This document shows, in pieces, positions 1-64,000 of a DNA stretch of 64,000 nt. The position numbers were made by a program, and so were the translations under genes. Under the pieces are notes generated by a model, which was given only the letters and a program-made list of their open reading frames with translations, did no database searches and was not told the origin of the DNA. How positions within the stretch are numbered: position 1 is the stretch's first letter; every line of letters starts with the position of its first letter. The DNA is from a virus (Duplodnaviria; Caudoviricetes), in the IMG/VR virus record IMGVR_UViG_3300042507_004311, positions 1,796 through 65,795 of that record, one strand, 5' to 3'.

Positions 1-840
1 GTTAAAGTAGTAACGCACTTAGTCAACGCTGAAACCTATAACGCCTCTAATTTTACAAATGGGATACATGCCAATAGTATCTTAGCGATCAAGAGCAAGA
101 TGAACCCTCAACTATTTAGAGCGTTTAAGCGTGAGTTCTATGCTAATCTTTCAGGCCCCGCCCAAGCAAAGAGAACGCCTATTATCCAACTTGACCCAGA
201 AAGCCAAGAAGAGATTGAAAGCGTGAACTTGGGGGCAACAGCTGAAGAGATGGGCTACAAAGATTGGCTAGGATACTTAACAAAAGTAGCGTGTTCAGTG
301 TATCAAATTGACCCTGCAGAATTGGGCTTTGTGTTTGGTACAGAAGGGCAAACAGGAGCATTAACCCAACAAGGACCCGGCGCACGAATACAAGCATCAA
401 AAGATAAAGGGCTTTACCCACTACTAAGAAGCGTTCAGAATTGGATTAATAGGCATATCATTCACCAAATCAATGAGAAATATGAACTTAGATTTATGGG
501 GTTGGATGCAGACACAGAAAAAGACGCCTTAGCTTCCGATATTCAGAGGGTTTCCAATTACATGACAATCAACGAAATCCGAGCAAAACACAGCTTAGAA
601 AAGATTGAAGGGGGTGATGTCATCTTGAACCAAGCATACATCACCGCCTTGGGCATGAGTCAACAACAAGCACAAGAACAACAAGCCCCCCAAGATCAAG
701 AAGAGGATGATTATGACCAAGAAGAAGGGCAAGAAGAAGGCGGTGAAACACAGGATCAAGAAGAACCCACGCAAGAGGATAACAAGGAAGAGGCGGTAAC
801 TAAATCACTAAATAAAAATAAATTCACAGTAGAAATTTAG
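1..840 (+). CDS. Portal protein (5'-truncated by window edge)
   Basis: Frame is open from base 1 to TAG at 840. Motifs 'VYQIDPAELGF', 'ASKDKGLYPLLRSVQNWINRHII' and 'MTINEIRAKHSLEKIEGGDVILN' are typical of HK97/Twort-like portal C-termini. Acidic tail; precedes head genes. Confidence 0.9.
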   Translation, partial: VKVVTHLVNAETYNASNFTNGIHANSILAIKSKMNPQLFRAFKREFYANLSGPAQAKRTPIIQLDPESQEEIESVNLGATAEEMGYKDWLGYLTKVACSVYQIDPAELGFVFGTEGQTGALTQQGPGARIQASKDKGLYPLLRSVQNWINRHIIHQINEKYELRFMGLDADTEKDALASDIQRVSNYMTINEIRAKHSLEKIEGGDVILNQAYITALGMSQQQAQEQQAPQDQEEDDYDQEEGQEEGGETQDQEEPTQEDNKEEAVTKSLNKNKFTVEI

Positions 841-849
841 TTTATTATA
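810..849 (+). repeat. 40-bp exact direct repeat, copy 1 (portal 3' end; copy 2 at 1751-1790)
   Basis: aaataaaaataaattcacagtagaaatttagtttattata is read at both 810-849 and 1751-1790, flanking ORF 896..1732. Confidence 0.95.
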
Positions 850-895
850 TAATCTAATAAAGACACATAGAAACTTAGTACAAAGGATTAAAATT

Positions 896-1732
896 ATGAT
901 GCGCTTTACAGAAATTGCCGATGATCTTATTAAGGCGATTGGCCATAAATACATTCGTAGAATACCAAAGGGTGTTACGAAAACTGGGGGAACAAAATAC
1001 GTATATGTTTACGCAGGTAAGGAAGGGCGTAACACTACACAAGACGGGCATAACGACATCAAACAAAAGGTCAAAGAACAAGAATCCGCAGATATTATGC
1101 ACACCACGGTTTCCGATAAAACAAAAACTAGGCGACCGAACAAAAAACAAGCTCCCTCAATTCCATTTACTACTGCTATGGCAAACTTAGAACGTGTTCG
1201 GCAATTACAACAAACACCACCTGAGTCATTTGATGATAAATTTAAACGATTAGTAGCAAATCCCAAGCAATTATCTAGGCGTGTTACTGATATGAAAGAG
1301 TTACCTGTATATTTATATGCACAGCATGCCGATCACGTTATTGATAAATATTTATCTGATCCTAAATTGGGGACTAAATACAACGATATTCCTAATGTGC
1401 GTGATATGCTAAAAGAACAGATACGGGCTAAACAGGGATCAAGTATTTTAGGCGAAAAAGATTTTAAACAACTAAAAAACACAGTGGAATTTATTGCATT
1501 AAGAAACGAGGAGATATCTTTTACTTCACCTCTATTTTCTTTTTTGCTAGAACCTTCGGCACTCAATAATCTATTTGATAGGCACGCACTTGACGAAGCA
1601 CGAGCTTTTTCCGAAAATAGTTCTTCTTACACCAACAAAAAACAAGCTCCCTCAATTCCATTTACTACTGCTATGGCAAACTTAGACCGCGTTCGGCAAT
1701 TACAACAACGCCCCGCAAAAAAAGAAGGCTAG
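896..1732 (+). CDS. Putative internal head protein, HKYIRR-tag family member 1
   Basis: 278-aa ORF with AAAGGA RBS. N-terminus 'DDLIKAIGHKYIRRIPKGVTKTGGTKYVYVYAGKEG' is homologous to ORFs 5213 and 7110. Located in the head module. Confidence 0.7.
   Translation: MMRFTEIADDLIKAIGHKYIRRIPKGVTKTGGTKYVYVYAGKEGRNTTQDGHNDIKQKVKEQESADIMHTTVSDKTKTRRPNKKQAPSIPFTTAMANLERVRQLQQTPPESFDDKFKRLVANPKQLSRRVTDMKELPVYLYAQHADHVIDKYLSDPKLGTKYNDIPNVRDMLKEQIRAKQGSSILGEKDFKQLKNTVEFIALRNEEISFTSPLFSFLLEPSALNNLFDRHALDEARAFSENSSSYTNKKQAPSIPFTTAMANLDRVRQLQQRPAKKEG
1139..1708 (+). repeat. 75-bp intragenic direct repeat (1139-1213 and 1634-1708)
   Basis: Both copies encode NKKQAPSIPFTTAMANL(E/D)RVRQLQQ; 2 nt differences. 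Confidence 0.95.
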
Positions 1733-1750
1733 TAGTATATACAAAGACAA

Positions 1751-1790
1751 AAATAAAAATAAATTCACAGTAGAAATTTAGTTTATTATA
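1751..1790 (+). repeat. 40-bp exact direct repeat, copy 2
   Basis: Identical to 810-849. Confidence 0.95.
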
Positions 1791-1826
1791 CAATGATCCT
1801 TGATACTAGAAACAAGGATAGGAAAC

Positions 1827-2624
1827 ATGTTTAGATTTAGTCCCTTGATTAAAAGTTTATTCCCGTTAGATTTGCATGCACATGCACGATTTGACGAGTT
1901 AAAAATGATCATTGCAGATAAGCCAACAGAATACACAGAGAAGCAAGTATACGATATTGTCAAAGATTGCATACTTAACGAATTTTCTTTTTATATGGAT
2001 TACTTGGAAGATCAAATTACTTTTTACTCTGAAATGGATTCCCCGGGTTATTTGGCATATGTGAAACTATTAAAAGAGAAAATACTTGACCCCGAATTTA
2101 TGGGCATGGTTGCCAATGAAATCTATGAGGATGTAAATCTAAACAACTTTGATTTAGATTTGCCTACTAGCTTTGATGACAAAGAGATCACAGCATGGGC
2201 AAGAAACTTTTTAAAACAATGGTTGACCGCTTCAGGGATACAAGTCCTTAAATCTCAAAAGTTTCAAAAGTCAATGAGTTTCAATGTACCCCAAGCGGTG
2301 AGAGAGCAGGCTAAAAGAGGCTTAGAACTTCGTAGGGAAAACAAGCGGGGCGGGCTGAGTAACGAGCAAGCAAGCAATTTAGGCATAGGTTCAGGCGTGC
2401 AAAGAGCGGTGAACCTAAGTGAAGGCAAAGTATCACTAAAGACATTGAAACGCATGAAGTCATTTTTTGCCCGTCATAGAGTATACAAAGAAAAGGGATA
2501 TCACAAAGACAAGACTAGTGCGTCCTATATCTCTTGGCTTCTTTGGGGCGGTGATGCGGGTGATGCGTGGGCAACTAGAACCCTTGAGCAACTAGAAAAG
2601 AAAGAGAACCATAATGAAAATTAA
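1827..2624 (+). CDS. Putative head-associated two-domain protein
   Basis: Likely ATG at 1827 (MFRFSPLIKS, after AGGA). Acidic N-domain, then a basic C-domain 'VPQAVREQAKRGL...KRMKSFFARH...SYISWLLWGGDAG..WA' of a type I recall from phage head-region proteins. Confidence 0.65.
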   Translation: MFRFSPLIKSLFPLDLHAHARFDELKMIIADKPTEYTEKQVYDIVKDCILNEFSFYMDYLEDQITFYSEMDSPGYLAYVKLLKEKILDPEFMGMVANEIYEDVNLNNFDLDLPTSFDDKEITAWARNFLKQWLTASGIQVLKSQKFQKSMSFNVPQAVREQAKRGLELRRENKRGGLSNEQASNLGIGSGVQRAVNLSEGKVSLKTLKRMKSFFARHRVYKEKGYHKDKTSASYISWLLWGGDAGDAWATRTLEQLEKKENHNEN

Positions 2625-2856
2625 ATTAGAACTAAGCGATGAAGAACTTAGTAAATTTAATCAAGTGACTTTAGAAAATCATATCATTGCACATGCTGAT
2701 AAGATTGCAAAGTCCGTATTTAAAGACACTTTAAGCAAAGGTTTGAGAGGTGGAGAGATTCAATTGATTGATGATCTAAGCGCCAAGATGGTTGATCTCT
2801 ATGAGCAAAGATTAAAAGTACTTAGTACAAATATCATTAAGGAGTCCACAAAATGA
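2614..2856 (+). CDS. Hypothetical protein (head module)
   Basis: 80-aa ORF translationally coupled to its neighbours. Confidence 0.65.
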   Translation: MKIKLELSDEELSKFNQVTLENHIIAHADKIAKSVFKDTLSKGLRGGEIQLIDDLSAKMVDLYEQRLKVLSTNIIKESTK

Positions 2857-3095
2857 GAACCCATTTACTAGAAAACAAATCAACACTATTCAAGGCCGTA
2901 GAAAACAATGAACATGACATTGATATCTATGTAGATGATGAACTTTGTTACACAGTGCTACTTGGTACAAAGCAACTTGTAAAACATGGCTTTCAAGGCC
3001 TGTTTAAATTTGATCTTGTAAAAGAGCAGCAACTAAGAATCGTTGATCTATTAGAAGAAGAAATTAACTTATGGCAAAGTGATACAGAAGATTAA
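2853..3095 (+). CDS. Hypothetical protein
   Basis: 80-aa ORF, AAGGAG RBS, ATGA overlap with the upstream stop. Confidence 0.65.
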   Translation: MRTHLLENKSTLFKAVENNEHDIDIYVDDELCYTVLLGTKQLVKHGFQGLFKFDLVKEQQLRIVDLLEEEINLWQSDTED

Positions 3096-3139
3096 AATAG
3101 TCACCTATAAAAATATTTAAAAATAATTTGTAAAATCTC

Positions 3140-3184
3140 TTGACAAAGTGAAAAACATAAGCTATTCATAAAAGCACCTTAACC
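3140..3184 (+). promoter_or_regulatory. Sigma70-type promoter with ACCTTAACC leader
   Basis: TTGACA (3140-45), 17 nt, TATTCA, then ACCTTAACC (3176-84). About 70 bp nearly identical to the minus-strand promoter at 56375-56445. Confidence 0.75.
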
Positions 3185-3206
3185 AACCAACAAAGGAAAA
3201 GCAAAA

Positions 3207-3566
3207 ATGAACGCTTTATTTCAAAAAATCAAAGATACTTTCACCCAAGCACAAGGCAAGAGAGTAACCACACAAGGCACTTATGTCACAGTTGTATCTG
3301 TTGAGCATGTTAGACACAATGCAGGCAGCGCAAGACTTGTAAATCGTAGATGGTCGGATGACATGGCACATGATGAACTTATTGTAACCTTTAGATCAAA
3401 GAATGGGACTACTCAATTGATCCTTACAGCTTTTGATCATGATACTGATGATGTACGATACGCACATTTACAAAACAACATTGTTTGCTTCTTTGGTAAG
3501 ATCGTAGATGAAGATGATATTGATGTCAAAGGTTGGAGCGTGGAGCATGTAGCCATCACAGAATAA
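3207..3566 (+). CDS. Hypothetical protein (moron-like: own promoter and terminator)
   Basis: 119-aa ORF with AAAGGA RBS, between a sigma70-like promoter and an intrinsic terminator. Confidence 0.75.
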   Translation: MNALFQKIKDTFTQAQGKRVTTQGTYVTVVSVEHVRHNAGSARLVNRRWSDDMAHDELIVTFRSKNGTTQLILTAFDHDTDDVRYAHLQNNIVCFFGKIVDEDDIDVKGWSVEHVAITE

Positions 3567-3604
3567 ACAAGTCCACCAGAAACCAAGCGCACACACAACC
3601 AATC

Positions 3605-3631
3605 AAAAAGGGGCTTAATTGCCCCTTTTTT
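3605..3631. terminator. Intrinsic terminator (bidirectional-looking)
   Basis: aaaaaggggc-ttaatt-gcccctttttt perfect stem with flanking A/T tracts. Confidence 0.85.
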
Positions 3632-3682
3632 CATTTATACTCTCTAAATCGTGTAATATGTGCATAATATAGCTTAGAAAAT

Positions 3683-5155
3683 ATGCACAAAGAGAGTATG
3701 ATTATGCATAAAGACGAATTAATCAAGAACGCAAGTGAACAGGTAAGAGAGCAGCACGATGTTTTTTTAGTTCAATTGCTTGGCGTGGAAAATAGCGGCC
3801 TAGATGCCCAAAGAATTAAAGATTTATATGATCGTGGTTTGATTGATTTACAAGATCAAGGTTTACAGATTGGGGGCATTGACCCGTTCACATTCCTACA
3901 AGTTGCGGGGAGAATATTTGATAGCGTGGATCATGATACTAAAGCAAACATGCGAACATGGTCGATCAATGAATGGAGAACCCCCGTAAAAAAAGAACTT
4001 GAACGCATGGTAGGCAAGTCCGCCCCTGTTGGTATGTCACAAATGCCCACGCCCCCAATCAACCAAGTAACAGACTTAAGCCCGCCCCAAAAGATACCCG
4101 CTTGGATGTCCCCCGCTGAAAAGGGTGCTTATGTGTCCGCTATCACAAGGGCGGGATCATACGCAAGAGGACTAGGCAACAAACTAGACGAGGACTTATC
4201 AAAAGTAATCGCTGAAGGGTGGCAAGGTGAACAGATTAGTGAGGAGGTTAACCCCGCCCAAAGAAATTATATGCTTGAAACAATTCGCAATGAAACAGCG
4301 AATGAGTTCATAGGTTCAAGAGATGCTAAAGTCTTAGCTTCTAGGCTTGCAGATATAACCAAGTACTATTCTCACAATTGGGAAAGAATCGCACAAACTG
4401 AGTTACAAGCAAGTCACAATGAAGGGAGGTTCATTGATGCCATGCAAAACGATGATCTAGTGGCAAGAGTACCAGACTCAAACGCATGTGAAACTTGCCT
4501 ATCTTTGTTTGTTGGTGGAGATGGCAACTTAATCATCTTTGACCCGTCAGAACTTGCACAAAATGGTACGAATGTAGGCAAAGCAAAGGGAGAACATAAA
4601 GCGACCCTTTTCCCTGTTCATCCTAATTGTCGATGTGATACGATCCCAGTGCCTAAAGGTTTCTATGCAACAAGGGACGGACGAATAAGAAAGATCAGGG
4701 TTGAGGATGTTACTAAAGCGATCAAGGTACCTAGTAAATACCTAGCGGGGTTATCTGAGAGTGATAAGCAAGCACGCAAACAAGAGATTAGGCAAAGAGT
4801 AAAGGGCGGGGAAGAGAAAAGAACCTATGCCCCTATGAAAGGCGATGACGACGCCAAGACAAAGCCATCAAAGTACACAAGAACACAGCTAGCAAGCAAA
4901 GTAAGAGAGCAAACTAAGACCAATACAACAGAGGAGTTTATTAGCGTTGCTTCTAAGGTTTCAGGCGTTCCAAGATCAATTATTGCAGAAGTTCACAAGC
5001 GAGGGGCGGAGGCGTGGAGCATTGGGCATAGACCGGGGGCGACTCAAATCGCATGGGCAAGGGCAAGAGTTTACTCATTCTTGACTGGTGGGAAAACAAG
5101 ACAAACAGCGGATAAAGACTTGTGGTCAAAATACTTAGAAACTAGGAAATCATAG
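3683..5155 (+). CDS. Minor head protein, MuF / SPP1 gp7 family, with C-terminal extension
   Basis: 'WERIAQTEL', 'ACETC' and 'PVHPNCRC' are MuF hallmarks. The C-terminal basic domain 'VHKRGAEAWSIGHRPGATQIAWARARVYSF' resembles DUF5824 (from memory). True start may be 3698 or 3704. Confidence 0.85.
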   Translation: MHKESMIMHKDELIKNASEQVREQHDVFLVQLLGVENSGLDAQRIKDLYDRGLIDLQDQGLQIGGIDPFTFLQVAGRIFDSVDHDTKANMRTWSINEWRTPVKKELERMVGKSAPVGMSQMPTPPINQVTDLSPPQKIPAWMSPAEKGAYVSAITRAGSYARGLGNKLDEDLSKVIAEGWQGEQISEEVNPAQRNYMLETIRNETANEFIGSRDAKVLASRLADITKYYSHNWERIAQTELQASHNEGRFIDAMQNDDLVARVPDSNACETCLSLFVGGDGNLIIFDPSELAQNGTNVGKAKGEHKATLFPVHPNCRCDTIPVPKGFYATRDGRIRKIRVEDVTKAIKVPSKYLAGLSESDKQARKQEIRQRVKGGEEKRTYAPMKGDDDAKTKPSKYTRTQLASKVREQTKTNTTEEFISVASKVSGVPRSIIAEVHKRGAEAWSIGHRPGATQIAWARARVYSFLTGGKTRQTADKDLWSKYLETRKS

Positions 5156-7575
5156 ATAAAAAGTTACGATTGAACATAATAGAAAATATACAAAGAAAAG
5201 GATTAAAAAAAGATGTTTAGATACTCATTACTCTTAGATACCTTGTTTAAGGCATTGACACATAAGTATATTAGACGAGTACCCAAGGGAGTAACCAAGA
5301 CGGGAAAAACAAAGTACATGTATTACTATGCGGGGCAAGAGGGGCATGGGCGGGGCATAGCACACGAAGAAGAACTTGTTACAGGTGCATCTTTTGCATT
5401 CGGTGAAGTAGGAAAAACAAGATACCATGCACATATTACAAAAGTAGACGGTGACAAGATCACAGTAAAATATGATGACGGCGCTAAAAAAGGCACTGAG
5501 GAAACTATGACAAAGAGGCAATTTCAAGCCTTAGTACATGGTGAACACGCAACAGGGATTAAAGAGGCACAAGCAAAATCTGAGAAACAATTAAAAGATT
5601 TCCAAGCGGGCAAAGAAAAGGGCGTAAAGGTCAAACAAAGTACACTTGATAGACTTGCTCAAAGGGTGGCAAATTTAAAAGATTTAGTTAGTCATATGGA
5701 CAAACCCGCCCCAATTGAAGCCCCTTGGATGAGTGAACGAGAACGACGAGTATTTGAGGGACAAAATCGTCTTTTTACATTGCTTGAGAACAAAGAAATC
5801 ACCGAGGCACTTTTAAAAGATAGAACAAACGGGCCAATTGTTGTAGACATGATGAAAAATGTTATCACATCCATTTTTAAGTACAAAGACACGTCAAAAA
5901 TGCTTAAAAAAGATTTAAAGATTTTAATAGATGCAAATAAACTAGCATATAAAAATCGAACAAAAACATATAATGCCGTTGAAACAACCATAATTACACT
6001 CTCTCAATTATGGCAGAAATTACCCTATGCACAACAAGAGAAAAATAAAAAAGTAAGTCGCTTAGATGTGATTCATGCTGATTTAGCAACACAGACAATT
6101 GAGCAAAAAAAGAAAATGGCCGTTCACATTGAGGCGGTAAAGCAAGCACAAGATGCAATGCTCAAAACCAATTCGTCTTTGTCAAAAATTATTTATGGAA
6201 ATATGATTTTTACTCAAGTTACAGATAAAAGCGGAATAGGTAAAGATGCACAAGGTTTCTTTTCTTCGGGGATACCTTCCCACGCAATTCATAATGTTAC
6301 AACAAAACTTGATACAGTGTATCATTCCGCAGATGTGATTTATATGGATACACAAGATCATTTTGATCGTGGGATAAATTCTTTTTCATCAATCCCCGAA
6401 AAAGCTAAAACATATCTTCAAACACAATATGTGAAATCTGTTGTAATTCATGAACTTGCGCATCGTTTTTCAAAGTCTTTAATAGAGCAGAAAAATAGCA
6501 ATTTTATTAGTGATTTGGATTCCTTTTTTCGTAGATATTCAAGAAAAAAACGAGATGTACAGTCTATCATAAAAAAACCCGTACAAGAATTTGCCCCTTT
6601 TTCATCAGAGGCAAGCCGAATAGTATCAAGTATCTTACAATCACCAGAATTTAACCATACAACCAATGAGATTAAGGGCATTTTGCAGAAAGATAACATA
6701 TCAAACAAAGATCATACAATTAAATTTGCAGATATAAATTTTGAGGCATTAGGAGAAAGCATGATACTAGACTCTGATGGGAATAGCTCTAATTTACAAG
6801 TTCCATTAAATGATGGAAATACATTTATTGTCGCAATAAGAGATACACCCAATAAATTTTTGTCTAGGTTTAATGAAAAATTATCCCTATTACCAACAAC
6901 ATATTCACATGAGGACATGGAGGAATGTTTTAGTGATATGATGGCTTCTGTATGTGATCCGAACTATAAAGACGAACCAATGAGAACGGAATTTTTGGCA
7001 ATTGTGAACAAGTATATAGGAGATTTTGGTGCATAGAAACTAAGAAATCATAGATAAAAAGTCTACTTCAATCATAATAGAAAATATACAAATAAAAGGA
7101 TTAAAAAAGATGTTTAGATACTCATTACTCTTAGATACATTGTTTAAGGCAATGACACATAAATATGTTCGTAGAGTACCCAAGGGAGTAACCAAGACGG
7201 GGGCAACTAAGTACATGTATTTCTATGCAGGGCAAGAAGGACATGGTAAAGGGATTGGGCATGAAAGTGAACTTGTTACCGGCGCGTCTTTTGCATTTGG
7301 AGAACATGGAAAAACAAGATACCATGCACATATCACAAAAGTAGACGGTGATAAAGTTACTGTAAAATATGATGATGGGGATAAAAAAGGGACTGAGGAA
7401 ACTATGACTAAGAAGCAATTTCAAAGCATGATCCACGGTGAACATTCCACAAGTATTCAAAGCGCAAAAGAAAAAGCGACTAAGCAATTAAAAGACTTCC
7501 AAGCAGGCAAAGAAAAGGGCGTTAAGGTTAAGCAAGAAACACTTGATAAGCTAGAACAACGAGTTAAGAACCTTG
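5136..7575 (+). repeat. ~540-bp diverged direct repeat (~5136-5680 and ~7034-7575)
   Basis: Each copy holds the last codons of the MuF gene (tagaaacta[g/a]gaaatcatag), the intergenic leader and the first ~155 codons of ORF 5213 or 7110. Confidence 0.9.
5213..7036 (+). CDS. Putative internal head protein, HKYIRR-tag family member 2, with C-terminal zincin-like metallopeptidase
   Basis: Shared N-terminus 'DTLFKALTHKYIRRVPKGVTKTG'. C-terminal 'VVIHELAHRF' (HExxH) and downstream 'YSHEDMEECFSD' (third-ligand E motif). Confidence 0.75.
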   Translation: MFRYSLLLDTLFKALTHKYIRRVPKGVTKTGKTKYMYYYAGQEGHGRGIAHEEELVTGASFAFGEVGKTRYHAHITKVDGDKITVKYDDGAKKGTEETMTKRQFQALVHGEHATGIKEAQAKSEKQLKDFQAGKEKGVKVKQSTLDRLAQRVANLKDLVSHMDKPAPIEAPWMSERERRVFEGQNRLFTLLENKEITEALLKDRTNGPIVVDMMKNVITSIFKYKDTSKMLKKDLKILIDANKLAYKNRTKTYNAVETTIITLSQLWQKLPYAQQEKNKKVSRLDVIHADLATQTIEQKKKMAVHIEAVKQAQDAMLKTNSSLSKIIYGNMIFTQVTDKSGIGKDAQGFFSSGIPSHAIHNVTTKLDTVYHSADVIYMDTQDHFDRGINSFSSIPEKAKTYLQTQYVKSVVIHELAHRFSKSLIEQKNSNFISDLDSFFRRYSRKKRDVQSIIKKPVQEFAPFSSEASRIVSSILQSPEFNHTTNEIKGILQKDNISNKDHTIKFADINFEALGESMILDSDGNSSNLQVPLNDGNTFIVAIRDTPNKFLSRFNEKLSLLPTTYSHEDMEECFSDMMASVCDPNYKDEPMRTEFLAIVNKYIGDFGA

Positions 7576-8138
7576 ATGCGCTTACCGCCAAGAAAGAGGA
7601 GGCACAGAAACCAGAAGCCCCAATCCAGATGATCAAAGATATGATCAAAAACACAATAAATGATAGAGTACAGATTAAACAACATGATGAGGGTGCATCT
7701 ATTGGAATGAATGGCTTCTTATCTGTAGCGAAACAATTGATCAACAAAATCAATGCACCATCATTCAAATATAGACCGTTTACTATTCAAGATGATATGC
7801 TTGATGATGTTCTTGACGATGATATATTTCATGAAATAATGATGACGGATTCTATCTTTGAAGAATTAGAGCGTAAAAATAAAGATATCATAAAACAAAA
7901 AAGTGATGAAATTAGACATAAGTTTGGGGGCGTTGGTAAAAGTAATTTACAAACAGGTTTTTATAAAACTATTTATGAAAAAGTATTTACGCCATCCTTT
8001 AAAAAAAATGTATTAAAGGATATATTTGATAATCTTTCACAAGACACACCAAGAAAGAATTTAGACTTGTTTATATGGCGAAAATTAAGAACAGAACTTC
8101 AAAACGCTTTTGATGATGAGGTTGCTAAGTTACATTAG
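7110..8138 (+). CDS. Putative internal head protein, HKYIRR-tag family member 3
   Basis: First ~155 aa nearly identical to ORF 5213; unrelated helical C-terminal ~170 aa. Confidence 0.75.
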   Translation: MFRYSLLLDTLFKAMTHKYVRRVPKGVTKTGATKYMYFYAGQEGHGKGIGHESELVTGASFAFGEHGKTRYHAHITKVDGDKVTVKYDDGDKKGTEETMTKKQFQSMIHGEHSTSIQSAKEKATKQLKDFQAGKEKGVKVKQETLDKLEQRVKNLDALTAKKEEAQKPEAPIQMIKDMIKNTINDRVQIKQHDEGASIGMNGFLSVAKQLINKINAPSFKYRPFTIQDDMLDDVLDDDIFHEIMMTDSIFEELERKNKDIIKQKSDEIRHKFGGVGKSNLQTGFYKTIYEKVFTPSFKKNVLKDIFDNLSQDTPRKNLDLFIWRKLRTELQNAFDDEVAKLH

Positions 8139-8234
8139 GTTAGAAATGAAATAACATACACACAAATAAAATAAGCAAGAAACTTCTTAACTTTGTAAAA
8201 TGCAAGTATATAACAAATGAACAAGGGTTAAGAA

Positions 8235-9260
8235 ATGCCATTTAAGAATGAACACGCATCAAGACAAACAGACCCCCAACAATACAAAGAGTTCAGACGC
8301 TACCAACCTAAAGGGTTTCCCAAGGGCGTATCTGTAATCTTAGGTATTGATGACAAGGGTAAAACTGAGATTCAAAGTATTCGAGCAAACAAAGATGATA
8401 TGTCACCATCTCAATTTAAACAGTGGTTGAAAGATCATGATTTCAAAGATGAAGTAGAAGAAGCCCAACTTGAGAAGGGTAATTACTTCGCTACTTGGAT
8501 TCCATTCACTACATTATCCAAAGCTAAAAAGGACGATGAACAGGATATTATGGATGACAGTGTGGGCATGATTGCGGGGATCGTATCCACGGATGACATG
8601 GACTTTGAGGGGGAAAAGATTAATCAAAGCGGGCTTGATTGGTCATATTTCCTAAAAAATGGGTGGTTCAATCATGAACATCGCCCCGGCCCTGAAGCGG
8701 TATTAGGTCACCCTACAAAGATTGAAAAGGTGGATGATCACAAGACCCGTGTAGAGGGCAAACTTTACCTATCTAAACCCCTTGCCAAAGAGTGCTATGA
8801 TACAGCGGTAGCAATGCAAAAAGCGGGCGGGGAACGTTGTTTAGGTTTCTCTATTGAGGGGAAGATCACACTACGCGACCCCATTCAACCTAAGAAGGTG
8901 CTTAAAGCGAATGTTATCAATGTTGCTATCACATCGCACCCCGTCAACCCTAATACAAATTTAGAAGTTATTGCCAAGTCAATGAGCATAGGATATCAAG
9001 AGGCTACAATTCCAGATGCAGACGCCTCTATGAGTGCATTGGTAGAACAATCACTTGAACAAAAAGTATCAAACGCAACATATGGAAACACCGATAAAAA
9101 GAACACTAATCAAAAAAGAATGATTAGTAAAGAAGCCTTGAAAAACAAGCTAAAAGAACACTTTAGCGACTATACCAACGAAGAACTTGAACGATTGATG
9201 AACTTGATCATTGAATCGGCAAAAAACAAAAGTCAAGAAAAACTAAGAGATTATGAGTAA
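8235..9260 (+). CDS. Prohead (maturation) protease
   Basis: 'GIVSTDDMDFEGE', 'GWFNHEH', 'LGFSIEG' and 'NVAITSHPVNP' are HK97/Twort-type protease motifs; upstream of scaffold and MCP; extra ~80-aa N-terminal domain. Confidence 0.9.
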   Translation: MPFKNEHASRQTDPQQYKEFRRYQPKGFPKGVSVILGIDDKGKTEIQSIRANKDDMSPSQFKQWLKDHDFKDEVEEAQLEKGNYFATWIPFTTLSKAKKDDEQDIMDDSVGMIAGIVSTDDMDFEGEKINQSGLDWSYFLKNGWFNHEHRPGPEAVLGHPTKIEKVDDHKTRVEGKLYLSKPLAKECYDTAVAMQKAGGERCLGFSIEGKITLRDPIQPKKVLKANVINVAITSHPVNPNTNLEVIAKSMSIGYQEATIPDADASMSALVEQSLEQKVSNATYGNTDKKNTNQKRMISKEALKNKLKEHFSDYTNEELERLMNLIIESAKNKSQEKLRDYE

Positions 9261-9316
9261 AAAGTTTGAAAAATACTTTGAACTCTAAAACAATGATCTA
9301 TATAGGAGATTTTACG

Positions 9317-10024
9317 ATGAACAACGATTTAATCAAGCACCTTATGAATAAAGGTATGTCTGAGGCTGATGCTATTAACATCGCCCAAGACTTTAACGCT
9401 GAATCTGTCAATGTTGACGATTTAACAAACGCCCTTGATAGTTTATCTAAGGCGATGAAGATGGACGATCAAGACCAAATGAAAGCCAAGAAAGCAAAGA
9501 AGGCCAAAACTCAAGGTTCTTTGTTTGAAAAAGGTGATGAAGATGGTTCTTCTTCTGAAGATGGTTCTTCTTCTGAAGAAGAAGAAGATGAAGATGAAGA
9601 TGAAGATGATGACAAGATGGAAAAAGCCATGAAAGAAATGGCAAAGGGTACAGACGCCATTTTAGACGCCATGGATAAACAATATAAGGCGATGATGAAG
9701 GCCGTTGAAGCATGTACAAAAGAACTCAAAGCCATGAAAGAAAACGGCAATGGGAAAATGCAACAAATGGAAAAATCTTTAAGCCGTGCTTTACTTGAAC
9801 CTGTTGCACCTACTTCTATCAATTTCAATAAGATTCCATATATCGAACAACCAAAAGCACAAGCCTTCACAACTCAAGATGTTATGAACAAGGCTTTGTC
9901 ATTGGTTAAGAGTGAAAATGATTGGTCAAGAAAAGCTGAATTGACTAGCGCAATTTCCCGCTTAAGTGCTGGCGTCAATCCTCAAGACATCATCACCGAA
10001 TACAACATTAACATGAGTAAATAG
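9317..10024 (+). CDS. Probable scaffolding protein
   Basis: ATG at 9317 with AGGAG RBS. Acidic/coiled-coil protein between protease and MCP, with many K[AS] sites. Confidence 0.7.
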   Translation: MNNDLIKHLMNKGMSEADAINIAQDFNAESVNVDDLTNALDSLSKAMKMDDQDQMKAKKAKKAKTQGSLFEKGDEDGSSSEDGSSSEEEEDEDEDEDDDKMEKAMKEMAKGTDAILDAMDKQYKAMMKAVEACTKELKAMKENGNGKMQQMEKSLSRALLEPVAPTSINFNKIPYIEQPKAQAFTTQDVMNKALSLVKSENDWSRKAELTSAISRLSAGVNPQDIITEYNINMSK

Positions 10025-10038
10025 TAAAGAGAGTAAAA

Positions 10039-11469
10039 ATGAGTTTCAATTCATTAAACATTCCACAAGCAAACGGGCTTGTTTCTGCTGCTGATTTAGC
10101 CGAATTAAATAGCGCACTTCGTAAATCTGCGACTGTTGGATATCAAACCCCCGCCGGTACTTCTGGCGGTGATACAGGTTCTTTAAGTCCATTAGTTCCA
10201 CAAAGCATTGAAAACATTCTAGCAAGTGCAACTTATAGCATGAAACAATTGGCTTTGTGGCCTGCTATGCCAAAAGTATCTGTGACCAATACTTTACATG
10301 AATACGCTGTTGTAAATTCTCATGGTTTAGACCTTGATCCATTTATTAGCGAAGGTTCTGCCGGTACTACCAACCGTTCTGAATATCAAAGAAAATCAAT
10401 CCGTATCAAGTATTTAGCTGAAAGACGCGAAGTCACCGATGTTGGTACACTTGTTGGCTTGATTGGTGCTAATCAAAATGCGATCGCTTTAGAAACTGAA
10501 CGTGGTACATTGTCTTTACTTGGTAAACTCGAAAAATCTTTGTTCCATGCTAAAGAAAGCAACAATTCATTACATTTTGATGGTATTATTCATCAAATTG
10601 AGTCATATAACAGTGGTTCAAATGTGTTTGATGCTCGTGGTGCAAGTCCATCCCCAAGACTTTTACAAGAAATCTTAGCTAAACTTTATTCTGCTCCTTT
10701 ATATGGTACTCCTGACTGTATCTATGTCACCCCTGACATTCATGGTGAATTGATTAAGTTTGCTGTTCAATTTGGCCGTCATGATCAATTGGTACTTACT
10801 CAAAGTTCTGGTATTACATACGGTACTCAAGAAATTTCTATCATGGGACCCGTTGGCCCCGTACCTGTTAAGAGCGCCCCATTCTTATCAAACAATGCAA
10901 AAGCTCCAACTTCTGCAAGTGGTACAACAAGCGCCCCCGCAACTCCTACTTTGACTTCTGCGGTCGTTGCTAGTGATTCCGCCTCTCAATTCGTTGCCAA
11001 TGATGCGGGTGATTATTTCTACAAGGTTGTAGCAATGAATAACAGTGGTTATTCTGCCCCTGTAACCTCTGCATCTAAGACTGTTGCGGCCGGTGAAAAG
11101 GTAACTTTGACCATTGCACAACAATCTGATGCTGTATATTTCAAGATTTTTAGAACCCCTGTTGATCGTCCTGCAAGTGAAGCCGTCTTGATTGATGAAA
11201 TCTCTGCAAATGTTGGCGGTGCTACTGTTTGGGTTGATCGCAATGAAAACATTCCTAACGGTCATAAGATTGTATTTGTTCAACATTCTTCTGAGATTAT
11301 GGAATTTGCCAAGTTGCTTGATTTCTTTAGACGCCCACTTGCCGAAGTTCAAACTAGCAAGCCTTTCTTACTCATGCTTTTTGGTTCACCTATTGTCAAA
11401 GTGCCTTCAAAGTGTTGGGTTGTAAAGAATGTTCGTGTTGGTGCAAGTTTGATTGAAACTTTAGGTTAA
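10039..11469 (+). CDS. Major capsid protein (Twort/SPO1-like)
   Basis: N-terminal 'ALRKSATVGYQT...LVPQSIE', 'HEYAVVNSHG', 'LHFDGI', and an inserted Ig/FN3-like segment 'YFYKVVAMNNSGYSAP'; position; strong codon bias. Confidence 0.92.
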   Translation: MSFNSLNIPQANGLVSAADLAELNSALRKSATVGYQTPAGTSGGDTGSLSPLVPQSIENILASATYSMKQLALWPAMPKVSVTNTLHEYAVVNSHGLDLDPFISEGSAGTTNRSEYQRKSIRIKYLAERREVTDVGTLVGLIGANQNAIALETERGTLSLLGKLEKSLFHAKESNNSLHFDGIIHQIESYNSGSNVFDARGASPSPRLLQEILAKLYSAPLYGTPDCIYVTPDIHGELIKFAVQFGRHDQLVLTQSSGITYGTQEISIMGPVGPVPVKSAPFLSNNAKAPTSASGTTSAPATPTLTSAVVASDSASQFVANDAGDYFYKVVAMNNSGYSAPVTSASKTVAAGEKVTLTIAQQSDAVYFKIFRTPVDRPASEAVLIDEISANVGGATVWVDRNENIPNGHKIVFVQHSSEIMEFAKLLDFFRRPLAEVQTSKPFLLMLFGSPIVKVPSKCWVVKNVRVGASLIETLG

Positions 11470-11521
11470 TTGAGTAACTAAGAATATAAATATCAAAATA
11501 TCTTATTGAATATGTTATCAT

Positions 11522-11554
11522 AAGGGCATAGATTAATGATCTAATGCCCTTTTT
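11522..11554 (+). terminator. Intrinsic terminator after MCP
   Basis: aagggcatagat..atctaatgccctt stem followed by a T-run. Confidence 0.7.
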
Positions 11555-11583
11555 GTATTGGCACTAGATAAAAGGTTGCCCTT

Positions 11584-12552
11584 ATGAGTACTACAACTTT
11601 ACTAGATATTATCACGCCCGATTATCTCAAGAAAACCTCTTTACTAGGCGTTGACTTGACCACAGACGACGGCGCGCCTTTTCCTAATGAGATTTATGAA
11701 ACATCAATTCAAGCATCTATACAACATATTGAAAACGATATAGGTATCAATTTAGAACCGTTTAAGGTATCACAAGAAACGCATGACGCTGAAAGACAAG
11801 GGCGATTCTCTTATTGGCCTATGAAACTTGATTATCGCCCCATCGTATCTATTGATAAGGTTCGTATTAGATTCGGGTCGTTTCAACCTGTTGATCTTCC
11901 TGTATCATGGATTCGTATGGTTTCGGCAATTCATGGGCAAATGCACATCATCCCATCTCAAGAGAGTTTAGGATCATATTTTTTTACGGCGGGGATGCCT
12001 ATTTTAGGGAATTATGGGATTTTCTATGAAGGGCGTGACTTTATCCCCGGCTACTTTGAATTTGATTACACAGCGGGATTTGAGACAAGAAAAGAAACTA
12101 TCACATTTCCGGCGGGGCAAACACAATTTACAGTGAATTTAAGTAAACATTGTTTCTTAAAATATCGCATCGCTTTAACCTTGCCTAGTGGTATAACAGG
12201 CAAAGCCATCACATTGGGACAAGATTCTTTTGTGATAGAGTTAAACACCGCCCCCGTAACAGATATTCAGATAACTTATCTACTTGATACCTTACCAAGT
12301 GACATTAAGCATATGATCACATTGAAGGCCTCAAGTAACATGATTTTACAAGTAGCGGGGGATTTGATTCTTGGTGCGGGTATTGCCTCAAGTTCTATTG
12401 GGATTGATGGCTTATCTCAAAGTATTCAAACCACCTCTTCCGCTATGTACTCGGGCTATTCTTCTCGCGTGGATTACTATGAAAAACAGTATGACACACT
12501 AAAGAAAGCGGTAAAAGCTCAGTACAAGATCAACCAATTTGGAGTAATTTAA
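11584..12552 (+). CDS. Head-tail adaptor / neck protein
   Basis: Position after MCP; C-terminal 'GDLILGAGIASSSIGIDGLSQSIQTTSSAMYSGY' as in Twort-like neck proteins. Confidence 0.75.
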   Translation: MSTTTLLDIITPDYLKKTSLLGVDLTTDDGAPFPNEIYETSIQASIQHIENDIGINLEPFKVSQETHDAERQGRFSYWPMKLDYRPIVSIDKVRIRFGSFQPVDLPVSWIRMVSAIHGQMHIIPSQESLGSYFFTAGMPILGNYGIFYEGRDFIPGYFEFDYTAGFETRKETITFPAGQTQFTVNLSKHCFLKYRIALTLPSGITGKAITLGQDSFVIELNTAPVTDIQITYLLDTLPSDIKHMITLKASSNMILQVAGDLILGAGIASSSIGIDGLSQSIQTTSSAMYSGYSSRVDYYEKQYDTLKKAVKAQYKINQFGVI

Positions 12553-12553
12553 A

Positions 12554-13381
12554 ATGACTACTATCAACCCTAGAGTTCCTACAAAATTACGCCCCCGCGT
12601 GGATTGGCTAAATGAAGAGTTTAGAAAGCAATTCTTTACAAGATCAATGCTTGTATCTTGGGAAATGTGCGCTGAATGTCCATGTTCAAACAAAGGCGAC
12701 AATTTAATCTTAGATTTACCAGATATCAACGCAAACTTAGAGAAACATGGTGAAGTTCGCTCAGATTGTCAACTATGTAAAGGGATTGGCTATTTTTGGC
12801 ATAGTAAACAAGACACTAGAGCTTTGATCACAAGCGCAAGTTCTGATGAATCAAGATTTCATGAATATGGGGAATATGCTCGTGGGATGGTCAACATTAC
12901 TCTACTACCTGAAACACTGCCTTCTTTCGGTGATCGTTTTACAATGGTAGATTCTAGCATGATTTTTAAGGAAACTAGGACACGCAAGGCGGGGGCGGTG
13001 CAATCACTAAGAAATCCAATCGTTCCCCGTGTACTAGATACACAAGGCGGGGCAACAACGCTTAGGGTGCTTCATCTACATGTTGCCAATAGCACAGGTT
13101 TAGGCGTGGTCAATGGTGAATTGCTTGAGGGCGTTGACTTTGATGTCAATGTAAATGGTGATATTGATTTCTCTAAGGGCGATTTGAATGGTAAAGCCCC
13201 CTCCGTGGGCGTTCGTTTCTCTATTGCCTATTATGGTCATCCTCGTTACTATGTTGCTGACAACCCCCATACACATAGAGATTCTAGGTATGTACGCAAA
13301 TCAACAGATGAACAAATTCGCTTGATGCCTGTTCAATGTAAGGCAACCTTAGAATTTATGGGGGCGGGTTTAAATGGTTGA
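12554..13381 (+). CDS. Neck / head-closure protein
   Basis: 'WEMCAECPC...CQLCKGIGY' Cys motif typical of the Twort-like neck protein; synteny. Confidence 0.7.
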   Translation: MTTINPRVPTKLRPRVDWLNEEFRKQFFTRSMLVSWEMCAECPCSNKGDNLILDLPDINANLEKHGEVRSDCQLCKGIGYFWHSKQDTRALITSASSDESRFHEYGEYARGMVNITLLPETLPSFGDRFTMVDSSMIFKETRTRKAGAVQSLRNPIVPRVLDTQGGATTLRVLHLHVANSTGLGVVNGELLEGVDFDVNVNGDIDFSKGDLNGKAPSVGVRFSIAYYGHPRYYVADNPHTHRDSRYVRKSTDEQIRLMPVQCKATLEFMGAGLNG

Positions 13382-14156
13382 CATTAAAAAGTTGTCGATC
13401 GTTGACTTGATCAACGGATTAGGCTTATCACAAACAGATCAAAAGAAGCGTTCAAGACAATTGGCGGATTTGATTCTTGCTGAATGGTCGGCTGAGGCGC
13501 GTAGTTCCCTTAAAGGCAATGTTCAACAAAGCTATCTACGATCTTTATCTATAAATCAAGCGGATGAACATGGCATCTCTGTATCTTTACCTAAGCCGGG
13601 GCAAAGCGCAACACTTGCCCTTATGTATGAGTTAGGCATGGGACCCGGTGGCATTGGCACAACAGGGCCGTATGACATGAGAAAATTTATGTTACAAGAG
13701 AAAACTAGAAACATACGACGGGATAAAAAGGGCAATTTATACTTGAATGTTCCCTTTAAAAAGAGCGCTCAGAAACTACAATCTGAGAATGAAGATGTTT
13801 ATAAGAAAGCTAAGAAACTCACCCCTATGATTTCTTTTCATGCAAATGCGGGGAATGTCACGCCCCAAGGTAGCCCAAGAGGTGCAAAAGGTAGCCAATT
13901 ACCTAGGGGTTTAGTCCCCAAGAAAGCGCCCCATCATGCCGTGGATATCTATGCAAATATGAGAAGGCAAGCTAGTACATATTCAAATAAGCAAGGTAAA
14001 CCAGTGACACAGACAAGCGGGTACATTACTTGGCGTAGGATGACTATTAATCAAAAGCCCCCTAAGTGGATGCACCCCGGCATCAAGCCTTTAAATTTGG
14101 CGGATCGTGTTTTTAATGTACTACCTCAACTAATTGATGAAGTGTATGGAGTATAA
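13374..14156 (+). CDS. Neck / tail-completion protein
   Basis: Basic protein, 'LYLNVPF', 'YITWRRM...KWMHPG'; synteny. Confidence 0.6.
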   Translation: MVDIKKLSIVDLINGLGLSQTDQKKRSRQLADLILAEWSAEARSSLKGNVQQSYLRSLSINQADEHGISVSLPKPGQSATLALMYELGMGPGGIGTTGPYDMRKFMLQEKTRNIRRDKKGNLYLNVPFKKSAQKLQSENEDVYKKAKKLTPMISFHANAGNVTPQGSPRGAKGSQLPRGLVPKKAPHHAVDIYANMRRQASTYSNKQGKPVTQTSGYITWRRMTINQKPPKWMHPGIKPLNLADRVFNVLPQLIDEVYGV

Positions 14157-14159
14157 TCT

Positions 14160-14804
14160 ATGTTTGATCTATTACTACTTGAAACCCTACATAATGGGTT
14201 TGAATACTACCTACAAAACAAGAGTGCTTTTAAAGCGTTATTCTTTGGTTTAAAGGATGCCACGCTTGAATCGTGGTTTAGTTTATTTGTTGCTCAAAAG
14301 CCTGTATTTCGTGCAAGATATGCACAAGGCACAGCGCAAGCCCCCATGATCACCGTTTTAACAGGTCAAGAGGATGTACAAGATAAATTCATGGGAAAAA
14401 CTGAATATAGAGATACCGACGGGCGTTTAGTCGTGGGTTACAATGTTTCAGAAAATGCCCAAGTTGTCATCCTTGCTAAATCCCCTGAACTTGCTAGAAT
14501 TTATTTCATTGTATTGCGTGCTTGCTTTGAACAAGGTGCAAGAGCAATTATGAAAGCGGGGTACTCTCAAACAGCTTATGAAGGGACTACGCTACTTGAT
14601 CCAGAAGAAGAACTATCTAGTGAAGAACTTGGTATATATGTACGTAAGATGAACTTTAGTGCAAGCTATCCCGTTCAAATCAAATTAACTAAAGATGCAG
14701 AGTTTGGGGATCAACCCACATACTCAAGTATTGATGATTTGCTGATTTTAGCAAGCGATCAAGAGAAGAATGGTATCAAGGGCGGGGTTATACCTGAAAA
14801 TTAA
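14160..14804 (+). CDS. Probable tail terminator protein
   Basis: 214 aa, immediately upstream of sheath (synteny only). Confidence 0.55.
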   Translation: MFDLLLLETLHNGFEYYLQNKSAFKALFFGLKDATLESWFSLFVAQKPVFRARYAQGTAQAPMITVLTGQEDVQDKFMGKTEYRDTDGRLVVGYNVSENAQVVILAKSPELARIYFIVLRACFEQGARAIMKAGYSQTAYEGTTLLDPEEELSSEELGIYVRKMNFSASYPVQIKLTKDAEFGDQPTYSSIDDLLILASDQEKNGIKGGVIPEN

Positions 14805-14869
14805 GAAAAACTACAAAAACAAGTATGAAATATTTTATACTATGAAAGAAAGATAATAGGAGTTTACAC

Positions 14870-16810
14870 ATGCCAAGTTCTTTAAACCTCAATGGCCTTA
14901 AAATCTATAAACCCGGCGTTTATGCAACAGTCGATGCAAGCGCTTTAGGTGGTCAAAATACAAGCACAGGCAATGTTTGCCTAGTTGGTGCTTTTCCAAG
15001 TTTTGAAGCTGACAATCCGCTGACCTTTACAAGCGCAGGAGCGCTAAGGGATTATGACAGCACAGACAAAGAATTAGCACTACTTGGTAAACTTGCCTTT
15101 GCCCCTAGCGTGGATGCTCGTGTCCCCGCCGGCGTTAATTCATTGACCGTTTTAAATGTTCAAACATGCACACAAGCAAAATATGATCTAGTGAATGATA
15201 ACGCTGATACAGTAGCGACCTTTGAGGCGTCTGTATGGGGAAACAAGGGAAACAACACTTATGTGACTTGTTCTTTTGATGGTGCGTTTGATGTTACTTT
15301 AAATCGTAATGGACTTGCAGAAGAATATTTAAATGTAACAAGTGGCGATGTATGTTCTTTTGAGTATACAGGTACAGCGCTCACAACAGCAAGCCTTGAT
15401 CTTAGTGATACAAATAATCTTGTTATCAATTGGACTAAAACCGTTGATCTTAGTTCAAACAATGCCAGTGTTAACGTTACCGATATGAAAACTGTTGCGG
15501 GGCTTGGCTTCCAATTGGATGAAGCACCAAACGCAAATGTTGTAATTGTGATTAGTGGTTATAATGTTGATGGTGTAGCTAGTACACAAACCATCACTTT
15601 GAGTAATACAACTAAGGTTACAAGTAACGTATTTTCTCAAGTCTATGGGTTATCAATCACCAATACAGCACAAGCCGGCTTAGTACTTACAATTAGCGGG
15701 GTCGCTTTTGATCTTGATCTCTCAACCTTTGAGAGTGCGGGGCATGTTGTGGACTTTGTGAACCAAGCTAGTACAGATTACCATTTTTCCGCCAATTATT
15801 TAGCAAGCAAGTTATATGATGCCACTGTTTTAGATGGGTTTAGACTTGCTCAAAATATCAAGGGCGTTGAGTCTATTGTCACCGCCAATTTACAAGAACT
15901 TATTGACACTTTAGCATCCTCTAAAGTTGTTTCTTTAGTTCGTGTTGGTTCAAGTGCATGTGATGATTTTACCAATATTACAGGGGCTTTTTTACTTGGT
16001 GGAACTCAAACCCTTCCCGTATTAAATGATTGGAAAGCATCTTTAGAACTGATTGAAACAAGTGATATTCAAATCGTAGTACCTTGGTCAAGTGATGTAG
16101 ATGTACATAAGGCAATTCTTGAACATTGCACAAAATCCGCCGTTGCAGGTAGTGAACGTAATGCGTGGGTGGGTGCTAGCGCTAATCAATCAATCACAAA
16201 TATCAAAGATACTTGGGTTAAGGCGTTGAATAATAGAAATATGGCAATCGTTGGGCAAAGTGTAAAAGTCACTAATCCACAAGGCATTATTCAAACCCTT
16301 GAACCTAAGTATCTTGCTTTGATTTGTGCATCTATGCAAGCGGGGACACCTGTATCAACCCCATTGACAAGAAAACGCCCTGATGTGGTTGATGTGCTTG
16401 GTTCATGGATTGCAAATAGAGATGTAACAGATGCAATTAAAGCGGGGATTTGTGCTTTAACTTCCGATAATCAAGGGTGGAGAATTGAACGCTCTGTAAC
16501 TACTTGGATTAAAGACAATAACCCAATTTATTCAGAAGTTTCCGCTAATGAAAGTATCAACACAAGCGTAAGAGATTTGAGAAACGCACTAGATATTTAT
16601 ATAGGTGATAGAAATCTAAATGTAACTAGTGCAAGAATCTTAGGCATTGTTTCCGCCCGCCTTGATCAACAAGTCTTAAATGGTATTATCAAAGCATATA
16701 AGAACATCGTGCTTGAAAACATTGGTGATACTCTCAAAGTAAATTACACAGTAGCAGCAGTAGAACCTTTGAATTTTATTGCAATCACCGCCAGCGTAAG
16801 CAGATTTTAA
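14870..16810 (+). CDS. Tail sheath protein
   Basis: N-terminal 'YKPGVYATVD', 'ASVWGNKGN'; C-terminal 'RIERSVTT', 'VAAVEPLNFIAIT'; 646 aa. Confidence 0.92.
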   Translation: MPSSLNLNGLKIYKPGVYATVDASALGGQNTSTGNVCLVGAFPSFEADNPLTFTSAGALRDYDSTDKELALLGKLAFAPSVDARVPAGVNSLTVLNVQTCTQAKYDLVNDNADTVATFEASVWGNKGNNTYVTCSFDGAFDVTLNRNGLAEEYLNVTSGDVCSFEYTGTALTTASLDLSDTNNLVINWTKTVDLSSNNASVNVTDMKTVAGLGFQLDEAPNANVVIVISGYNVDGVASTQTITLSNTTKVTSNVFSQVYGLSITNTAQAGLVLTISGVAFDLDLSTFESAGHVVDFVNQASTDYHFSANYLASKLYDATVLDGFRLAQNIKGVESIVTANLQELIDTLASSKVVSLVRVGSSACDDFTNITGAFLLGGTQTLPVLNDWKASLELIETSDIQIVVPWSSDVDVHKAILEHCTKSAVAGSERNAWVGASANQSITNIKDTWVKALNNRNMAIVGQSVKVTNPQGIIQTLEPKYLALICASMQAGTPVSTPLTRKRPDVVDVLGSWIANRDVTDAIKAGICALTSDNQGWRIERSVTTWIKDNNPIYSEVSANESINTSVRDLRNALDIYIGDRNLNVTSARILGIVSARLDQQVLNGIIKAYKNIVLENIGDTLKVNYTVAAVEPLNFIAITASVSRF

Positions 16811-16823
16811 AGGAGCTTAGAAA

Positions 16824-17261
16824 ATGGAAAAAGTTTTTAGTGGTGCAAGAGCAAAGCTTTATTTTAACACAGCATTAGGGCAAGTAGAGGCGGGCTTTGC
16901 CACAGGTATTAGCGTTAATGAATCCCACCAATTACAAAGAGTTAATGTACTTGGAAACATTGATTCAGAAGAAATCATTCCTACATCTCGTTCTGTTGAT
17001 GTTCGTTGCGATTTAGTTCGTATTAGCGGGCGTTCACTTCGTCAATTGGGGATTTGGCCTAAAGGTCAAACTGTTGATGTTCTTAGTTTCCCAGAACTCA
17101 CCATTGTTGTCTATGATGGCGTGGAGAATAAGATCGTTGCACAAATTGAAGGGGCAAGATGTGAAACAAGATCATTTCAAGTTCAAGCGGGGGCGGTGGT
17201 TTCTGAGAATGCAAGTTTCCAAGCTAAACGCCTTAAAGATGAAGCTGATTTGACCTTGTAG
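16824..17261 (+). CDS. Tail tube protein
   Basis: 145 aa directly after sheath; 'VNVLGNIDSEEI', 'VSENASFQA'. Confidence 0.85.
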   Translation: MEKVFSGARAKLYFNTALGQVEAGFATGISVNESHQLQRVNVLGNIDSEEIIPTSRSVDVRCDLVRISGRSLRQLGIWPKGQTVDVLSFPELTIVVYDGVENKIVAQIEGARCETRSFQVQAGAVVSENASFQAKRLKDEADLTL

Positions 17262-17270
17262 GATTTGATC

Positions 17271-17486
17271 ATGGATGAACAAACCAATCAAACAACTCTT
17301 AGCGTTCCTAGTGAGGACATTGCACAAATCAAAGACTTGATGCAAGTAACTCAAAACAATGTGCCTTTGGCGCTTGCTATCTTTGCCGTTCTATTGGTTA
17401 ACAAGCTAAAGAATAATCAAGTAAAATCTGAACTTGAAACAAAGATTAATGCGCTTGAGGCACGACTTGACAAATTAGATAAATAA
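17271..17486 (+). CDS. Small membrane/coiled-coil protein
   Basis: One hydrophobic helix (VPLALAIFAVLLV) plus a C-terminal coiled coil. Confidence 0.6.
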   Translation: MDEQTNQTTLSVPSEDIAQIKDLMQVTQNNVPLALAIFAVLLVNKLKNNQVKSELETKINALEARLDKLDK

Positions 17487-19169
17487 TCAAAGAAACTTAT
17501 TAAACAATATTCTAAATGCGATTTCGGCGGTAGCAGGTACGACCCCATTACCTAGTAAAGCTATTTCATCCACGATACTTGTATAACTGTTGCACAATTC
17601 TTCATAGTCCAACCAATTGGCAAGCCCATGAGCATTTCTACCCATCTCGGATTCAACATTTCTCTGTAAGTCAAGAGGTTGATTTCTTCCTGTGTTCTCT
17701 CTGATTCCGGCTTGGCTAGTGCTTGTTCTCTCATCGTCCGTAGTTCCGTGAATGTGAGCGTGTTTGATCTCAATGCTTGCAGTGCTGTTGAGTCTTGTCC
17801 CTTCTTTCGATTCGACAACCTCTCTACCATTTCCGGCGTCCTCATTGCATCGTTGAAATCCCGTTTCTGTGGTGTTGCCCAAGTCATCGTTGATTTGTTG
17901 GTGTCTGATCTCAATGCTTGCATTGCTATTGAGTCTTGATGTCCCTTGTCTAAGCGATTCATCACTGCCTCGGGTGAATAACTCATGTGCTTGTGAGCCG
18001 CCTTGGTGGGAGTTGCCCAAGTCTTGATCTGTTCGTTCATCGCTTCTAAGTGCACTTGTCTTGAAATCTTCGAATCCGTCCGATCTATGCTTGCATGTTC
18101 CTTGATCGGTGTTGTCATGCTCGCATCTTTTGAATCGCTCTTTGTTGGGGTTGTCCAAGTCTTGATCTGTTCCGAAGTATTCCATTCGTTCATCGTGACT
18201 TGGTGGGCTAATTGCATTTGTTTCTTGTCTTTTCGATCCCCCGAATCGGTCATCTTCAATTGTCGATCTATAATTTGTGAGGGGGTCATCGTCATTTGTG
18301 TTTCGTTGGTGCTTGGTGTTGCCCAAGTCTTTTCTAAGAGTTCTAGGGGGTTCAAAGAATTGTTGCTCTCGATCTCTACCGCTAGGCGTGCAAATGCTTG
18401 AGGATTCGATTCTTTCAATGCTAAAAGTTGACTCAGTAATCTTTTGTAATAAGACGGTTGGGTCACTTGCCCCATTTGCCCCCTGATCATTGTGATTTGT
18501 TGATTCGCATAGACTAGCTCTGTCGCCGTTGAGTGGGCATGTGATGTCTTTACAACTGTCATGAAAGTACTCGGAAAACTCTTTAAGCCTAGAATTTGTA
18601 ATATCTGTTCTTTTTCCCAAGATAAAGACTCTTTGCCTAAGATGGGGAAGGCCTGTTTCTCTCGCTGAGAATATGCCCCAATGGCATTCGTAACCGATTC
18701 TTTCCAACTCTCTAATGACATGCAACAAAACCGGCGTATCTTTGGGGTCATTCCATTCTTCTGATTGGAGTTTTGAGCTGATGATTCCTCTAACATTTTC
18801 CAAGAGAACAAAGGCAGGTCTTGACTCAATGATTCCTTGCTTGATAAAGGGAAATAGGTGTCTTGGGTCTGTATCGCCGTTTCTTCGTCCGGCACTTGAA
18901 AAAGGTTGGCATGGGAAACCCCCAGAGAGGATATCCACGCAGCCACGAAACTCTTTGAATGGGAAAGTTTTAAGGTTCGACCAAATAGGAGCGGGCGGGA
19001 TGATTCCTTTTTCCATCTTGTCAATAAGGTTTTCGATTGCGTAAAGTTCGATCTCACAGTAAGCGATGGCGCGCAAACCTTTGATAACTCTTGCAAGTCC
19101 AAGATCAATGCCTCCGTATCCTGTACAAAGGGAGATATGATTAAATTTTTTGGTAGTATCCACATTCAT
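17487..19169 (-). CDS. dcm: C5-cytosine DNA methyltransferase, catalytic (alpha-like) polypeptide
   Basis: Motif I 'SLCTGYGG', IV 'GGFPCQPFS', VI 'LENV', VIII 'HLRQRVF', X 'LGNGVV'. Motif IX is absent from this frame. Confidence 0.92.
   Translation of the reverse strand: MNVDTTKKFNHISLCTGYGGIDLGLARVIKGLRAIAYCEIELYAIENLIDKMEKGIIPPAPIWSNLKTFPFKEFRGCVDILSGGFPCQPFSSAGRRNGDTDPRHLFPFIKQGIIESRPAFVLLENVRGIISSKLQSEEWNDPKDTPVLLHVIRELERIGYECHWGIFSARETGLPHLRQRVFILGKRTDITNSRLKEFSEYFHDSCKDITCPLNGDRASLCESTNHNDQGANGASDPTVLLQKITESTFSIERIESSSICTPSGRDREQQFFEPPRTLRKDLGNTKHQRNTNDDDPLTNYRSTIEDDRFGGSKRQETNAISPPSHDERMEYFGTDQDLDNPNKERFKRCEHDNTDQGTCKHRSDGFEDFKTSALRSDERTDQDLGNSHQGGSQAHELFTRGSDESLRQGTSRLNSNASIEIRHQQINDDLGNTTETGFQRCNEDAGNGREVVESKEGTRLNSTASIEIKHAHIHGTTDDERTSTSQAGIRENTGRNQPLDLQRNVESEMGRNAHGLANWLDYEELCNSYTSIVDEIALLGNGVVPATAEIAFRILFNKFL
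17561..19165 (-). CDS. C5-methyltransferase second (beta-like) polypeptide, nested in an alternative frame
   Basis: 534 stop-free codons inside the dcm ORF. Carries motif IX-like 'LNPRWVEMLMGLPIGWT' and four TW(A/T)TP repeats; ATG lies 4 nt from the alpha ATG. Confidence 0.85.
   Translation of the reverse strand: MWILPKNLIISPFVQDTEALILDLQELSKVCAPSLTVRSNFTQSKTLLTRWKKESSRPLLFGRTLKLSHSKSFVAAWISSLGVSHANLFQVPDEETAIQTQDTYFPLSSKESLSQDLPLFSWKMLEESSAQNSNQKNGMTPKIRRFCCMSLESWKESVTNAIGAYSQREKQAFPILGKESLSWEKEQILQILGLKSFPSTFMTVVKTSHAHSTATELVYANQQITMIRGQMGQVTQPSYYKRLLSQLLALKESNPQAFARLAVEIESNNSLNPLELLEKTWATPSTNETQMTMTPSQIIDRQLKMTDSGDRKDKKQMQLAHQVTMNEWNTSEQIKTWTTPTKSDSKDASMTTPIKEHASIDRTDSKISRQVHLEAMNEQIKTWATPTKAAHKHMSYSPEAVMNRLDKGHQDSIAMQALRSDTNKSTMTWATPQKRDFNDAMRTPEMVERLSNRKKGQDSTALQALRSNTLTFTELRTMREQALAKPESERTQEEINLLTYREMLNPRWVEMLMGLPIGWTMKNCATVIQVSWMK
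17874..18329 (-). repeat. Four degenerate repeat units in the dual-coding methyltransferase
   Basis: gttg(c/t)ccaagtc at 17874, 18012, 18150 and 18318 (spacings 138, 138, 168). Confidence 0.85.
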
Positions 19170-19234
19170 GCTTATCTTTCATGCTTGGTTGATTTGTAAA
19201 ACAGTATATAGGAATTATGTATAAGTATATAAAA

Positions 19235-19861
19235 TTAGATATATGAAATTTCTCTTTTTACTTGATCTAATGCTGAAGCAAGTTTGTCAAAATATGTATT
19301 CATGGCAATCGTATACACATCCAATTTTGAACAAATATCATGTGCAAGATCATCATGATCCACATCTACATCTACATATTTAGTAAAATCATCATGGCTC
19401 TCACCTTCGATTGATAGGCGATATGTATTCTTTTCAACAGATATAGACACAAGCATATAAGCCCGCCCGTCTTTGATCTTTAATACACGTTCTTGTGTAT
19501 CGCTATGGACTACAATTACTTCATAACCATGTTCTAAAGCATAGTTGATGATGTTTCTGCTGTCCGCTGTTTGCCATGGTTGTAAGCAGGGTTCAGATTG
19601 AATCTCTTTGTCAATAACAATATTATTGATTACTAATTGCCCTTGGGCGTCATTGCGATTCCAACGATTCAAATAGTCATTGAACTCGGACTTTTTGATA
19701 AAACATTCAGGTGCGCAACCATAATCATGGGAAATGATAAATTCGTATTTATCCCCATTTTCTTGCCATGAATAGATATCTAAACAAGCGGATAAACAAG
19801 ATAGAGCGCTGTGGCTTCTTTTCCTAGAGAGATTTGTTAGATCGAAGTTAAAAATTTTCAT
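19235..19861 (-). CDS. Hypothetical protein (first gene of the methyltransferase operon)
   Basis: 208-aa ORF with AAAGGA RBS and a consensus-like promoter. Confidence 0.75.
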   Translation of the reverse strand: MKIFNFDLTNLSRKRSHSALSCLSACLDIYSWQENGDKYEFIISHDYGCAPECFIKKSEFNDYLNRWNRNDAQGQLVINNIVIDKEIQSEPCLQPWQTADSRNIINYALEHGYEVIVVHSDTQERVLKIKDGRAYMLVSISVEKNTYRLSIEGESHDDFTKYVDVDVDHDDLAHDICSKLDVYTIAMNTYFDKLASALDQVKREISYI

Positions 19862-19877
19862 ATGAATCCTTTTTAGT

Positions 19878-19921
19878 GGTTAAGGTATAAGCATAGTAAT
19901 TCATGAATTTGTAATTGTCAA
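19878..19921 (-). promoter_or_regulatory. Sigma70-type promoter with ACCTTAACC leader
   Basis: Minus strand TTGACA-17-TACTAT-6-ACCTTAACC. Confidence 0.8.
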
Positions 19922-20000
19922 CAAATTTTACAAGTATTTATATTTTTATTTTGTCATTGAATTGCTTAGAGTATCTAAGAAACCATGAAAGGATTTAAAA

Positions 20001-20429
20001 ATGGATTTAAGAAACTTAGTAACAGAACAAGAAACAATCAAACCCCTAGTAAAAAGAGAACTTCCGTTAATTGTGACATACATAGACCCAGATGGCGAGC
20101 AGCATCAAGATACATTGATCTCAAAAGTGCCTGATGGTGATGGTAAATTGATGATTGATAGAAAGATGGCAATGCTTGCGGGTGGTGCGTGGGAAAATTT
20201 GAGTCCTATGGCAAAGCTAAGAATTGAAGCAATCGCAACTTTAAGCGTTCAATTGGTTTCCCCCCCTGATTGGGTTAACAAGTGGGCAGTGATTGACGAT
20301 GAACTTCTATTTGACTTAAGGGAGCAACTTGGCAAGCATGCTAATTTATACTTTCGCCCAAACGTTGGACAGGGTCAAGGAGCTAAGGAGGTCGCAAGGG
20401 TGGCGATTTATTCAAAAGAGCTTGCCTAG
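20001..20429 (+). CDS. Tail assembly chaperone (G-like)
   Basis: 142 aa, upstream of tape measure; overlapped by a downstream +1-frame ORF. Confidence 0.75.
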   Translation: MDLRNLVTEQETIKPLVKRELPLIVTYIDPDGEQHQDTLISKVPDGDGKLMIDRKMAMLAGGAWENLSPMAKLRIEAIATLSVQLVSPPDWVNKWAVIDDELLFDLREQLGKHANLYFRPNVGQGQGAKEVARVAIYSKELA

Positions 20430-20634
20430 TTCGTTTCCCAACTCACAGTTTAACCCCCTTTATTCGGTGCTTTCTGAAAATGATTACTTTGAAACATGGC
20501 TTTTATCCCTATCTGATGAAGATTATGATAAAATCCAACCAAGATACACAGTAAACCAAGATAAAACCATTAAGCATGAAAACCCAATTGACGATCAATG
20601 GGAAAAAGATTTTTGGGATAAAGAAAGGGGTTAA
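20329..20634 (+). CDS. Tail assembly chaperone extension (T-like; probably reached by +1 frameshift)
   Basis: +1 frame with no ATG start in the overlap, 101-nt overlap, candidate shift site TAC TTT CGC at 20349-20357; ends 2 nt before the tape measure ATG. Confidence 0.65.
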   Translation: MASMLIYTFAQTLDRVKELRRSQGWRFIQKSLPSSFPNSQFNPLYSVLSENDYFETWLLSLSDEDYDKIQPRYTVNQDKTIKHENPIDDQWEKDFWDKERG

Positions 20635-20636
20635 GT

Positions 20637-22595
20637 ATGACAAGCAAACGAGTTGAAATTATCCTTGATCTAAATGATCAAGAGGCAATGAACGCACTAA
20701 AAGCGTTTCAAGAGCAATTCAAAGAAACAGCACAGATTAAAGAAAAAAGTTCTAAGCAAGACGAACAAGCTATTAAACAACAACAAAGAGAACAAGAGAA
20801 ACTTGCTAAAGCTCAAGAGAAACAAGCACAAGCACAACAAAGAGAACAAGAGAAACTTGCACAAGCACAAGCAAAGCAAGTACAAGCACAAATTAGAGAA
20901 CAAGAGCGTCTTGCACAGGCACAAGCTAGAGAAAATCAAAAGATACTAGAGCAAAAGCAAAAAGAAGAACAAGTAAGAAAAGCAAATCAAGAGAAACAAT
21001 ATCAAGCACAACAAAAAGAAAATCAAAAGATATTAGAGCAAAGAGAAAAAGCAAAACAGCAAGAGCAAAAAGAATATGAAAAAAAGATACAACAAGAAAA
21101 AGCACAAAAAGAACAAATTGCACGACTAGAAGAATCTGAACGAAATAAGCAATTAAGGCATGAAGAAAAATTAAAATTTATGCAAGAGGCACAAGCAAAA
21201 GCCGAGGAAAAAGAGCGTCAAAAAGCCGAACAAAATGCGGACAAAGTTTTGAAGGCACAAGTACAAAAAGAAGAAGCCCTTTTGAACAAAAAAAAATTAG
21301 CATACACAAATTTTGGGGGTGCGCAAGTTCTAGCGGGTGCCGGGGCGGTCATGGGTTCGATTACAAGCACAGACGCAAGCGGGGTTATTAACGCCCTTAG
21401 TGGAGGAGCGGGGCAAGGGATTAATGCGCTTGGTGGTTTACTCAGTAATCTAGGTATGCAAAAGACGGGGTCAATTGTACAGACCGCCGGCGCATTAGTC
21501 CCAATCGTTGGGCAGGGGGTCGCTCAAGCAATTGGACAAGTTTATTCTAGGTTTACAGAGGTTGCACAATATGAATTGCCTAAAATGTTTGCCCGTTATC
21601 GTGTGGGGTCGGATTTCGTGGATAAAATACCTCAAAGAGGGGAGGCTTTCGGCTTTTCAATGATGGATTCTTTGAATAATATTAATGCGTATGCATCGGC
21701 GTATGGAAGTAGTACGGTTTTGAATAGTACAGGTATTAATAGACTATTTAAGGATATACGAAGCTCTGAAATGCTTGGTATCAATCCCATGGCAATCCCT
21801 CAATTTGCTTCTTTAGGTGGTATGGGTGGCGCAATGCAGAACGAAGAACAAATGGCGGGGATTGCTAGAGGCGTTTTACAATACGCAACTAGTAAAAATA
21901 TGCTAGGTTCACAAGCTGAAAAGTTATTAGGTGCTATTAATGCGGGGATTCAAGGGATGGCATCAAAAGGCTTGGCGGTAGATGCTCAATCACTAACTAG
22001 CTTTATTATTGGGGTATCAAATGCGGGGATTAAGTCGGTTCAAGGTGCGGGGGCTTTGCGAGCAGTACAAGGCATTGAGTCAATTGCGGGACAAGCTAAG
22101 GGGGGTTATTTAGGCAATTTCCAAGGTTTAGCAATGCAAGCCCTACAAGCTGAGGCTTCAAGTCGTAGCGATGGAACACCTTTAGGCATGATCAACATGC
22201 TAGAACAGTTTCAAGCTGATCCAAGACTAGCAACGCAAATCATTAAAAAGCGCTTAGGGTCGACAGTTTCCCGCCTTGCACTTGGTGGGGCGGGGTTATC
22301 ACAGGCACAAATTAGTGCATTATTTGGGGCGGGGGCGGGTGACATTGGTGGGACTTTTGATTTGACGGGGCAAATTGGGGATCAATTGGATGTGACAAAG
22401 AAACTTAATAACTTAGAACGCCAACGAGTAGAACGAAACTTTGATTTCTCACGCACACAAGAAGGCACTTCACAGCTTGAAACTTTGTTAAATATCCAAC
22501 AGAAACTTGAGATCATGATTGAAAGCGTGGGAACAAGTGATCTTGCTAGATCATTAACAAGTCTTGCAGATGCCATTTTAGATTATTTACGATAG
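20637..22595 (+). CDS. Tape measure protein
   Basis: Q/E/K-rich coiled-coil N-terminus, then Ala/Gly-rich helical region; position after chaperones. Confidence 0.8.
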   Translation: MTSKRVEIILDLNDQEAMNALKAFQEQFKETAQIKEKSSKQDEQAIKQQQREQEKLAKAQEKQAQAQQREQEKLAQAQAKQVQAQIREQERLAQAQARENQKILEQKQKEEQVRKANQEKQYQAQQKENQKILEQREKAKQQEQKEYEKKIQQEKAQKEQIARLEESERNKQLRHEEKLKFMQEAQAKAEEKERQKAEQNADKVLKAQVQKEEALLNKKKLAYTNFGGAQVLAGAGAVMGSITSTDASGVINALSGGAGQGINALGGLLSNLGMQKTGSIVQTAGALVPIVGQGVAQAIGQVYSRFTEVAQYELPKMFARYRVGSDFVDKIPQRGEAFGFSMMDSLNNINAYASAYGSSTVLNSTGINRLFKDIRSSEMLGINPMAIPQFASLGGMGGAMQNEEQMAGIARGVLQYATSKNMLGSQAEKLLGAINAGIQGMASKGLAVDAQSLTSFIIGVSNAGIKSVQGAGALRAVQGIESIAGQAKGGYLGNFQGLAMQALQAEASSRSDGTPLGMINMLEQFQADPRLATQIIKKRLGSTVSRLALGGAGLSQAQISALFGAGAGDIGGTFDLTGQIGDQLDVTKKLNNLERQRVERNFDFSRTQEGTSQLETLLNIQQKLEIMIESVGTSDLARSLTSLADAILDYLR

Positions 22596-22605
22596 GAACT
22601 AAGAA

Positions 22606-24174
22606 ATGATTAAATTTGAAATCAAATTAACACAATATAAACAAGATATCTACATCCAACCTAAGCAACTTGATACAAAAGATATTAGTGACTATGTCAC
22701 AGAAATCCAATACACCTATTCAATCAAAGCACCCTATGAACAAGCTACTTTACGGGCAAAAATGCCCTTCCCTGAAATGTATGCACAATTGGGGAAAACA
22801 GTAACCCCGCCTAATAGTGCTTTCTTAGATTTTATAACTATGTATGCGGATGGGTGGGCAACGATCTATGAACTAGATACCGAAGCAAATACAAGGCAAC
22901 TTAGATTTTTTGGCGTGGTTTCCTCTATAAATTCGGGGTTGGTTGCTGATCAAAATGGCTTAAAAAGTACCATTGATTTAACCATTAGTTTAAGTTCATG
23001 GATTTCTGTTTTACAAACACCTATTAAACTAATTTTATCAAGTTATTACACAGCCAAGGCGTTAACAATTAATAGCGGGGCATCTAGTGAACTTGCATAC
23101 TATGAGAAACTAGAGGCCATCTTAAAAAACTTCCTTGATCCAAAAGATGCAATTAAACAATGGTATTCTTTATTTTCTAGTTTTATGCCAGATACACAGA
23201 TTACAAATAAATCTTTGATGGATGTGATCTTTTTGACAAGAAACACCGATTTAAAGAAATATGGAGTATCTCAAAGAACCTTGACGGATATCGTTACTTT
23301 TAACTTTGATACCTTATTCCCCGCTTTAAACAATTCAATTCTTAGTGCTATGACTTCATCGTTTCAAGGTGAAATGGATTCAGTGATTGAATTATTTCCT
23401 AGCTATGAAGAAGTAACAACGAATGAGGGCGTCTTCTCTGATCAAGTGGAAACAGCCCCCCCAAAAAAACAAATACAACCTGTTCTTATTTATCGTTATA
23501 GACCATTACCAAGTAACTATCAACGCTCTGTATCCGCTATCAATGTTTCACTAAATGAGGGCGAAATTCAAAGTGAAACAAAAGTAAATGAACAAGGACA
23601 ATATGAAGTAGTGTACACACGAGAAGGCGGATCATTGAATTTTACATCTATCAAACCAGATACAAGAAAACCAATAGAGATTAACACAGTGAACAACTTA
23701 TCAATCTCTTGGAGTGCGGGGAATAGATTAAATTTGATCAATGTATCCACGCGAGCAAGTGGAGTAAATAACATTTTAGGCGTTACTACTGATTTCTATA
23801 TAGATGAAGAATCAATTAAAAAGTATGGCGTGTTTTCATATGAAGCCACTTATCCATTTTTCGGATCAACTAAAGAGAATGAGAAGATTAGAGATTTTGC
23901 CAATGAACTAACTACCTATGTGCGTTTATTGCTTGGGAGTGGTGAAACTTATGGCAACGCTCAATGTGTGTCATACTATGAACCCAAGATAAAACAGGGG
24001 GAATTTGTTCGTATTGGGGTTTCGTATGGCGTGACTAATGTAGACTATCCTAATGAGTATTACATTGGTTATTGTACACAAGTAACCCACAATCATAAAG
24101 CGTTACCAGATGGACGCATACAAAGAACATCAAGTTTCACATTAGACCGTCTACAAGTATATCAAGAGGCTTAG
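22606..24174 (+). CDS. Probable baseplate hub protein
   Basis: Position after tape measure; beta-rich, 'LRFFGVVSSI', 'SIKKYG', C-terminal 'YCTQVTHNH' as in gp27/gpD-like hubs. Confidence 0.6.
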   Translation: MIKFEIKLTQYKQDIYIQPKQLDTKDISDYVTEIQYTYSIKAPYEQATLRAKMPFPEMYAQLGKTVTPPNSAFLDFITMYADGWATIYELDTEANTRQLRFFGVVSSINSGLVADQNGLKSTIDLTISLSSWISVLQTPIKLILSSYYTAKALTINSGASSELAYYEKLEAILKNFLDPKDAIKQWYSLFSSFMPDTQITNKSLMDVIFLTRNTDLKKYGVSQRTLTDIVTFNFDTLFPALNNSILSAMTSSFQGEMDSVIELFPSYEEVTTNEGVFSDQVETAPPKKQIQPVLIYRYRPLPSNYQRSVSAINVSLNEGEIQSETKVNEQGQYEVVYTREGGSLNFTSIKPDTRKPIEINTVNNLSISWSAGNRLNLINVSTRASGVNNILGVTTDFYIDEESIKKYGVFSYEATYPFFGSTKENEKIRDFANELTTYVRLLLGSGETYGNAQCVSYYEPKIKQGEFVRIGVSYGVTNVDYPNEYYIGYCTQVTHNHKALPDGRIQRTSSFTLDRLQVYQEA

Positions 24175-24176
24175 AA

Positions 24177-24890
24177 ATGCTTAATATAAGAAAACCCGGT
24201 ACATGTACAGCAAGAGTACAAGGCCAACCTTTAAAGATCAATAATCAACCTGTTATAGGTACAACAGTTTTTAATGGTTCTGCATCAAAATACACGCCTA
24301 TCATGGGGCTTGGTGGTGGATCATCGTTTATCTATGCACCCCCAGCCGATCAATCTGATGCGTTCATAGAATACAATGATAAAATCTCAAGAGGCTTCTA
24401 TGTATCCTCTACAATTCCCAACGTGGAGGATTTAGAGGAAAAAACAAATGTAGCAAGTACCGATCAAACCTATGTAGCCTCTTTACAAGATGTTCTTATG
24501 AAACAGGGGGCTAATGTGATTTCTGTATCAAAAGATAACGGGGTTTGCTTAGATACCTCAAACAGTGATCAAACCATACGAATACAACTATCAAACGAGG
24601 GGAAATTAAGAATATCATCCAATGGGGTCAGTGATGACTTTGTACTAATTGCCAGTGATACAATGAACTATTTAACACAAGAAACCCAAAAGCATGTTTT
24701 ATTGATTAGTACGTTGTCTGCAATTATTCAAAGTATGCTTGCCACCCTTACCAATTTAGGCCCCGCACCTGTTACAGGTGGTATCTTGGCGGGATTGATT
24801 ACACCTATTCAAACTATTTTGAATAGTACAAATTTATCAAATCCACCTACAAGTATGGTATCATCTAAAATAAAGATACCAAGAGGATAA
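24177..24890 (+). CDS. Probable baseplate spike protein
   Basis: Synteny; OB-fold-like N-terminus 'GLGGGSSFIYAPP' followed by beta repeats. Confidence 0.5.
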   Translation: MLNIRKPGTCTARVQGQPLKINNQPVIGTTVFNGSASKYTPIMGLGGGSSFIYAPPADQSDAFIEYNDKISRGFYVSSTIPNVEDLEEKTNVASTDQTYVASLQDVLMKQGANVISVSKDNGVCLDTSNSDQTIRIQLSNEGKLRISSNGVSDDFVLIASDTMNYLTQETQKHVLLISTLSAIIQSMLATLTNLGPAPVTGGILAGLITPIQTILNSTNLSNPPTSMVSSKIKIPRG

Positions 24891-24899
24891 GGGGGTTTT

Positions 24900-26477
24900 A
24901 TGCCTAGTTCAATGCCTATGGGCGTTTCTGTACCTAAGACGGGGCGTCTAGGTACATTGTTCAAAGTACCTATTGATTACATACTTGAAACCAATCAAGG
25001 GGATATGATCACCCTACCGAATAAACCCACAATGTACATGCAATCAAGGCCAAGTGCTTCGCTTCTTACCTATACACTAAATTCTTATGTTAAAGAGAAT
25101 ATGCGGTATAGAAACACACATATCGAGTTGCGGGGGGCAAGTGGTTATATGGAACGAGCGGGGTATAATCGCAAAGGTGATGTGATCTTTCAAAATGGTT
25201 TGATTATCCTAGAAGAGTTTGATCATTGGCTTAATGAGTGGCAAAAGAACGCAAATAATAGAGATTACCTAGTATTTAGAAGTTTAAATGAGGGCTTTGC
25301 ATACAAAGTAAGCGTTGAGAAATTTGAATGGTCAAGAGATGCTGATCAATCTAAATTTTCATATCAATGGAGCTTATCACTACATGCGTACGATGACGCA
25401 CCAGAAAGCAAATTAACACCGATCTTTTCACCCATTACCGAAACAGTCAAGGCAATTACTGACCAATTAGATATAGCAAGCGCAAGCATTGCCATCTTAG
25501 ACAATGCTATTCAAAACACAAATAAAGAGGTTTCCCAAATTATACGGGGGCCAATTCAAGCCGTGAATCGTGTTGCTCTTGCAATTAGACAGGTTGCCAA
25601 TAGTGTTGATGGTATTCTTTTACAATTGCCTAGTTCTGTTTTATCCGATATTTTCAAAGTGGTTGGGAATGCAATTGAAGCCGTCCGCACTGTAAAAGGT
25701 ACAGTTCAAGGCGTCTTAGGTATAGATCAAACATTTGACCCCTATAAAGATCAAGTTGATGAATTACTGAGTGAAACGCAAGCTATGCAAAATTCAGTGA
25801 TTGAATTGGCGGGCGTAACAGGGGCGTTAATTGTACCAAGTGCAAATACACAAGCACAAATTGAATTAGTCCGTACAAATAATCAAGTTTCACTATTATA
25901 CACAATTAGACCCGGCGAAAGCATTAGAACCATTGCACAAAGACAATTGAACAATGAAGGGGCGCTAGGTATCATTTTAACGCTTAATAACCTAAGAGAT
26001 CAATACACTTATGCAAATGGTCGCCCTGTTCTTCCCGGTGATGAAATATTACTTCCTATCTTAGAGATTGGTAACGGTGGCAATTTTAAATTTAGACAAG
26101 ATGACTATTTTTACACTGATTTCTTATTGGGGGATGATGGTGATCTAAAAATCAAGGGCAATGATTTAATCTTAATAACTCAAGAAAATAATTTAGTTCA
26201 AGCAATCAAGAATCGAGTTCTCACAGAGAAAGGGAGTGCAAGAACCATGCTTGATTATGGCTTGCCCGTCTTGATTGGCGGTTCGGTGAATAATCGAACA
26301 AGCGCATTTTTAACTATGCACATCAAAGAACAGTTACTTAAAGACCCTAGAATCTCAAGCGTTGCACAAGTTCAAATACTAGTACAAGGCGATCAAATAG
26401 CTATTGAATGTAAAGTAACCAGTGTTCAAGGCGTTTCCCTTCCCCTAATCGTACCTATTAAAAGAGAGATAAACTAA
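24900..26477 (+). CDS. Fused baseplate protein: tube-initiator-like + LysM + gp25/W-like wedge
   Basis: LysM 'YTIRPGESIRTIAQRQL...LNNL...PGDEILLP'; C-terminal 'GDL...NLVQAIKNRVLTEKG...YG...LLKDPRISSV' is gp25-like. Confidence 0.75.
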   Translation: MPSSMPMGVSVPKTGRLGTLFKVPIDYILETNQGDMITLPNKPTMYMQSRPSASLLTYTLNSYVKENMRYRNTHIELRGASGYMERAGYNRKGDVIFQNGLIILEEFDHWLNEWQKNANNRDYLVFRSLNEGFAYKVSVEKFEWSRDADQSKFSYQWSLSLHAYDDAPESKLTPIFSPITETVKAITDQLDIASASIAILDNAIQNTNKEVSQIIRGPIQAVNRVALAIRQVANSVDGILLQLPSSVLSDIFKVVGNAIEAVRTVKGTVQGVLGIDQTFDPYKDQVDELLSETQAMQNSVIELAGVTGALIVPSANTQAQIELVRTNNQVSLLYTIRPGESIRTIAQRQLNNEGALGIILTLNNLRDQYTYANGRPVLPGDEILLPILEIGNGGNFKFRQDDYFYTDFLLGDDGDLKIKGNDLILITQENNLVQAIKNRVLTEKGSARTMLDYGLPVLIGGSVNNRTSAFLTMHIKEQLLKDPRISSVAQVQILVQGDQIAIECKVTSVQGVSLPLIVPIKREIN

Positions 26478-26478
26478 A

Positions 26479-27864
26479 ATGGCTTATGTACAAAGAACAA
26501 AAGATGAAATCTTAACAAGTTTACTTGCTAGAATGGTTGCTAGAAGCACAGTATCGGACATTGTAGAAGGAAGCGTTTTATATACGCTTATGAGTGCCAT
26601 AGCTGAACAGATTGCTGATTCAGAATATAAACTAGCAAAACTTAGGCAACAATTTACACTTACAAACACCAATGGGACAGATTTAGATGATCGTGCCTTG
26701 GAGATTGGTTTAACCCGTCTACCTGCAACCAATGCAACGGGCGTTATTACCTTAACAAGATCAAGTATTGGGGCAAGTTTAACACTAGATGCGGGCTTAA
26801 TCGTGGCAAACCCCAGTAATCAATCACTAGTTTATTACACAAGAGAACAAGCGGTATTTGCATCCAACAGCTTAACTACAAATGTGTCTATTATTGCGGG
26901 CATCTCAGGAGCGGTAGGCAATGCACTAAATAACTCAATCACAAGTTTACAGAATTTTCCTAGTCAAGTTATCGCTTGCACAAATACCAACGCTTTGACT
27001 AATGGGAATGATGAGGAAACAGATGATCAATTAAGAAATAGATGCAAGCAAGCAATCCAATCCCTAGCAAAAAGCCAACCCCAAGCCATAGAAACATTTG
27101 CTAAGTCCTACATAGCAACAGATGGCACAAGGGCAATTAATGCAAGTATCTATGAAAATGAGAATGTCCCCGCTTATTGTGAGCTTTTGATTGATGACGG
27201 TAGTGGCTTATATAACAATGTAACCACCGAAACAATTACTAGTACGTCTTTTTCTGTATATGGGGATCAAAGCCCCTTAATCATGCCTTTGTCTAATCCT
27301 ATCACAGATACATCTAATATTGTCCTCACAAGATCAAGAGGTAGCTTAGTGATTAATCCTAGTAAATATAGAATTGTGCATGAACGGGGGCTTGTGATCT
27401 TTATGGATCGTAGTGATTTGGTAGATGGTGACATAGTAACCACAAACGCATATACAATCTACACAGGGTTAATTAGTGAACTACAAAACTTGATTGAAGG
27501 TTCACCCGCTGATCCTATCAATAATCCCGGCCAAAGAGCGGTGGGCGTTCGTGTTCGTGTTCTACCTGCACCAATCACACTAGTATCTTTTGATCTACAG
27601 ATCACGGCATACAATGGAGTGGATTTAGTAGCCTTACAAGCACGACTTCAAGGCATTGCAACGGGCTTTGTAAATGCACTAGAAGCGGGGCAACCTTTAC
27701 TTATTGCACAACTCATTGATTCTTTGATGAATGATACAGATTTACAAAATGTTAAAGTATACTCAAGCGCTAGTTTAAATCTTAGTCCCGATATTTACCC
27801 AATCACACCAAGACACATTTTAAAGGCTGATACAATTAACTTGTTTGTCAGTACAAGGAGATAA
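26479..27864 (+). CDS. Baseplate J-like wedge protein
   Basis: 'GTDLDDRALEIGLTRLPATNATG', 'GAVGN', 'NGNDEETDDQLRNR'. Confidence 0.92.
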   Translation: MAYVQRTKDEILTSLLARMVARSTVSDIVEGSVLYTLMSAIAEQIADSEYKLAKLRQQFTLTNTNGTDLDDRALEIGLTRLPATNATGVITLTRSSIGASLTLDAGLIVANPSNQSLVYYTREQAVFASNSLTTNVSIIAGISGAVGNALNNSITSLQNFPSQVIACTNTNALTNGNDEETDDQLRNRCKQAIQSLAKSQPQAIETFAKSYIATDGTRAINASIYENENVPAYCELLIDDGSGLYNNVTTETITSTSFSVYGDQSPLIMPLSNPITDTSNIVLTRSRGSLVINPSKYRIVHERGLVIFMDRSDLVDGDIVTTNAYTIYTGLISELQNLIEGSPADPINNPGQRAVGVRVRVLPAPITLVSFDLQITAYNGVDLVALQARLQGIATGFVNALEAGQPLLIAQLIDSLMNDTDLQNVKVYSSASLNLSPDIYPITPRHILKADTINLFVSTRR

Positions 27865-27866
27865 AA

Positions 27867-29141
27867 ATGGATAAAATTAAAGTATACCCACAAGAACGCT
27901 TAGATATTGTTGATGTTGATGCTTTACAAACACTAGTTTATAACTATGTTCAAGAGGCTATGGGGTCGCTTATTGGCCCCGCAAGAGGTTGCTTATCTCA
28001 ACCCGGCGTTATTTTTACTAATGGAACACCTGATAAGATTTCTTTTACTGATTTTGCTTTTATCGCTAGTAAACCAATTGGCACCGCTCTTTTAGGTATC
28101 AAACAAAACAATTTTTCAACCCAAGTTGTCACATTTGACAGCACAAAACAAGATCATGGGAATTATCCCATTTCTTTAACAGGCGTTGATAATACCATGT
28201 TTCTTTGGGCGCGTCCCTTAATGGTTGATACTGATCTTGCTAATCGTAGAAAATGGGATGTTTCACAAGGTTCAGAAGTCACTTTTTCAGATGAAACCAG
28301 AACCCGCATGCGTGTTGAATTTGCTTTTAGTGCAACTGATCCAACGATTACAGGGGATGATTTCCAATACTCACCAATCGCAAAAGTAACTGCGATTACA
28401 GGGACTAGTATTAATTTAACTTTTATTTCCGCTTTTGATTCGGCTGATGCGCAAGCGGTAACAGGTGAGAGCGGTACTTTTTACGATAGTTCAAATACAA
28501 ATGCAACGGCGTTTAGTGGCATGCTTCCTACTTATGTATCAAATTCATATGATATCAATGTAGGTTTGTTAAGTGTTTTTCATGCTCTTGGTCGAATGGT
28601 GAGACAAATGCACGCAAAAGGGGAAAATGATCCAAGTGGTACAAGCACCCCCGCCCAATGGTATAACACACAGCCTAAAATCTCTTTGAATGGTGCATAC
28701 AAGGCAATTGATAAATTAGAAACAGATGTAAATTTCTTATTTCAACAAACATTCTTTAGGAATGTCGTACCTTTTGCATATTGGATTGTGGAAGGAAGCC
28801 CTAATGAAGCGTATAAATGGCGGGTTGTTCGTGGTACTACAACAATCATGAACGCCGTATTTAATATGTCATTTGAGTTAAGTATGACTGACGAAATGAA
28901 AATAGGTAACGGCTTCTTAGTAAATGGTTTTAGTATCCAACAAGCACGTGTATCTAATGTTTTAAATCGTGTTGTTGGTCAAATGGCATGGTTTAGCACC
29001 GCAACAAGTCATACTGATTGGCTTGGTGCGGATAGTAATCTACCTTCGTTTACATTCGATCTAAGCACTATTACAACATCGCACAATTTAAATGAGAAAA
29101 TTACACTATTGATCACTTTACATGGTCGCCCATTAATTTAA
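27867..29141 (+). CDS. Baseplate/tail structural protein
   Basis: 424-aa ORF in the baseplate operon. Confidence 0.6.
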   Translation: MDKIKVYPQERLDIVDVDALQTLVYNYVQEAMGSLIGPARGCLSQPGVIFTNGTPDKISFTDFAFIASKPIGTALLGIKQNNFSTQVVTFDSTKQDHGNYPISLTGVDNTMFLWARPLMVDTDLANRRKWDVSQGSEVTFSDETRTRMRVEFAFSATDPTITGDDFQYSPIAKVTAITGTSINLTFISAFDSADAQAVTGESGTFYDSSNTNATAFSGMLPTYVSNSYDINVGLLSVFHALGRMVRQMHAKGENDPSGTSTPAQWYNTQPKISLNGAYKAIDKLETDVNFLFQQTFFRNVVPFAYWIVEGSPNEAYKWRVVRGTTTIMNAVFNMSFELSMTDEMKIGNGFLVNGFSIQQARVSNVLNRVVGQMAWFSTATSHTDWLGADSNLPSFTFDLSTITTSHNLNEKITLLITLHGRPLI

Positions 29142-29152
29142 AGGATTAGTAA

Positions 29153-29899
29153 ATGGCAAACTTAGAGATAAGTCCATTATCCTCTTTGATTGGGGATGAT
29201 GGTGGTTATTTGATCTATGTAATCGGTGATTATTTCACAAATAACACAATTACAAATGATCAAGAGATTAAGATTAGGTTAAAGAATACAAGTACGCTTG
29301 CTTTTACTCAGTATCTTTATTCATGCCTACCCGGTCAGGGCGTCAAATGCCAAGTACAAAGGGGGCAATATGTTCTATGTTCATCGCCTATCTTAGAACC
29401 CGGAATATATGATCTAGTTTTAAGCTATGGCGTGCAAGATTATACAGTATCGGCAGGCGTGCAAGTAAAGCGCAGACTAAGAAACCTTGAAACCTATGAA
29501 CTACGGGCATCCCTTCCCCCTTTGTATAAGGCGGGGGAACGCCTATTAAATCAAGATACGTTGTTTTCATATGCTAGTACTTCACTTGATACAGATGATC
29601 TTGGCGTACTAGAAGCATTGACTTCGTGCATAGGTCAAGAGTTGAACACACTAAAAGGAATAGGGAAAACAAGGGTCACAGATACAACACTACTTTCTGA
29701 GATTATTGGGTCAAGTGATGATGTTTTACTTAAGCTAGAAAGTAATCTAGGGTTAGATGTGGATCAAGTGATCTTTGTACAGGGCATTAAATGCTTGGTT
29801 ACTAGTATTGCAGGCAATGCCGTCTATGTGCAAACAGAACAACCATACAGCACAATTCAAAAAGGGGCGGAGGTGAGCTATGCTACTATCACAAATTGA
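29153..29899 (+). CDS. Baseplate-associated protein (Ig/IPT-like N-terminus)
   Basis: 'EISPLS...GGYLIYVIGDYF...SPILEPGIYDLVL' is an IPT/TIG-like pattern. Confidence 0.5.
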   Translation: MANLEISPLSSLIGDDGGYLIYVIGDYFTNNTITNDQEIKIRLKNTSTLAFTQYLYSCLPGQGVKCQVQRGQYVLCSSPILEPGIYDLVLSYGVQDYTVSAGVQVKRRLRNLETYELRASLPPLYKAGERLLNQDTLFSYASTSLDTDDLGVLEALTSCIGQELNTLKGIGKTRVTDTTLLSEIIGSSDDVLLKLESNLGLDVDQVIFVQGIKCLVTSIAGNAVYVQTEQPYSTIQKGAEVSYATITN

Positions 29900-30791
29900 C
29901 AAAGCAAGACATTCAACCATTTTCACAAGTGCAACTAGTACCGACTTAGATAGACTTAGTTTTTTCTATGATCTTGCTCGCCCCGCTTCTTTTCCCCGTG
30001 CTTATTGGGCAAAAGTCATGCAGGCGATTATTTACCAACCAAAAGGCACTTATCCCCAACTTTTTAACGCGTTATATTGGTTATTTAAGCCATGGATTGA
30101 TCAAGAAACTTATGAGGATGTTTTAATCAATGTAAATGGGCGTTTTGCCTTGCCTACAGGTGACATCTCAGACGGTAGGGTTCATAAGCTAATTCGTGTT
30201 ACTCTTAGCGATGGATCAAGTAAGATTTATATGGTTCGTTCTATACATGAAGCAGGGACGCCCCCTATCGTGGTTAGAACTTACCAACTTGTTACTAGTC
30301 CAACAATGAATAATCCTATGTTTCAAGCATACACAACAGGGCAAAGCACCACAGTAAAACAAATGGAATTTCTACCCTTTTTAATCTTTGAAACAACAAG
30401 CGGGGGACTTGGTAACCAAAACCAAGCAAACGATTTAAAGAATGGCAAATTTACAATCTACCTTGATTCTACACTAGCAAAAGCACCGCCCACATATTTA
30501 AAAGAGGATGGGGAAGAACGGGATGAAGGTGAACCATTTGGCGGGCAACTTTTAAACCTGTTTGATCTTGATCCAGATACAGAGGACTATGGCAATCAAA
30601 TCACTGGGCCTTTTCCGCTTTATTTAGGCGGTACAAATTTAGATGGTGTGTTTGGTACTATTCTAAAAAAGTGCATTGTTGCAGGAATCAAATATGAAGT
30701 ACTAAGTCAAGATTGGGATACCTCGCTTGAGTATCAATCACTAAGTATCTATGCACAACAAGGACTTTTCCCATTTCCACCTAAGATTTAG
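29880..30791 (+). CDS. Baseplate wedge protein (gpI-like)
   Basis: 'IFTSATSTDLDRLSFFYDLARP...PKGT' pattern; last gene of the tail operon. Confidence 0.55.
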   Translation: MLLSQIDKARHSTIFTSATSTDLDRLSFFYDLARPASFPRAYWAKVMQAIIYQPKGTYPQLFNALYWLFKPWIDQETYEDVLINVNGRFALPTGDISDGRVHKLIRVTLSDGSSKIYMVRSIHEAGTPPIVVRTYQLVTSPTMNNPMFQAYTTGQSTTVKQMEFLPFLIFETTSGGLGNQNQANDLKNGKFTIYLDSTLAKAPPTYLKEDGEERDEGEPFGGQLLNLFDLDPDTEDYGNQITGPFPLYLGGTNLDGVFGTILKKCIVAGIKYEVLSQDWDTSLEYQSLSIYAQQGLFPFPPKI

Positions 30792-30794
30792 TTA

Positions 30795-31060
30795 AGATTA
30801 GGGGGGATTAGGGGAGATGTTTTTATAAATCCCCCCTAAAAATTTATCAATAAATACAATGACTTACGGAGATGGTGAAGATAGTGAAGATGTTTTAAGC
30901 ATTTCATTTATCTTGGTAATATATACATACATAGGATTCATATGTGTATTGTGTATATATAGGAGCAAGGGAAAAATGAATAATATCGTCATCATCCCCA
31001 TAAGTATATGAAATTAAAAAGAAAGATGTGATTAAGATCTTTTTTCAAATCCCCCCTGAT
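30795..31060. repeat. Iteron-like/inverted-repeat region upstream of primase (candidate origin 1)
   Basis: TAGGGGGGAT/ATCCCCCCTA inverted pair and GATGGTGAAGATAGTGAAGAT tandem around an AT-rich core; homologous to 56957-57267. Confidence 0.55.
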
Positions 31061-31069
31061 CTTTTTAAA

Positions 31070-31111
31070 TTGACAGATTAGCTTTTTTCCTATATTTTAG
31101 ATCAACCTTAA
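31070..31111 (+). promoter_or_regulatory. Sigma70-type promoter with ACCTTAA leader
   Basis: TTGACA-17-TATTTT-6-ACCTTAATCC, then AGGAG RBS. Confidence 0.65.
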
Positions 31112-31128
31112 TCCATATAGGAGAAACT

Positions 31129-34100
31129 ATGACAACCCGCACAGGTTTATTTTATCCTTATCTCTCTGAACAAGATTTAAATGCTTGGTATTCTGAACCC
31201 CTCGCATGTTCTGTTTTGCCAAATCTCAAAGTCAAGGCCGGCCAATATGGTCAAGTCTATCATATGGACTTGAAACAAGCGCTTAGAACCCTCTTTAAGA
31301 CAGATGCACAAATGCAACCCGCCCACGCTTCACAATTGATCAAAAGCGATGGGCAAACATGGCGTTTATCTGTTGACCAATTGAAAGATGTTCAAGTACA
31401 GATTGATTTCATTGCTCTTGATTTTGATGCCAAGCAAATGGACAACCCTCGTGAAAAATGGGCATGGTCAAATGATGATTTCACCGCTTGCGTTGTATCT
31501 TGGTCAAGTCACCCAATTCTTGGCAATTCATTGACCTACAAGACTAAGCACGGCCTTCGTTGTATCATCCCATTAGAAGCGCCTTTTATCTTGGATAAGG
31601 ATTTAAAGGGCAAAGATTGGGAAAAGGTTTATGAACAGATTTTAGCCATGCTTCCAAAGTCAACTTATGGGGCGTTTGATGTGTCTTGTGATACAGTGGT
31701 AAAAACTTACCGCCTGCCCCAAGTTGTGAGAGAAAAAGAACCTTTACAATCTTTTTTCTATGTCCCAAATAAACAATATGTTCATAAGTTCGACCGATTA
31801 AGTCTATTCTCTGATATTTCCTACATCACAGCACAAAGACAAAGCATTAGGGGCGTGAATAATGGCGTGATCGAAGTGTTCAAAGCAAGCAATTTATATC
31901 TTGAACCAATGAACAAACAAATCAATGGTGAATTAGTTCATAGGGTTCAATGTCCATGGCATACATTACATTCATCCACAGATGACAAAAGCACCGCAAG
32001 CGTTCTTTTCCTTGGTGATAATGGGTGGGTGTTCAATTGTATGCACGCGTCTTGTAAAGCTGAGCGCACAAAGCCCAATGCCTTAAGGAATAAATTCCCT
32101 AGAGAATGGGGCGATTTTGTACAAGATGGCTTTGAATTTGAATATGATAGCACAGATGGGCAAGGCATCATCAAAAACTTAGTAGAGATTCTTAAATCTG
32201 CTAAAGAAGCCCCTTTTTACCAAAGAGGCCATGATATTGTTCGCGTCAAGATGAACGCTGAAATTGACCAAGAAGTCATGTATATCCCAAGCGTTGAAGA
32301 AATCACAGGGTACATTTTACAATTCTCTAAGTTCTATACGGTCAAGGTAAACAAAGAGGGGATGACAAGAAATTACATAGCGCTGCAAACAAACACAATT
32401 AAGACTTATTACGCATATATCAAAGATGAACTTCCACGCATTGAGGGGATTACTAGCCTGCCACCTATCAACAACGCTTTTGAACCCTTACAAGCACATA
32501 AAGGCTTTTGCGAAGCTCAAGCATGTTTCTATGCACCTGTAAAGCATTTTAATGCGAGTTCTCTTTTAAATATTCCCTCTAGTATTAAAGAGGCTAAGGC
32601 GTCCGCATTACGATTACTAGATTTGTTTTGTGATTTCCCATTCGCACAAGAATCATATCGTCTTATGGCACTAGCAACGCTTTTCACAGCGGGATTTAGA
32701 AAGAAAATTGATGCTCCCGCCCCCTTGTTTCTAGTATCTGCCAATTCAAAAGCAACGGGGAAAACTACATTTATTCAAACAGCTTTAGCGGGTGTATATG
32801 GTATCAAGCACCCATCAATCATCATCCCCCCAGAGAAAACAGAGGAACTTGAAAAGCGCTTAGATGGCCTTCTTTTAAGTGGTGAAGATTATATAGTGAT
32901 TGACAATATCACCAATTCACTAGGAACAGGCGGGCTTGATGCTATGCTAACAAGTACCGTATATAAAACCCGTAGACTTGGTTCAAGTGAGATGACATCT
33001 GTAAAGATTAAAACATTCTTTGCGGGAACTGCAAACAATGCCGTTCTTAAAGCTGATACAGATAGACGCGTTATCACTGTTCGACTAGTATCTGATCTTG
33101 ATAACCCCGCTGAACGAAGCGACTTTAAACACAAAGACATTGTGAGTTATGCTTCTCAAAATACTAGTTCTATTTGGCGGGACATGCTTACTATTCAAAA
33201 GAGTTTTCAAGAACATGCTGATCTTGATGCCTTGAGTATTGAACTTAGTTCAATAGGCAGTTTTACCGAATGGGCTGATTGGGTTCAATATCCTGTTGCA
33301 TGGGTTGGAAAGCTGCTAGGATTTGAAAAGATTGATATTGTTGAAATGTCCCGCTCTGAAATTGTATCAAGGGAAAATGATGATCTTTCAAATCTTTTTC
33401 AATCTTTATACGCCTATCAAAAAGATGTGGGTGTTGGTCAAACTTGGACAAGTCAAGACTTATTAAACGCTCTCAAGACTAAGAAACAAGATGATTCACA
33501 TCTTGAAATGCTACAAGAAACTTTATTACTGGGCGTTTCTCTTAATATTGTTAATTTAGGTCGTAGATTGATGCGTTATAAAGATAAAGTCTGCAACGGC
33601 TATAAGTTACAATTACATAGATTACCCGGTAGAAATAACGCTTTTAGTCTTGTAAAGGTATCACCCCCAAGAAAAGAAACCTTGCCAACAGACTTTACAC
33701 AATACCCAACGCCAAAGGTTGAGGCACAAGCACCAATACAACAAGCACAAGCACCAATACAACAAGCACAAGTAAAAGCGCTTGAGAGTGTACAAGTCGA
33801 CCCCCTACAAGCGATTTTACAAGCATGTGGATATAAAGAGGATACAGACAAAAAGCAAGCATGTAACTTTTTACAAGCGGGCAATAATTGCGGGCTTTCT
33901 AGTGATCGTTGTGAGGCTGAATTTATTTATCAAATACAAGAACCTGTCAAACAAGAACCCATCAAACAAGAACCCATAGAGGAAGAAACACAATTGTTTA
34001 ATGTTCCCTCTATTGATCCTTTAACACGCGTATTCACTGAGCAATTAAAACTTAGATTATCCACACTACTCAAAGAACTTAAGAAACCCGCTGAAATCGT

Positions 34101-34497
34101 GGATATCCTGATTAAAGAGAATTTCCCAGTTGATAAAAACAAATGGACAAGCATAAAAGTGAATAAAGCGATCGAGTTCTTTGGCCTTAGCAAAGAGAAA
34201 AAGAGCGGGGCGGAGTTGAAACTTGAAAAGCGTGGTGTTTATGATCATAGGTGGCTTCAAGGTTTCCCTACAACAAGAGTTTCTAAAGAAGTCTATTTAT
34301 CACAGTATGCGGAAGGCGTTCCAATGGGCGGGGTGACTTGTGACGCAAATAGCACTAAAAAGAGTATCAAATTTGATGCTAATGATTTGATCAAAAGCGT
34401 TCTAGGCGTTAGCAGCGTCAAAGATGCACTTGCTAAAGCGACAACCCCCGAACAAAGAGAACAGGCATCAAAAGAAAAGTACGGTGATAAAGAATAA
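31129..34497 (+). CDS. Primase-helicase (AEP-like primase + Zn finger + P-loop helicase)
   Basis: 'FIALDFD' (DxD), 'YKTKHGLR', Zn-binding 'CPWHTLH...FNCMHASC', Walker A 'ANSKATGKTT', Walker B 'IVIDNI', 'DTDRR'. Confidence 0.85.
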   Translation: MTTRTGLFYPYLSEQDLNAWYSEPLACSVLPNLKVKAGQYGQVYHMDLKQALRTLFKTDAQMQPAHASQLIKSDGQTWRLSVDQLKDVQVQIDFIALDFDAKQMDNPREKWAWSNDDFTACVVSWSSHPILGNSLTYKTKHGLRCIIPLEAPFILDKDLKGKDWEKVYEQILAMLPKSTYGAFDVSCDTVVKTYRLPQVVREKEPLQSFFYVPNKQYVHKFDRLSLFSDISYITAQRQSIRGVNNGVIEVFKASNLYLEPMNKQINGELVHRVQCPWHTLHSSTDDKSTASVLFLGDNGWVFNCMHASCKAERTKPNALRNKFPREWGDFVQDGFEFEYDSTDGQGIIKNLVEILKSAKEAPFYQRGHDIVRVKMNAEIDQEVMYIPSVEEITGYILQFSKFYTVKVNKEGMTRNYIALQTNTIKTYYAYIKDELPRIEGITSLPPINNAFEPLQAHKGFCEAQACFYAPVKHFNASSLLNIPSSIKEAKASALRLLDLFCDFPFAQESYRLMALATLFTAGFRKKIDAPAPLFLVSANSKATGKTTFIQTALAGVYGIKHPSIIIPPEKTEELEKRLDGLLLSGEDYIVIDNITNSLGTGGLDAMLTSTVYKTRRLGSSEMTSVKIKTFFAGTANNAVLKADTDRRVITVRLVSDLDNPAERSDFKHKDIVSYASQNTSSIWRDMLTIQKSFQEHADLDALSIELSSIGSFTEWADWVQYPVAWVGKLLGFEKIDIVEMSRSEIVSRENDDLSNLFQSLYAYQKDVGVGQTWTSQDLLNALKTKKQDDSHLEMLQETLLLGVSLNIVNLGRRLMRYKDKVCNGYKLQLHRLPGRNNAFSLVKVSPPRKETLPTDFTQYPTPKVEAQAPIQQAQAPIQQAQVKALESVQVDPLQAILQACGYKEDTDKKQACNFLQAGNNCGLSSDRCEAEFIYQIQEPVKQEPIKQEPIEEETQLFNVPSIDPLTRVFTEQLKLRLSTLLKELKKPAEIVDILIKENFPVDKNKWTSIKVNKAIEFFGLSKEKKSGAELKLEKRGVYDHRWLQGFPTTRVSKEVYLSQYAEGVPMGGVTCDANSTKKSIKFDANDLIKSVLGVSSVKDALAKATTPEQREQASKEKYGDKE

Positions 34498-35648
34498 TGG
34501 GCGAATTTAAGCATGTTTCCGCATCACAGATTAAAACTTATCTTGATTGCCCCCGCAAGTGGTATCTTCAAAAGATTGTAGGTTTGCCAAGTCCATCTAG
34601 TCCATCCACTGAGCTAGGTAAAGAAATCCATAGCGTCATTGAGGCCTATTTTAGAGATGGCTTAGATATCCCTGATTCGGATATTGGGCAAATTGCCAAG
34701 CGTGGGCTTGAGTTTCTCCCAAATCCTAGTGAGGATTTATCAATAGAACTAGGTATTCATGAGGCACTACCAATTAAAGAATCCCCTATTCCCATTATGG
34801 GATTTATTGACTTGCTCCATAAGGGTCAGGGGTTTGTAAGAATCATTGACCATAAAACCACAAGTTCAAAGAAGTATACAAAGACTTCAAAAGAATTGGG
34901 TTATGATGTTCAAATGAATATCTATGCTAAGGCCGTTTTTGACAATATGCCAATGCTTGAACAGGTTGAACTTGTGCATGTGTACTATGGTACAAAAACG
35001 CCCTCTTGGTCATCTAGTGTTTCATATGTACTTACTAGACAAGAGAACGAAGAGCAATTTATCGAGATTGTAAAAACTATTGACAAGATGAAATTGGATG
35101 CTATAAAGGAAGAAACCACTATTGAAAAGAACTTAGATTCTTGTTTCAAGTTTGGCGGTTGCCCTTATCGCTCCGAATGTCTTTTAAAAAGAAAAGAGAT
35201 TGACACTATGACACAGACACAAGGCCAAGACCTAGCAAGCAAGTTAGGACTCACAGCACCAAAAACACAAGTTGCACCAGTTGCACCAGTTGCCCCCCAA
35301 GTAGAGGCTAAGATTCAATCACAAATTGAAAAACCTTTAGCAATTGTTCCACCATATGAACGCCGATCATTGTTTATTGGTTGTATGCCACAAAAAAGCA
35401 CCATCGCCCCCATATCATTCTATGAAGCGTTTAAAGAAGAAATTCAGATGATTTGTACTCAGTTTCAAGTGTTTCATTTATCTCAAGTTGATTATGGGAA
35501 AGGGTGGAATGCTTTCCAATCGTTACTAGCTTCACAAGGTTGGTCAAAGACAACAGCAAGCATCTACATTGATCCAATGAGTGATGAATATACAAGAGTA
35601 GGAAGTCTTTTAATTGCCAATGCAAACACAGTAATTCGAAGAGTCTAA
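34497..35648 (+). CDS. PD-(D/E)XK exonuclease (RecB/Cas4-like)
   Basis: 'SASQIKTYLDCPRKW', 'GKEIH', 'GFIDL', 'IIDHKT', 'QMNIY', 'CFKFGGCPYRSEC'. Confidence 0.9.
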   Translation: MGEFKHVSASQIKTYLDCPRKWYLQKIVGLPSPSSPSTELGKEIHSVIEAYFRDGLDIPDSDIGQIAKRGLEFLPNPSEDLSIELGIHEALPIKESPIPIMGFIDLLHKGQGFVRIIDHKTTSSKKYTKTSKELGYDVQMNIYAKAVFDNMPMLEQVELVHVYYGTKTPSWSSSVSYVLTRQENEEQFIEIVKTIDKMKLDAIKEETTIEKNLDSCFKFGGCPYRSECLLKRKEIDTMTQTQGQDLASKLGLTAPKTQVAPVAPVAPQVEAKIQSQIEKPLAIVPPYERRSLFIGCMPQKSTIAPISFYEAFKEEIQMICTQFQVFHLSQVDYGKGWNAFQSLLASQGWSKTTASIYIDPMSDEYTRVGSLLIANANTVIRRV

Positions 35649-35655
35649 TATAAAA

Positions 35656-37287
35656 ATGATTGCTACTGAATGGGAACGGTTAAAATTAGTTCCCCTAGAT
35701 AAAATTGAACATAATCAAGATTTAACAAAATACCTAAAGAAACCAGAAGGCAAACAAACGCTTAGGCCTATTCAAAATGAAATGTTATGGCAAGCAATTG
35801 ATCGAAAAGGTTTACTAGGATTTGTTGCATGTGGTGAAGGTAAAACACTAGTATCTATGCTTCTCCCTACTGTTTTAAGATCGGAACGCCCGCTTTTATT
35901 GCTGCCTGCGTTCATGATTACTCAACATCTCTCAGATAGAACTGCGTATGGGCAACATTGGGATTTTAAAGATATGAAAGTTTTATCTTATGAAACCCTT
36001 AGTTCTCCCAAGCGATTAAAAGAGCTTGAGGATTATGCCCCCGATCTTATTATATGCGATGAAGCGCATTGTTTACGCAATTTAAAGAGTGCAAGAGTAA
36101 GACGACTAGATAACTATATGATCAAGTTTATGCCTAAATTTTGCGCTTTAAGTGGCACATTGGTCGCAAGATCAATCAGTGACTATTCGCATTTGGCATC
36201 TTGGGCGTTGGGGGTTTATTCCCCAATTCCTAGGATTGCCCAGATCGTACAAGAATGGTGCTTATGTATAGAGGAAGGACTTCCATCTAAGTTAGTAAGC
36301 AATATTGTTAAGGGTGGATCAAAAGACGAGTATTTAGCACGCTTACAAAGATCAAAAGGGATTGTTATTACTAAGAGTCAAGAGGTTGGGGCATCATTGA
36401 TTATCAACAAAGAAAAAATTAGCATGCCTACTAGTCTTAAAAAGAGTATTGCAATCGCTATGAGTACGGGGGATATCGTAAGCGCAACGAATGAGATACT
36501 TGATAATGAACAGCTTGAAGCCATGTTTCAATCAAGCGATTTATGGACGCCAAAAGATTCATTTATGCTTAGAGTATGGGGGCAAATCTCTTGCGGGTTT
36601 GTGTATACGTGGGATTGGGAAGATAGAGAAATTGATCAACAATGGATTGAGTACAAAAGGGCGTGGGGGCGTGCTTCTTTTCAAATGCTTGAACGATCAA
36701 GTTTTGATAGTGTTTCTTTGATTTCACAGTATGCAGAAACCCCCCAAGCGCCTAAATCTCTTGCGATTGCATGGCAAAATTGGAAAAGTGTAAAAGATAG
36801 AGAACCCCCTAAGACAAAAGCGATTTGGCTTGATACATATCTTATTGACTTTGTGAAAAAGTGGACGCTTGAACAGTCTGAACCTGTTTTAATATGGTGC
36901 GCATATTCCGCCCTAGCGCATAAGCTCAAAGAGGCTTTGAATTGTGAGATGTATGGTGCAGGTGACGAGGATGCTAAAAGATTGGATACAAATAAACACA
37001 TAGCACATACGGCAATCATGAGTATTCAAGCACATGGCACAGGGAAGAATTTACAATCTTGGCACAATCAAATCATCGTTCACCCATTAGCACACCCCAG
37101 CACTTGGGAACAATTACTAGCAAGAACACACAGACCGGGGCAATTGGCGGATGAAGTGCATATGTCAATTTTAAACATGGGATTATTTGCTAAAGCGTTT
37201 AATAAGGCTTTGAAAGATGCCCAATATATCCAAGATACAACAGGGCAAAAACAAAGATTGATCTATGCAACAAAGAATAATAAATAA
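35656..37287 (+). CDS. SF2 (SNF2-like) DNA helicase
   Basis: 'LRPIQ', 'CGEGKT', 'ICDEAH', 'LSGT', 'GTGKNLQ', 'QLLARTHRPGQ'. Confidence 0.9.
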   Translation: MIATEWERLKLVPLDKIEHNQDLTKYLKKPEGKQTLRPIQNEMLWQAIDRKGLLGFVACGEGKTLVSMLLPTVLRSERPLLLLPAFMITQHLSDRTAYGQHWDFKDMKVLSYETLSSPKRLKELEDYAPDLIICDEAHCLRNLKSARVRRLDNYMIKFMPKFCALSGTLVARSISDYSHLASWALGVYSPIPRIAQIVQEWCLCIEEGLPSKLVSNIVKGGSKDEYLARLQRSKGIVITKSQEVGASLIINKEKISMPTSLKKSIAIAMSTGDIVSATNEILDNEQLEAMFQSSDLWTPKDSFMLRVWGQISCGFVYTWDWEDREIDQQWIEYKRAWGRASFQMLERSSFDSVSLISQYAETPQAPKSLAIAWQNWKSVKDREPPKTKAIWLDTYLIDFVKKWTLEQSEPVLIWCAYSALAHKLKEALNCEMYGAGDEDAKRLDTNKHIAHTAIMSIQAHGTGKNLQSWHNQIIVHPLAHPSTWEQLLARTHRPGQLADEVHMSILNMGLFAKAFNKALKDAQYIQDTTGQKQRLIYATKNNK

Positions 37288-37300
37288 TTTGTAAAAATAT

Positions 37301-37328
37301 TTGACAAGTTAGAAAACTATGCTAAATT
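37301..37328 (+). promoter_or_regulatory. Sigma70-type promoter for SSB-like gene
   Basis: TTGACA-16-TAAATT with TG extended -10. Confidence 0.7.
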
Positions 37329-37369
37329 GAATTTATCAAACATGCTCAACCCTTAAAAGGACATGACAA

Positions 37370-37882
37370 ATGACATTTGACATTAGTAAATATGCTGCAC
37401 AAATTGCACAAGCAACACAAGCACGCGTTTCCCGTGATAACATCGCTCAAGGTGATCACATCCTACAAATCGAAGCCGTTAAAGGTTTAACATCTCAATC
37501 AGATGGATCAGATTACATCATCATTGAGGCGTCTATCGTATCAAGCACAACCATGAAAGCAGGTACACCTGTTAAGCATATGTATAAGCTCACAGGCGTA
37601 CCCGCTTGGAAACAAAAAGGTAACATTGAGGCTCTCAAGTCTTTTGTCTGTGCTGTCTTGCCACCTGAATACAGAGCGCAAGTGACCGCTGAAATCGTGA
37701 TCAATGCTTGTAATGGCGGTTCTGAATCTGTGCTTGTTAATCATCAAGTTCGTTGTCGTGTGATCGAAAAGAAAAGCAGAAACGATAAGGCGTTTCTTGA
37801 AACTAATTGGATGTCACTTGACACAAGCGCAGCAGTTCAAGCCCAAAGTGATGAAGATGATGATGGTAACTTGCCATTCTAA
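37370..37882 (+). CDS. Probable single-stranded DNA-binding protein
   Basis: Between helicase and polymerase; acidic tail 'DEDDDGNLPF'. Confidence 0.65.
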   Translation: MTFDISKYAAQIAQATQARVSRDNIAQGDHILQIEAVKGLTSQSDGSDYIIIEASIVSSTTMKAGTPVKHMYKLTGVPAWKQKGNIEALKSFVCAVLPPEYRAQVTAEIVINACNGGSESVLVNHQVRCRVIEKKSRNDKAFLETNWMSLDTSAAVQAQSDEDDDGNLPF

Positions 37883-37911
37883 AAAAAAGTGCAAACCTAT
37901 GAAATAAATGC

Positions 37912-37939
37912 TTGACAAACTTGTTACATAGGATATATT
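37912..37939 (+). promoter_or_regulatory. Sigma70-type promoter of candidate sRNA
   Basis: TTGACA-16-TATATT, with no ORF before the next terminator. Confidence 0.7.
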
Positions 37940-37945
37940 CAAATT

Positions 37946-38017
37946 ATCTCCTTTCGAGGGGGTTAAGGTGAAAAGAAAGCCCGTGCGTCCATTTCTTGGC
38001 CGTGCGGGTTTTTTTTT
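37946..38017 (+). ncRNA. Candidate small regulatory RNA (~70 nt), antisense to conserved phage leaders
   Basis: Promoter, then CUCCU-UUCG-AGGGG hairpin, then GGUUAAGGUG, then terminator. Reverse complement reads CACCTTAACC-6-AAAGGA, matching several 5' UTRs. Confidence 0.6.
37976..38017 (+). terminator. Intrinsic terminator
   Basis: gcccgtgcg.cca-tttct-tgg.cgtgcgggt stem followed by a T9 run. Confidence 0.9.
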
Positions 38018-38040
38018 ATTTATTTACTTTTTAAAATTTG

Positions 38041-38082
38041 TTGACAAAGCTAAAAACATTTCATAGAATAAAGCACCTTAAC
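38041..38082 (+). promoter_or_regulatory. Sigma70-type promoter of DNA polymerase with ACCTTAAC leader
   Basis: TTGACA-17-TAGAAT-5-ACCTTAAC. Confidence 0.85.
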
Positions 38083-38098
38083 ACACCAAAGGAAAACT

Positions 38099-39985
38099 AT
38101 GAAATTCATCGCCATCGACACAGAAACCCACTTAATCGTGGATAACAATGTTCCCGCCCCTGTATGCTTGACCGCCTTTTTACTTGATGATCAAGGGCAA
38201 TCAGAATCCTTTATAGCAAGATTTGATCAAACCTTGTACGCTTGGTTAAAACATGTCTTTGCAGATACCAATAAAACAATCATCATGCACAATGCAGCAT
38301 TTGATTTATCGGTAATTTGTGCAACGTACCCAAGCCTATATCCCCAAGTTTTCAAAGCGCTTAAAGATGGGCGTGTTCATGATACTGGTATCATTGAGAA
38401 ACTCCACAAAATCGCACATGGGGGCGAGGGCGTGGGCGTTATGGATGTCAACGGGACTAAAGTCGCTAAACTAAGCCTAGCGGGACTAGTTTACAAGTAC
38501 TTCATGATTGATATTGCTTCATCTAAACAGGCGGATTCTGTAAGGTATCAATACGATTCTTTTCGTAATCAATCGCTTGATATTTGGTCACAAGAAGCAA
38601 AGATTTACGCCGTCTATGATGCAATGTACACTATGCTTGTTTATCAAGTACAAATGCAACAAATCCCCCAAGATGAAATTGTTGGGCATGCTAAACAAGT
38701 ATCCTATGATTTTGCTTTACGATTGACGGGATCGCATGGGATATGTGTTGACCCCTCTAAAGTTTCATCTGTAAAAAAGAGCTTAGAGGATGCGATCAAA
38801 GAACAAGAGCAGCCTTTACTTGAACTTGGTATCTTAAAGGTTGAGAAGAACGAGATCAAAGAAAATAAGACGATTATTAAAGCACGGGTTCAACAAGCCT
38901 ATGAGAGCATGAAAAAAGAGATTAAAAAGACCGATTCCGGTGCTATTAGTATGGATAAATCTGCACTAGAGGAAAGCGAAGACCCAGAACTCTTATCGCT
39001 CTTAGAATATCGAGAAGTGACCAAGCTACTCAGTACATACATTGATAGTGTTGAGATGGTCAATTTGCCTTTGATGGATGGGCGTTTAAGATGCGATTAT
39101 GAAGTACTTCAAGCAACAGGGCGAACAAGCTCCCGTGATCCCAACCTTCAAAATTTGCCCCGTCGTGAAGGCATCCGAGATTGTTTTGTACCTAGTAAAG
39201 GTTTTGTATTTGTTGCATGTGATTATGACGCAGCCGAACTTAGAACACTTGCTCAATGTCACTACTCAATGACAGGCAACGAAAGCCCTTTATTAAGCAT
39301 GTACAAGCATGATTCGGGGTTTGATCCGCATACATGGTTTGCATGTAAAATGCTAAATATTAGCTATGAGGAAGGTATGACTAGGAAATCACAAGGCGAC
39401 AAAGAAATCAAGAAACAACGACAAAGGGCAAAGGCTTGTAATTTTGGCTTTCCCGGCGGTATGGGGGCAAGTTCATTTATGGCGTATGCTAAGGGTTACG
39501 GCGTTACTTTGACTAAAGACGAAGCACAAGACCTAAAGAACCAATGGTTTGACGCTTGGCAATTATGGGATTGGTTGGATCATGCCCAAGACGCCCAAGA
39601 AGAAGGATTTGTTATTATCCCCCAATCACACAGAAAGCGGGGGCGTGTGTCCTTTACTCAAGCCTGTAATACGCCGTTTCAAGGCTTGGCAAGCGATGGG
39701 GCAAAAGAGGCATTATTTAACGTTGCGCTTGAGTGTTTCGCTGATTCTGATAGTCCCTTGTACAATTCCCGCCCTGTTGTCTTTATTCATGATGAAATCA
39801 TCATTGAATCACCTGAAAACAATGCACAAGCAGCCGCAAGACGCTTACAACAAATCATGATTGCTTCTATGCGTTCTTTTTGCCCAGATACACCCATAGA
39901 GGCGTCGCCCACGCTTATGCGTTCATGGTCAAAAAATGCTGAAAGTAAATTAGATGTCAATGGTAATTTTACGATTTGGGAATAA
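38099..39985 (+). CDS. polA: Family A DNA polymerase with 3'-5' exonuclease
   Basis: 'IAIDTET', 'HNAAFD', 'TGRTSSRDPNLQN', 'CDYDAAELR', 'RQRAKACNFG', 'NTPFQG', 'FIHDE'. Confidence 0.95.
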   Translation: MKFIAIDTETHLIVDNNVPAPVCLTAFLLDDQGQSESFIARFDQTLYAWLKHVFADTNKTIIMHNAAFDLSVICATYPSLYPQVFKALKDGRVHDTGIIEKLHKIAHGGEGVGVMDVNGTKVAKLSLAGLVYKYFMIDIASSKQADSVRYQYDSFRNQSLDIWSQEAKIYAVYDAMYTMLVYQVQMQQIPQDEIVGHAKQVSYDFALRLTGSHGICVDPSKVSSVKKSLEDAIKEQEQPLLELGILKVEKNEIKENKTIIKARVQQAYESMKKEIKKTDSGAISMDKSALEESEDPELLSLLEYREVTKLLSTYIDSVEMVNLPLMDGRLRCDYEVLQATGRTSSRDPNLQNLPRREGIRDCFVPSKGFVFVACDYDAAELRTLAQCHYSMTGNESPLLSMYKHDSGFDPHTWFACKMLNISYEEGMTRKSQGDKEIKKQRQRAKACNFGFPGGMGASSFMAYAKGYGVTLTKDEAQDLKNQWFDAWQLWDWLDHAQDAQEEGFVIIPQSHRKRGRVSFTQACNTPFQGLASDGAKEALFNVALECFADSDSPLYNSRPVVFIHDEIIIESPENNAQAAARRLQQIMIASMRSFCPDTPIEASPTLMRSWSKNAESKLDVNGNFTIWE

Positions 39986-40264
39986 TTAGATTGTTTTCTT
40001 TGCTTGTAGGTTTACTAATCTCTCTTCAATCCTACCAAGTAAAACTTTAATATCTGAGATTTCTGAGACAAGTTTATCTTGCTTTGTATCCATAGATTTA
40101 AGCTCTTGTTCAATAGAAACATGTTTATCTGATAAACTCTTGATCTCTTGCTCTAGTCTTACTAATCGTTGTTCTTTGTCACTTAGTGATTTGTAGATAG
40201 GATACACAGAGGAAATCAAAGTAGATAAGCCCGCAATTGAAATTGTAATTGTTTGATTATCCAT
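39986..40264 (-). CDS. Putative holin-like membrane protein
   Basis: N-terminal TM helix plus coiled coil, adjacent to endolysin. Confidence 0.5.
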   Translation of the reverse strand: MDNQTITISIAGLSTLISSVYPIYKSLSDKEQRLVRLEQEIKSLSDKHVSIEQELKSMDTKQDKLVSEISDIKVLLGRIEERLVNLQAKKTI

Positions 40265-40268
40265 CTTG

Positions 40269-40751
40269 TCACCCCTTCCATTGTGTCAATGTTCCACGAA
40301 CATCATAATGTACAAAAGTTTCATAGATACCTACCCCGCCTTTTTTCATCTTGCCTTGATCAATCAAGCGTAGAATAGTTTGTTGTACCTGTAAAGGTGA
40401 TAAACCATCTACACGGATATCCGAGGCCTTTGCTTGTAGGTGCTGACTATTCTTTGACCCCTTGCATTGTGCATTTAATTGAGCATCCCTATAACCACCG
40501 CCGGGGATGATCTTGATAGGGCGTTTTAATTCGTTTCTCAAAACTTGTAGGTTCTCAAGCACTTCTTGGGCGTTGTCCATTAGCTCGCTTGGGATAACAC
40601 AATTTGCATACTCCATCTCTTTGATAGAGAAGTTTTCTGTTCCATAGGTTTTATTTTCCAAAGGCACAGAATCCCCCTGCAATTGCTCCAATTGTACTAA
40701 ATCCGAGATTGAAGTATTCTGAGATTTTGATGTTCTTGTTCTCACAGCCAT
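40269..40751 (-). CDS. Endolysin, peptidase M15A family
   Basis: 'GGYRDAQLN', 'SQHLQAKASD', 'GVGIYETFVHYDVRG'. True start may be downstream (TTG near 40661). Confidence 0.88.
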   Translation of the reverse strand: MAVRTRTSKSQNTSISDLVQLEQLQGDSVPLENKTYGTENFSIKEMEYANCVIPSELMDNAQEVLENLQVLRNELKRPIKIIPGGGYRDAQLNAQCKGSKNSQHLQAKASDIRVDGLSPLQVQQTILRLIDQGKMKKGGVGIYETFVHYDVRGTLTQWKG

Positions 40752-40929
40752 TTAAAGCCTCTTTCAGTTCGTCATTTTGTTGTTTTAGTTGTCTATTCTC
40801 TTCTTTTTGTCTTGCAATCTCAAGTTTCAAGTTTCTAAGCTCTTGAGCAAATAAATTCACTAAGGCATCCTCGTCGCTTGCTTGTATGGGTGACAAAAGA
40901 ATCAATGTAAAAAGTACTAGGTTTTTCAT
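40651..40929 (-). CDS. Secreted coiled-coil protein with C-terminal TM segment (spanin-like candidate)
   Basis: Signal peptide MKNLVLFTLILLSPIQA, coiled coil, C-terminal 'LGFSTIGAIAGGFCAF'; in the lysis cassette. Confidence 0.5.
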   Translation of the reverse strand: MKNLVLFTLILLSPIQASDEDALVNLFAQELRNLKLEIARQKEENRQLKQQNDELKEALNGCENKNIKISEYFNLGFSTIGAIAGGFCAFGK

Positions 40930-40930
40930 G

Positions 40931-41842
40931 TTAAATCTTTACAAACTCATTTTGAGAGATCGGAACTTCTACCCATCTAATTCCCGACCATACCCATTTA
41001 AAACTAGTTCTCATTCCTTGATCTGAGCTGAGGCCTGTTGTTGAATACCCTCGTACACTACTGACAAGCGTTTGACCTGACGGTGGGCTTGTGATTGTGA
41101 TTGCCCCCGTGCTTGGATTCAATTGCATAAGACCAAACCAATCCCCCGCTTGTGTTGGTGTCGGTGCATTATATGTAGCGGATGTAGTAGTTGACGTAGT
41201 ATTAACCCAAAATTTGTTAAGTGTGATGCTTGATGCTTTTTCAGAAGCATCTAAAGTTCTAACTGTCGGGTTTTGGTAGGTTGTAGCATCAATCGCATAG
41301 ATTGTAATGTTTGATCGATGATTAGCGGTGGGGGCTGAGGATGTTTGCTTATTATCAAAATAAACATTTCCCATACTTGCCCAACCTGCCCCCCTTGCGA
41401 TTAATTTTACAGTTTGGCTACTTGCTGAACAATCTAAGAACCTAAGCCCACGATATGATCCATTTGACGCCCCAGCCCCCTCATTACCATTTATATAATG
41501 ACTTTGAAAGCGGGGTAATACATCTGAACCGTTGATGTTCCATGTTAAATATGGAGATCCATTATATGTAGTTCCTGATGAATAATAGAGGTATGGATCA
41601 AGTACAAAGTACCAACCTTGAGGGAAAGTAATGCCGTTTGTGTTTACTATGATACCTTCAATATATTTCCCAATATAATGAGCTTGAGTAGTAAAAAATT
41701 GATGTAATTCTACACCGTCTAAAATGCGGGGGTTATATGTGGGGTCTTGTGTGCCGGGGGTAGATTGAAAAGTGGTTTCAAGTGCAAAAATTGATTGCCC
41801 CGTTGAAAGATTGGGGATATACGACATAATTAAACCTCCCAA
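40931..41842 (-). CDS. Tail-fibre-associated protein
   Basis: Ser/Thr/Gly-rich beta protein downstream of the fibre; probable start MSYIPN (41827). Confidence 0.6.
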   Translation of the reverse strand: MGGLIMSYIPNLSTGQSIFALETTFQSTPGTQDPTYNPRILDGVELHQFFTTQAHYIGKYIEGIIVNTNGITFPQGWYFVLDPYLYYSSGTTYNGSPYLTWNINGSDVLPRFQSHYINGNEGAGASNGSYRGLRFLDCSASSQTVKLIARGAGWASMGNVYFDNKQTSSAPTANHRSNITIYAIDATTYQNPTVRTLDASEKASSITLNKFWVNTTSTTTSATYNAPTPTQAGDWFGLMQLNPSTGAITITSPPSGQTLVSSVRGYSTTGLSSDQGMRTSFKWVWSGIRWVEVPISQNEFVKI

Positions 41843-42222
41843 TCTGTTCTTGCGGTTTCGCTATTACTAGTTTGATTTGAAAAATTATCATGGCCAATAT
41901 ATCTACTAGATGCGATGCCTTGTGAGATGGGTGGATAGTATTTTTCTGAAGCGGTCGCATTAGTGAACCACATACATCTATGAGTCAAATGAGTATTTGA
42001 TCCTAAAGTATTTTCAAAATTATTAGATACCGCTGAAGCTGAGAAAGAGGCGTCTAAATCCATTCTAAGAAATGTCACCCCAAACGTGTTTGTATGTCTT
42101 CTAGTATTATGAAACGTACTCATATTAGGGAAAACTTGAGTGTACACGTTTGAATAGAAATGATGCACGAATTTGTGATTTCGTGAGGTTTGTCCATCAT
42201 AGCTCATAGCGGAAACCTCCAA
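41830..42222 (-). CDS. Small tail-fibre-associated protein
   Basis: ORF coupled to neighbours; probable start MSYDG (42207) after GGAGG. Confidence 0.55.
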   Translation of the reverse strand: MEVSAMSYDGQTSRNHKFVHHFYSNVYTQVFPNMSTFHNTRRHTNTFGVTFLRMDLDASFSASAVSNNFENTLGSNTHLTHRCMWFTNATASEKYYPPISQGIASSRYIGHDNFSNQTSNSETARTDWEV

Positions 42223-42680
42223 ATAATGAGAGAAGAAGATTGACTTTCATACGCCGTTGCGATTTGAGAGATGGTACTATCACATGGGGAATCAAATGTA
42301 ATTGTGGCCTCTAAAAGTTGCGTGGTTGCAAACGTACTATTAGCTTTATTTGCCAATGCCTTAGATCGTACTATTGCGGAAGTTGTAGATAAGACCGCCT
42401 GCAAGTTTTTAGTATTAAATGAAACAACCGAATCATTTAACGCCCAATTCCATTGAATGAAATAGCGGAAACCACCTTGAAGGGTAACTGTATCATTACT
42501 AGTATTGATTGTAGGGGTAAAAGTACCACCTTGAAGAGTCCATGTGTTGCTTGCACCTATTCCCGTTCGATTAAGAATACAAACACCAACATGTCCCGTA
42601 TATTGTTTAATGAGAAAACTCATGGTTGCTCCTACTAGATAATAACCCAATTTGTACCAGTGGACTGAATGGTCAAACAA
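42204..42680 (-). CDS. Small tail-fibre-associated protein
   Basis: Probable start MSFLIK (42623) after AGGAG. Confidence 0.55.
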   Translation of the reverse strand: MFDHSVHWYKLGYYLVGATMSFLIKQYTGHVGVCILNRTGIGASNTWTLQGGTFTPTINTSNDTVTLQGGFRYFIQWNWALNDSVVSFNTKNLQAVLSTTSAIVRSKALANKANSTFATTQLLEATITFDSPCDSTISQIATAYESQSSSLIIWRFPL

Positions 42681-45600
42681 GCATATTGTTGAATGATATC
42701 TGTACCCGCTGTTAAGCCATCAATAGTAACGCCTGTACTTGGATTCACAGTAACAAGAAATGAAGTTATTTTTTTAAAATTCAACTTCATGCCTTTGTTG
42801 CCCGCACTTGGTACGATATTCGTTAGTGTCACCGTTGCGTTTGCTGTTGGGCTTAAAAGATATGTAACTTCTAAAGTACCAGATGCGGGGGCGCTTGGAA
42901 CATAGGCATTACTTGTAGTACTAATGACATCGGGCAAAGTACCTGCACCACCTCCCCCGCTAATTGTGCCGGGTTTCCATTGGGAACTTGCACTTTCCCA
43001 AACAAGCGCTTGGCCATTGGTTGGGGCTACTGTAGCGGTGTCCACATCCGACAAAGCATTAACAGAGAACCCACTAAGCGAAACAGTTGAATTAATCACA
43101 TTTGAATTGTCGACATATGAATAACTTATTCCGGTATGTGTTCCACCTGTAAACAACGAAGCACTAGCATCTTGCGCAAGTTCGTCGGTATATTGAGTTA
43201 AAGTAGTACTAATGACCCCCGTAGCTTGAGTATAGACGATTGGGGAAGTTGCACTTAATAAAGCACGTACATTTGTTGCGCTTGCATACTTGTTTGTAGT
43301 GCCTTCTGAAAGGTCATCAGTAGTTCTTAAAGCACGATCATTTGAAACAGTCACATCCCATTGAGCGTAGACAGTACCGCTAATAGTTCTTCTAGTACAT
43401 ATTAGCTTATATTCCCCCGCCTTTGTGAGTACTACAGACTTAACGCCGTTTACTGTTCCACTATCTGCATAAACAATAAATTCACCACCTGAAACGCCCG
43501 TAGCATTTAAAGTAACTTGCCCCGTTCCACGAATACGAAGATACGTAATAGCACCGGTTCCTTGTGTAACGAGTCGGGCGGGGACATTGATTGAGATGTT
43601 ACTTGAACCATCATATAAATAATAAACACCCGCTTGCATGGTTGCACCATTGCCAATATTTGACACGGCTACCCCTCCACTAGCTAATCCGCTTTCAGTG
43701 TTATCAATAACAATGAAATCAGTAGCTTGAACAACACCCCCAGATACATCAGAAACAAACACAATTTGATCATTTGTAGTAAGAGAAACGCCCGCTAATG
43801 TACCACTTACGGAAACTTGATAGAAAAAGCCCTTTTTCGCACTTGTAAGGCTTGGAGCGTTTGTGGTTGCGTTATATGTACCTTGATAAACTAGTATACC
43901 GCTTGCCCCTATATTTGCTTGAATACTAGCAATCGCACTATCTACATACTTTGAATTAACGGAATTTGTAGAATTGTCATTAGCACTTAGATCGGGGACT
44001 ATTGGGGAAGATGAAAAAGTCTTAACCCCTGCAATAGTTTGATCAGTTGTCATACGAACAAAATCACTTGAATCAAGGCCATCAAGTAAATCGGCATCTA
44101 GTCCACTACCTGCACCATCAACAGTTTTGATCTTGGTAAGTACATCGCTTGCGGTGTAGCTTGTACTATCAAGTTTCCCCGCTAAACCATTGTCAACATA
44201 TGTAGTTGTGGCAAAGGTCAAAGCACTAGTTTCTAGTGTATCTACACGGGAATCAAGCGCATCTGTTAAACCTGTAACATATAGCTTGACTGTTGGGGCG
44301 TTTGGCGCTTTGCTTAGATCATCAATATCGTTTGTTACTGAAGCACTTAAAGCCCTTGAATCAGTGAAATAAAGTTTACTTGCTTCACCTTGCGCCCCTT
44401 GCCCTTCTGAAATATCCCCTGTATACAAAGTCACCGCCCCAATTTGACCGTTTACACTAGATACGGGGGATGTTGAATTATAAAGAGCAATCCAACCGGG
44501 GGCGTCTGAATCATAGATATAATTGCCATTATTGGCGGGGGTTGGATCATTGACCACGATAGCAACATCACCCGTATTAATCCCTGTTAATGCGTCACGT
44601 TCTGCAATGGTTTGCACTACATAAGGCTTTGTAAGTGCAAGCGGTGGAATGTGGTGATTGGGAATCAAACCATTAGCATCCAATTCCGCAACGCCATTAG
44701 CAACGCCTTTATCTGAGGTTCTAAGTAAATCAGCGGAATCGGTCAATTGTGTGCTAGCTGTGACTAATGTTGGTTTATCCCTTAGTTCGGTGTAGCTACC
44801 TGTAAAAGATGTTTCAACGCCTAAAGCACTAATAAAATTTGATGATGTAGTGAATGTTTTTACTGTATTGTTTGAATACCCTGTACGCCCAACAATCGCA
44901 ATACCACTTGTTAAATTGGTTTGTAATGCGTTTAATCCAGAACACTCTGAAACAATAATTAAAAAGGGTGAGGCAACATTTGAGGGGATTATTCTTAGAT
45001 TGTTTAGATTGCATCGATTAAAGTAAATTGTGCAATTGGTGATATTAGAAATCAGTACATTTTGACTTGCAAATTCACAATCGGTGAATGTCATAAATGT
45101 AGAACTTGTATCTGTCACCCCGTCAATTGTAAGACCTCCCAAAAATTGCACACTTTGGAAAATATGCCGTCCCTTTGTGCCTGTGATGCTAGTAGCCCCC
45201 TCAATCTGTAGATTAGTAATGCGAACGCGTTCACTAGTTCCACCAATAGAGAGGCCACGCCCGCCCGCTAGTTCACAAATTGTGTTGCCAGCATTAGGGC
45301 AAATAATCCCTAGATTTACTTTGTTTGTAATGTCTAAGGTTGCCCCGCCAAAAGACCCAGCGGACGCATAAATAACATTGCCTTGATCTGCTCCGATTTC
45401 TGTTAAAATGGTTTGGAAATCATTGATTCCATCGTTCACATAATAAGAATTACTATGTAAATGATGGGCTTCTACATCGTCCAATCTTAGATCAAGTGCA
45501 TTGTCTGCATTGGTTCGATTTGTGATTTCACTTTGTAAATCGGCTTCTAGCGCTCTAAGATCAACGCCGGCGGTCAATGCAAGAATGTCCGCTTGTAAAG

Positions 45601-46246
45601 TATCAATATCAGATTCGGCGGTAGTTACTCTTGTTGCCAAGTCTGTTACCGATTGGGATGATGCTTTATTAACGATTTCACCCTCTAAACTTGTTACTCT
45701 TGTATCTAAAGCACTAAGATCGTTATTTGATGCCTTATTAACAATTTCACCCTCTAAAGTTGTTACTCTTGTATCTAATGCACTCAGATCATTATTTGAT
45801 GCTTTATTAACGATTTCACCCTCTAAACTTGTTACTCTTGTATCTAATGCACTCAGATCATTATTTGATGCTTTATTAACGATTTCACCCTCTAAACTTG
45901 TTACTCTTATATCTAATGCACCATCTGCATTTGTTCTAGAAAGTATTTCATCAGAGAGATCACTTTCTAATCCAATGATGGATTGGGAAATAACTGAACT
46001 CGCATCATCAAATCTTGTTTGAGTCCAATATAAATTAGTGCCTTCTGCAATGTTTGAGGTTGTTATCACAACATCCCCATTCACATCAGGGGAAACACCA
46101 TTAACAGAATCAACAGTTCCTTGACCCAACCCGCCGGGAATTTGTGCAAGTGGTACTTTTCCATTTTCATCTAGTGTTGCAACGCCTCCCGCTTGCCCTT
46201 TTTCAGATTCAGGGATGCCACCTTTATTCTTATACAAAGTTGCCAT
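42635..46246 (-). CDS. Tail fibre / receptor-binding protein
   Basis: 1203 aa; fibre motifs 'GVATLDENGKVP', 'VDSVNG', 'DGAGSGLDADLLDG', 'DQTIAGVKTFSS', 'LSDVD...PTNGQALVW'; coiled-coil repeats and a beta-helix-like segment. Confidence 0.88.
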   Translation of the reverse strand: MATLYKNKGGIPESEKGQAGGVATLDENGKVPLAQIPGGLGQGTVDSVNGVSPDVNGDVVITTSNIAEGTNLYWTQTRFDDASSVISQSIIGLESDLSDEILSRTNADGALDIRVTSLEGEIVNKASNNDLSALDTRVTSLEGEIVNKASNNDLSALDTRVTTLEGEIVNKASNNDLSALDTRVTSLEGEIVNKASSQSVTDLATRVTTAESDIDTLQADILALTAGVDLRALEADLQSEITNRTNADNALDLRLDDVEAHHLHSNSYYVNDGINDFQTILTEIGADQGNVIYASAGSFGGATLDITNKVNLGIICPNAGNTICELAGGRGLSIGGTSERVRITNLQIEGATSITGTKGRHIFQSVQFLGGLTIDGVTDTSSTFMTFTDCEFASQNVLISNITNCTIYFNRCNLNNLRIIPSNVASPFLIIVSECSGLNALQTNLTSGIAIVGRTGYSNNTVKTFTTSSNFISALGVETSFTGSYTELRDKPTLVTASTQLTDSADLLRTSDKGVANGVAELDANGLIPNHHIPPLALTKPYVVQTIAERDALTGINTGDVAIVVNDPTPANNGNYIYDSDAPGWIALYNSTSPVSSVNGQIGAVTLYTGDISEGQGAQGEASKLYFTDSRALSASVTNDIDDLSKAPNAPTVKLYVTGLTDALDSRVDTLETSALTFATTTYVDNGLAGKLDSTSYTASDVLTKIKTVDGAGSGLDADLLDGLDSSDFVRMTTDQTIAGVKTFSSSPIVPDLSANDNSTNSVNSKYVDSAIASIQANIGASGILVYQGTYNATTNAPSLTSAKKGFFYQVSVSGTLAGVSLTTNDQIVFVSDVSGGVVQATDFIVIDNTESGLASGGVAVSNIGNGATMQAGVYYLYDGSSNISINVPARLVTQGTGAITYLRIRGTGQVTLNATGVSGGEFIVYADSGTVNGVKSVVLTKAGEYKLICTRRTISGTVYAQWDVTVSNDRALRTTDDLSEGTTNKYASATNVRALLSATSPIVYTQATGVISTTLTQYTDELAQDASASLFTGGTHTGISYSYVDNSNVINSTVSLSGFSVNALSDVDTATVAPTNGQALVWESASSQWKPGTISGGGGAGTLPDVISTTSNAYVPSAPASGTLEVTYLLSPTANATVTLTNIVPSAGNKGMKLNFKKITSFLVTVNPSTGVTIDGLTAGTDIIQQYACLTIQSTGTNWVII
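45659..45921 (-). repeat. 69-bp tandem repeat (~3.8 copies) in the fibre coiled coil
   Basis: Units start at 45661, 45730, 45799 and 45868; each encodes ALDTRVTSLEGEIVNKASNNDLS. Confidence 0.95.
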
Positions 46247-46247
46247 T

Positions 46248-46568
46248 TTATAAACCTCGTTCCCATGTGGTTAGTGTTGCGGTAACATCGCCCATATTAT
46301 CATTGAATACAATTTTCACTTGATCAAACAAAGGCGCGTCTTTACCTGCAATCATGACAGTATCGTCTTGGGTTGCTCCTAAAATATGCGATTTGAACAA
46401 TGATTCACCGCATGGCAAGATATAAACGTCAAAAGTACCAATTCCCAAACCACTACAAGAAACTTGAGCGTTTGAGGGGTAATCTGCAAAACTTGTACTT
46501 GTATTGCTTCGTTTAAAAATGACTTCGGTGGATGAAGTCAGCTTTGTTGTCTTATAAAATGAACTCAT
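46248..46568 (-). CDS. Hypothetical (possibly virion) protein
   Basis: 106-aa ORF, AGGAG RBS, 1 nt from the fibre start. Confidence 0.65.
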   Translation of the reverse strand: MSSFYKTTKLTSSTEVIFKRSNTSTSFADYPSNAQVSCSGLGIGTFDVYILPCGESLFKSHILGATQDDTVMIAGKDAPLFDQVKIVFNDNMGDVTATLTTWERGL

Positions 46569-46606
46569 AATTTTTACTCCTATCTTAGATCATATTAACT
46601 TAGTTA

Positions 46607-48310
46607 TTACTTTTCATCATCAAAATCATTTACAAAATCCCAACTTGTCAAGATTTCATGTAAATCTTTGTTTTCTTGATCACTCAACCCGTTGACCGTG
46701 TTATCAAGATCATCTATGTATTCACGATCTCCAAAACTAATCACATGTTGAAACCTTTCTTCTCTTAGTACACAATGTGCGATCCATAAAGACATGACTG
46801 TATCATCGTGCTTTTCCCTACCTAAGCCCCAAAGCTCTTGAATCAATGGGTCACTAAGCTCTTTATCAATTGTACTCCTGCTAGGGATGATCACTTTACC
46901 ATTCTCAAAAAGTACAGATAGAGAAGTAACACCATCCCATGGACTTGCCTTTTTTGCCCCCGTTGTCAAGTGTGGACGCAAAGGTAAATCAGTAGTTTGT
47001 TTCAATCCTACATAGTGCAATTCACCAAACGCATTACGCTCAACAGCTACGGCGTAAACTTTGCCCCTAAAGCGTTCATATTCTCTTACTACGGCGTTTT
47101 TTAGTTCGCTTGTACTCATGCCCCGCTTTCTAAATAAACCTAGTAAATAGTGATCGCCCGTTCGTCTATCTCTTGCCCATGTAGTCCCAACGGTGAAATC
47201 GCTATCTTTTGATTCGGCATGTTGGGCGTTCTGTACTAGTGAAAAATCCCACCCTTGCACAATATCAAGTTGCTCAGCGTTAATATGCGCGGGGATTTCA
47301 TAGAAACTTAGATTTCTTCCTCTCTCTTGTGCTTGTTGTAACCATTCCCATTTAAAAGCGGAGGCCGAATCGTCTTGAACTTGGTTTAAAAATTCCCTTG
47401 CAAACATTTGCGACCCTATGGTCATCCGCTCCTCCATAAGCATCTCAAAAGGCCTATGTTCTTTCCACAAGACGACGGGGTCACCCACAACCTTGACCCC
47501 TGTTATTCTTGCCTTACCATTGATTTCTTTTGTTTCATATTCATAGCTTTCAGGCCATTTTATGATAGCGGGGTTCTCAAGTACCGACCATGTAGGATCA
47601 ACTTTTAAATGCCCATAGAGATCATCATGATGCTTCCTTGTACCGATTACAATCATCAGCCCGCCGGGTTCTAACATTGGTTGAACAGTACCACGAAACC
47701 ACCGCCTTGTTTTCTCTCTACTGGTTAAAGAGTAGACTGTGTCATCATCCTCCAAGTCATCCGCTAAGATAATATCAAAGTGCGCCCCTGTAATTGCTCC
47801 ACCTGAACCAATCGCTTGAATCGTAGGATCAACGCTATGATTTTTTCTTTTTACATAGATTTGTCTTTGTGTCCAACTTTCCCCGCCACCTTCAAAAGGT
47901 AAACAACCCGCATCTAAATCACTTGCCCAATCTTCTATGATCTTTTCACTTTTAAGAAGTTCTTTAACGCGTGACATACGGCGTTCAGCTTGGGGGGCGC
48001 TTGCACAAATCCACAAGATACGAACATCCCTATTTAAACAAATTGCTCTTAGTGCATATGTTACCGCTAGTTCTGTTTTACCATGAGAGCGGGGGGCAAG
48101 TAGTAGGATTCTATTTTTTCGCCGTTCTTTGATTGCTTGGTTGCGTTCATCCTCCAACCTTTTAAGCCAATCCGCTCTATGCTTTGCGTATTGCATACCA
48201 CAATAATAAACATCAAAGAATAAAGGCGAATGGGATGCAAGTAAACGCCGTTCTGTTGGTGTACTTGGTAAAATCATTTTAGGATTTGACATTTTACTTT
48301 CATTTGCCAT
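46607..48310 (-). CDS. terL: Terminase large subunit
   Basis: Walker A 'APRSHGKT', 'GGAITGAHFDIILADD', 'IGTRKH', nuclease 'QGWDF', 'KHDDTVMSLW'. Confidence 0.93.
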   Translation of the reverse strand: MANESKMSNPKMILPSTPTERRLLASHSPLFFDVYYCGMQYAKHRADWLKRLEDERNQAIKERRKNRILLLAPRSHGKTELAVTYALRAICLNRDVRILWICASAPQAERRMSRVKELLKSEKIIEDWASDLDAGCLPFEGGGESWTQRQIYVKRKNHSVDPTIQAIGSGGAITGAHFDIILADDLEDDDTVYSLTSREKTRRWFRGTVQPMLEPGGLMIVIGTRKHHDDLYGHLKVDPTWSVLENPAIIKWPESYEYETKEINGKARITGVKVVGDPVVLWKEHRPFEMLMEERMTIGSQMFAREFLNQVQDDSASAFKWEWLQQAQERGRNLSFYEIPAHINAEQLDIVQGWDFSLVQNAQHAESKDSDFTVGTTWARDRRTGDHYLLGLFRKRGMSTSELKNAVVREYERFRGKVYAVAVERNAFGELHYVGLKQTTDLPLRPHLTTGAKKASPWDGVTSLSVLFENGKVIIPSRSTIDKELSDPLIQELWGLGREKHDDTVMSLWIAHCVLREERFQHVISFGDREYIDDLDNTVNGLSDQENKDLHEILTSWDFVNDFDDEK

Positions 48311-48345
48311 ACTTAACCACCTTTCACAAACACAGGATTAAATTT

Positions 48346-48822
48346 ATGCTATGTTATTTATTCATCTTATCACTATTTTCACATGATCAATCTGTTGCTT
48401 ATTCAAAGAAATTAGGCGCTTCTTTTCAAGATCGATTAGAAACTTGTAGACTTGTGGTCAAAGAAGCAAAGGATCAAGCTGTTGATCCTATTTTAGCCGT
48501 TTCAATCGCTTTCCAAGAATCTAAATTCACAAAAAACGCCGTTGCTTTTGACGGTAAAGGCTTTGGGGCTATGCAGGCAACGCCCCGCCTATGGTGTGAA
48601 AAAAAGAAATTTGAAAATTGCGATTTAATTAAAGCCGGTGTAAAAGCATTAAGAACTTACCTAGAGTTACATGATTGGGACGAGTACAAAGCCATAAAAG
48701 CCTATGCCGGCAAAGGCAAAAAAGCCCATGAGTATGCTCTGAGGATTATGAGGATCAAGACAAAAACGAAAACCCTACTAAAGGATTTGAACGATGAAAA
48801 TCTTATTATCATTGAAAACTAA
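48346..48822 (+). CDS. Lytic transglycosylase (SLT family)
   Basis: 'VDPILAVSIAFQESKF', 'GFGAMQ', 'AIKAY'; N-terminal hydrophobic signal; ATG at 48346. Confidence 0.8.
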   Translation: MLCYLFILSLFSHDQSVAYSKKLGASFQDRLETCRLVVKEAKDQAVDPILAVSIAFQESKFTKNAVAFDGKGFGAMQATPRLWCEKKKFENCDLIKAGVKALRTYLELHDWDEYKAIKAYAGKGKKAHEYALRIMRIKTKTKTLLKDLNDENLIIIEN

Positions 48823-49900
48823 TACTAAGGCACTAAAGGAAGTTATCACAGTTGCTAAGAGAAAGAAAACCCCCGACTATTTAGCTTATGTTCAACTTGA
48901 TTGCATTGTTGACGGTGGCAATAAATTTATTCGTGCATCTAGTACAGACTTAGAAACTACGATTACTCATAAGCTTGTAGATTGTGATTTTGATAGTGAT
49001 AGCTCTTTTAGTGTGTTGGTACTTGGTGAAGCCATTGCCAAGCTCCTAACAGCCTATAAAACCATTGAAATCCATGATACAAAGATCAAGGCAGGACAAG
49101 CAGAAATCACGCATCAAGTACTTGATTCAAAAGATTACCCAGATATTACAAAATCACTTGAAAAAAAGGGGTTTGATGATGCCCATGTACTTAATGATCA
49201 AGAGATCATTGAACTTAAAGACGCATTGGCAACTTGTGTTATTGCTACAGGTCAAGAAGAATCAAGAATTAGATTGACGGGGGTTTATGTTGCCACCAAT
49301 TCAGAGAATAAGCAAATTGTATGCGCAACAGATGGCTACCGCTTAACTCACTATACAATGGATTTCAACGCAAACTTGACCGCCTTAATACCAAGGGGGC
49401 AAATTGCTTTGATTTGTGATGTTTTGAATGGCAACTTTGACATTCGGATTTGGTCAACTAAGAACGCTTTGTTTATCGCAAGAAATGATGAATTTATCCT
49501 CTCCGTTCAATTGATTAATGAGGACTTCCCAGATTACAAAGCCATCATTCCAAAAGATAATGACTATGAGATCAAATTCAACCAAGCACATATCCACTCA
49601 ATCAAAGAAGCCTTATTATTTGCACAAGATAAAGCCAATTCACCGTTGACCATTGCACACCAAGCACAAGGCAATAAATTTTGTATCACCTTAAACGATG
49701 CTTCAGGAGTTTCTTATGAATCAAAAGATGATGGTTTCACAAGCCACGATCGCAAGATTACCTTTTCCCCCAAGTATCTCTTGGATGCCCTACAAACCAC
49801 GCCCATCATGCTCTTAGGTACTAACCCACTAACCCCCGCCCTTTGTATTGAGGACGCAGGGAAAGTGAAAAATGTTGTGATGGCACGAAGAGCAAACTAA
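48794..49900 (+). CDS. dnaN: DNA polymerase III beta clamp homologue
   Basis: 'STDLE', 'DYPD', 'RIRLTGVY', 'CATDGYRL', 'FPDYKAIIP', 'FSPKYLLDAL'; 368 aa. Confidence 0.9.
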   Translation: MKILLSLKTNTKALKEVITVAKRKKTPDYLAYVQLDCIVDGGNKFIRASSTDLETTITHKLVDCDFDSDSSFSVLVLGEAIAKLLTAYKTIEIHDTKIKAGQAEITHQVLDSKDYPDITKSLEKKGFDDAHVLNDQEIIELKDALATCVIATGQEESRIRLTGVYVATNSENKQIVCATDGYRLTHYTMDFNANLTALIPRGQIALICDVLNGNFDIRIWSTKNALFIARNDEFILSVQLINEDFPDYKAIIPKDNDYEIKFNQAHIHSIKEALLFAQDKANSPLTIAHQAQGNKFCITLNDASGVSYESKDDGFTSHDRKITFSPKYLLDALQTTPIMLLGTNPLTPALCIEDAGKVKNVVMARRAN

Positions 49901-49915
49901 TTCTTTCGGTGAAAC

Positions 49916-50680
49916 ATGCTAGAAGAAAACAAGATACACCTTGGCGATTGCCTTGACCTTATGCCGTCCATTCCCAGTAAATCGGTGGATATGATCTTAT
50001 GCGATTTGCCTTATGGTACGACTGCCTGCGAATGGGATTCGATTATTGATATGGATAGGCTTTGGCAGGAGTATGAGAGAGTGATCAAGGATAATGGGGC
50101 TATTGTTTTGACTGCCAATGCGGTTTTTACTTTTACGCTGTATAATTCAAATCCCAAGCTTTATGGTTATAGAATTATATGGGATAAAAAGATAAAAGTA
50201 GGGCATTTGTTAGCTAATTATCAACCCATGCGACAATATGAAGATATTTTAATTTTTTATAAAAAAAGGCCTTTATATAATCCTCAAAAAATGAAAGGCA
50301 ATCCATATCTTATGAAAAGAAGGGATAAGATAGAGTATGTGGAATACAATAAAACAGTAACAAAACGAATTGATACAATAAATGATGGGGATCGTTATCC
50401 ATCGGATATTATACAAATTGATTCAAATGTATTCTCTAGAGATAAGGGAATGCATCCAACACAGAAGCCAGTAGCCTTGTTTGAGTACCTAATCAAAACC
50501 TATACCAATGAAGGCGAACTAGTCTTAGATAATTGCAGTGGATCAGGTACAACGGCCATCGCGTGCATGAATACCAATAGGCGGTTTATTTGCATTGAAA
50601 GGGATGAAACCTATCACAAGAAGAGCATTGAACGAATGAACAACCATGAACCACTGTTTCACTTGGGGGGCAAATGCTAG
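49916..50680 (+). CDS. DNA N6-adenine/N4-cytosine methyltransferase (beta class), paralogue 1
   Basis: 'CDLPYG', 'HPTQKP', 'LDNCSGSGTT'. Confidence 0.92.
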   Translation: MLEENKIHLGDCLDLMPSIPSKSVDMILCDLPYGTTACEWDSIIDMDRLWQEYERVIKDNGAIVLTANAVFTFTLYNSNPKLYGYRIIWDKKIKVGHLLANYQPMRQYEDILIFYKKRPLYNPQKMKGNPYLMKRRDKIEYVEYNKTVTKRIDTINDGDRYPSDIIQIDSNVFSRDKGMHPTQKPVALFEYLIKTYTNEGELVLDNCSGSGTTAIACMNTNRRFICIERDETYHKKSIERMNNHEPLFHLGGKC

Positions 50681-51417
50681 AAGAAAACATGATACATCTA
50701 GGCGATTGCCTTGACCTTATGCCATCCATTCCTAGCAAGTCCGTAGATATGATCCTTTGCGATTTGCCTTATGGGACGACAGCTTGCGAATGGGATAGCA
50801 TCATTGACATGGCTAGGCTTTGGCAAGAGTATGAACGAGTTATCAAGGATAATGGAGCTATTGTTTTGACGGCTAATTCTCACTTTGTTTTTACTTTGCA
50901 TGCTAGTAATCCTAAGTTGTATCGTTATAAATGGGTATGGTCTAAAAATATGATTTCCGGCGTTTTAAATGTAAATATAGCTCCATTGATTTCTCATGAA
51001 GATGTTTTAGTTTTTTATAAAAGCAAGCCATCATATTATCCTCAAAAAACTTTTAATAGTAAATATGTTGGCACTGTTTTTAATACAACAAAATACGAAG
51101 GTTATGGAAAAACTGATCAATCATATAAAAAGACAAGTGACGGCTTTTTATATCCGAGAGATGTGATTTATTTTGACTGCGAACGAGGGCAACACCCAAC
51201 ACAAAAACCCGTTGCGTTGTTTGAGTACCTAATCAAAACCTATACCAATGAAAACGAATTGATCTTAGATAATTGCAGTGGTTCAGGGACTACAGCCATA
51301 GCTTGCATGAATGCAAATAGGCGGTTTATTTGCATTGAAAGGGATGAAACCTATCATCGCAAATCTATTGAGAGAATAGCTAATCATGAACCGTTGTTTC
51401 ACTTGCCAACGGAATAA
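50674..51417 (+). CDS. DNA N6-adenine/N4-cytosine methyltransferase (beta class), paralogue 2
   Basis: Same motifs; tandem with paralogue 1. Confidence 0.92.
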   Translation: MLEENMIHLGDCLDLMPSIPSKSVDMILCDLPYGTTACEWDSIIDMARLWQEYERVIKDNGAIVLTANSHFVFTLHASNPKLYRYKWVWSKNMISGVLNVNIAPLISHEDVLVFYKSKPSYYPQKTFNSKYVGTVFNTTKYEGYGKTDQSYKKTSDGFLYPRDVIYFDCERGQHPTQKPVALFEYLIKTYTNENELILDNCSGSGTTAIACMNANRRFICIERDETYHRKSIERIANHEPLFHLPTE

Positions 51418-51477
51418 TAAAATGATCAATGTAATAGAGAAATTAAGTGAATTAATATATAAAAAGTTATCAAATTT

Positions 51478-53649
51478 TTAGATGATACAAGCCCCGCCGG
51501 CGCATGCTACTTCTTGGGCTTGCACTGTTTCATCTGTACCCTCTAAAACGCTATCAAAATCAACTGAGTTGCTTGATCGTAAAGAGTGCCATAGTTCAAA
51601 TGCTTCTGTGCGTTCTTGCTTGCGATTGGTGGCAAATTTCAAAGCGTTTTTATACCTATCTTCATCTTTATGTTCTAAGTATGCTTTTTCAATCTGTTCA
51701 ACTTCATCAAAGTATAAATTTTGATTCTCAATGTGATCATATACCGCTTTGAATGGGGGTTGTTGGTAATCATAATCCCCTGTCATACCAAGGAAAGAAA
51801 CACCGCAAAAATAGGCTTGATTATCAAAGACAAATTCGCCCGCCTGCTCCCACTCATCAGAACGAACATTACAGGTATTTGAAACATTGTGACAAGCCCC
51901 CTCTAGTGATAAAGGCTTTGCTGTGCCATGCTTAACCCATGAATTATAGACCATTTTAACCAAGCTCAAAAACTCCGTAGCTTTGAGATCATTTTTAAAC
52001 ACATTTTCGGGGTTGCATTCGACCGCAAAGATCAAACATTTATCTGTACCATTGGCAGACCATACACTAGTTTTCACCGCTTGGGGGTTTAACTCTTCAA
52101 ACTTTTGAACAAGTGCAGAATCAGCAGGAACTTGAACATGTCTTAAGAAACGGCGGGCATGTTCGGGGTGAATACCAGATGCACAACCTAAGATCACGGA
52201 AGCCGTTCCACTTGGTTTTACACAAGTGATTCTTGCTGCTTGGTTTATCCCTATTTTCTTTGCAAATTGTTTATTGATTACGATGGCAAACTCAGCAAGT
52301 GACTTAAGTAAAAAAGAAGCTCGTTCTTCTTCATGCTTAAAGAAAAATGCAGAATTAGCAAGCCCCGTTAGTGATACACCTAGCAACGCTTCACGCTCTA
52401 CGATTTGTTCGGATACCTTGCCCAAATACTCCGATTTAGTATAACTTGCTTGCAATGTGCCAAGTTTAACAGCGTTCTTCACAGCAATGTAAAAAGCATC
52501 AATGGAATCAATAGAGAAGTCTTTAAACTTGGATGCGTTTACCTCTGTCAAATTGCATGCTTGCCAACCACTTTCAAAAGTATACCCATTGGATACATGC
52601 TTTGCTCTATTTTCGGGGTTGATCAAGTCTAATGAGTACTCTTCCACAATTTGCCCATGTGCATCTTTGATTAGCATAGGACACATAGAGATTTCCACGC
52701 ACGGATTGAAACAGAACTCTGTTGACTCTGTAAATACGAAACCCGGCTCGCCCCATTGGGGGACATTGTCAAGGAATAGTTTCATAAATTCCGATTTGTC
52801 AAGTTTATTTTTAACAGCGACCGCAGAAATATTAGCTCTTGCTCTAAATGGGTGCGTTGCCCACCAATTGCCAGTTTTAGCAGTCCACATATCTTTGTCA
52901 TCCATGCTAAAAATTGCAATGGTTGCACTCCTACGAACGCCACCACTTAAAACACAGTCGGATGCAATGCAAACGATATCTAAACAGTCAATGCTTCTTA
53001 GTTTTTGCCCCGCTCTTGAAACAAGCACTTTTTCAATCATTTGTAAACTAAACTTGAGAGGAATAGGCCCCGGCGCCTTCCCGCCATGTGATAGGGGTGA
53101 TCCTTTCTTACGAATCAAAGAATAGTTAAAAATGGGCATGGTTTCAGATTGACCAAGATAAAACTGAATTAGGGCGTCAAGCGCATCAGCCCACCCCTCA
53201 ATCGTATCTTTGATCATGATGATCTTCATTTGTGCATTGTTAATTTGCTCTGAGGTGATAACCCCGGGGAGTTTGTCAACATGGTGCTTTTGTACAGAGT
53301 AACCAACACCACAACCACATAAGAGCAGCCACAAGGACTCAGCAAAGAAGCGGGGGCGGTCACAAAATGAAGTTGTACAATTAAAAATGCGCCAAGGCTT
53401 GTCAAGTATTGCCTTGCCACCGAATTGTAAAGATCGTTGAGAACCTAAGATATCTTTGTTTCTTAGTGAATCTTCGATGTCATTCAAATCCTCAAAGATT
53501 TCTAAGTTGTCAATGAACTTGGTTGCGTGCATGTTCATTAAACGATCTACAGACTCTTCCCAGTTCTCACGGCGTCGCTTGTTTGGTAGGTATTTTGCGT
53601 AAGTCTGTTTGAATGTAAAATTTGCTAAATTGCTTCTTTGGATATCCAT
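51478..53649 (-). CDS. nrdJ: Class II (B12-dependent) ribonucleotide reductase
   Basis: 'IFNC', 'GCGVG', 'GGVRRSA', 'GEPG', 'NPCVEI', 'CNLTE', 'TCVKPSGT', C-terminal 'CAGGAC'; no beta subunit adjacent. Confidence 0.92.
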   Translation of the reverse strand: MDIQRSNLANFTFKQTYAKYLPNKRRRENWEESVDRLMNMHATKFIDNLEIFEDLNDIEDSLRNKDILGSQRSLQFGGKAILDKPWRIFNCTTSFCDRPRFFAESLWLLLCGCGVGYSVQKHHVDKLPGVITSEQINNAQMKIIMIKDTIEGWADALDALIQFYLGQSETMPIFNYSLIRKKGSPLSHGGKAPGPIPLKFSLQMIEKVLVSRAGQKLRSIDCLDIVCIASDCVLSGGVRRSATIAIFSMDDKDMWTAKTGNWWATHPFRARANISAVAVKNKLDKSEFMKLFLDNVPQWGEPGFVFTESTEFCFNPCVEISMCPMLIKDAHGQIVEEYSLDLINPENRAKHVSNGYTFESGWQACNLTEVNASKFKDFSIDSIDAFYIAVKNAVKLGTLQASYTKSEYLGKVSEQIVEREALLGVSLTGLANSAFFFKHEEERASFLLKSLAEFAIVINKQFAKKIGINQAARITCVKPSGTASVILGCASGIHPEHARRFLRHVQVPADSALVQKFEELNPQAVKTSVWSANGTDKCLIFAVECNPENVFKNDLKATEFLSLVKMVYNSWVKHGTAKPLSLEGACHNVSNTCNVRSDEWEQAGEFVFDNQAYFCGVSFLGMTGDYDYQQPPFKAVYDHIENQNLYFDEVEQIEKAYLEHKDEDRYKNALKFATNRKQERTEAFELWHSLRSSNSVDFDSVLEGTDETVQAQEVACAGGACII

Positions 53650-53715
53650 AAAAATGATCCTGTAAAAGTGTTGAAAGTTCTTAATATTACACCTTTAAAC
53701 ACAGGTAAACAATTT

Positions 53716-54138
53716 TTACTTTGAAAATTCTATCTCTATGAGTTCCGTGATTTCTTCGTTAACTTCGTTCAATTCTGTTTCAATCAAATCTTTTAAATCT
53801 TTGAAGTCTTGTGATGCTTTTGAAGTCTTATACACAAATGCCCCAATGCAACCCAGTATTAAAGCGAATTGGGAAAAGGTAGGCAAAGAAAGCATATCTA
53901 CAAAGATCAAAGGCACAAGCGACAATAAGAAAAAAATGTATAAGGTTGTCAAAGAACTTTGCCATTGTCTAAAGACGTCTTTTTCCATAAGTAACACCTT
54001 TTCAAGTGTCAACCTATACACCATCAAATTTAAGAGTTCTACGCTTGCGTTCTTTAAAAGCGGTTCATTGGGGTTTGGTAGTCTTGGGATTGTCATTTTT
54101 ATCCTTTTTGTAAGTTTCTTTGATCCATTGTTTAACAA
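53716..54138 (-). CDS. Hypothetical membrane protein
   Basis: Two TM helices plus coiled coil. Confidence 0.6.
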   Translation of the reverse strand: MLNNGSKKLTKRIKMTIPRLPNPNEPLLKNASVELLNLMVYRLTLEKVLLMEKDVFRQWQSSLTTLYIFFLLSLVPLIFVDMLSLPTFSQFALILGCIGAFVYKTSKASQDFKDLKDLIETELNEVNEEITELIEIEFSK

Positions 54139-54147
54139 CCCATGCAG

Positions 54148-54486
54148 TCATTTTTGTTCATCTTTATTAGTGTCTAGGATAAAATGATTATTGATTCCCT
54201 TGATAGTGAAACTTGCCTCACTATTGGCGGGGTGGATTTTTACTATGAATTTACCACAAACCACAGGGTGGTAATTGATCTCCCAAGTATCATAGATTCT
54301 TTGAATATTCTTATCAGTCACTTCGGCAACCAGTGTAGCCGATTCAATCAAAGAGTACATAGATTTAAAGACCATTGGCAAGCCTTCGGATTGGTGCAGA
54401 TCACACTTATTCACAAAGTCAATTTCAAACTGTTCAATCTCTCTACGGGACATATTTACTCCATAACTCAGCCTTGAGGGGGTCAA
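54148..54486 (-). CDS. Hypothetical protein
   Basis: ORF in the minus-strand operon; probable start MSRRE. Confidence 0.55.
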   Translation of the reverse strand: MTPSRLSYGVNMSRREIEQFEIDFVNKCDLHQSEGLPMVFKSMYSLIESATLVAEVTDKNIQRIYDTWEINYHPVVCGKFIVKIHPANSEASFTIKGINNHFILDTNKDEQK

Positions 54487-55159
54487 GTTCTTTTTTAATC
54501 TCTATTGATTGATCTAGTAAACGCATAGATTCGGGGAATAATGTACAAACGATTTGCTTGACCGCTTGCGCAAATTCTCTAATTTCCTCTTGTGCATGTT
54601 CATCAAGCCTCAAGGCTAAAAAGTGCATGATCGCTTGTAAATCAGCTTTCCAAATACAACTAGAGTACATCCCAACAGGTAACAAAACCCGTGCTTGCTC
54701 CCTACAAATACCATGTTCAAGCATCCATTTGTAATTAGTGTAAGCTAGTGCGTAACTAGCCTCTAGGCGTTCAAAAGCCTCGCAACTTAGTTCTTCATTG
54801 ACTTGGCCATAACTTGATTGCTTGCTTGTCTTATGTTGTAGTCGCCAAGTAACAGGCTTAAAAAACTCTTCTTTGATTTCTGTATACCTAGCAGAGGCCT
54901 CATTCCAAGAGCATCCGATTACATGCTTCATCCATTGCCTAAGAACGAACACTGGCGCTTTTACTCTAAATTTCACGCTTGCCATTCTAAAAGGTGATGT
55001 ATGATCATGTTGCCATAGATAACGCATGAGTTTCTTATCTCTCTCTGTAAACTCGTCAGTTTGTGCGCCAAAAGATACACGGGCAGAATTGACAATAGAA
55101 AGATCATCGCCAAACACATCCACCAATTCCACAAAGCCATCAAAGACATCAATTTTCAT
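54443..55159 (-). CDS. thyX: Flavin-dependent thymidylate synthase
   Basis: 'IVNSARVSF', 'HTSPF', 'RQWMKH...WNEASARY', 'REQARVLLP', 'LRLDEHAQEEIR'. Confidence 0.93.
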   Translation of the reverse strand: MKIDVFDGFVELVDVFGDDLSIVNSARVSFGAQTDEFTERDKKLMRYLWQHDHTSPFRMASVKFRVKAPVFVLRQWMKHVIGCSWNEASARYTEIKEEFFKPVTWRLQHKTSKQSSYGQVNEELSCEAFERLEASYALAYTNYKWMLEHGICREQARVLLPVGMYSSCIWKADLQAIMHFLALRLDEHAQEEIREFAQAVKQIVCTLFPESMRLLDQSIEIKKELDPLKAELWSKYVP

Positions 55160-55186
55160 CTTTTATCCTTAGTTTAAAAGTTTAGA

Positions 55187-55717
55187 TCATTCTATGTTTC
55201 TTAGTTGTAAAGCGTTTATTTTAGATATTAAATCAGGTAAATCAGTTTGTTCGATCAATGGGACATAGAAACGCTTTAAATCTGTAGTATTCAAAGATTT
55301 CTTTGTACTATGTGTAAACGCATCAATGGGTACTAAGAACCATTGATCTTCTTCACCCTTGGGGGATAGGCAAACTAAAACCATGCCAATAAACCCCCAA
55401 CGATTCAAAAGTGCTAGTTCCTCGACTTGCTTAGCTTGTAAAGCGTCTAGGGTGATCATTTTACTACTACGATATTTCAATTCAATTAGGCCACTACGCC
55501 CATCACTTAAAAAGATTTCAAAGTCCGCACCAGATGCACCAGTATTCACCGCCAAAAATCTATTTTTACTTAGAGTCCTAGACACTCTTGCATATGGTTC
55601 AAATCGCTTTTTGAGCATACCTAGATCATTTTTTAAATAGTAATCGCTTAGTCTATTTACTAAGCGTTCATAGTAATCGCCCGTTTTCTTTGATTTATAT
55701 TTATTCTGTTCGTCCAT
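55187..55717 (-). CDS. recU: RecU-like Holliday junction resolvase
   Basis: 'GDYYE', 'GADF', 'IELK', 'KQVEEL' PD-(D/E)XK RecU pattern. Confidence 0.75.
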   Translation of the reverse strand: MDEQNKYKSKKTGDYYERLVNRLSDYYLKNDLGMLKKRFEPYARVSRTLSKNRFLAVNTGASGADFEIFLSDGRSGLIELKYRSSKMITLDALQAKQVEELALLNRWGFIGMVLVCLSPKGEEDQWFLVPIDAFTHSTKKSLNTTDLKRFYVPLIEQTDLPDLISKINALQLRNIE

Positions 55718-55758
55718 TTATGCAGCTCTCTTGTTTTATGAGAGCATAGTATAACATT

Positions 55759-56043
55759 TTAATTAAAGAAGCCTAAATATTTGATAAACAGGCCTAGCGC
55801 CACAGGAGCAAATAAAAAAAGGAATACGGCAATTTGCATAAGCACCAATTGAACGACTGTTACAAAGGCTTCCAAAAGTGTCACTAAGACATATTTACAT
55901 GCAAATACAACGGGGTGAACTTCTGTAGGTTCATCAGCTTGTTCAAATTTTTCTAGTTTGACGATGGGGAAAAGTCCACATTCTTCAGGGCGTCTATTTT
56001 TACTCATTTTATTTGCTTCCTCTCTCTTGGGTTTCATAGGCAA
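55759..56043 (-). CDS. Hypothetical membrane protein
   Basis: Hydrophobic C-half; probable start MSKNRR (56007). Confidence 0.55.
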   Translation of the reverse strand: MPMKPKREEANKMSKNRRPEECGLFPIVKLEKFEQADEPTEVHPVVFACKYVLVTLLEAFVTVVQLVLMQIAVFLFLFAPVALGLFIKYLGFFN

Positions 56044-56353
56044 TGACTAAATCATGGATTTGTTGGGCAGTGTCCTCAATTGCAGATAAGTATGTCTGTT
56101 CTTCTGTCAATTCAACACGAATATGCTTTTGTACTTGTGCTTTACCTAAATACAAAGCGAAATGAACATATCTCACATAATCCAAGAAAACACAGCTCAC
56201 TATTAAATCGCTTTCACTGATTCCAATTACAAATCTACTTTCAAGCATGATTTGACCATATAAATCAAATTCAGGGCATACTTCAAATTTACAAGGTTCA
56301 AGGCCTTGTGTTGCTAACGTGTCATAGATCGCTTGTGTTGGTATAGTACTCAT
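56009..56353 (-). CDS. Hypothetical protein (first gene of the recU-thyX operon)
   Basis: 114 aa, AAAGGA RBS, promoter upstream. Confidence 0.7.
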   Translation of the reverse strand: MSTIPTQAIYDTLATQGLEPCKFEVCPEFDLYGQIMLESRFVIGISESDLIVSCVFLDYVRYVHFALYLGKAQVQKHIRVELTEEQTYLSAIEDTAQQIHDLVIAYETQERGSK

Positions 56354-56378
56354 TTACTTTGTCCTTTTTGACGTGGTT

Positions 56379-56423
56379 GGTTAAGGTACTTTTAGTAATA
56401 GCTCAAGGTTTTCACTTTGTCAA
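56379..56423 (-). promoter_or_regulatory. Sigma70-type promoter with ACCTTAACC leader
   Basis: Minus strand TTGACA-17-TATTAC-7-ACCTTAACC; near copy of 3120-3188. Confidence 0.75.
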
Positions 56424-56520
56424 GAGATTTTACAGATTATTTTTATAGGCAACCTAGCCCCCCTATTTTCTTTGATATATGCACCTATTCAAACTAAGAT
56501 CAAATAGAAAGGATTTGACC

Positions 56521-56910
56521 ATGTACAATGAACATTTAAAGATTTGTGAAATAGAATATACCCCGCCCAAGGTTGGGCAAGCGATTATGTACCAAGCACC
56601 AAAAGAACAGGGGGCGGGGTTGCCTGTATTAACCCCCATGAACTTCTTAGTTCTAAATGCACCCTTAGCGATCGTGATTCTTTTTACTATGCTTGCTAAG
56701 CTGCTAAGTAAACCCGCAAGCAAGATTGACCACTTTACTATCCAAACAGATATACGAATTAACCAATTGAGAATGAGAATTGAAACACTAGAACAAAGAT
56801 CAAAAAGCGACCCCCTAAACCTAAATGCAAAGATTGACAGGTTGGAAGGGATACTTAGATCATTAGAAACCCCAGCACCCTATAAAATTGACCAAGACGG
56901 GGAAAAATAG
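56521..56910 (+). CDS. Hypothetical membrane/coiled-coil protein
   Basis: ATG at 56521 after AAAGGA; one TM helix plus coiled coil. Confidence 0.55.
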   Translation: MYNEHLKICEIEYTPPKVGQAIMYQAPKEQGAGLPVLTPMNFLVLNAPLAIVILFTMLAKLLSKPASKIDHFTIQTDIRINQLRMRIETLEQRSKSDPLNLNAKIDRLEGILRSLETPAPYKIDQDGEK

Positions 56911-56956
56911 GCAAATCAGCCCAGTTTTTGAATGTGGACTATGAACAGGGGCGTTT

Positions 56957-57267
56957 TAGTGAAGATGTTTACTTGTTAGTGATGATCTTTTACTATGATC
57001 TTCACTAAATTTTTATCAATAAAAACAATAACTTGCGAAGATAGTGATGATAGTGATGATCTTTTTAATCAATGCTATGAAAAATTTATATTACATGATT
57101 CCTGTATATGTGTTTTGTGTTTATATAGTGGGAATGATAAAAAAATCAAAAGATCATCACTATCATCACTAAAAACTTATAACATGTTGAAAAATATATG
57201 CTTTTTCTTAGTGATGATCTTTTTATGATCTTCACTGATCTTCACTAATCATCACCATCTTCACTAA
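56957..57267. repeat. Iteron-like array with perfect 24-bp inverted repeat (candidate origin 2 / packaging signal)
   Basis: About 12 copies of TAGTGA(A/T)GAT in both orientations; inverted repeat 57042-57065 / 57148-57171 flanks an AT-rich core. Confidence 0.75.
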
Positions 57268-57427
57268 TTGCACTTTTATACAGCATCATAGAGTAAAAGA
57301 ATCGGGCAACAGTGACCCAGATGCTCCGCCCTTTTGAAAATTGGGGCTTTGTACTAGATCAATGTAGAACATTGTATAAGTTTGAAAAATGGTATCTTAG
57401 AAACATGCTTATAATTGGAGGATAAAG

Positions 57428-57958
57428 ATGATTGCTAGTGAATATTTTGATCGATTGAATGAAGGCGGGTGGCCAATTAGTAACCTAGATACTTTTCTAA
57501 GAGAAGTTCAGAATGGTTCTACTTTGAAACAAGCGGGCGTACTTGCAGATTTCACGCCTAAAAAGATTAAACAGGTTGAGAGTATCTACGCCCAATTTTG
57601 TGAGGATGAACTTGATGAATTTTCTATTGAGTTCATAGTTGGTTTCTATGTATCAAAGGCCATTGCACAAAGAGATAAACGGTGGCTTGGATTTGTAGAG
57701 GCGGGGGGCAAGCAAGCCAGTGCGGGCATGTGGCTTTTAGAACGCCGTGTAGGTGGTGAATTTGGCGCACCCGTCCAAAAAGTGCAGCAAGAGATCAAAG
57801 CGGGGGTTATGTACTCAAGCGTTCAAGAAGCCATAGAGGCAACACAAAAGAAACTAGGTATCAAACAGATTGAGGAGCAGGGGGATTATTGGGCAAAGCT
57901 ACAAACAGCCATCGCCCTTGATCAAGAGCTTCCAGCCTTGCCCATTGAAAAAAAATAA
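57428..57958 (+). CDS. Putative terminase small subunit
   Basis: HTH-like 'GSTLKQAGVLA' and 'AGMWLLERR...FG' pattern seen in TerS-like proteins; GGAGG RBS. Confidence 0.55.
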   Translation: MIASEYFDRLNEGGWPISNLDTFLREVQNGSTLKQAGVLADFTPKKIKQVESIYAQFCEDELDEFSIEFIVGFYVSKAIAQRDKRWLGFVEAGGKQASAGMWLLERRVGGEFGAPVQKVQQEIKAGVMYSSVQEAIEATQKKLGIKQIEEQGDYWAKLQTAIALDQELPALPIEKK

Positions 57959-58077
57959 CACTTGACCCCCTTAGCTTGTTATCATGCTTTAGTTTGATCT
58001 GAAACCTATCTAAAAACGATCAAAATCGCCTTTGGCATGGGTTGACCTACATACACATTTAAGAATGAAAAATAGCT

Positions 58078-58800
58078 ATGAAAAAACTATATACAAGGGA
58101 TTTTGTTAAACCTAAAAGCACATGCGAAGGGGCGCTTATCACAACACGCCGGGCGTTGGCTGATTGTGAGGTGCGTGGGTGGGTGGCTGATGATCTTGGC
58201 GTCCCTTATTCAAAGTTTTGTGAGTTCTTATCTACTAAGAACATTGAGAACGCTGAGATCATTAAAGCATGGTCAAAAAAATGGGAAATTGCACCATCGA
58301 TCATTAAGAAAATTGTTTTGATTGATCCCAATATACCGAGCATTTTAAAGACTACTAGAATGACAGATATCAAGGCCTCAGAAGTCTTAGCAAACTTAAA
58401 GTTTTGTGTATCCATAGTTCAAAGAAACCTAAATCAACCCATTGACGAGCAAAAGCGGGCGATTCGTAAATGGACGGGGTTAAATAGTGAATATGCAATA
58501 CTTTCCCCCAGCTTGTACCATTGTTCAGAGATACTTATTGATGCAAGTATAGATGAAGGTGCTTGTGAGTGCCATATTGACGAACGGATTCTTTTTATGG
58601 TGGCAACTTGGGGCGGGTGGCAACTAAGGGCGGAAATTGAACATTGGTTAACACATATTGCAACGATCTTTAGGGGCGTTTCACTTGGTTATTATCCTGT
58701 TGACCATATGCCAGAATTTACCACGTGTTCAATGAAAAAAGCGCCCATTGATGCACTTGAGAAACATAAGCTAGATTGTATTCAAAAAATCTTTATTTAG
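58078..58800 (+). CDS. Hypothetical protein (possible N-terminal HTH)
   Basis: 240-aa ORF; 'WVADDLGVPYSKFCEFL' is HTH-like. Confidence 0.55.
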   Translation: MKKLYTRDFVKPKSTCEGALITTRRALADCEVRGWVADDLGVPYSKFCEFLSTKNIENAEIIKAWSKKWEIAPSIIKKIVLIDPNIPSILKTTRMTDIKASEVLANLKFCVSIVQRNLNQPIDEQKRAIRKWTGLNSEYAILSPSLYHCSEILIDASIDEGACECHIDERILFMVATWGGWQLRAEIEHWLTHIATIFRGVSLGYYPVDHMPEFTTCSMKKAPIDALEKHKLDCIQKIFI

Positions 58801-58863
58801 GCATGCCTATGAAAACTTTTACTTATTGGATTTGTTTACATAGCACAAAACAAGGAGAACCGA

Positions 58864-59733
58864 ATGAAACCCATGCTTAAATATCCCGGCGGTAAATCAA
58901 GAGAATTGGATATCATAAACCCCAAGAACCTTGATCTATTCTCAACCCCGCATATTCCCAAGTTCAAAAGATTTATTGAACCATTTGTAGGTGGTGGCGC
59001 TTTGTTTTTTGATCTTGCCCCAAAGCATGCGATCATTAACGATGTCAATAGTAAGTTAGTCAACTTTTATAGAGATGTAAGAGATAACTATGATTTGATG
59101 ATTGCCCAATTAACGACAATTAAGGCGGTATATGATACTAATTCTAAACATCTACAAAAAGAAATTGAGAAGAACCCAGATGTAAAACATCGAGATCAAA
59201 ATAAAGAACTTTATTTTGCGTTGAGAGAAGAATTTAACCATTCCACGGGAAGATATCTTGAAAGCGTCCTTTATTATTTCATAAACAAAACAGCTTTCAG
59301 TGGAGCAATCCGATATAACCGAGAAGGATTTTTTAATCAATCTTTTAACTTTTCGCCAACCTTAAACATTTCTATCACTGAGGCACATTCAAACTTATTG
59401 AAAAATACAGATATATATAATGCGGATTATTCTACTATTTTTGAAAAAACAAGTACGGATGATTTTATGTTTTTAGACCCCCCATATGATTGTATATTTC
59501 ATGAATATGGAAATCTTAAAACACTAGACGCCAATAATGAAGAGTTTCAAAGACGATTAGCAAGCGATTACAAAAATCTACATTGCCCCGCTCTGATGGT
59601 GATATCTAAAACGCCTTTGATACAAGAGTTATATGCCCCCTATATCACGCAAACATATGAAAAAAGATATTCAGTAAACTATAAAAACGCTGTTAATACT
59701 ACGGTGGATCATGTGATCATAAAAAACTACTAA
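58864..59733 (+). CDS. dam: Dam-like (D12 class) adenine methyltransferase
   Basis: 'LKYPGGKS', 'EPFVGGGA', 'INDVN', 'RYNREGFFN', 'FLDPPY'. Confidence 0.9.
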   Translation: MKPMLKYPGGKSRELDIINPKNLDLFSTPHIPKFKRFIEPFVGGGALFFDLAPKHAIINDVNSKLVNFYRDVRDNYDLMIAQLTTIKAVYDTNSKHLQKEIEKNPDVKHRDQNKELYFALREEFNHSTGRYLESVLYYFINKTAFSGAIRYNREGFFNQSFNFSPTLNISITEAHSNLLKNTDIYNADYSTIFEKTSTDDFMFLDPPYDCIFHEYGNLKTLDANNEEFQRRLASDYKNLHCPALMVISKTPLIQELYAPYITQTYEKRYSVNYKNAVNTTVDHVIIKNY

Positions 59734-59814
59734 ATACAGATTTAAAATTAACAAGTAAGCAAATAAACATTGTAAAAAGTGTTAACAAATAACAAACCAC
59801 AAGGAAAAAGTACA

Positions 59815-60126
59815 ATGCGAAAGATCAAGCCCTCAATCAAGCAGGTTATCCATTTAGACCGCCCCCAAACAGCCATTTTAAAGCTGATTGCCATGATGGG
59901 CAATGTATCACAGAAAGAAGCGATCATCTCAATCTTTAACATGTCTTTAGGTTCACTACTCAAAGCGATCAATGATAAAGATGATATCCAATTCCTAGCG
60001 ATGCTTAAGACTTATGGCAACGAGGACACAACAAACCATTTATTCAATGAGCTTTTCAAACTCAACGATCAAAGGACTAAAGCAAAAGATGAACGCTTAC
60101 AACCAGACGAAACTAGAAATCTTTGA
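59815..60126 (+). CDS. Hypothetical protein
   Basis: ATG at 59815 after AAGGA. Confidence 0.55.
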   Translation: MRKIKPSIKQVIHLDRPQTAILKLIAMMGNVSQKEAIISIFNMSLGSLLKAINDKDDIQFLAMLKTYGNEDTTNHLFNELFKLNDQRTKAKDERLQPDETRNL

Positions 60127-60691
60127 ATTTCTTTGTTGTAAAGACCATTTAGACGAGAGCAGCACCATGAGAAACAGAACGCTTTATGACGATCTAAACA
60201 ATGAACTAGCGACCTCAAAAGATATCGCTGATCTTTGTGATCGTGCATCAATCTTGCTTAGTAACATTATCAAAATTGCAGACAACCCCGACGCCTTGGA
60301 TATATTCACAAAACAAGCAGAAGTATTAAGCCACATGTTCAAAGATATGTCCTATAAATGCCCTAAAAAGTCCGTTCGTTCGCTTGTTTCTGAGTGGATT
60401 AGGGAAGAAAAGACGCTTAGGGAAATGGCTGAATTACTCAATCAACAGGGATTGACCACCAACACGGGCAAGCCTTGGACTCATGCGCTTGTTGCCTATG
60501 CCTTCAAAGATTTATTTGATGCCAATAAAGAAAACCCCGCAGGGATTACAGCGTCAACCCGTGCAAAAGAATTACGAGATAGAGGGTGGAAATTAGAAGC
60601 TATTGCCAATGCGCTTAATGATGAAGGCTTCAAGACACAGCGGGGCGGGGTTTACACGTCCGGCACTGTTCACCACTTACTAAAGGATTAA
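60014..60691 (+). CDS. Protein with two recombinase-type DNA-binding repeats (no catalytic domain)
   Basis: 'LREMAELLNQQGLTTNTGKPW' and 'LEAIANALNDEGFKTQRGGVY'; start uncertain. Confidence 0.7.
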   Translation: MATRTQQTIYSMSFSNSTIKGLKQKMNAYNQTKLEIFEFLCCKDHLDESSTMRNRTLYDDLNNELATSKDIADLCDRASILLSNIIKIADNPDALDIFTKQAEVLSHMFKDMSYKCPKKSVRSLVSEWIREEKTLREMAELLNQQGLTTNTGKPWTHALVAYAFKDLFDANKENPAGITASTRAKELRDRGWKLEAIANALNDEGFKTQRGGVYTSGTVHHLLKD

Positions 60692-60698
60692 GAAACTT

Positions 60699-60983
60699 AT
60701 GAATGATGAAACTAAATTGATCATAGCTAGCTTAGATTTACTTGGCCAAATCGCTGAACCACTTCTAAGGGATGATCCACAAGTCCAAAAAGATGTCATA
60801 GATTTTATTGGTGCTTTGAAACACCATACACAAGAACAAGCCTTGATAGTACAGGGGGCAAAGATTAGAGGAAAAGTATTGAGTCAACAAGGCTTGCAAT
60901 TACTGAGATCATTAGCGCCTAGAATCCTTAGAGATAATACACAAGTTCAACAGGCGTTTATTAGTTTCTTAGATACAATTTGA
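60699..60983 (+). CDS. Hypothetical protein
   Basis: 94-aa ORF with weak internal duplication (LRDDPQVQ / LRDNTQVQ). Confidence 0.6.
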   Translation: MNDETKLIIASLDLLGQIAEPLLRDDPQVQKDVIDFIGALKHHTQEQALIVQGAKIRGKVLSQQGLQLLRSLAPRILRDNTQVQQAFISFLDTI

Positions 60984-61049
60984 TTTTAAAATTCATAGTT
61001 CAATGTAATGAATGTATACAAATAAGCACAATACAACGAGGAATACAAC

Positions 61050-61310
61050 ATGAACCCCCAAGACGCTTTTAATCATATTCAACCCTTGCCGGGGTTTGTT
61101 ATCATAGATTTCATTGCAACAGTTGATAATAATAAATCTTTAGCGGAAGTGATCGCTAAATCACCATGTGAAACACAGCTTCAAAGAACAGATAAGGTGC
61201 TTGTTCTGTTGGATGATCATGTAATAGGTTTCACTTTTAATGGTAAATATTACCATCGTATCAAGATGGATAATATTATTGGTATCTTGACACAACGCAA
61301 TAACCAATAA
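61050..61310 (+). CDS. GroES/Cpn10-like co-chaperonin
   Basis: 'IQPLPGFVII', 'AEVIA', 'DKVL', 'NGKYYHRIKMDNIIGIL'. Confidence 0.65.
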   Translation: MNPQDAFNHIQPLPGFVIIDFIATVDNNKSLAEVIAKSPCETQLQRTDKVLVLLDDHVIGFTFNGKYYHRIKMDNIIGILTQRNNQ

Positions 61311-61321
61311 ACAGGAGTATC

Positions 61322-61798
61322 ATGAAACCCGATCACTTAAAACAAAGAATGAATCAAGTCTTAGTACTTGCTGAAAGTTCAAGATGCCCCCGTAAAAAGT
61401 TCGGTTGTTTGATCATTGACCCCTTGAATAATCGTGTGATTAGTGACGGGTGGAATGGTGCGCCTAAAGGTGCTGAGCGTCTTTGTGGGGGTGAAGTATG
61501 CTTACGAGATCAAGCATGTATCCCCAGCGGGTCAAGTCCTCATGTTGGTTGTCACCATGCAGAAATGAACGCTATTTGTAATTCGGCATCTATGGGATCA
61601 AGCACTAAAGGCGCTTGGGCTATTGTCAACGGTGAACCTTGCCTTATGTGTGCTAAGATACTTCATCACGCCTTGATTAGTACCGTTGTTATTATTCGAG
61701 GGGCGTACTTAGGTGCAAAACTTACAGGGGACGAGGGCGTCCAATATCTTTTAAATCATGGGGTCAATGTAGTTTTTGAAAGGGTGGAGCATGTTTGA
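61322..61798 (+). CDS. dCMP deaminase
   Basis: 'SRCPRKKFGCLI', 'GWNGAP', 'HAEMNAI', 'PCLMCAK'. Confidence 0.92.
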   Translation: MKPDHLKQRMNQVLVLAESSRCPRKKFGCLIIDPLNNRVISDGWNGAPKGAERLCGGEVCLRDQACIPSGSSPHVGCHHAEMNAICNSASMGSSTKGAWAIVNGEPCLMCAKILHHALISTVVIIRGAYLGAKLTGDEGVQYLLNHGVNVVFERVEHV

Positions 61799-62042
61799 TT
61801 TTTTATATAGTTTCAATGGTTGCGTGTTTACCACCGCTATTTTATACCTGTCTATTTGGCTTCTTAAGTCTTGGTATGATCTAAGATTTATTAAGTTCAA
61901 TAAGCTACAAGTTACCTCTGTATCGGTGCTTGTGGGGTTTCTAATTTGGTTTGTATACCTATTAAGCGTTCAGATGCCGGGAATGGTCGCAACTTTTATG
62001 TTTGTCAATTTGATCATTGGTTCTCTTGAGGCTAAGGAGTAG
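61791..62042 (+). CDS. Hypothetical membrane protein
   Basis: Three hydrophobic segments. Confidence 0.55.
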   Translation: MFDFLYSFNGCVFTTAILYLSIWLLKSWYDLRFIKFNKLQVTSVSVLVGFLIWFVYLLSVQMPGMVATFMFVNLIIGSLEAKE

Positions 62043-62047
62043 GAGCA

Positions 62048-63061
62048 ATGAAAACTAATGAAATTTTACATGGTGATTGTTTAGACTTGTTGCCAAGTAT
62101 ACCAGATAAAAGTATAGATATGATCCTATGTGATTTGCCTTATGGTACAACAGCGTGTTCATGGGATTCTATTATTGACATGGGCAAACTTTGGGCTGAG
62201 TATGCAAGAGTGATCAAGGATAATGGGAACATTGTTTTGACAGCACAAGGCATGTTCTGTGCAAAGCTCATGACATTCAAAGAAACATGGTTTAATCATG
62301 ATTATGTATGGATAAAGAACCAACATTCAAATTTCGCTTTAGTAGGTATCCAGCCACTACGTATCTTTGAAAATGTACTTGTATTCAGACCACCAAGAAA
62401 AGATGATATAGATAGAGCATTTAACAAAGAACTGAGAGCATATTTTATGCAAGTAAATGATTTCATAGGTTTGACTGCAGAAAAGATAGCAAAGATAATA
62501 GGACATATGGGCTATCATCATTCTTACGGCGTTAATGGTTCACAGTTCGCACTATGTACAAAAGAAACCTATGATCAATTAATTGAGTGTTTCAAGATTG
62601 ACCAGATGGACGGATACTTGACCTTTGAAACTTTGCAATCTATGAAAGAGAAACAATTTAACGCACCATATACTTTTAACTTTGATGATCGTGTAAAAAC
62701 GCAAAAGGTAAAGATAAAAAATGCACTAAGAACAGATCAATATGGAAACTTAGATAAAAGACCGGATAAAGAACACATAAGCAAAGAGTATGAAAATTAT
62801 CCTAGAAACACGCTATATTTTGACTGTGAACGAGGTCAACACCCAACACAGAAGCCCGTTGCATTGTTTGAATATTTAATAAGAACCTATTCAAACGAGG
62901 GCGAAGTAATCCTAGATAATTGTTCAGGGAGCGGGACAACAGCGATTGCGTGTTTAAATAGTAATAGGCAATATATTTGCATGGAAAGGGATGAAACCTA
63001 TTACAAGCGATCACTTGAACGCATAGCGAACCATGAACCACTTTTACACTTGGGGAAATAG
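62048..63061 (+). CDS. DNA N6-adenine/N4-cytosine methyltransferase (beta class), paralogue 3, with insertion
   Basis: 'CDLPYG', 'HPTQKP', 'LDNCSGSGTT'; ~85 aa longer variable region. Confidence 0.92.
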   Translation: MKTNEILHGDCLDLLPSIPDKSIDMILCDLPYGTTACSWDSIIDMGKLWAEYARVIKDNGNIVLTAQGMFCAKLMTFKETWFNHDYVWIKNQHSNFALVGIQPLRIFENVLVFRPPRKDDIDRAFNKELRAYFMQVNDFIGLTAEKIAKIIGHMGYHHSYGVNGSQFALCTKETYDQLIECFKIDQMDGYLTFETLQSMKEKQFNAPYTFNFDDRVKTQKVKIKNALRTDQYGNLDKRPDKEHISKEYENYPRNTLYFDCERGQHPTQKPVALFEYLIRTYSNEGEVILDNCSGSGTTAIACLNSNRQYICMERDETYYKRSLERIANHEPLLHLGK

Positions 63062-63062
63062 T

Positions 63063-63239
63063 ATGAATGGGAATAGGTTAATCGTTCGCTTATGGATCAA
63101 TGATGAATGTATCTTAGATATATGTGAGAGTTTGGGGCGTGTGCATAGTATCTTAGACCCCTTTGTTCTTAGCAAGATAAGAGAACTAGAAAATAAGTAT
63201 CAAGGGCGGGCAAGGCAAACAATTTTAATCATGTCTTAG
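63063..63239 (+). CDS. Hypothetical protein
   Basis: Short ORF starting 1 nt after the upstream stop. Confidence 0.45.
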   Translation: MNGNRLIVRLWINDECILDICESLGRVHSILDPFVLSKIRELENKYQGRARQTILIMS

Positions 63240-63299
63240 TTAAATTTTAGAGTATTCATTGAACTATGTAAACTTGTGCATGATTAACAGGAGTACAAA

Positions 63300-63581
63300 A
63301 TGAACAAGTTTGAAAAGATAGCAAGCGACCTATCTACAATTTTATCTATGAAAAATGAAGCCTATGGGAACGCGTTTGACAAGACAACGCAAATACTCAC
63401 GCTTCTTTACCCCAACGGGATCAAGGTAGACCAATTTAAGGATGTTCATGTGATTGTTCGCATGCTTGATAAGCTCTCTAGGATTGCAAGGGATAACGAC
63501 CCTATGGGAGAAAGTCCCTATATGGACATAGCAGGTTATTCTATTTTGGCACTTGCTAGGGATGATGACTATGAAAACTAA
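63300..63581 (+). CDS. Nucleotide-modification-associated domain protein (Nmad1/DUF1599-like, MazG-like fold)
   Basis: 'KNEAYGNAF', 'VRMLDKLSRI', 'DIAGYSIL'. Confidence 0.7.
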   Translation: MNKFEKIASDLSTILSMKNEAYGNAFDKTTQILTLLYPNGIKVDQFKDVHVIVRMLDKLSRIARDNDPMGESPYMDIAGYSILALARDDDYEN

Positions 63582-64000
63582 TCAAGTGTTAAACGGTGAC
63601 TGTTTAGAATTGTTGCCAAGTATCCCCAGTAAATCTGTTGACATGATCTTATGTGACTTGCCTTATGGGACTACTGCGTGTTCATGGGATTCAGTTATCC
63701 CTTTAGATAGGTTATGGGCTGAGTATGAACGAGTAATCAAAGATAATGGCAACATCGTTTTAACTGCTCAAGGCGTGTTTTGTGCTGAGTTAATTTGTTA
63801 TAGGAAAACTTGGTTTACCCATGATTATGTGTGGATAAAGAACATGCAATCAAATCTAGGCTTAACAGGTATTCAACCACATAGATATTTTGAGAATGTA
63901 CTTGTGTTTAGACCACCTAGAAAAGATGATATAGAGATACAATTTAACAAGGAATTACGAGCGTATTTTAAGAAAGTTCATGAGTTCATAGGATTATCAA
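63571..64000 (+). CDS. DNA N6-adenine/N4-cytosine methyltransferase, paralogue 4 (3'-truncated by window edge)
   Basis: Manual translation: MKTNQVLNGDCLELLPSIPSKSVDMILCDLPYGTTACSWDS...; closest to ORF 62048. Confidence 0.9.
   Translation, partial: MKTNQVLNGDCLELLPSIPSKSVDMILCDLPYGTTACSWDSVIPLDRLWAEYERVIKDNGNIVLTAQGVFCAELICYRKTWFTHDYVWIKNMQSNLGLTGIQPHRYFENVLVFRPPRKDDIEIQFNKELRAYFKKVHEFIGLS

Follow-up and report, generated by a model that had tools for sequence, protein, structure and literature searches.

A gene-less promoter-to-terminator unit lies ahead of polA on the plus strand (37912-38017) of an uncultured lake phage, of which a stretch of 64,000 nucleotides (the window) was analysed. 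The unit consists, in order, of a near-consensus promoter, a weak hairpin, the sequence GGUUAAGGUG and a strong terminator. It is the reverse complement of a leader, made of a short motif and a Shine-Dalgarno (SD) sequence, that is found at five sigma70-type promoters in the window, and the complementarity to these shared leaders is far beyond chance. The best reading, which we hold with slightly less than even confidence, is that the unit encodes a trans-acting small RNA directed against the leaders. An earlier sequence-only reading had proposed such an anti-leader RNA. The conserved non-coding element, its complementarity and the bipartite predicted complexes support that proposal in part, but it overlooked the homology to a cis-acting polA leader; the putative cis homologue in distant relatives is described here for the first time.

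The unit promoter (37912-37939, +) has TTGACA at 37912-37917 and TATATT at 37934-37939, separated by 16 nt, and agrees with the consensus at 11/12 positions. It was judged by consensus and conservation only, and the early cassette's TGTAAAAT box is missing from it. Transcription would probably start at A37946, 7 nt past the -10 hexamer, giving a predicted RNA of about 65-72 nt (37946-38018, +) whose 3' end falls within the T run. The 5' part of this RNA reads UCUCCU-UUCG-AGGGGG at 37947-37962 and is predicted to fold into the hairpin CUCCU-UUCG-AGGGG (37948-37961, +). The 5' arm UCUCCUUU (37947-37954, +) is a candidate anti-SD, which in cofolding pairs with the AAAGGA or AGGAGA of the leaders. 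The seed GGUUAAGGUG (GGTTAAGGTG as read; 37961-37970, +) is the reverse complement of CACCTTAACC. It is followed by an A-rich linker AAAAGAAAG (37971-37979, +), assigned from sequence and fold, and by the intrinsic terminator (37980-38017, +), which is folded as CCCGUGCG / CGUGCGGG with an inner CCA/UGG and then U9. The terminator arms are CCCGTGCG at 37980-37987 and CGTGCGGG at 38001-38008, and T9 occupies 38009-38017. In the fold the linker AAAAGAAAG pairs with the U run and so lengthens the terminator stem, which would make the terminator two-way.

With its terminator the predicted RNA folds at -32.7 kcal/mol (z -4.61), and 0 of 200 shuffles were as good. A simple terminator scan did not list the terminator because of its 13-nt loop. 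The 5' hairpin taken by itself is as stable as shuffled sequence (z 0.00, 92/200), so the idea of a sequestered anti-SD opened by a toehold is conjecture. The seed had been described as exposed; in the window (type A) fold this is so in part, since its first three bases (G-G-U) lie within the hairpin stem.

The terminator also closes the upstream operon (37370-37882 and the preceding genes), and the unit sequence doubles as the 3' end of that operon's mRNA. The product of 37370-37882 had been labelled ssb. It matched no Pfam or PHROG family, and what speaks for the label is an acidic ...DDDGNLPF tail, which we take to be SSB-like. On the other side, an early-promoter cassette (38041-38098, +) stands between the terminator and polA, whose product matches Pfam DNA_pol_A at 1.5e-44. 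The polA promoter, TTGACA-17-TAGAAT at 38041-38069, scores 11/12 and is followed by a leader with ACCTTAAC at 38075-38082 and AAAGGA at 38088-38093. The TTGACA-16-TATATT promoter, the short unit, the strong terminator and the separate downstream promoter of polA were all features that the sequence-only reading had named, and all are there.

Besides its own promoter and intrinsic terminator, the unit shares with trans-acting small RNAs in general the lack of a conserved ORF. The earlier claim that it holds no ORF at all was too strong for the window, where a mechanical 32-aa GTG ORF (37968-38066) crosses the terminator and a 42-aa ORF lies on the minus strand (37942-37814). In the type B relative L006 no ORF that reaches 20 aa overlaps the unit, and a small-protein reading was rejected on the absence of both ORFs from type B. 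Searching the whole window against Rfam returned 0 families at the gathering score. With E values up to 10, the region 37850-38120 gave 26 matches, all far under threshold and C4 not among them; the best was PyrR (25.3 against the 54 bits needed), and these weak matches were driven by the terminator. Of 24 sequencing runs found, 6 carried an RNA or possible-RNA label. Assembled contigs from four such runs, compared over 34000-42000, leave 37738-38004 uncovered, though neither a small RNA nor the start or end of a transcript can be read from contigs of this kind.

Another 8 contigs carry the unit, each time flanked by the same two genes, and it falls into two sequence types, A and B. Within a type the RNA body has hardly changed, with 1/32 (A) and 1/30 (B) variable columns, as against 12/31 and 14/26 in the upstream flanks and 14/31 and 9/41 in the downstream flanks. 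By this pattern of variation the RNA body is under purifying selection. Both promoter hexamers are kept in 7/7 aligned relatives, with one -10 change within type B, and the 16-nt spacer of the promoter shows 8/16 fixed differences between A and B. All 13 terminator pairs are retained (100% of cells paired), and 2 of them have changed on both sides in a compensatory manner. The four stem pairs of the 5' hairpin are paired in 7/7 sequences, three being invariant and one changing from U-G to U-A. GGTTAAGG is invariant in 9/9 clade sequences.

Such conservation within types is hard to reconcile with an inert relic, that is, an inverted promoter-leader cassette caught by accident between a promoter and an operon terminator, and we regard this explanation as very improbable. 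Cassettes are duplicated in the genome, and the minus strand of the unit does read as a leader with an SD and a TTG start, that of the 42-aa ORF. However, that ORF is lost in type B, no minus-strand promoter is present (the best candidate, TTCACC-18-GATAAT, scores 9/12), and relatives with 45-50% PolA identity have both the position and the promoter/terminator frame in common with the window.

The two types are all that the searched collections hold. Phage records contain no near match and no full-length PolA above 28% identity, GTDB genomes no PolA above 39%, and scans of IMG/VR and JGI metagenomes no further sequence type of the unit. A scan for the cassette pattern found 23 stretches, 5 on contigs already compared, 7 on same-clade fragments without the polA region and 11 in unrelated contexts. 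PolA relatives at 63-67% identity do exist (P0003-P0006).

The window contains 7 copies of the motif ACCTTAAC where 1.9 would be expected, and 1/100 shuffles reached that count. Four copies are in sense orientation, 5-7 nt past the -10 hexamer of a TTGACA promoter, one is inverted in the unit and two lie within coding sequence (7521, minus strand, and 26749, plus strand). The five leader matches quoted in the sequence-only reading are exact as written. Target leader 1 (3140-3206, +) carries a promoter and CACCTTAACC-7-AAAGGA before ORF 3207, and has a net pairing energy with the RNA of -14.6 kcal/mol, rank 1 of 70 start regions. Target leader 2 (19862-19926, -; TACCTTAACC-5-AAAGGA) serves a 208-aa gene and a methyltransferase operon (-14.0 kcal/mol; rank 2/70). 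Target leader 3 (31070-31128, +; AACCTTAATCC-4-AGGAGA) precedes a 1122-aa primase-like gene; taken from +1 it reaches -13.4 kcal/mol, with ten contiguous pairs including one U-G, and it falls outside the top 12 of 70 when start regions are taken from -45 to +15. The polA leader described above is target leader 4. Target leader 5 (56354-56428, -; TACCTTAACC-11-AAAGGA) heads an operon with resolvase and ThyX genes (-13.5 kcal/mol; rank 4/70).

In four genomes, 18 promoters have the motif precisely at their predicted start, 5-7 nt past the -10 and 24 to 39 nt ahead of the start codon. A fixed position, together with a motif that stays invariant while the spacers diverge, would also be expected of a DNA operator, in which case ACCTTAACC would be where a DNA-binding regulator sits at early promoter starts, its inverted occurrence in the unit would add another operator, and the fit between RNA and leaders would be incidental. 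We think this improbable. ACCTTAACC is asymmetric, with no palindrome and no second half-site nearby, and within the unit it occurs in inverted form, roughly 15-24 nt past the predicted start. Conservation spans the whole 30-32-nt body rather than 9 nt, and RNA and leaders have a second block in common at variable spacing, which is the anti-SD or, for type B, CACTACGGAG. Two blocks at variable spacing appear a better fit to RNA pairing, which tolerates an internal loop, than to a protein site.

Cofolding gives a measure of the fit. The mean net energy over five leaders was -13.1 kcal/mol in the window genome, G000, against -5.9 +/- 1.7 for shuffles of the RNA body, and -15.7 against -4.6 +/- 1.7 in G002; in neither case did any of 200 shuffles reach the observed value. 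Ranked against every called start region, the leaders with the motif take places 1, 2, 4 and 10 of 70 in G000, 1-5 of 55 in G002 and 1, 2, 4, 6 and 12 of 71 in G003, ranks which express strength and not independence because the leaders were chosen by the motif. A duplex scan of every 45-nt segment in the four genomes was noisy, and the leaders were not outstanding in G000 or G001; its 14 best non-self segments included 0/5 leaders in G000 and two in G002. It was replaced by the cofold net energies on start regions.

The predicted complexes share a geometry. In 13 of the 15 printed, pairing is bipartite and collinear, the seed with the 5' end of the mRNA and the arm with the SD; in the two exceptions (G002 12528 and G003 11417) it is CCACUA of the leader, and not the SD, that is bound by the loop and 3' arm. 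The blocks are 2-6 nt apart in the RNA and 4-20 nt apart in the leaders. Two variable positions of the targets face wobble-capable bases, a U opposite A/G (type B polA, ACCUUAGCC) and a G opposite C/U (primase, ACCUUAAUCC). The seed is predicted to pair with mRNA bases +1 to +9, making a duplex flush with the 5' end.

A flush duplex might act in the opposite sense, since shielding of the 5' end is a known principle (RoxS/yflS in Bacillus; 5' stem-loop stabilisers). The RNA would then be a positive regulator that blocks 5'-end-dependent decay and raises early expression, and the placing of the motif exactly at the predicted start in all 18 promoters agrees with this. We give the idea little credence. 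The 5' arm is predicted to lie over the SD in most complexes, which argues for repression, and the ancestral cis form (below) is predicted to sequester the SD/AUG of polA.

The 5' arm differs between the two types and in each matches the leaders of its own lineage, UCCUUU:AAAGGA in the window type and CUCCGUAGUG:CACUACGGAG in type B. With up to 1 mismatch, CACTACGGAG is found in G002 only at 2 leaders and the RNA locus and in G003 at 1 leader and the RNA locus, with 0 occurrences in G000 and G001. The RNA of the same type is the better partner for 14 of 18 leaders, orthologous leaders not being independent. The fit is imperfect in places: the G003 primase leader ACCUUACACC breaks seed pairing (-9.0), a G003 AAAGGA leader has the type A RNA as its better partner, and in type B a U-to-C change after the seed is unmatched in the leaders (C opposite A). 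Covariation of seed and leader had been put forward as a check. The arm does vary with the leaders, but neither seed nor motif varies at all, which leaves no true covariation for the seed, and two sequence types amount to one independent contrast, which limits what covariation can say.

More distant relatives suggest where the unit came from. At five loci with 45-50% identical PolA (L046, L047, L048, L049 and L051) a promoter stands right after the stop of the upstream gene, and is followed by a 5' segment, a terminator and directly the polA SD. These loci have no promoter cassette between terminator and polA; they have the single transcript, uninterrupted by a promoter, of a cis leader, which the window does not. 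Their read-through RNAs are predicted to fold the 5' segment onto the polA SD/AUG (z -3.2 to -7.1) through lineage-specific pairs, CUCUCUCC:GGAGAGAG, UUUCUUGUCUC:GAGACAGGAGA and CAUGAGUGUCUCC:GGAGACACAUAUG. The anti-RBS (ribosome binding site) matches are modest singly (64/2000, 46/2000 and 55/2000 shuffles with Watson-Crick 8-mers); with G-U allowed L051 gives 14/2000, and L047 is not significant (233/2000). At 36-40% PolA identity, the best 16 new of at least 80 loci lack the order of promoter, anti-RBS and terminator, which limits the design to a clade at 45-100% identity. A homologous promoter-RNA-terminator arrangement before the polA SD makes the element look like an old cis anti-RBS leader, and, judged by position and design, the cis polA anti-RBS leader is homologous to the unit. 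These loci are the nearest case, alike in place and order; the window differs from them in the intervening cassette, the perfect U run and the match to the leader of other operons.

The homology raises the question of whether the unit still acts in cis only. The promoter, 5' anti-RBS and terminator would then be the remnant of an old polA leader that acts on read-through, whether from the unit promoter or from the upstream operon: its 5' segment would fold back on the polA leader/SD, polA would be translated solely from its own promoter, and the unit would serve as an insulator or in dosage control. The match to other leaders would be a by-product of the shared cassette. The five distant loci lend this some weight, as do the read-through RNAs of the window and L006, which are predicted, as in a cis leader, to place the 5' segment on the polA leader/SD with the terminator enclosed (z -3.66 and -5.99). 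It is a strong rival, but we consider it unlikely, as (i) the terminator is stronger here (U9/U7 against UUUCGUUU, UUUCAUUUUU and UUUUGUGU), so that little read-through is expected; (ii) polA has its own 11/12 promoter; (iii) the type B CUCCGUAGUG exactly matches leaders 20 kb off and not that of polA; (iv) a dedicated promoter is not needed in such a scheme, yet is conserved; (v) the RNA fits other leaders better than that of polA. On the last point, the polA leader comes last among the five leaders of G000 (-10.2) and in third place among the five of G002, and the leader consensus fits the RNA better than polA's own leader does.

We propose that the unit yields a short, non-coding, terminator-ended RNA of about 65-72 nt that acts in trans. 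Its GGUUAAGG stretch would pair with the first 8-10 bases (ACCUUAACC) of mRNAs from the sigma70-type cassettes, while its 5' arm, released from the weak hairpin, would pair with the SD region of the same mRNAs. With the ribosome site covered, at least five operons for DNA metabolism or accessory functions would, as a group, be translated less. The promoters of the RNA and of its targets belong to one host type, which leaves a timing switch unexplained. The ancestor may have been a cis polA leader with a homologous promoter, a 5' anti-RBS and a leaky terminator, running into polA. Placing a promoter cassette between terminator and polA would have turned the old leader into a stand-alone RNA, now matched to the shared leader of the cassette. 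The full proposal, a cis polA leader freed by cassette insertion and re-tuned into a trans master RNA that grips the 5' end and ribosome site of a regulon of at least five operons in a virulent-type phage, is tentative, and we count it as possible rather than probable.

If true, phage temporal control would gain a new layer, an RNA that silences or protects a whole set of a lytic-type phage's own operons through the leader they have in common, and this would also be a compact, portable switch in which one RNA serves many operons. The locus also offers a testable evolutionary route from cis leader to trans regulator, as relatives seem to hold both states. Known phage small RNAs mostly target single phage genes (immunity, antirepressor) or host genes.

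In bacteria, GcvB and RybB direct one conserved single-stranded seed at many mRNAs and finish with a U-tailed intrinsic terminator. The unit resembles them in that its seed is conserved and complements several mRNAs from other loci (five leaders in the window), but here the targets share the seed match as copies of one promoter-leader cassette. The RegB endoribonuclease of T4 inactivates the phage's own early mRNAs in a coordinated way via their SD regions; RegB is a protein nuclease, whereas the element here would act by RNA pairing. In phage P22, sar is antisense to a single gene and truly cis-encoded, and the RNA here differs in being encoded away from four of its five predicted targets. 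Another phage antisense RNA, c4, has its counterpart in the CI RNA of satellite P4.

In Cluster K mycobacteriophages the start-associated sequence (SAS), a 13-bp GGGATAGGAGCCC, stands 3-7 bp before start codons, in one orientation before many non-structural genes and with a single opposite copy in several genomes (PMC3203893). In the part of that account used here its function is left open, its partner being 'either RNA or protein', and no RNA partner is described (PMC3203893). The leader motif is like the SAS as excerpted there, short, asymmetric, repeated and with one inverted copy, but it is of unrelated sequence and lies at the predicted +1 rather than 3-7 bp before start codons. The table and excerpted passages of a review of phage small RNAs (PMC12197685) contain neither 'early gene' nor 'leader'. 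According to the same passages, sar (68/69 nt) pairs with the start region of its mRNA and lowers translation, and c4 of phages P1/P7 (~77 nt) blocks translation by pairing around the ribosome binding site (PMC12197685). As c4 is described there, the unit resembles it in having more than one stretch complementary to the surroundings of the target ribosome binding site, here by prediction (PMC12197685), a likeness in working and not in membership. c4 belongs to temperate-phage immunity and acts on the ant transcript, whereas the unit stands in a replication-module context and has no Rfam C4 match. Compared with c4, the unit brings its own promoter and terminator, and it has at least five dispersed predicted target operons and one pairing block at the extreme 5' end of the mRNA.

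The unit (37912-38017, + strand) lies between a 170-aa gene (37370-37882) and polA (38099-39985; DNA_pol_A, 1.5e-44). The upstream gene had been labelled ssb in the sequence-only reading; only the acidic C-terminal tail ending in PF looks SSB-like, and searches of Pfam and PHROG matched no family. The unit comprises a promoter, TTGACA-16-TATATT (37912-37939, +; 11/12 consensus), a small 5' hairpin predicted by folding, CUCCU-UUCG-AGGGG (37948-37961, +), the seed GGUUAAGGUG (37961-37970, +), an A-rich linker (+) and a long hairpin, CCCGUGCG...CGUGCGGG, followed by U9 (37980-38017, +), which forms the terminator and whose sequence doubles as the end of the upstream operon's mRNA. The promoter of polA itself (38041-38069; 11/12) follows the terminator. 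For the predicted RNA of 73 nt the folding energy is -32.7 kcal/mol (z -4.61), while the small 5' hairpin taken alone has no stability gain over shuffles (z 0.00).

The window spans bases 1796-65795 of a 65,795-bp IMG/VR record (97% complete, 38.8% G+C), and the public sequencing runs that contain its sequence come from lake or freshwater metagenomes. Short pieces of window 39680-39807 and 41343-41383 occur at very high depth in two wastewater runs (X15, X16), flanked by unrelated sequence on either side; probably other DNA of greater abundance shares these pieces.

PolA searches recovered the unit in eight further contigs, with the same two flanking genes every time (L005, L006 and L007 from IMG/VR; L034, L035, L036, L037 and L039 from JGI metagenomes). 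Only two sequence types are sampled: type A (window, L039, L005, L034) and type B (L006, L035, L036, L037, L007). The type B RNA reads CUCC-GUAGU-GGAG-GUUAAGGCG, then a terminator unlike that of type A. The two types have in common both promoter hexamers, CUCC, GGUUAAGG and the terminator frame; the promoter spacer and the flanks of the unit have diverged. Within types, variable columns number 1/32 (A) and 1/30 (B) in the RNA body, against 12/31 and 14/26 in the upstream flank and 14/31 and 9/41 in the stretch from the T run to the polA -35. Each of the 17 stem pairs tested is intact in 7/7 aligned sequences, two terminator pairs being altered on both sides. The mechanical ORFs of the window (32 aa on +, 42 aa on -) were not found in type B, and an Rfam search returned no family for the unit. 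Together these results establish a conserved, non-coding, promoter-to-terminator element. That the unit is an inert relic is very improbable, since the within-type conservation conflicts with it.

Reverse-complemented, 37947-37970 reads CACCTTAACC-CCCTCG-AAAGGAGA, and the five leader matches quoted in the sequence-only reading are all exact. ACCTTAAC occurs seven times in the window (1.9 expected): four copies just past a -10, one inverted at the unit and two within genes. The strong TTGACA promoters of all four long clade genomes (G000, the window, and its relatives G001-G003) carry (C/T/A)ACCTTAAC(C) 5-7 nt past the -10, most with a TGTAAAAT box upstream, giving 18 motif leaders. Those of the window head ORF 3207, a methyltransferase operon, an operon of a primase-like gene, exonuclease and helicase, polA, and a resolvase/ThyX operon.

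Net of the self-structure of each partner, cofold energies of the RNA with these five leaders range from -10.2 to -14.6 kcal/mol. The G000 mean is -13.1, compared with -5.9 +/- 1.7 for shuffled RNA bodies (0/200 as low); in G002 it is -15.7 compared with -4.6 +/- 1.7 (none as low). When all start regions are ranked, the motif leaders take places 1, 2, 4 and 10 of 70 in G000, 1-5 of 55 in G002 and 1, 2, 4, 6 and 12 of 71 in G003; since the leaders were picked by motif, energies and ranks gauge strength and do not amount to an independent discovery. In G000, a naive duplex scan over every 45-nt segment did not single out the motif leaders. Predicted pairing is bipartite and collinear: the seed occupies mRNA positions +1 to +9 and the 5' arm, once freed, occupies the SD. 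Such pairing could instead protect the 5' end and so activate expression, which we consider improbable.

Several further promoters were seen. The cassettes before ORF 3207 (3118-3190, +) and the resolvase/ThyX operon (56375-56445, -) are near-identical for ~70 nt, beginning at the TGTAAAAT box and ending at AACCAAC, and cassettes of the same sort occur on seven further IMG/VR fragments; the cassette behaves as repeated, and perhaps mobile, DNA. A TTGACA promoter at 48286-48350 (+) has a motif variant, ACCTTTCAC, as its start region (rank 7/70 for predicted RNA pairing, -10.1 kcal/mol). The promoter of the 170-aa gene (37301-37369, +) is without the motif at +1; CCCTTAAAAGGA lies 19 nt further on, its TTAA continuing into the SD, and this start region ranks 9/70 (-8.4). 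In G001, the contig of L005, an additional TGTAAAAA-TTGACA promoter (23235-23330) precedes a gene of 161 aa that itself lies upstream of the ssb-like gene; the promoter has a different leader with an inverted repeat, AAAATCTTGT...ACAAGATTTT.

Seed and motif are both invariant, so no covariation between them is possible. The 5' arm does differ: it is UCUCCUUU in type A, where most leaders have AAAGGA, and CUCCGUAGUG in type B, whose genomes include leaders with CACUACGGAG or CACUAUGGAG. With at most one mismatch, the type B 10-mer is found in G002 and G003 only at such leaders and the RNA locus, and at 0 sites in G000 and G001. When RNAs were swapped, the own-type RNA was the better partner for 14/18 leaders, a count that includes orthologues (non-independent) and a single A/B contrast; exceptions include the G003 primase leader and the G003 AAAGGA leader. 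Variable spacing between the two shared blocks fits RNA pairing, as do two variable target positions opposite a U or G of the RNA, bases that can pair with both variants. A type B U-to-C change beside the seed is unmatched in the leaders and counts against the RNA tracking them. Were the motif a protein operator, its fixed position at +1 would be expected, but it is asymmetric, is inverted at the unit and is accompanied by a second block at variable spacing, and conservation covers the whole RNA body; an operator thus seems a poor candidate.

We tentatively propose, at slightly under an even chance, that the shared leader of the cassette is a target, in trans, of the terminated RNA; the predicted pairing would cover the mRNA 5' end and SD and lower translation of at least five operons. 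Rare read-through would act on polA in cis too. No result supports the toehold opening of the hairpin or the early-to-late timing suggested earlier. A role confined to polA in cis is unlikely: the dedicated promoter is conserved, the terminator is strong, the RNA fits the leader consensus better than polA's own leader (the weakest of the five in G000), and type B exactly matches leaders 20 kb off, all of which favour action in trans.

A cis role may lie in the past. At five loci with 45-50% identical PolA and 49-62% G+C, much above the window phage (leader regions L046:2866-3000, L048:2864-3000, L051:520-660, L047:2836-3000, L049:2857-3003), a promoter-like site (TTGAC(T/A) or TTGAAT, 17 nt, TA...A) stands right past the ...PF stop of the upstream gene. 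Next come a ~50-70-nt RNA, a terminator whose U run is imperfect and, 10-25 nt on, the SD of polA, which lacks its own promoter. In the predicted folds of the read-through RNAs (-45 to -50 kcal/mol, z -3.2 to -7.1) the first bases lie on the polA SD and start codon and enclose the terminator; the window's own read-through RNA has a predicted fold of the same topology. The anti-RBS pairs differ by lineage, CUCUCUCC:GGAGAGAG and CAUGAGUGUCUCC:GGAGACACAUAUG, and L051 places another 5' segment, UUUCUUGUCUC, on an overlapping stretch of that ribosome site. Compared with shuffles, each match is modest (Watson-Crick 8-mers, 64/2000, 46/2000 and 55/2000; L051 with G-U allowed, 14/2000), and that of L047 is not significant. 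The design is absent from PolA relatives at 36-40% identity (16 of 80 loci examined). What the five distant loci share looks like a structured leader or attenuator, conserved among them, that serves a phage DNA polymerase gene. We infer that the element originated as an attenuating anti-RBS leader acting on polA in cis. The window lineage has a promoter cassette separating polA from a terminator whose U run is perfect, so the old leader would now be made as a separate RNA.

Nearest in working to the predicted RNA, in the portion of a review available to us, are c4 RNA of P1/P7 and sar RNA of P22 (PMC12197685), although the unit falls outside Rfam C4. The terms 'early gene' and 'leader' do not occur in the main text of that review as available, and literature searches on phage sRNAs that target early genes listed nothing of such design. 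Cluster K mycobacteriophages share, in the sections available, a start-region motif, SAS, whose function is unknown and which has single inverted copies (PMC3203893); as described there, it is unrelated to the present motif in sequence and position. Particular to the unit are its apparent cis-to-trans history and the predicted pairing with the extreme mRNA 5' end.
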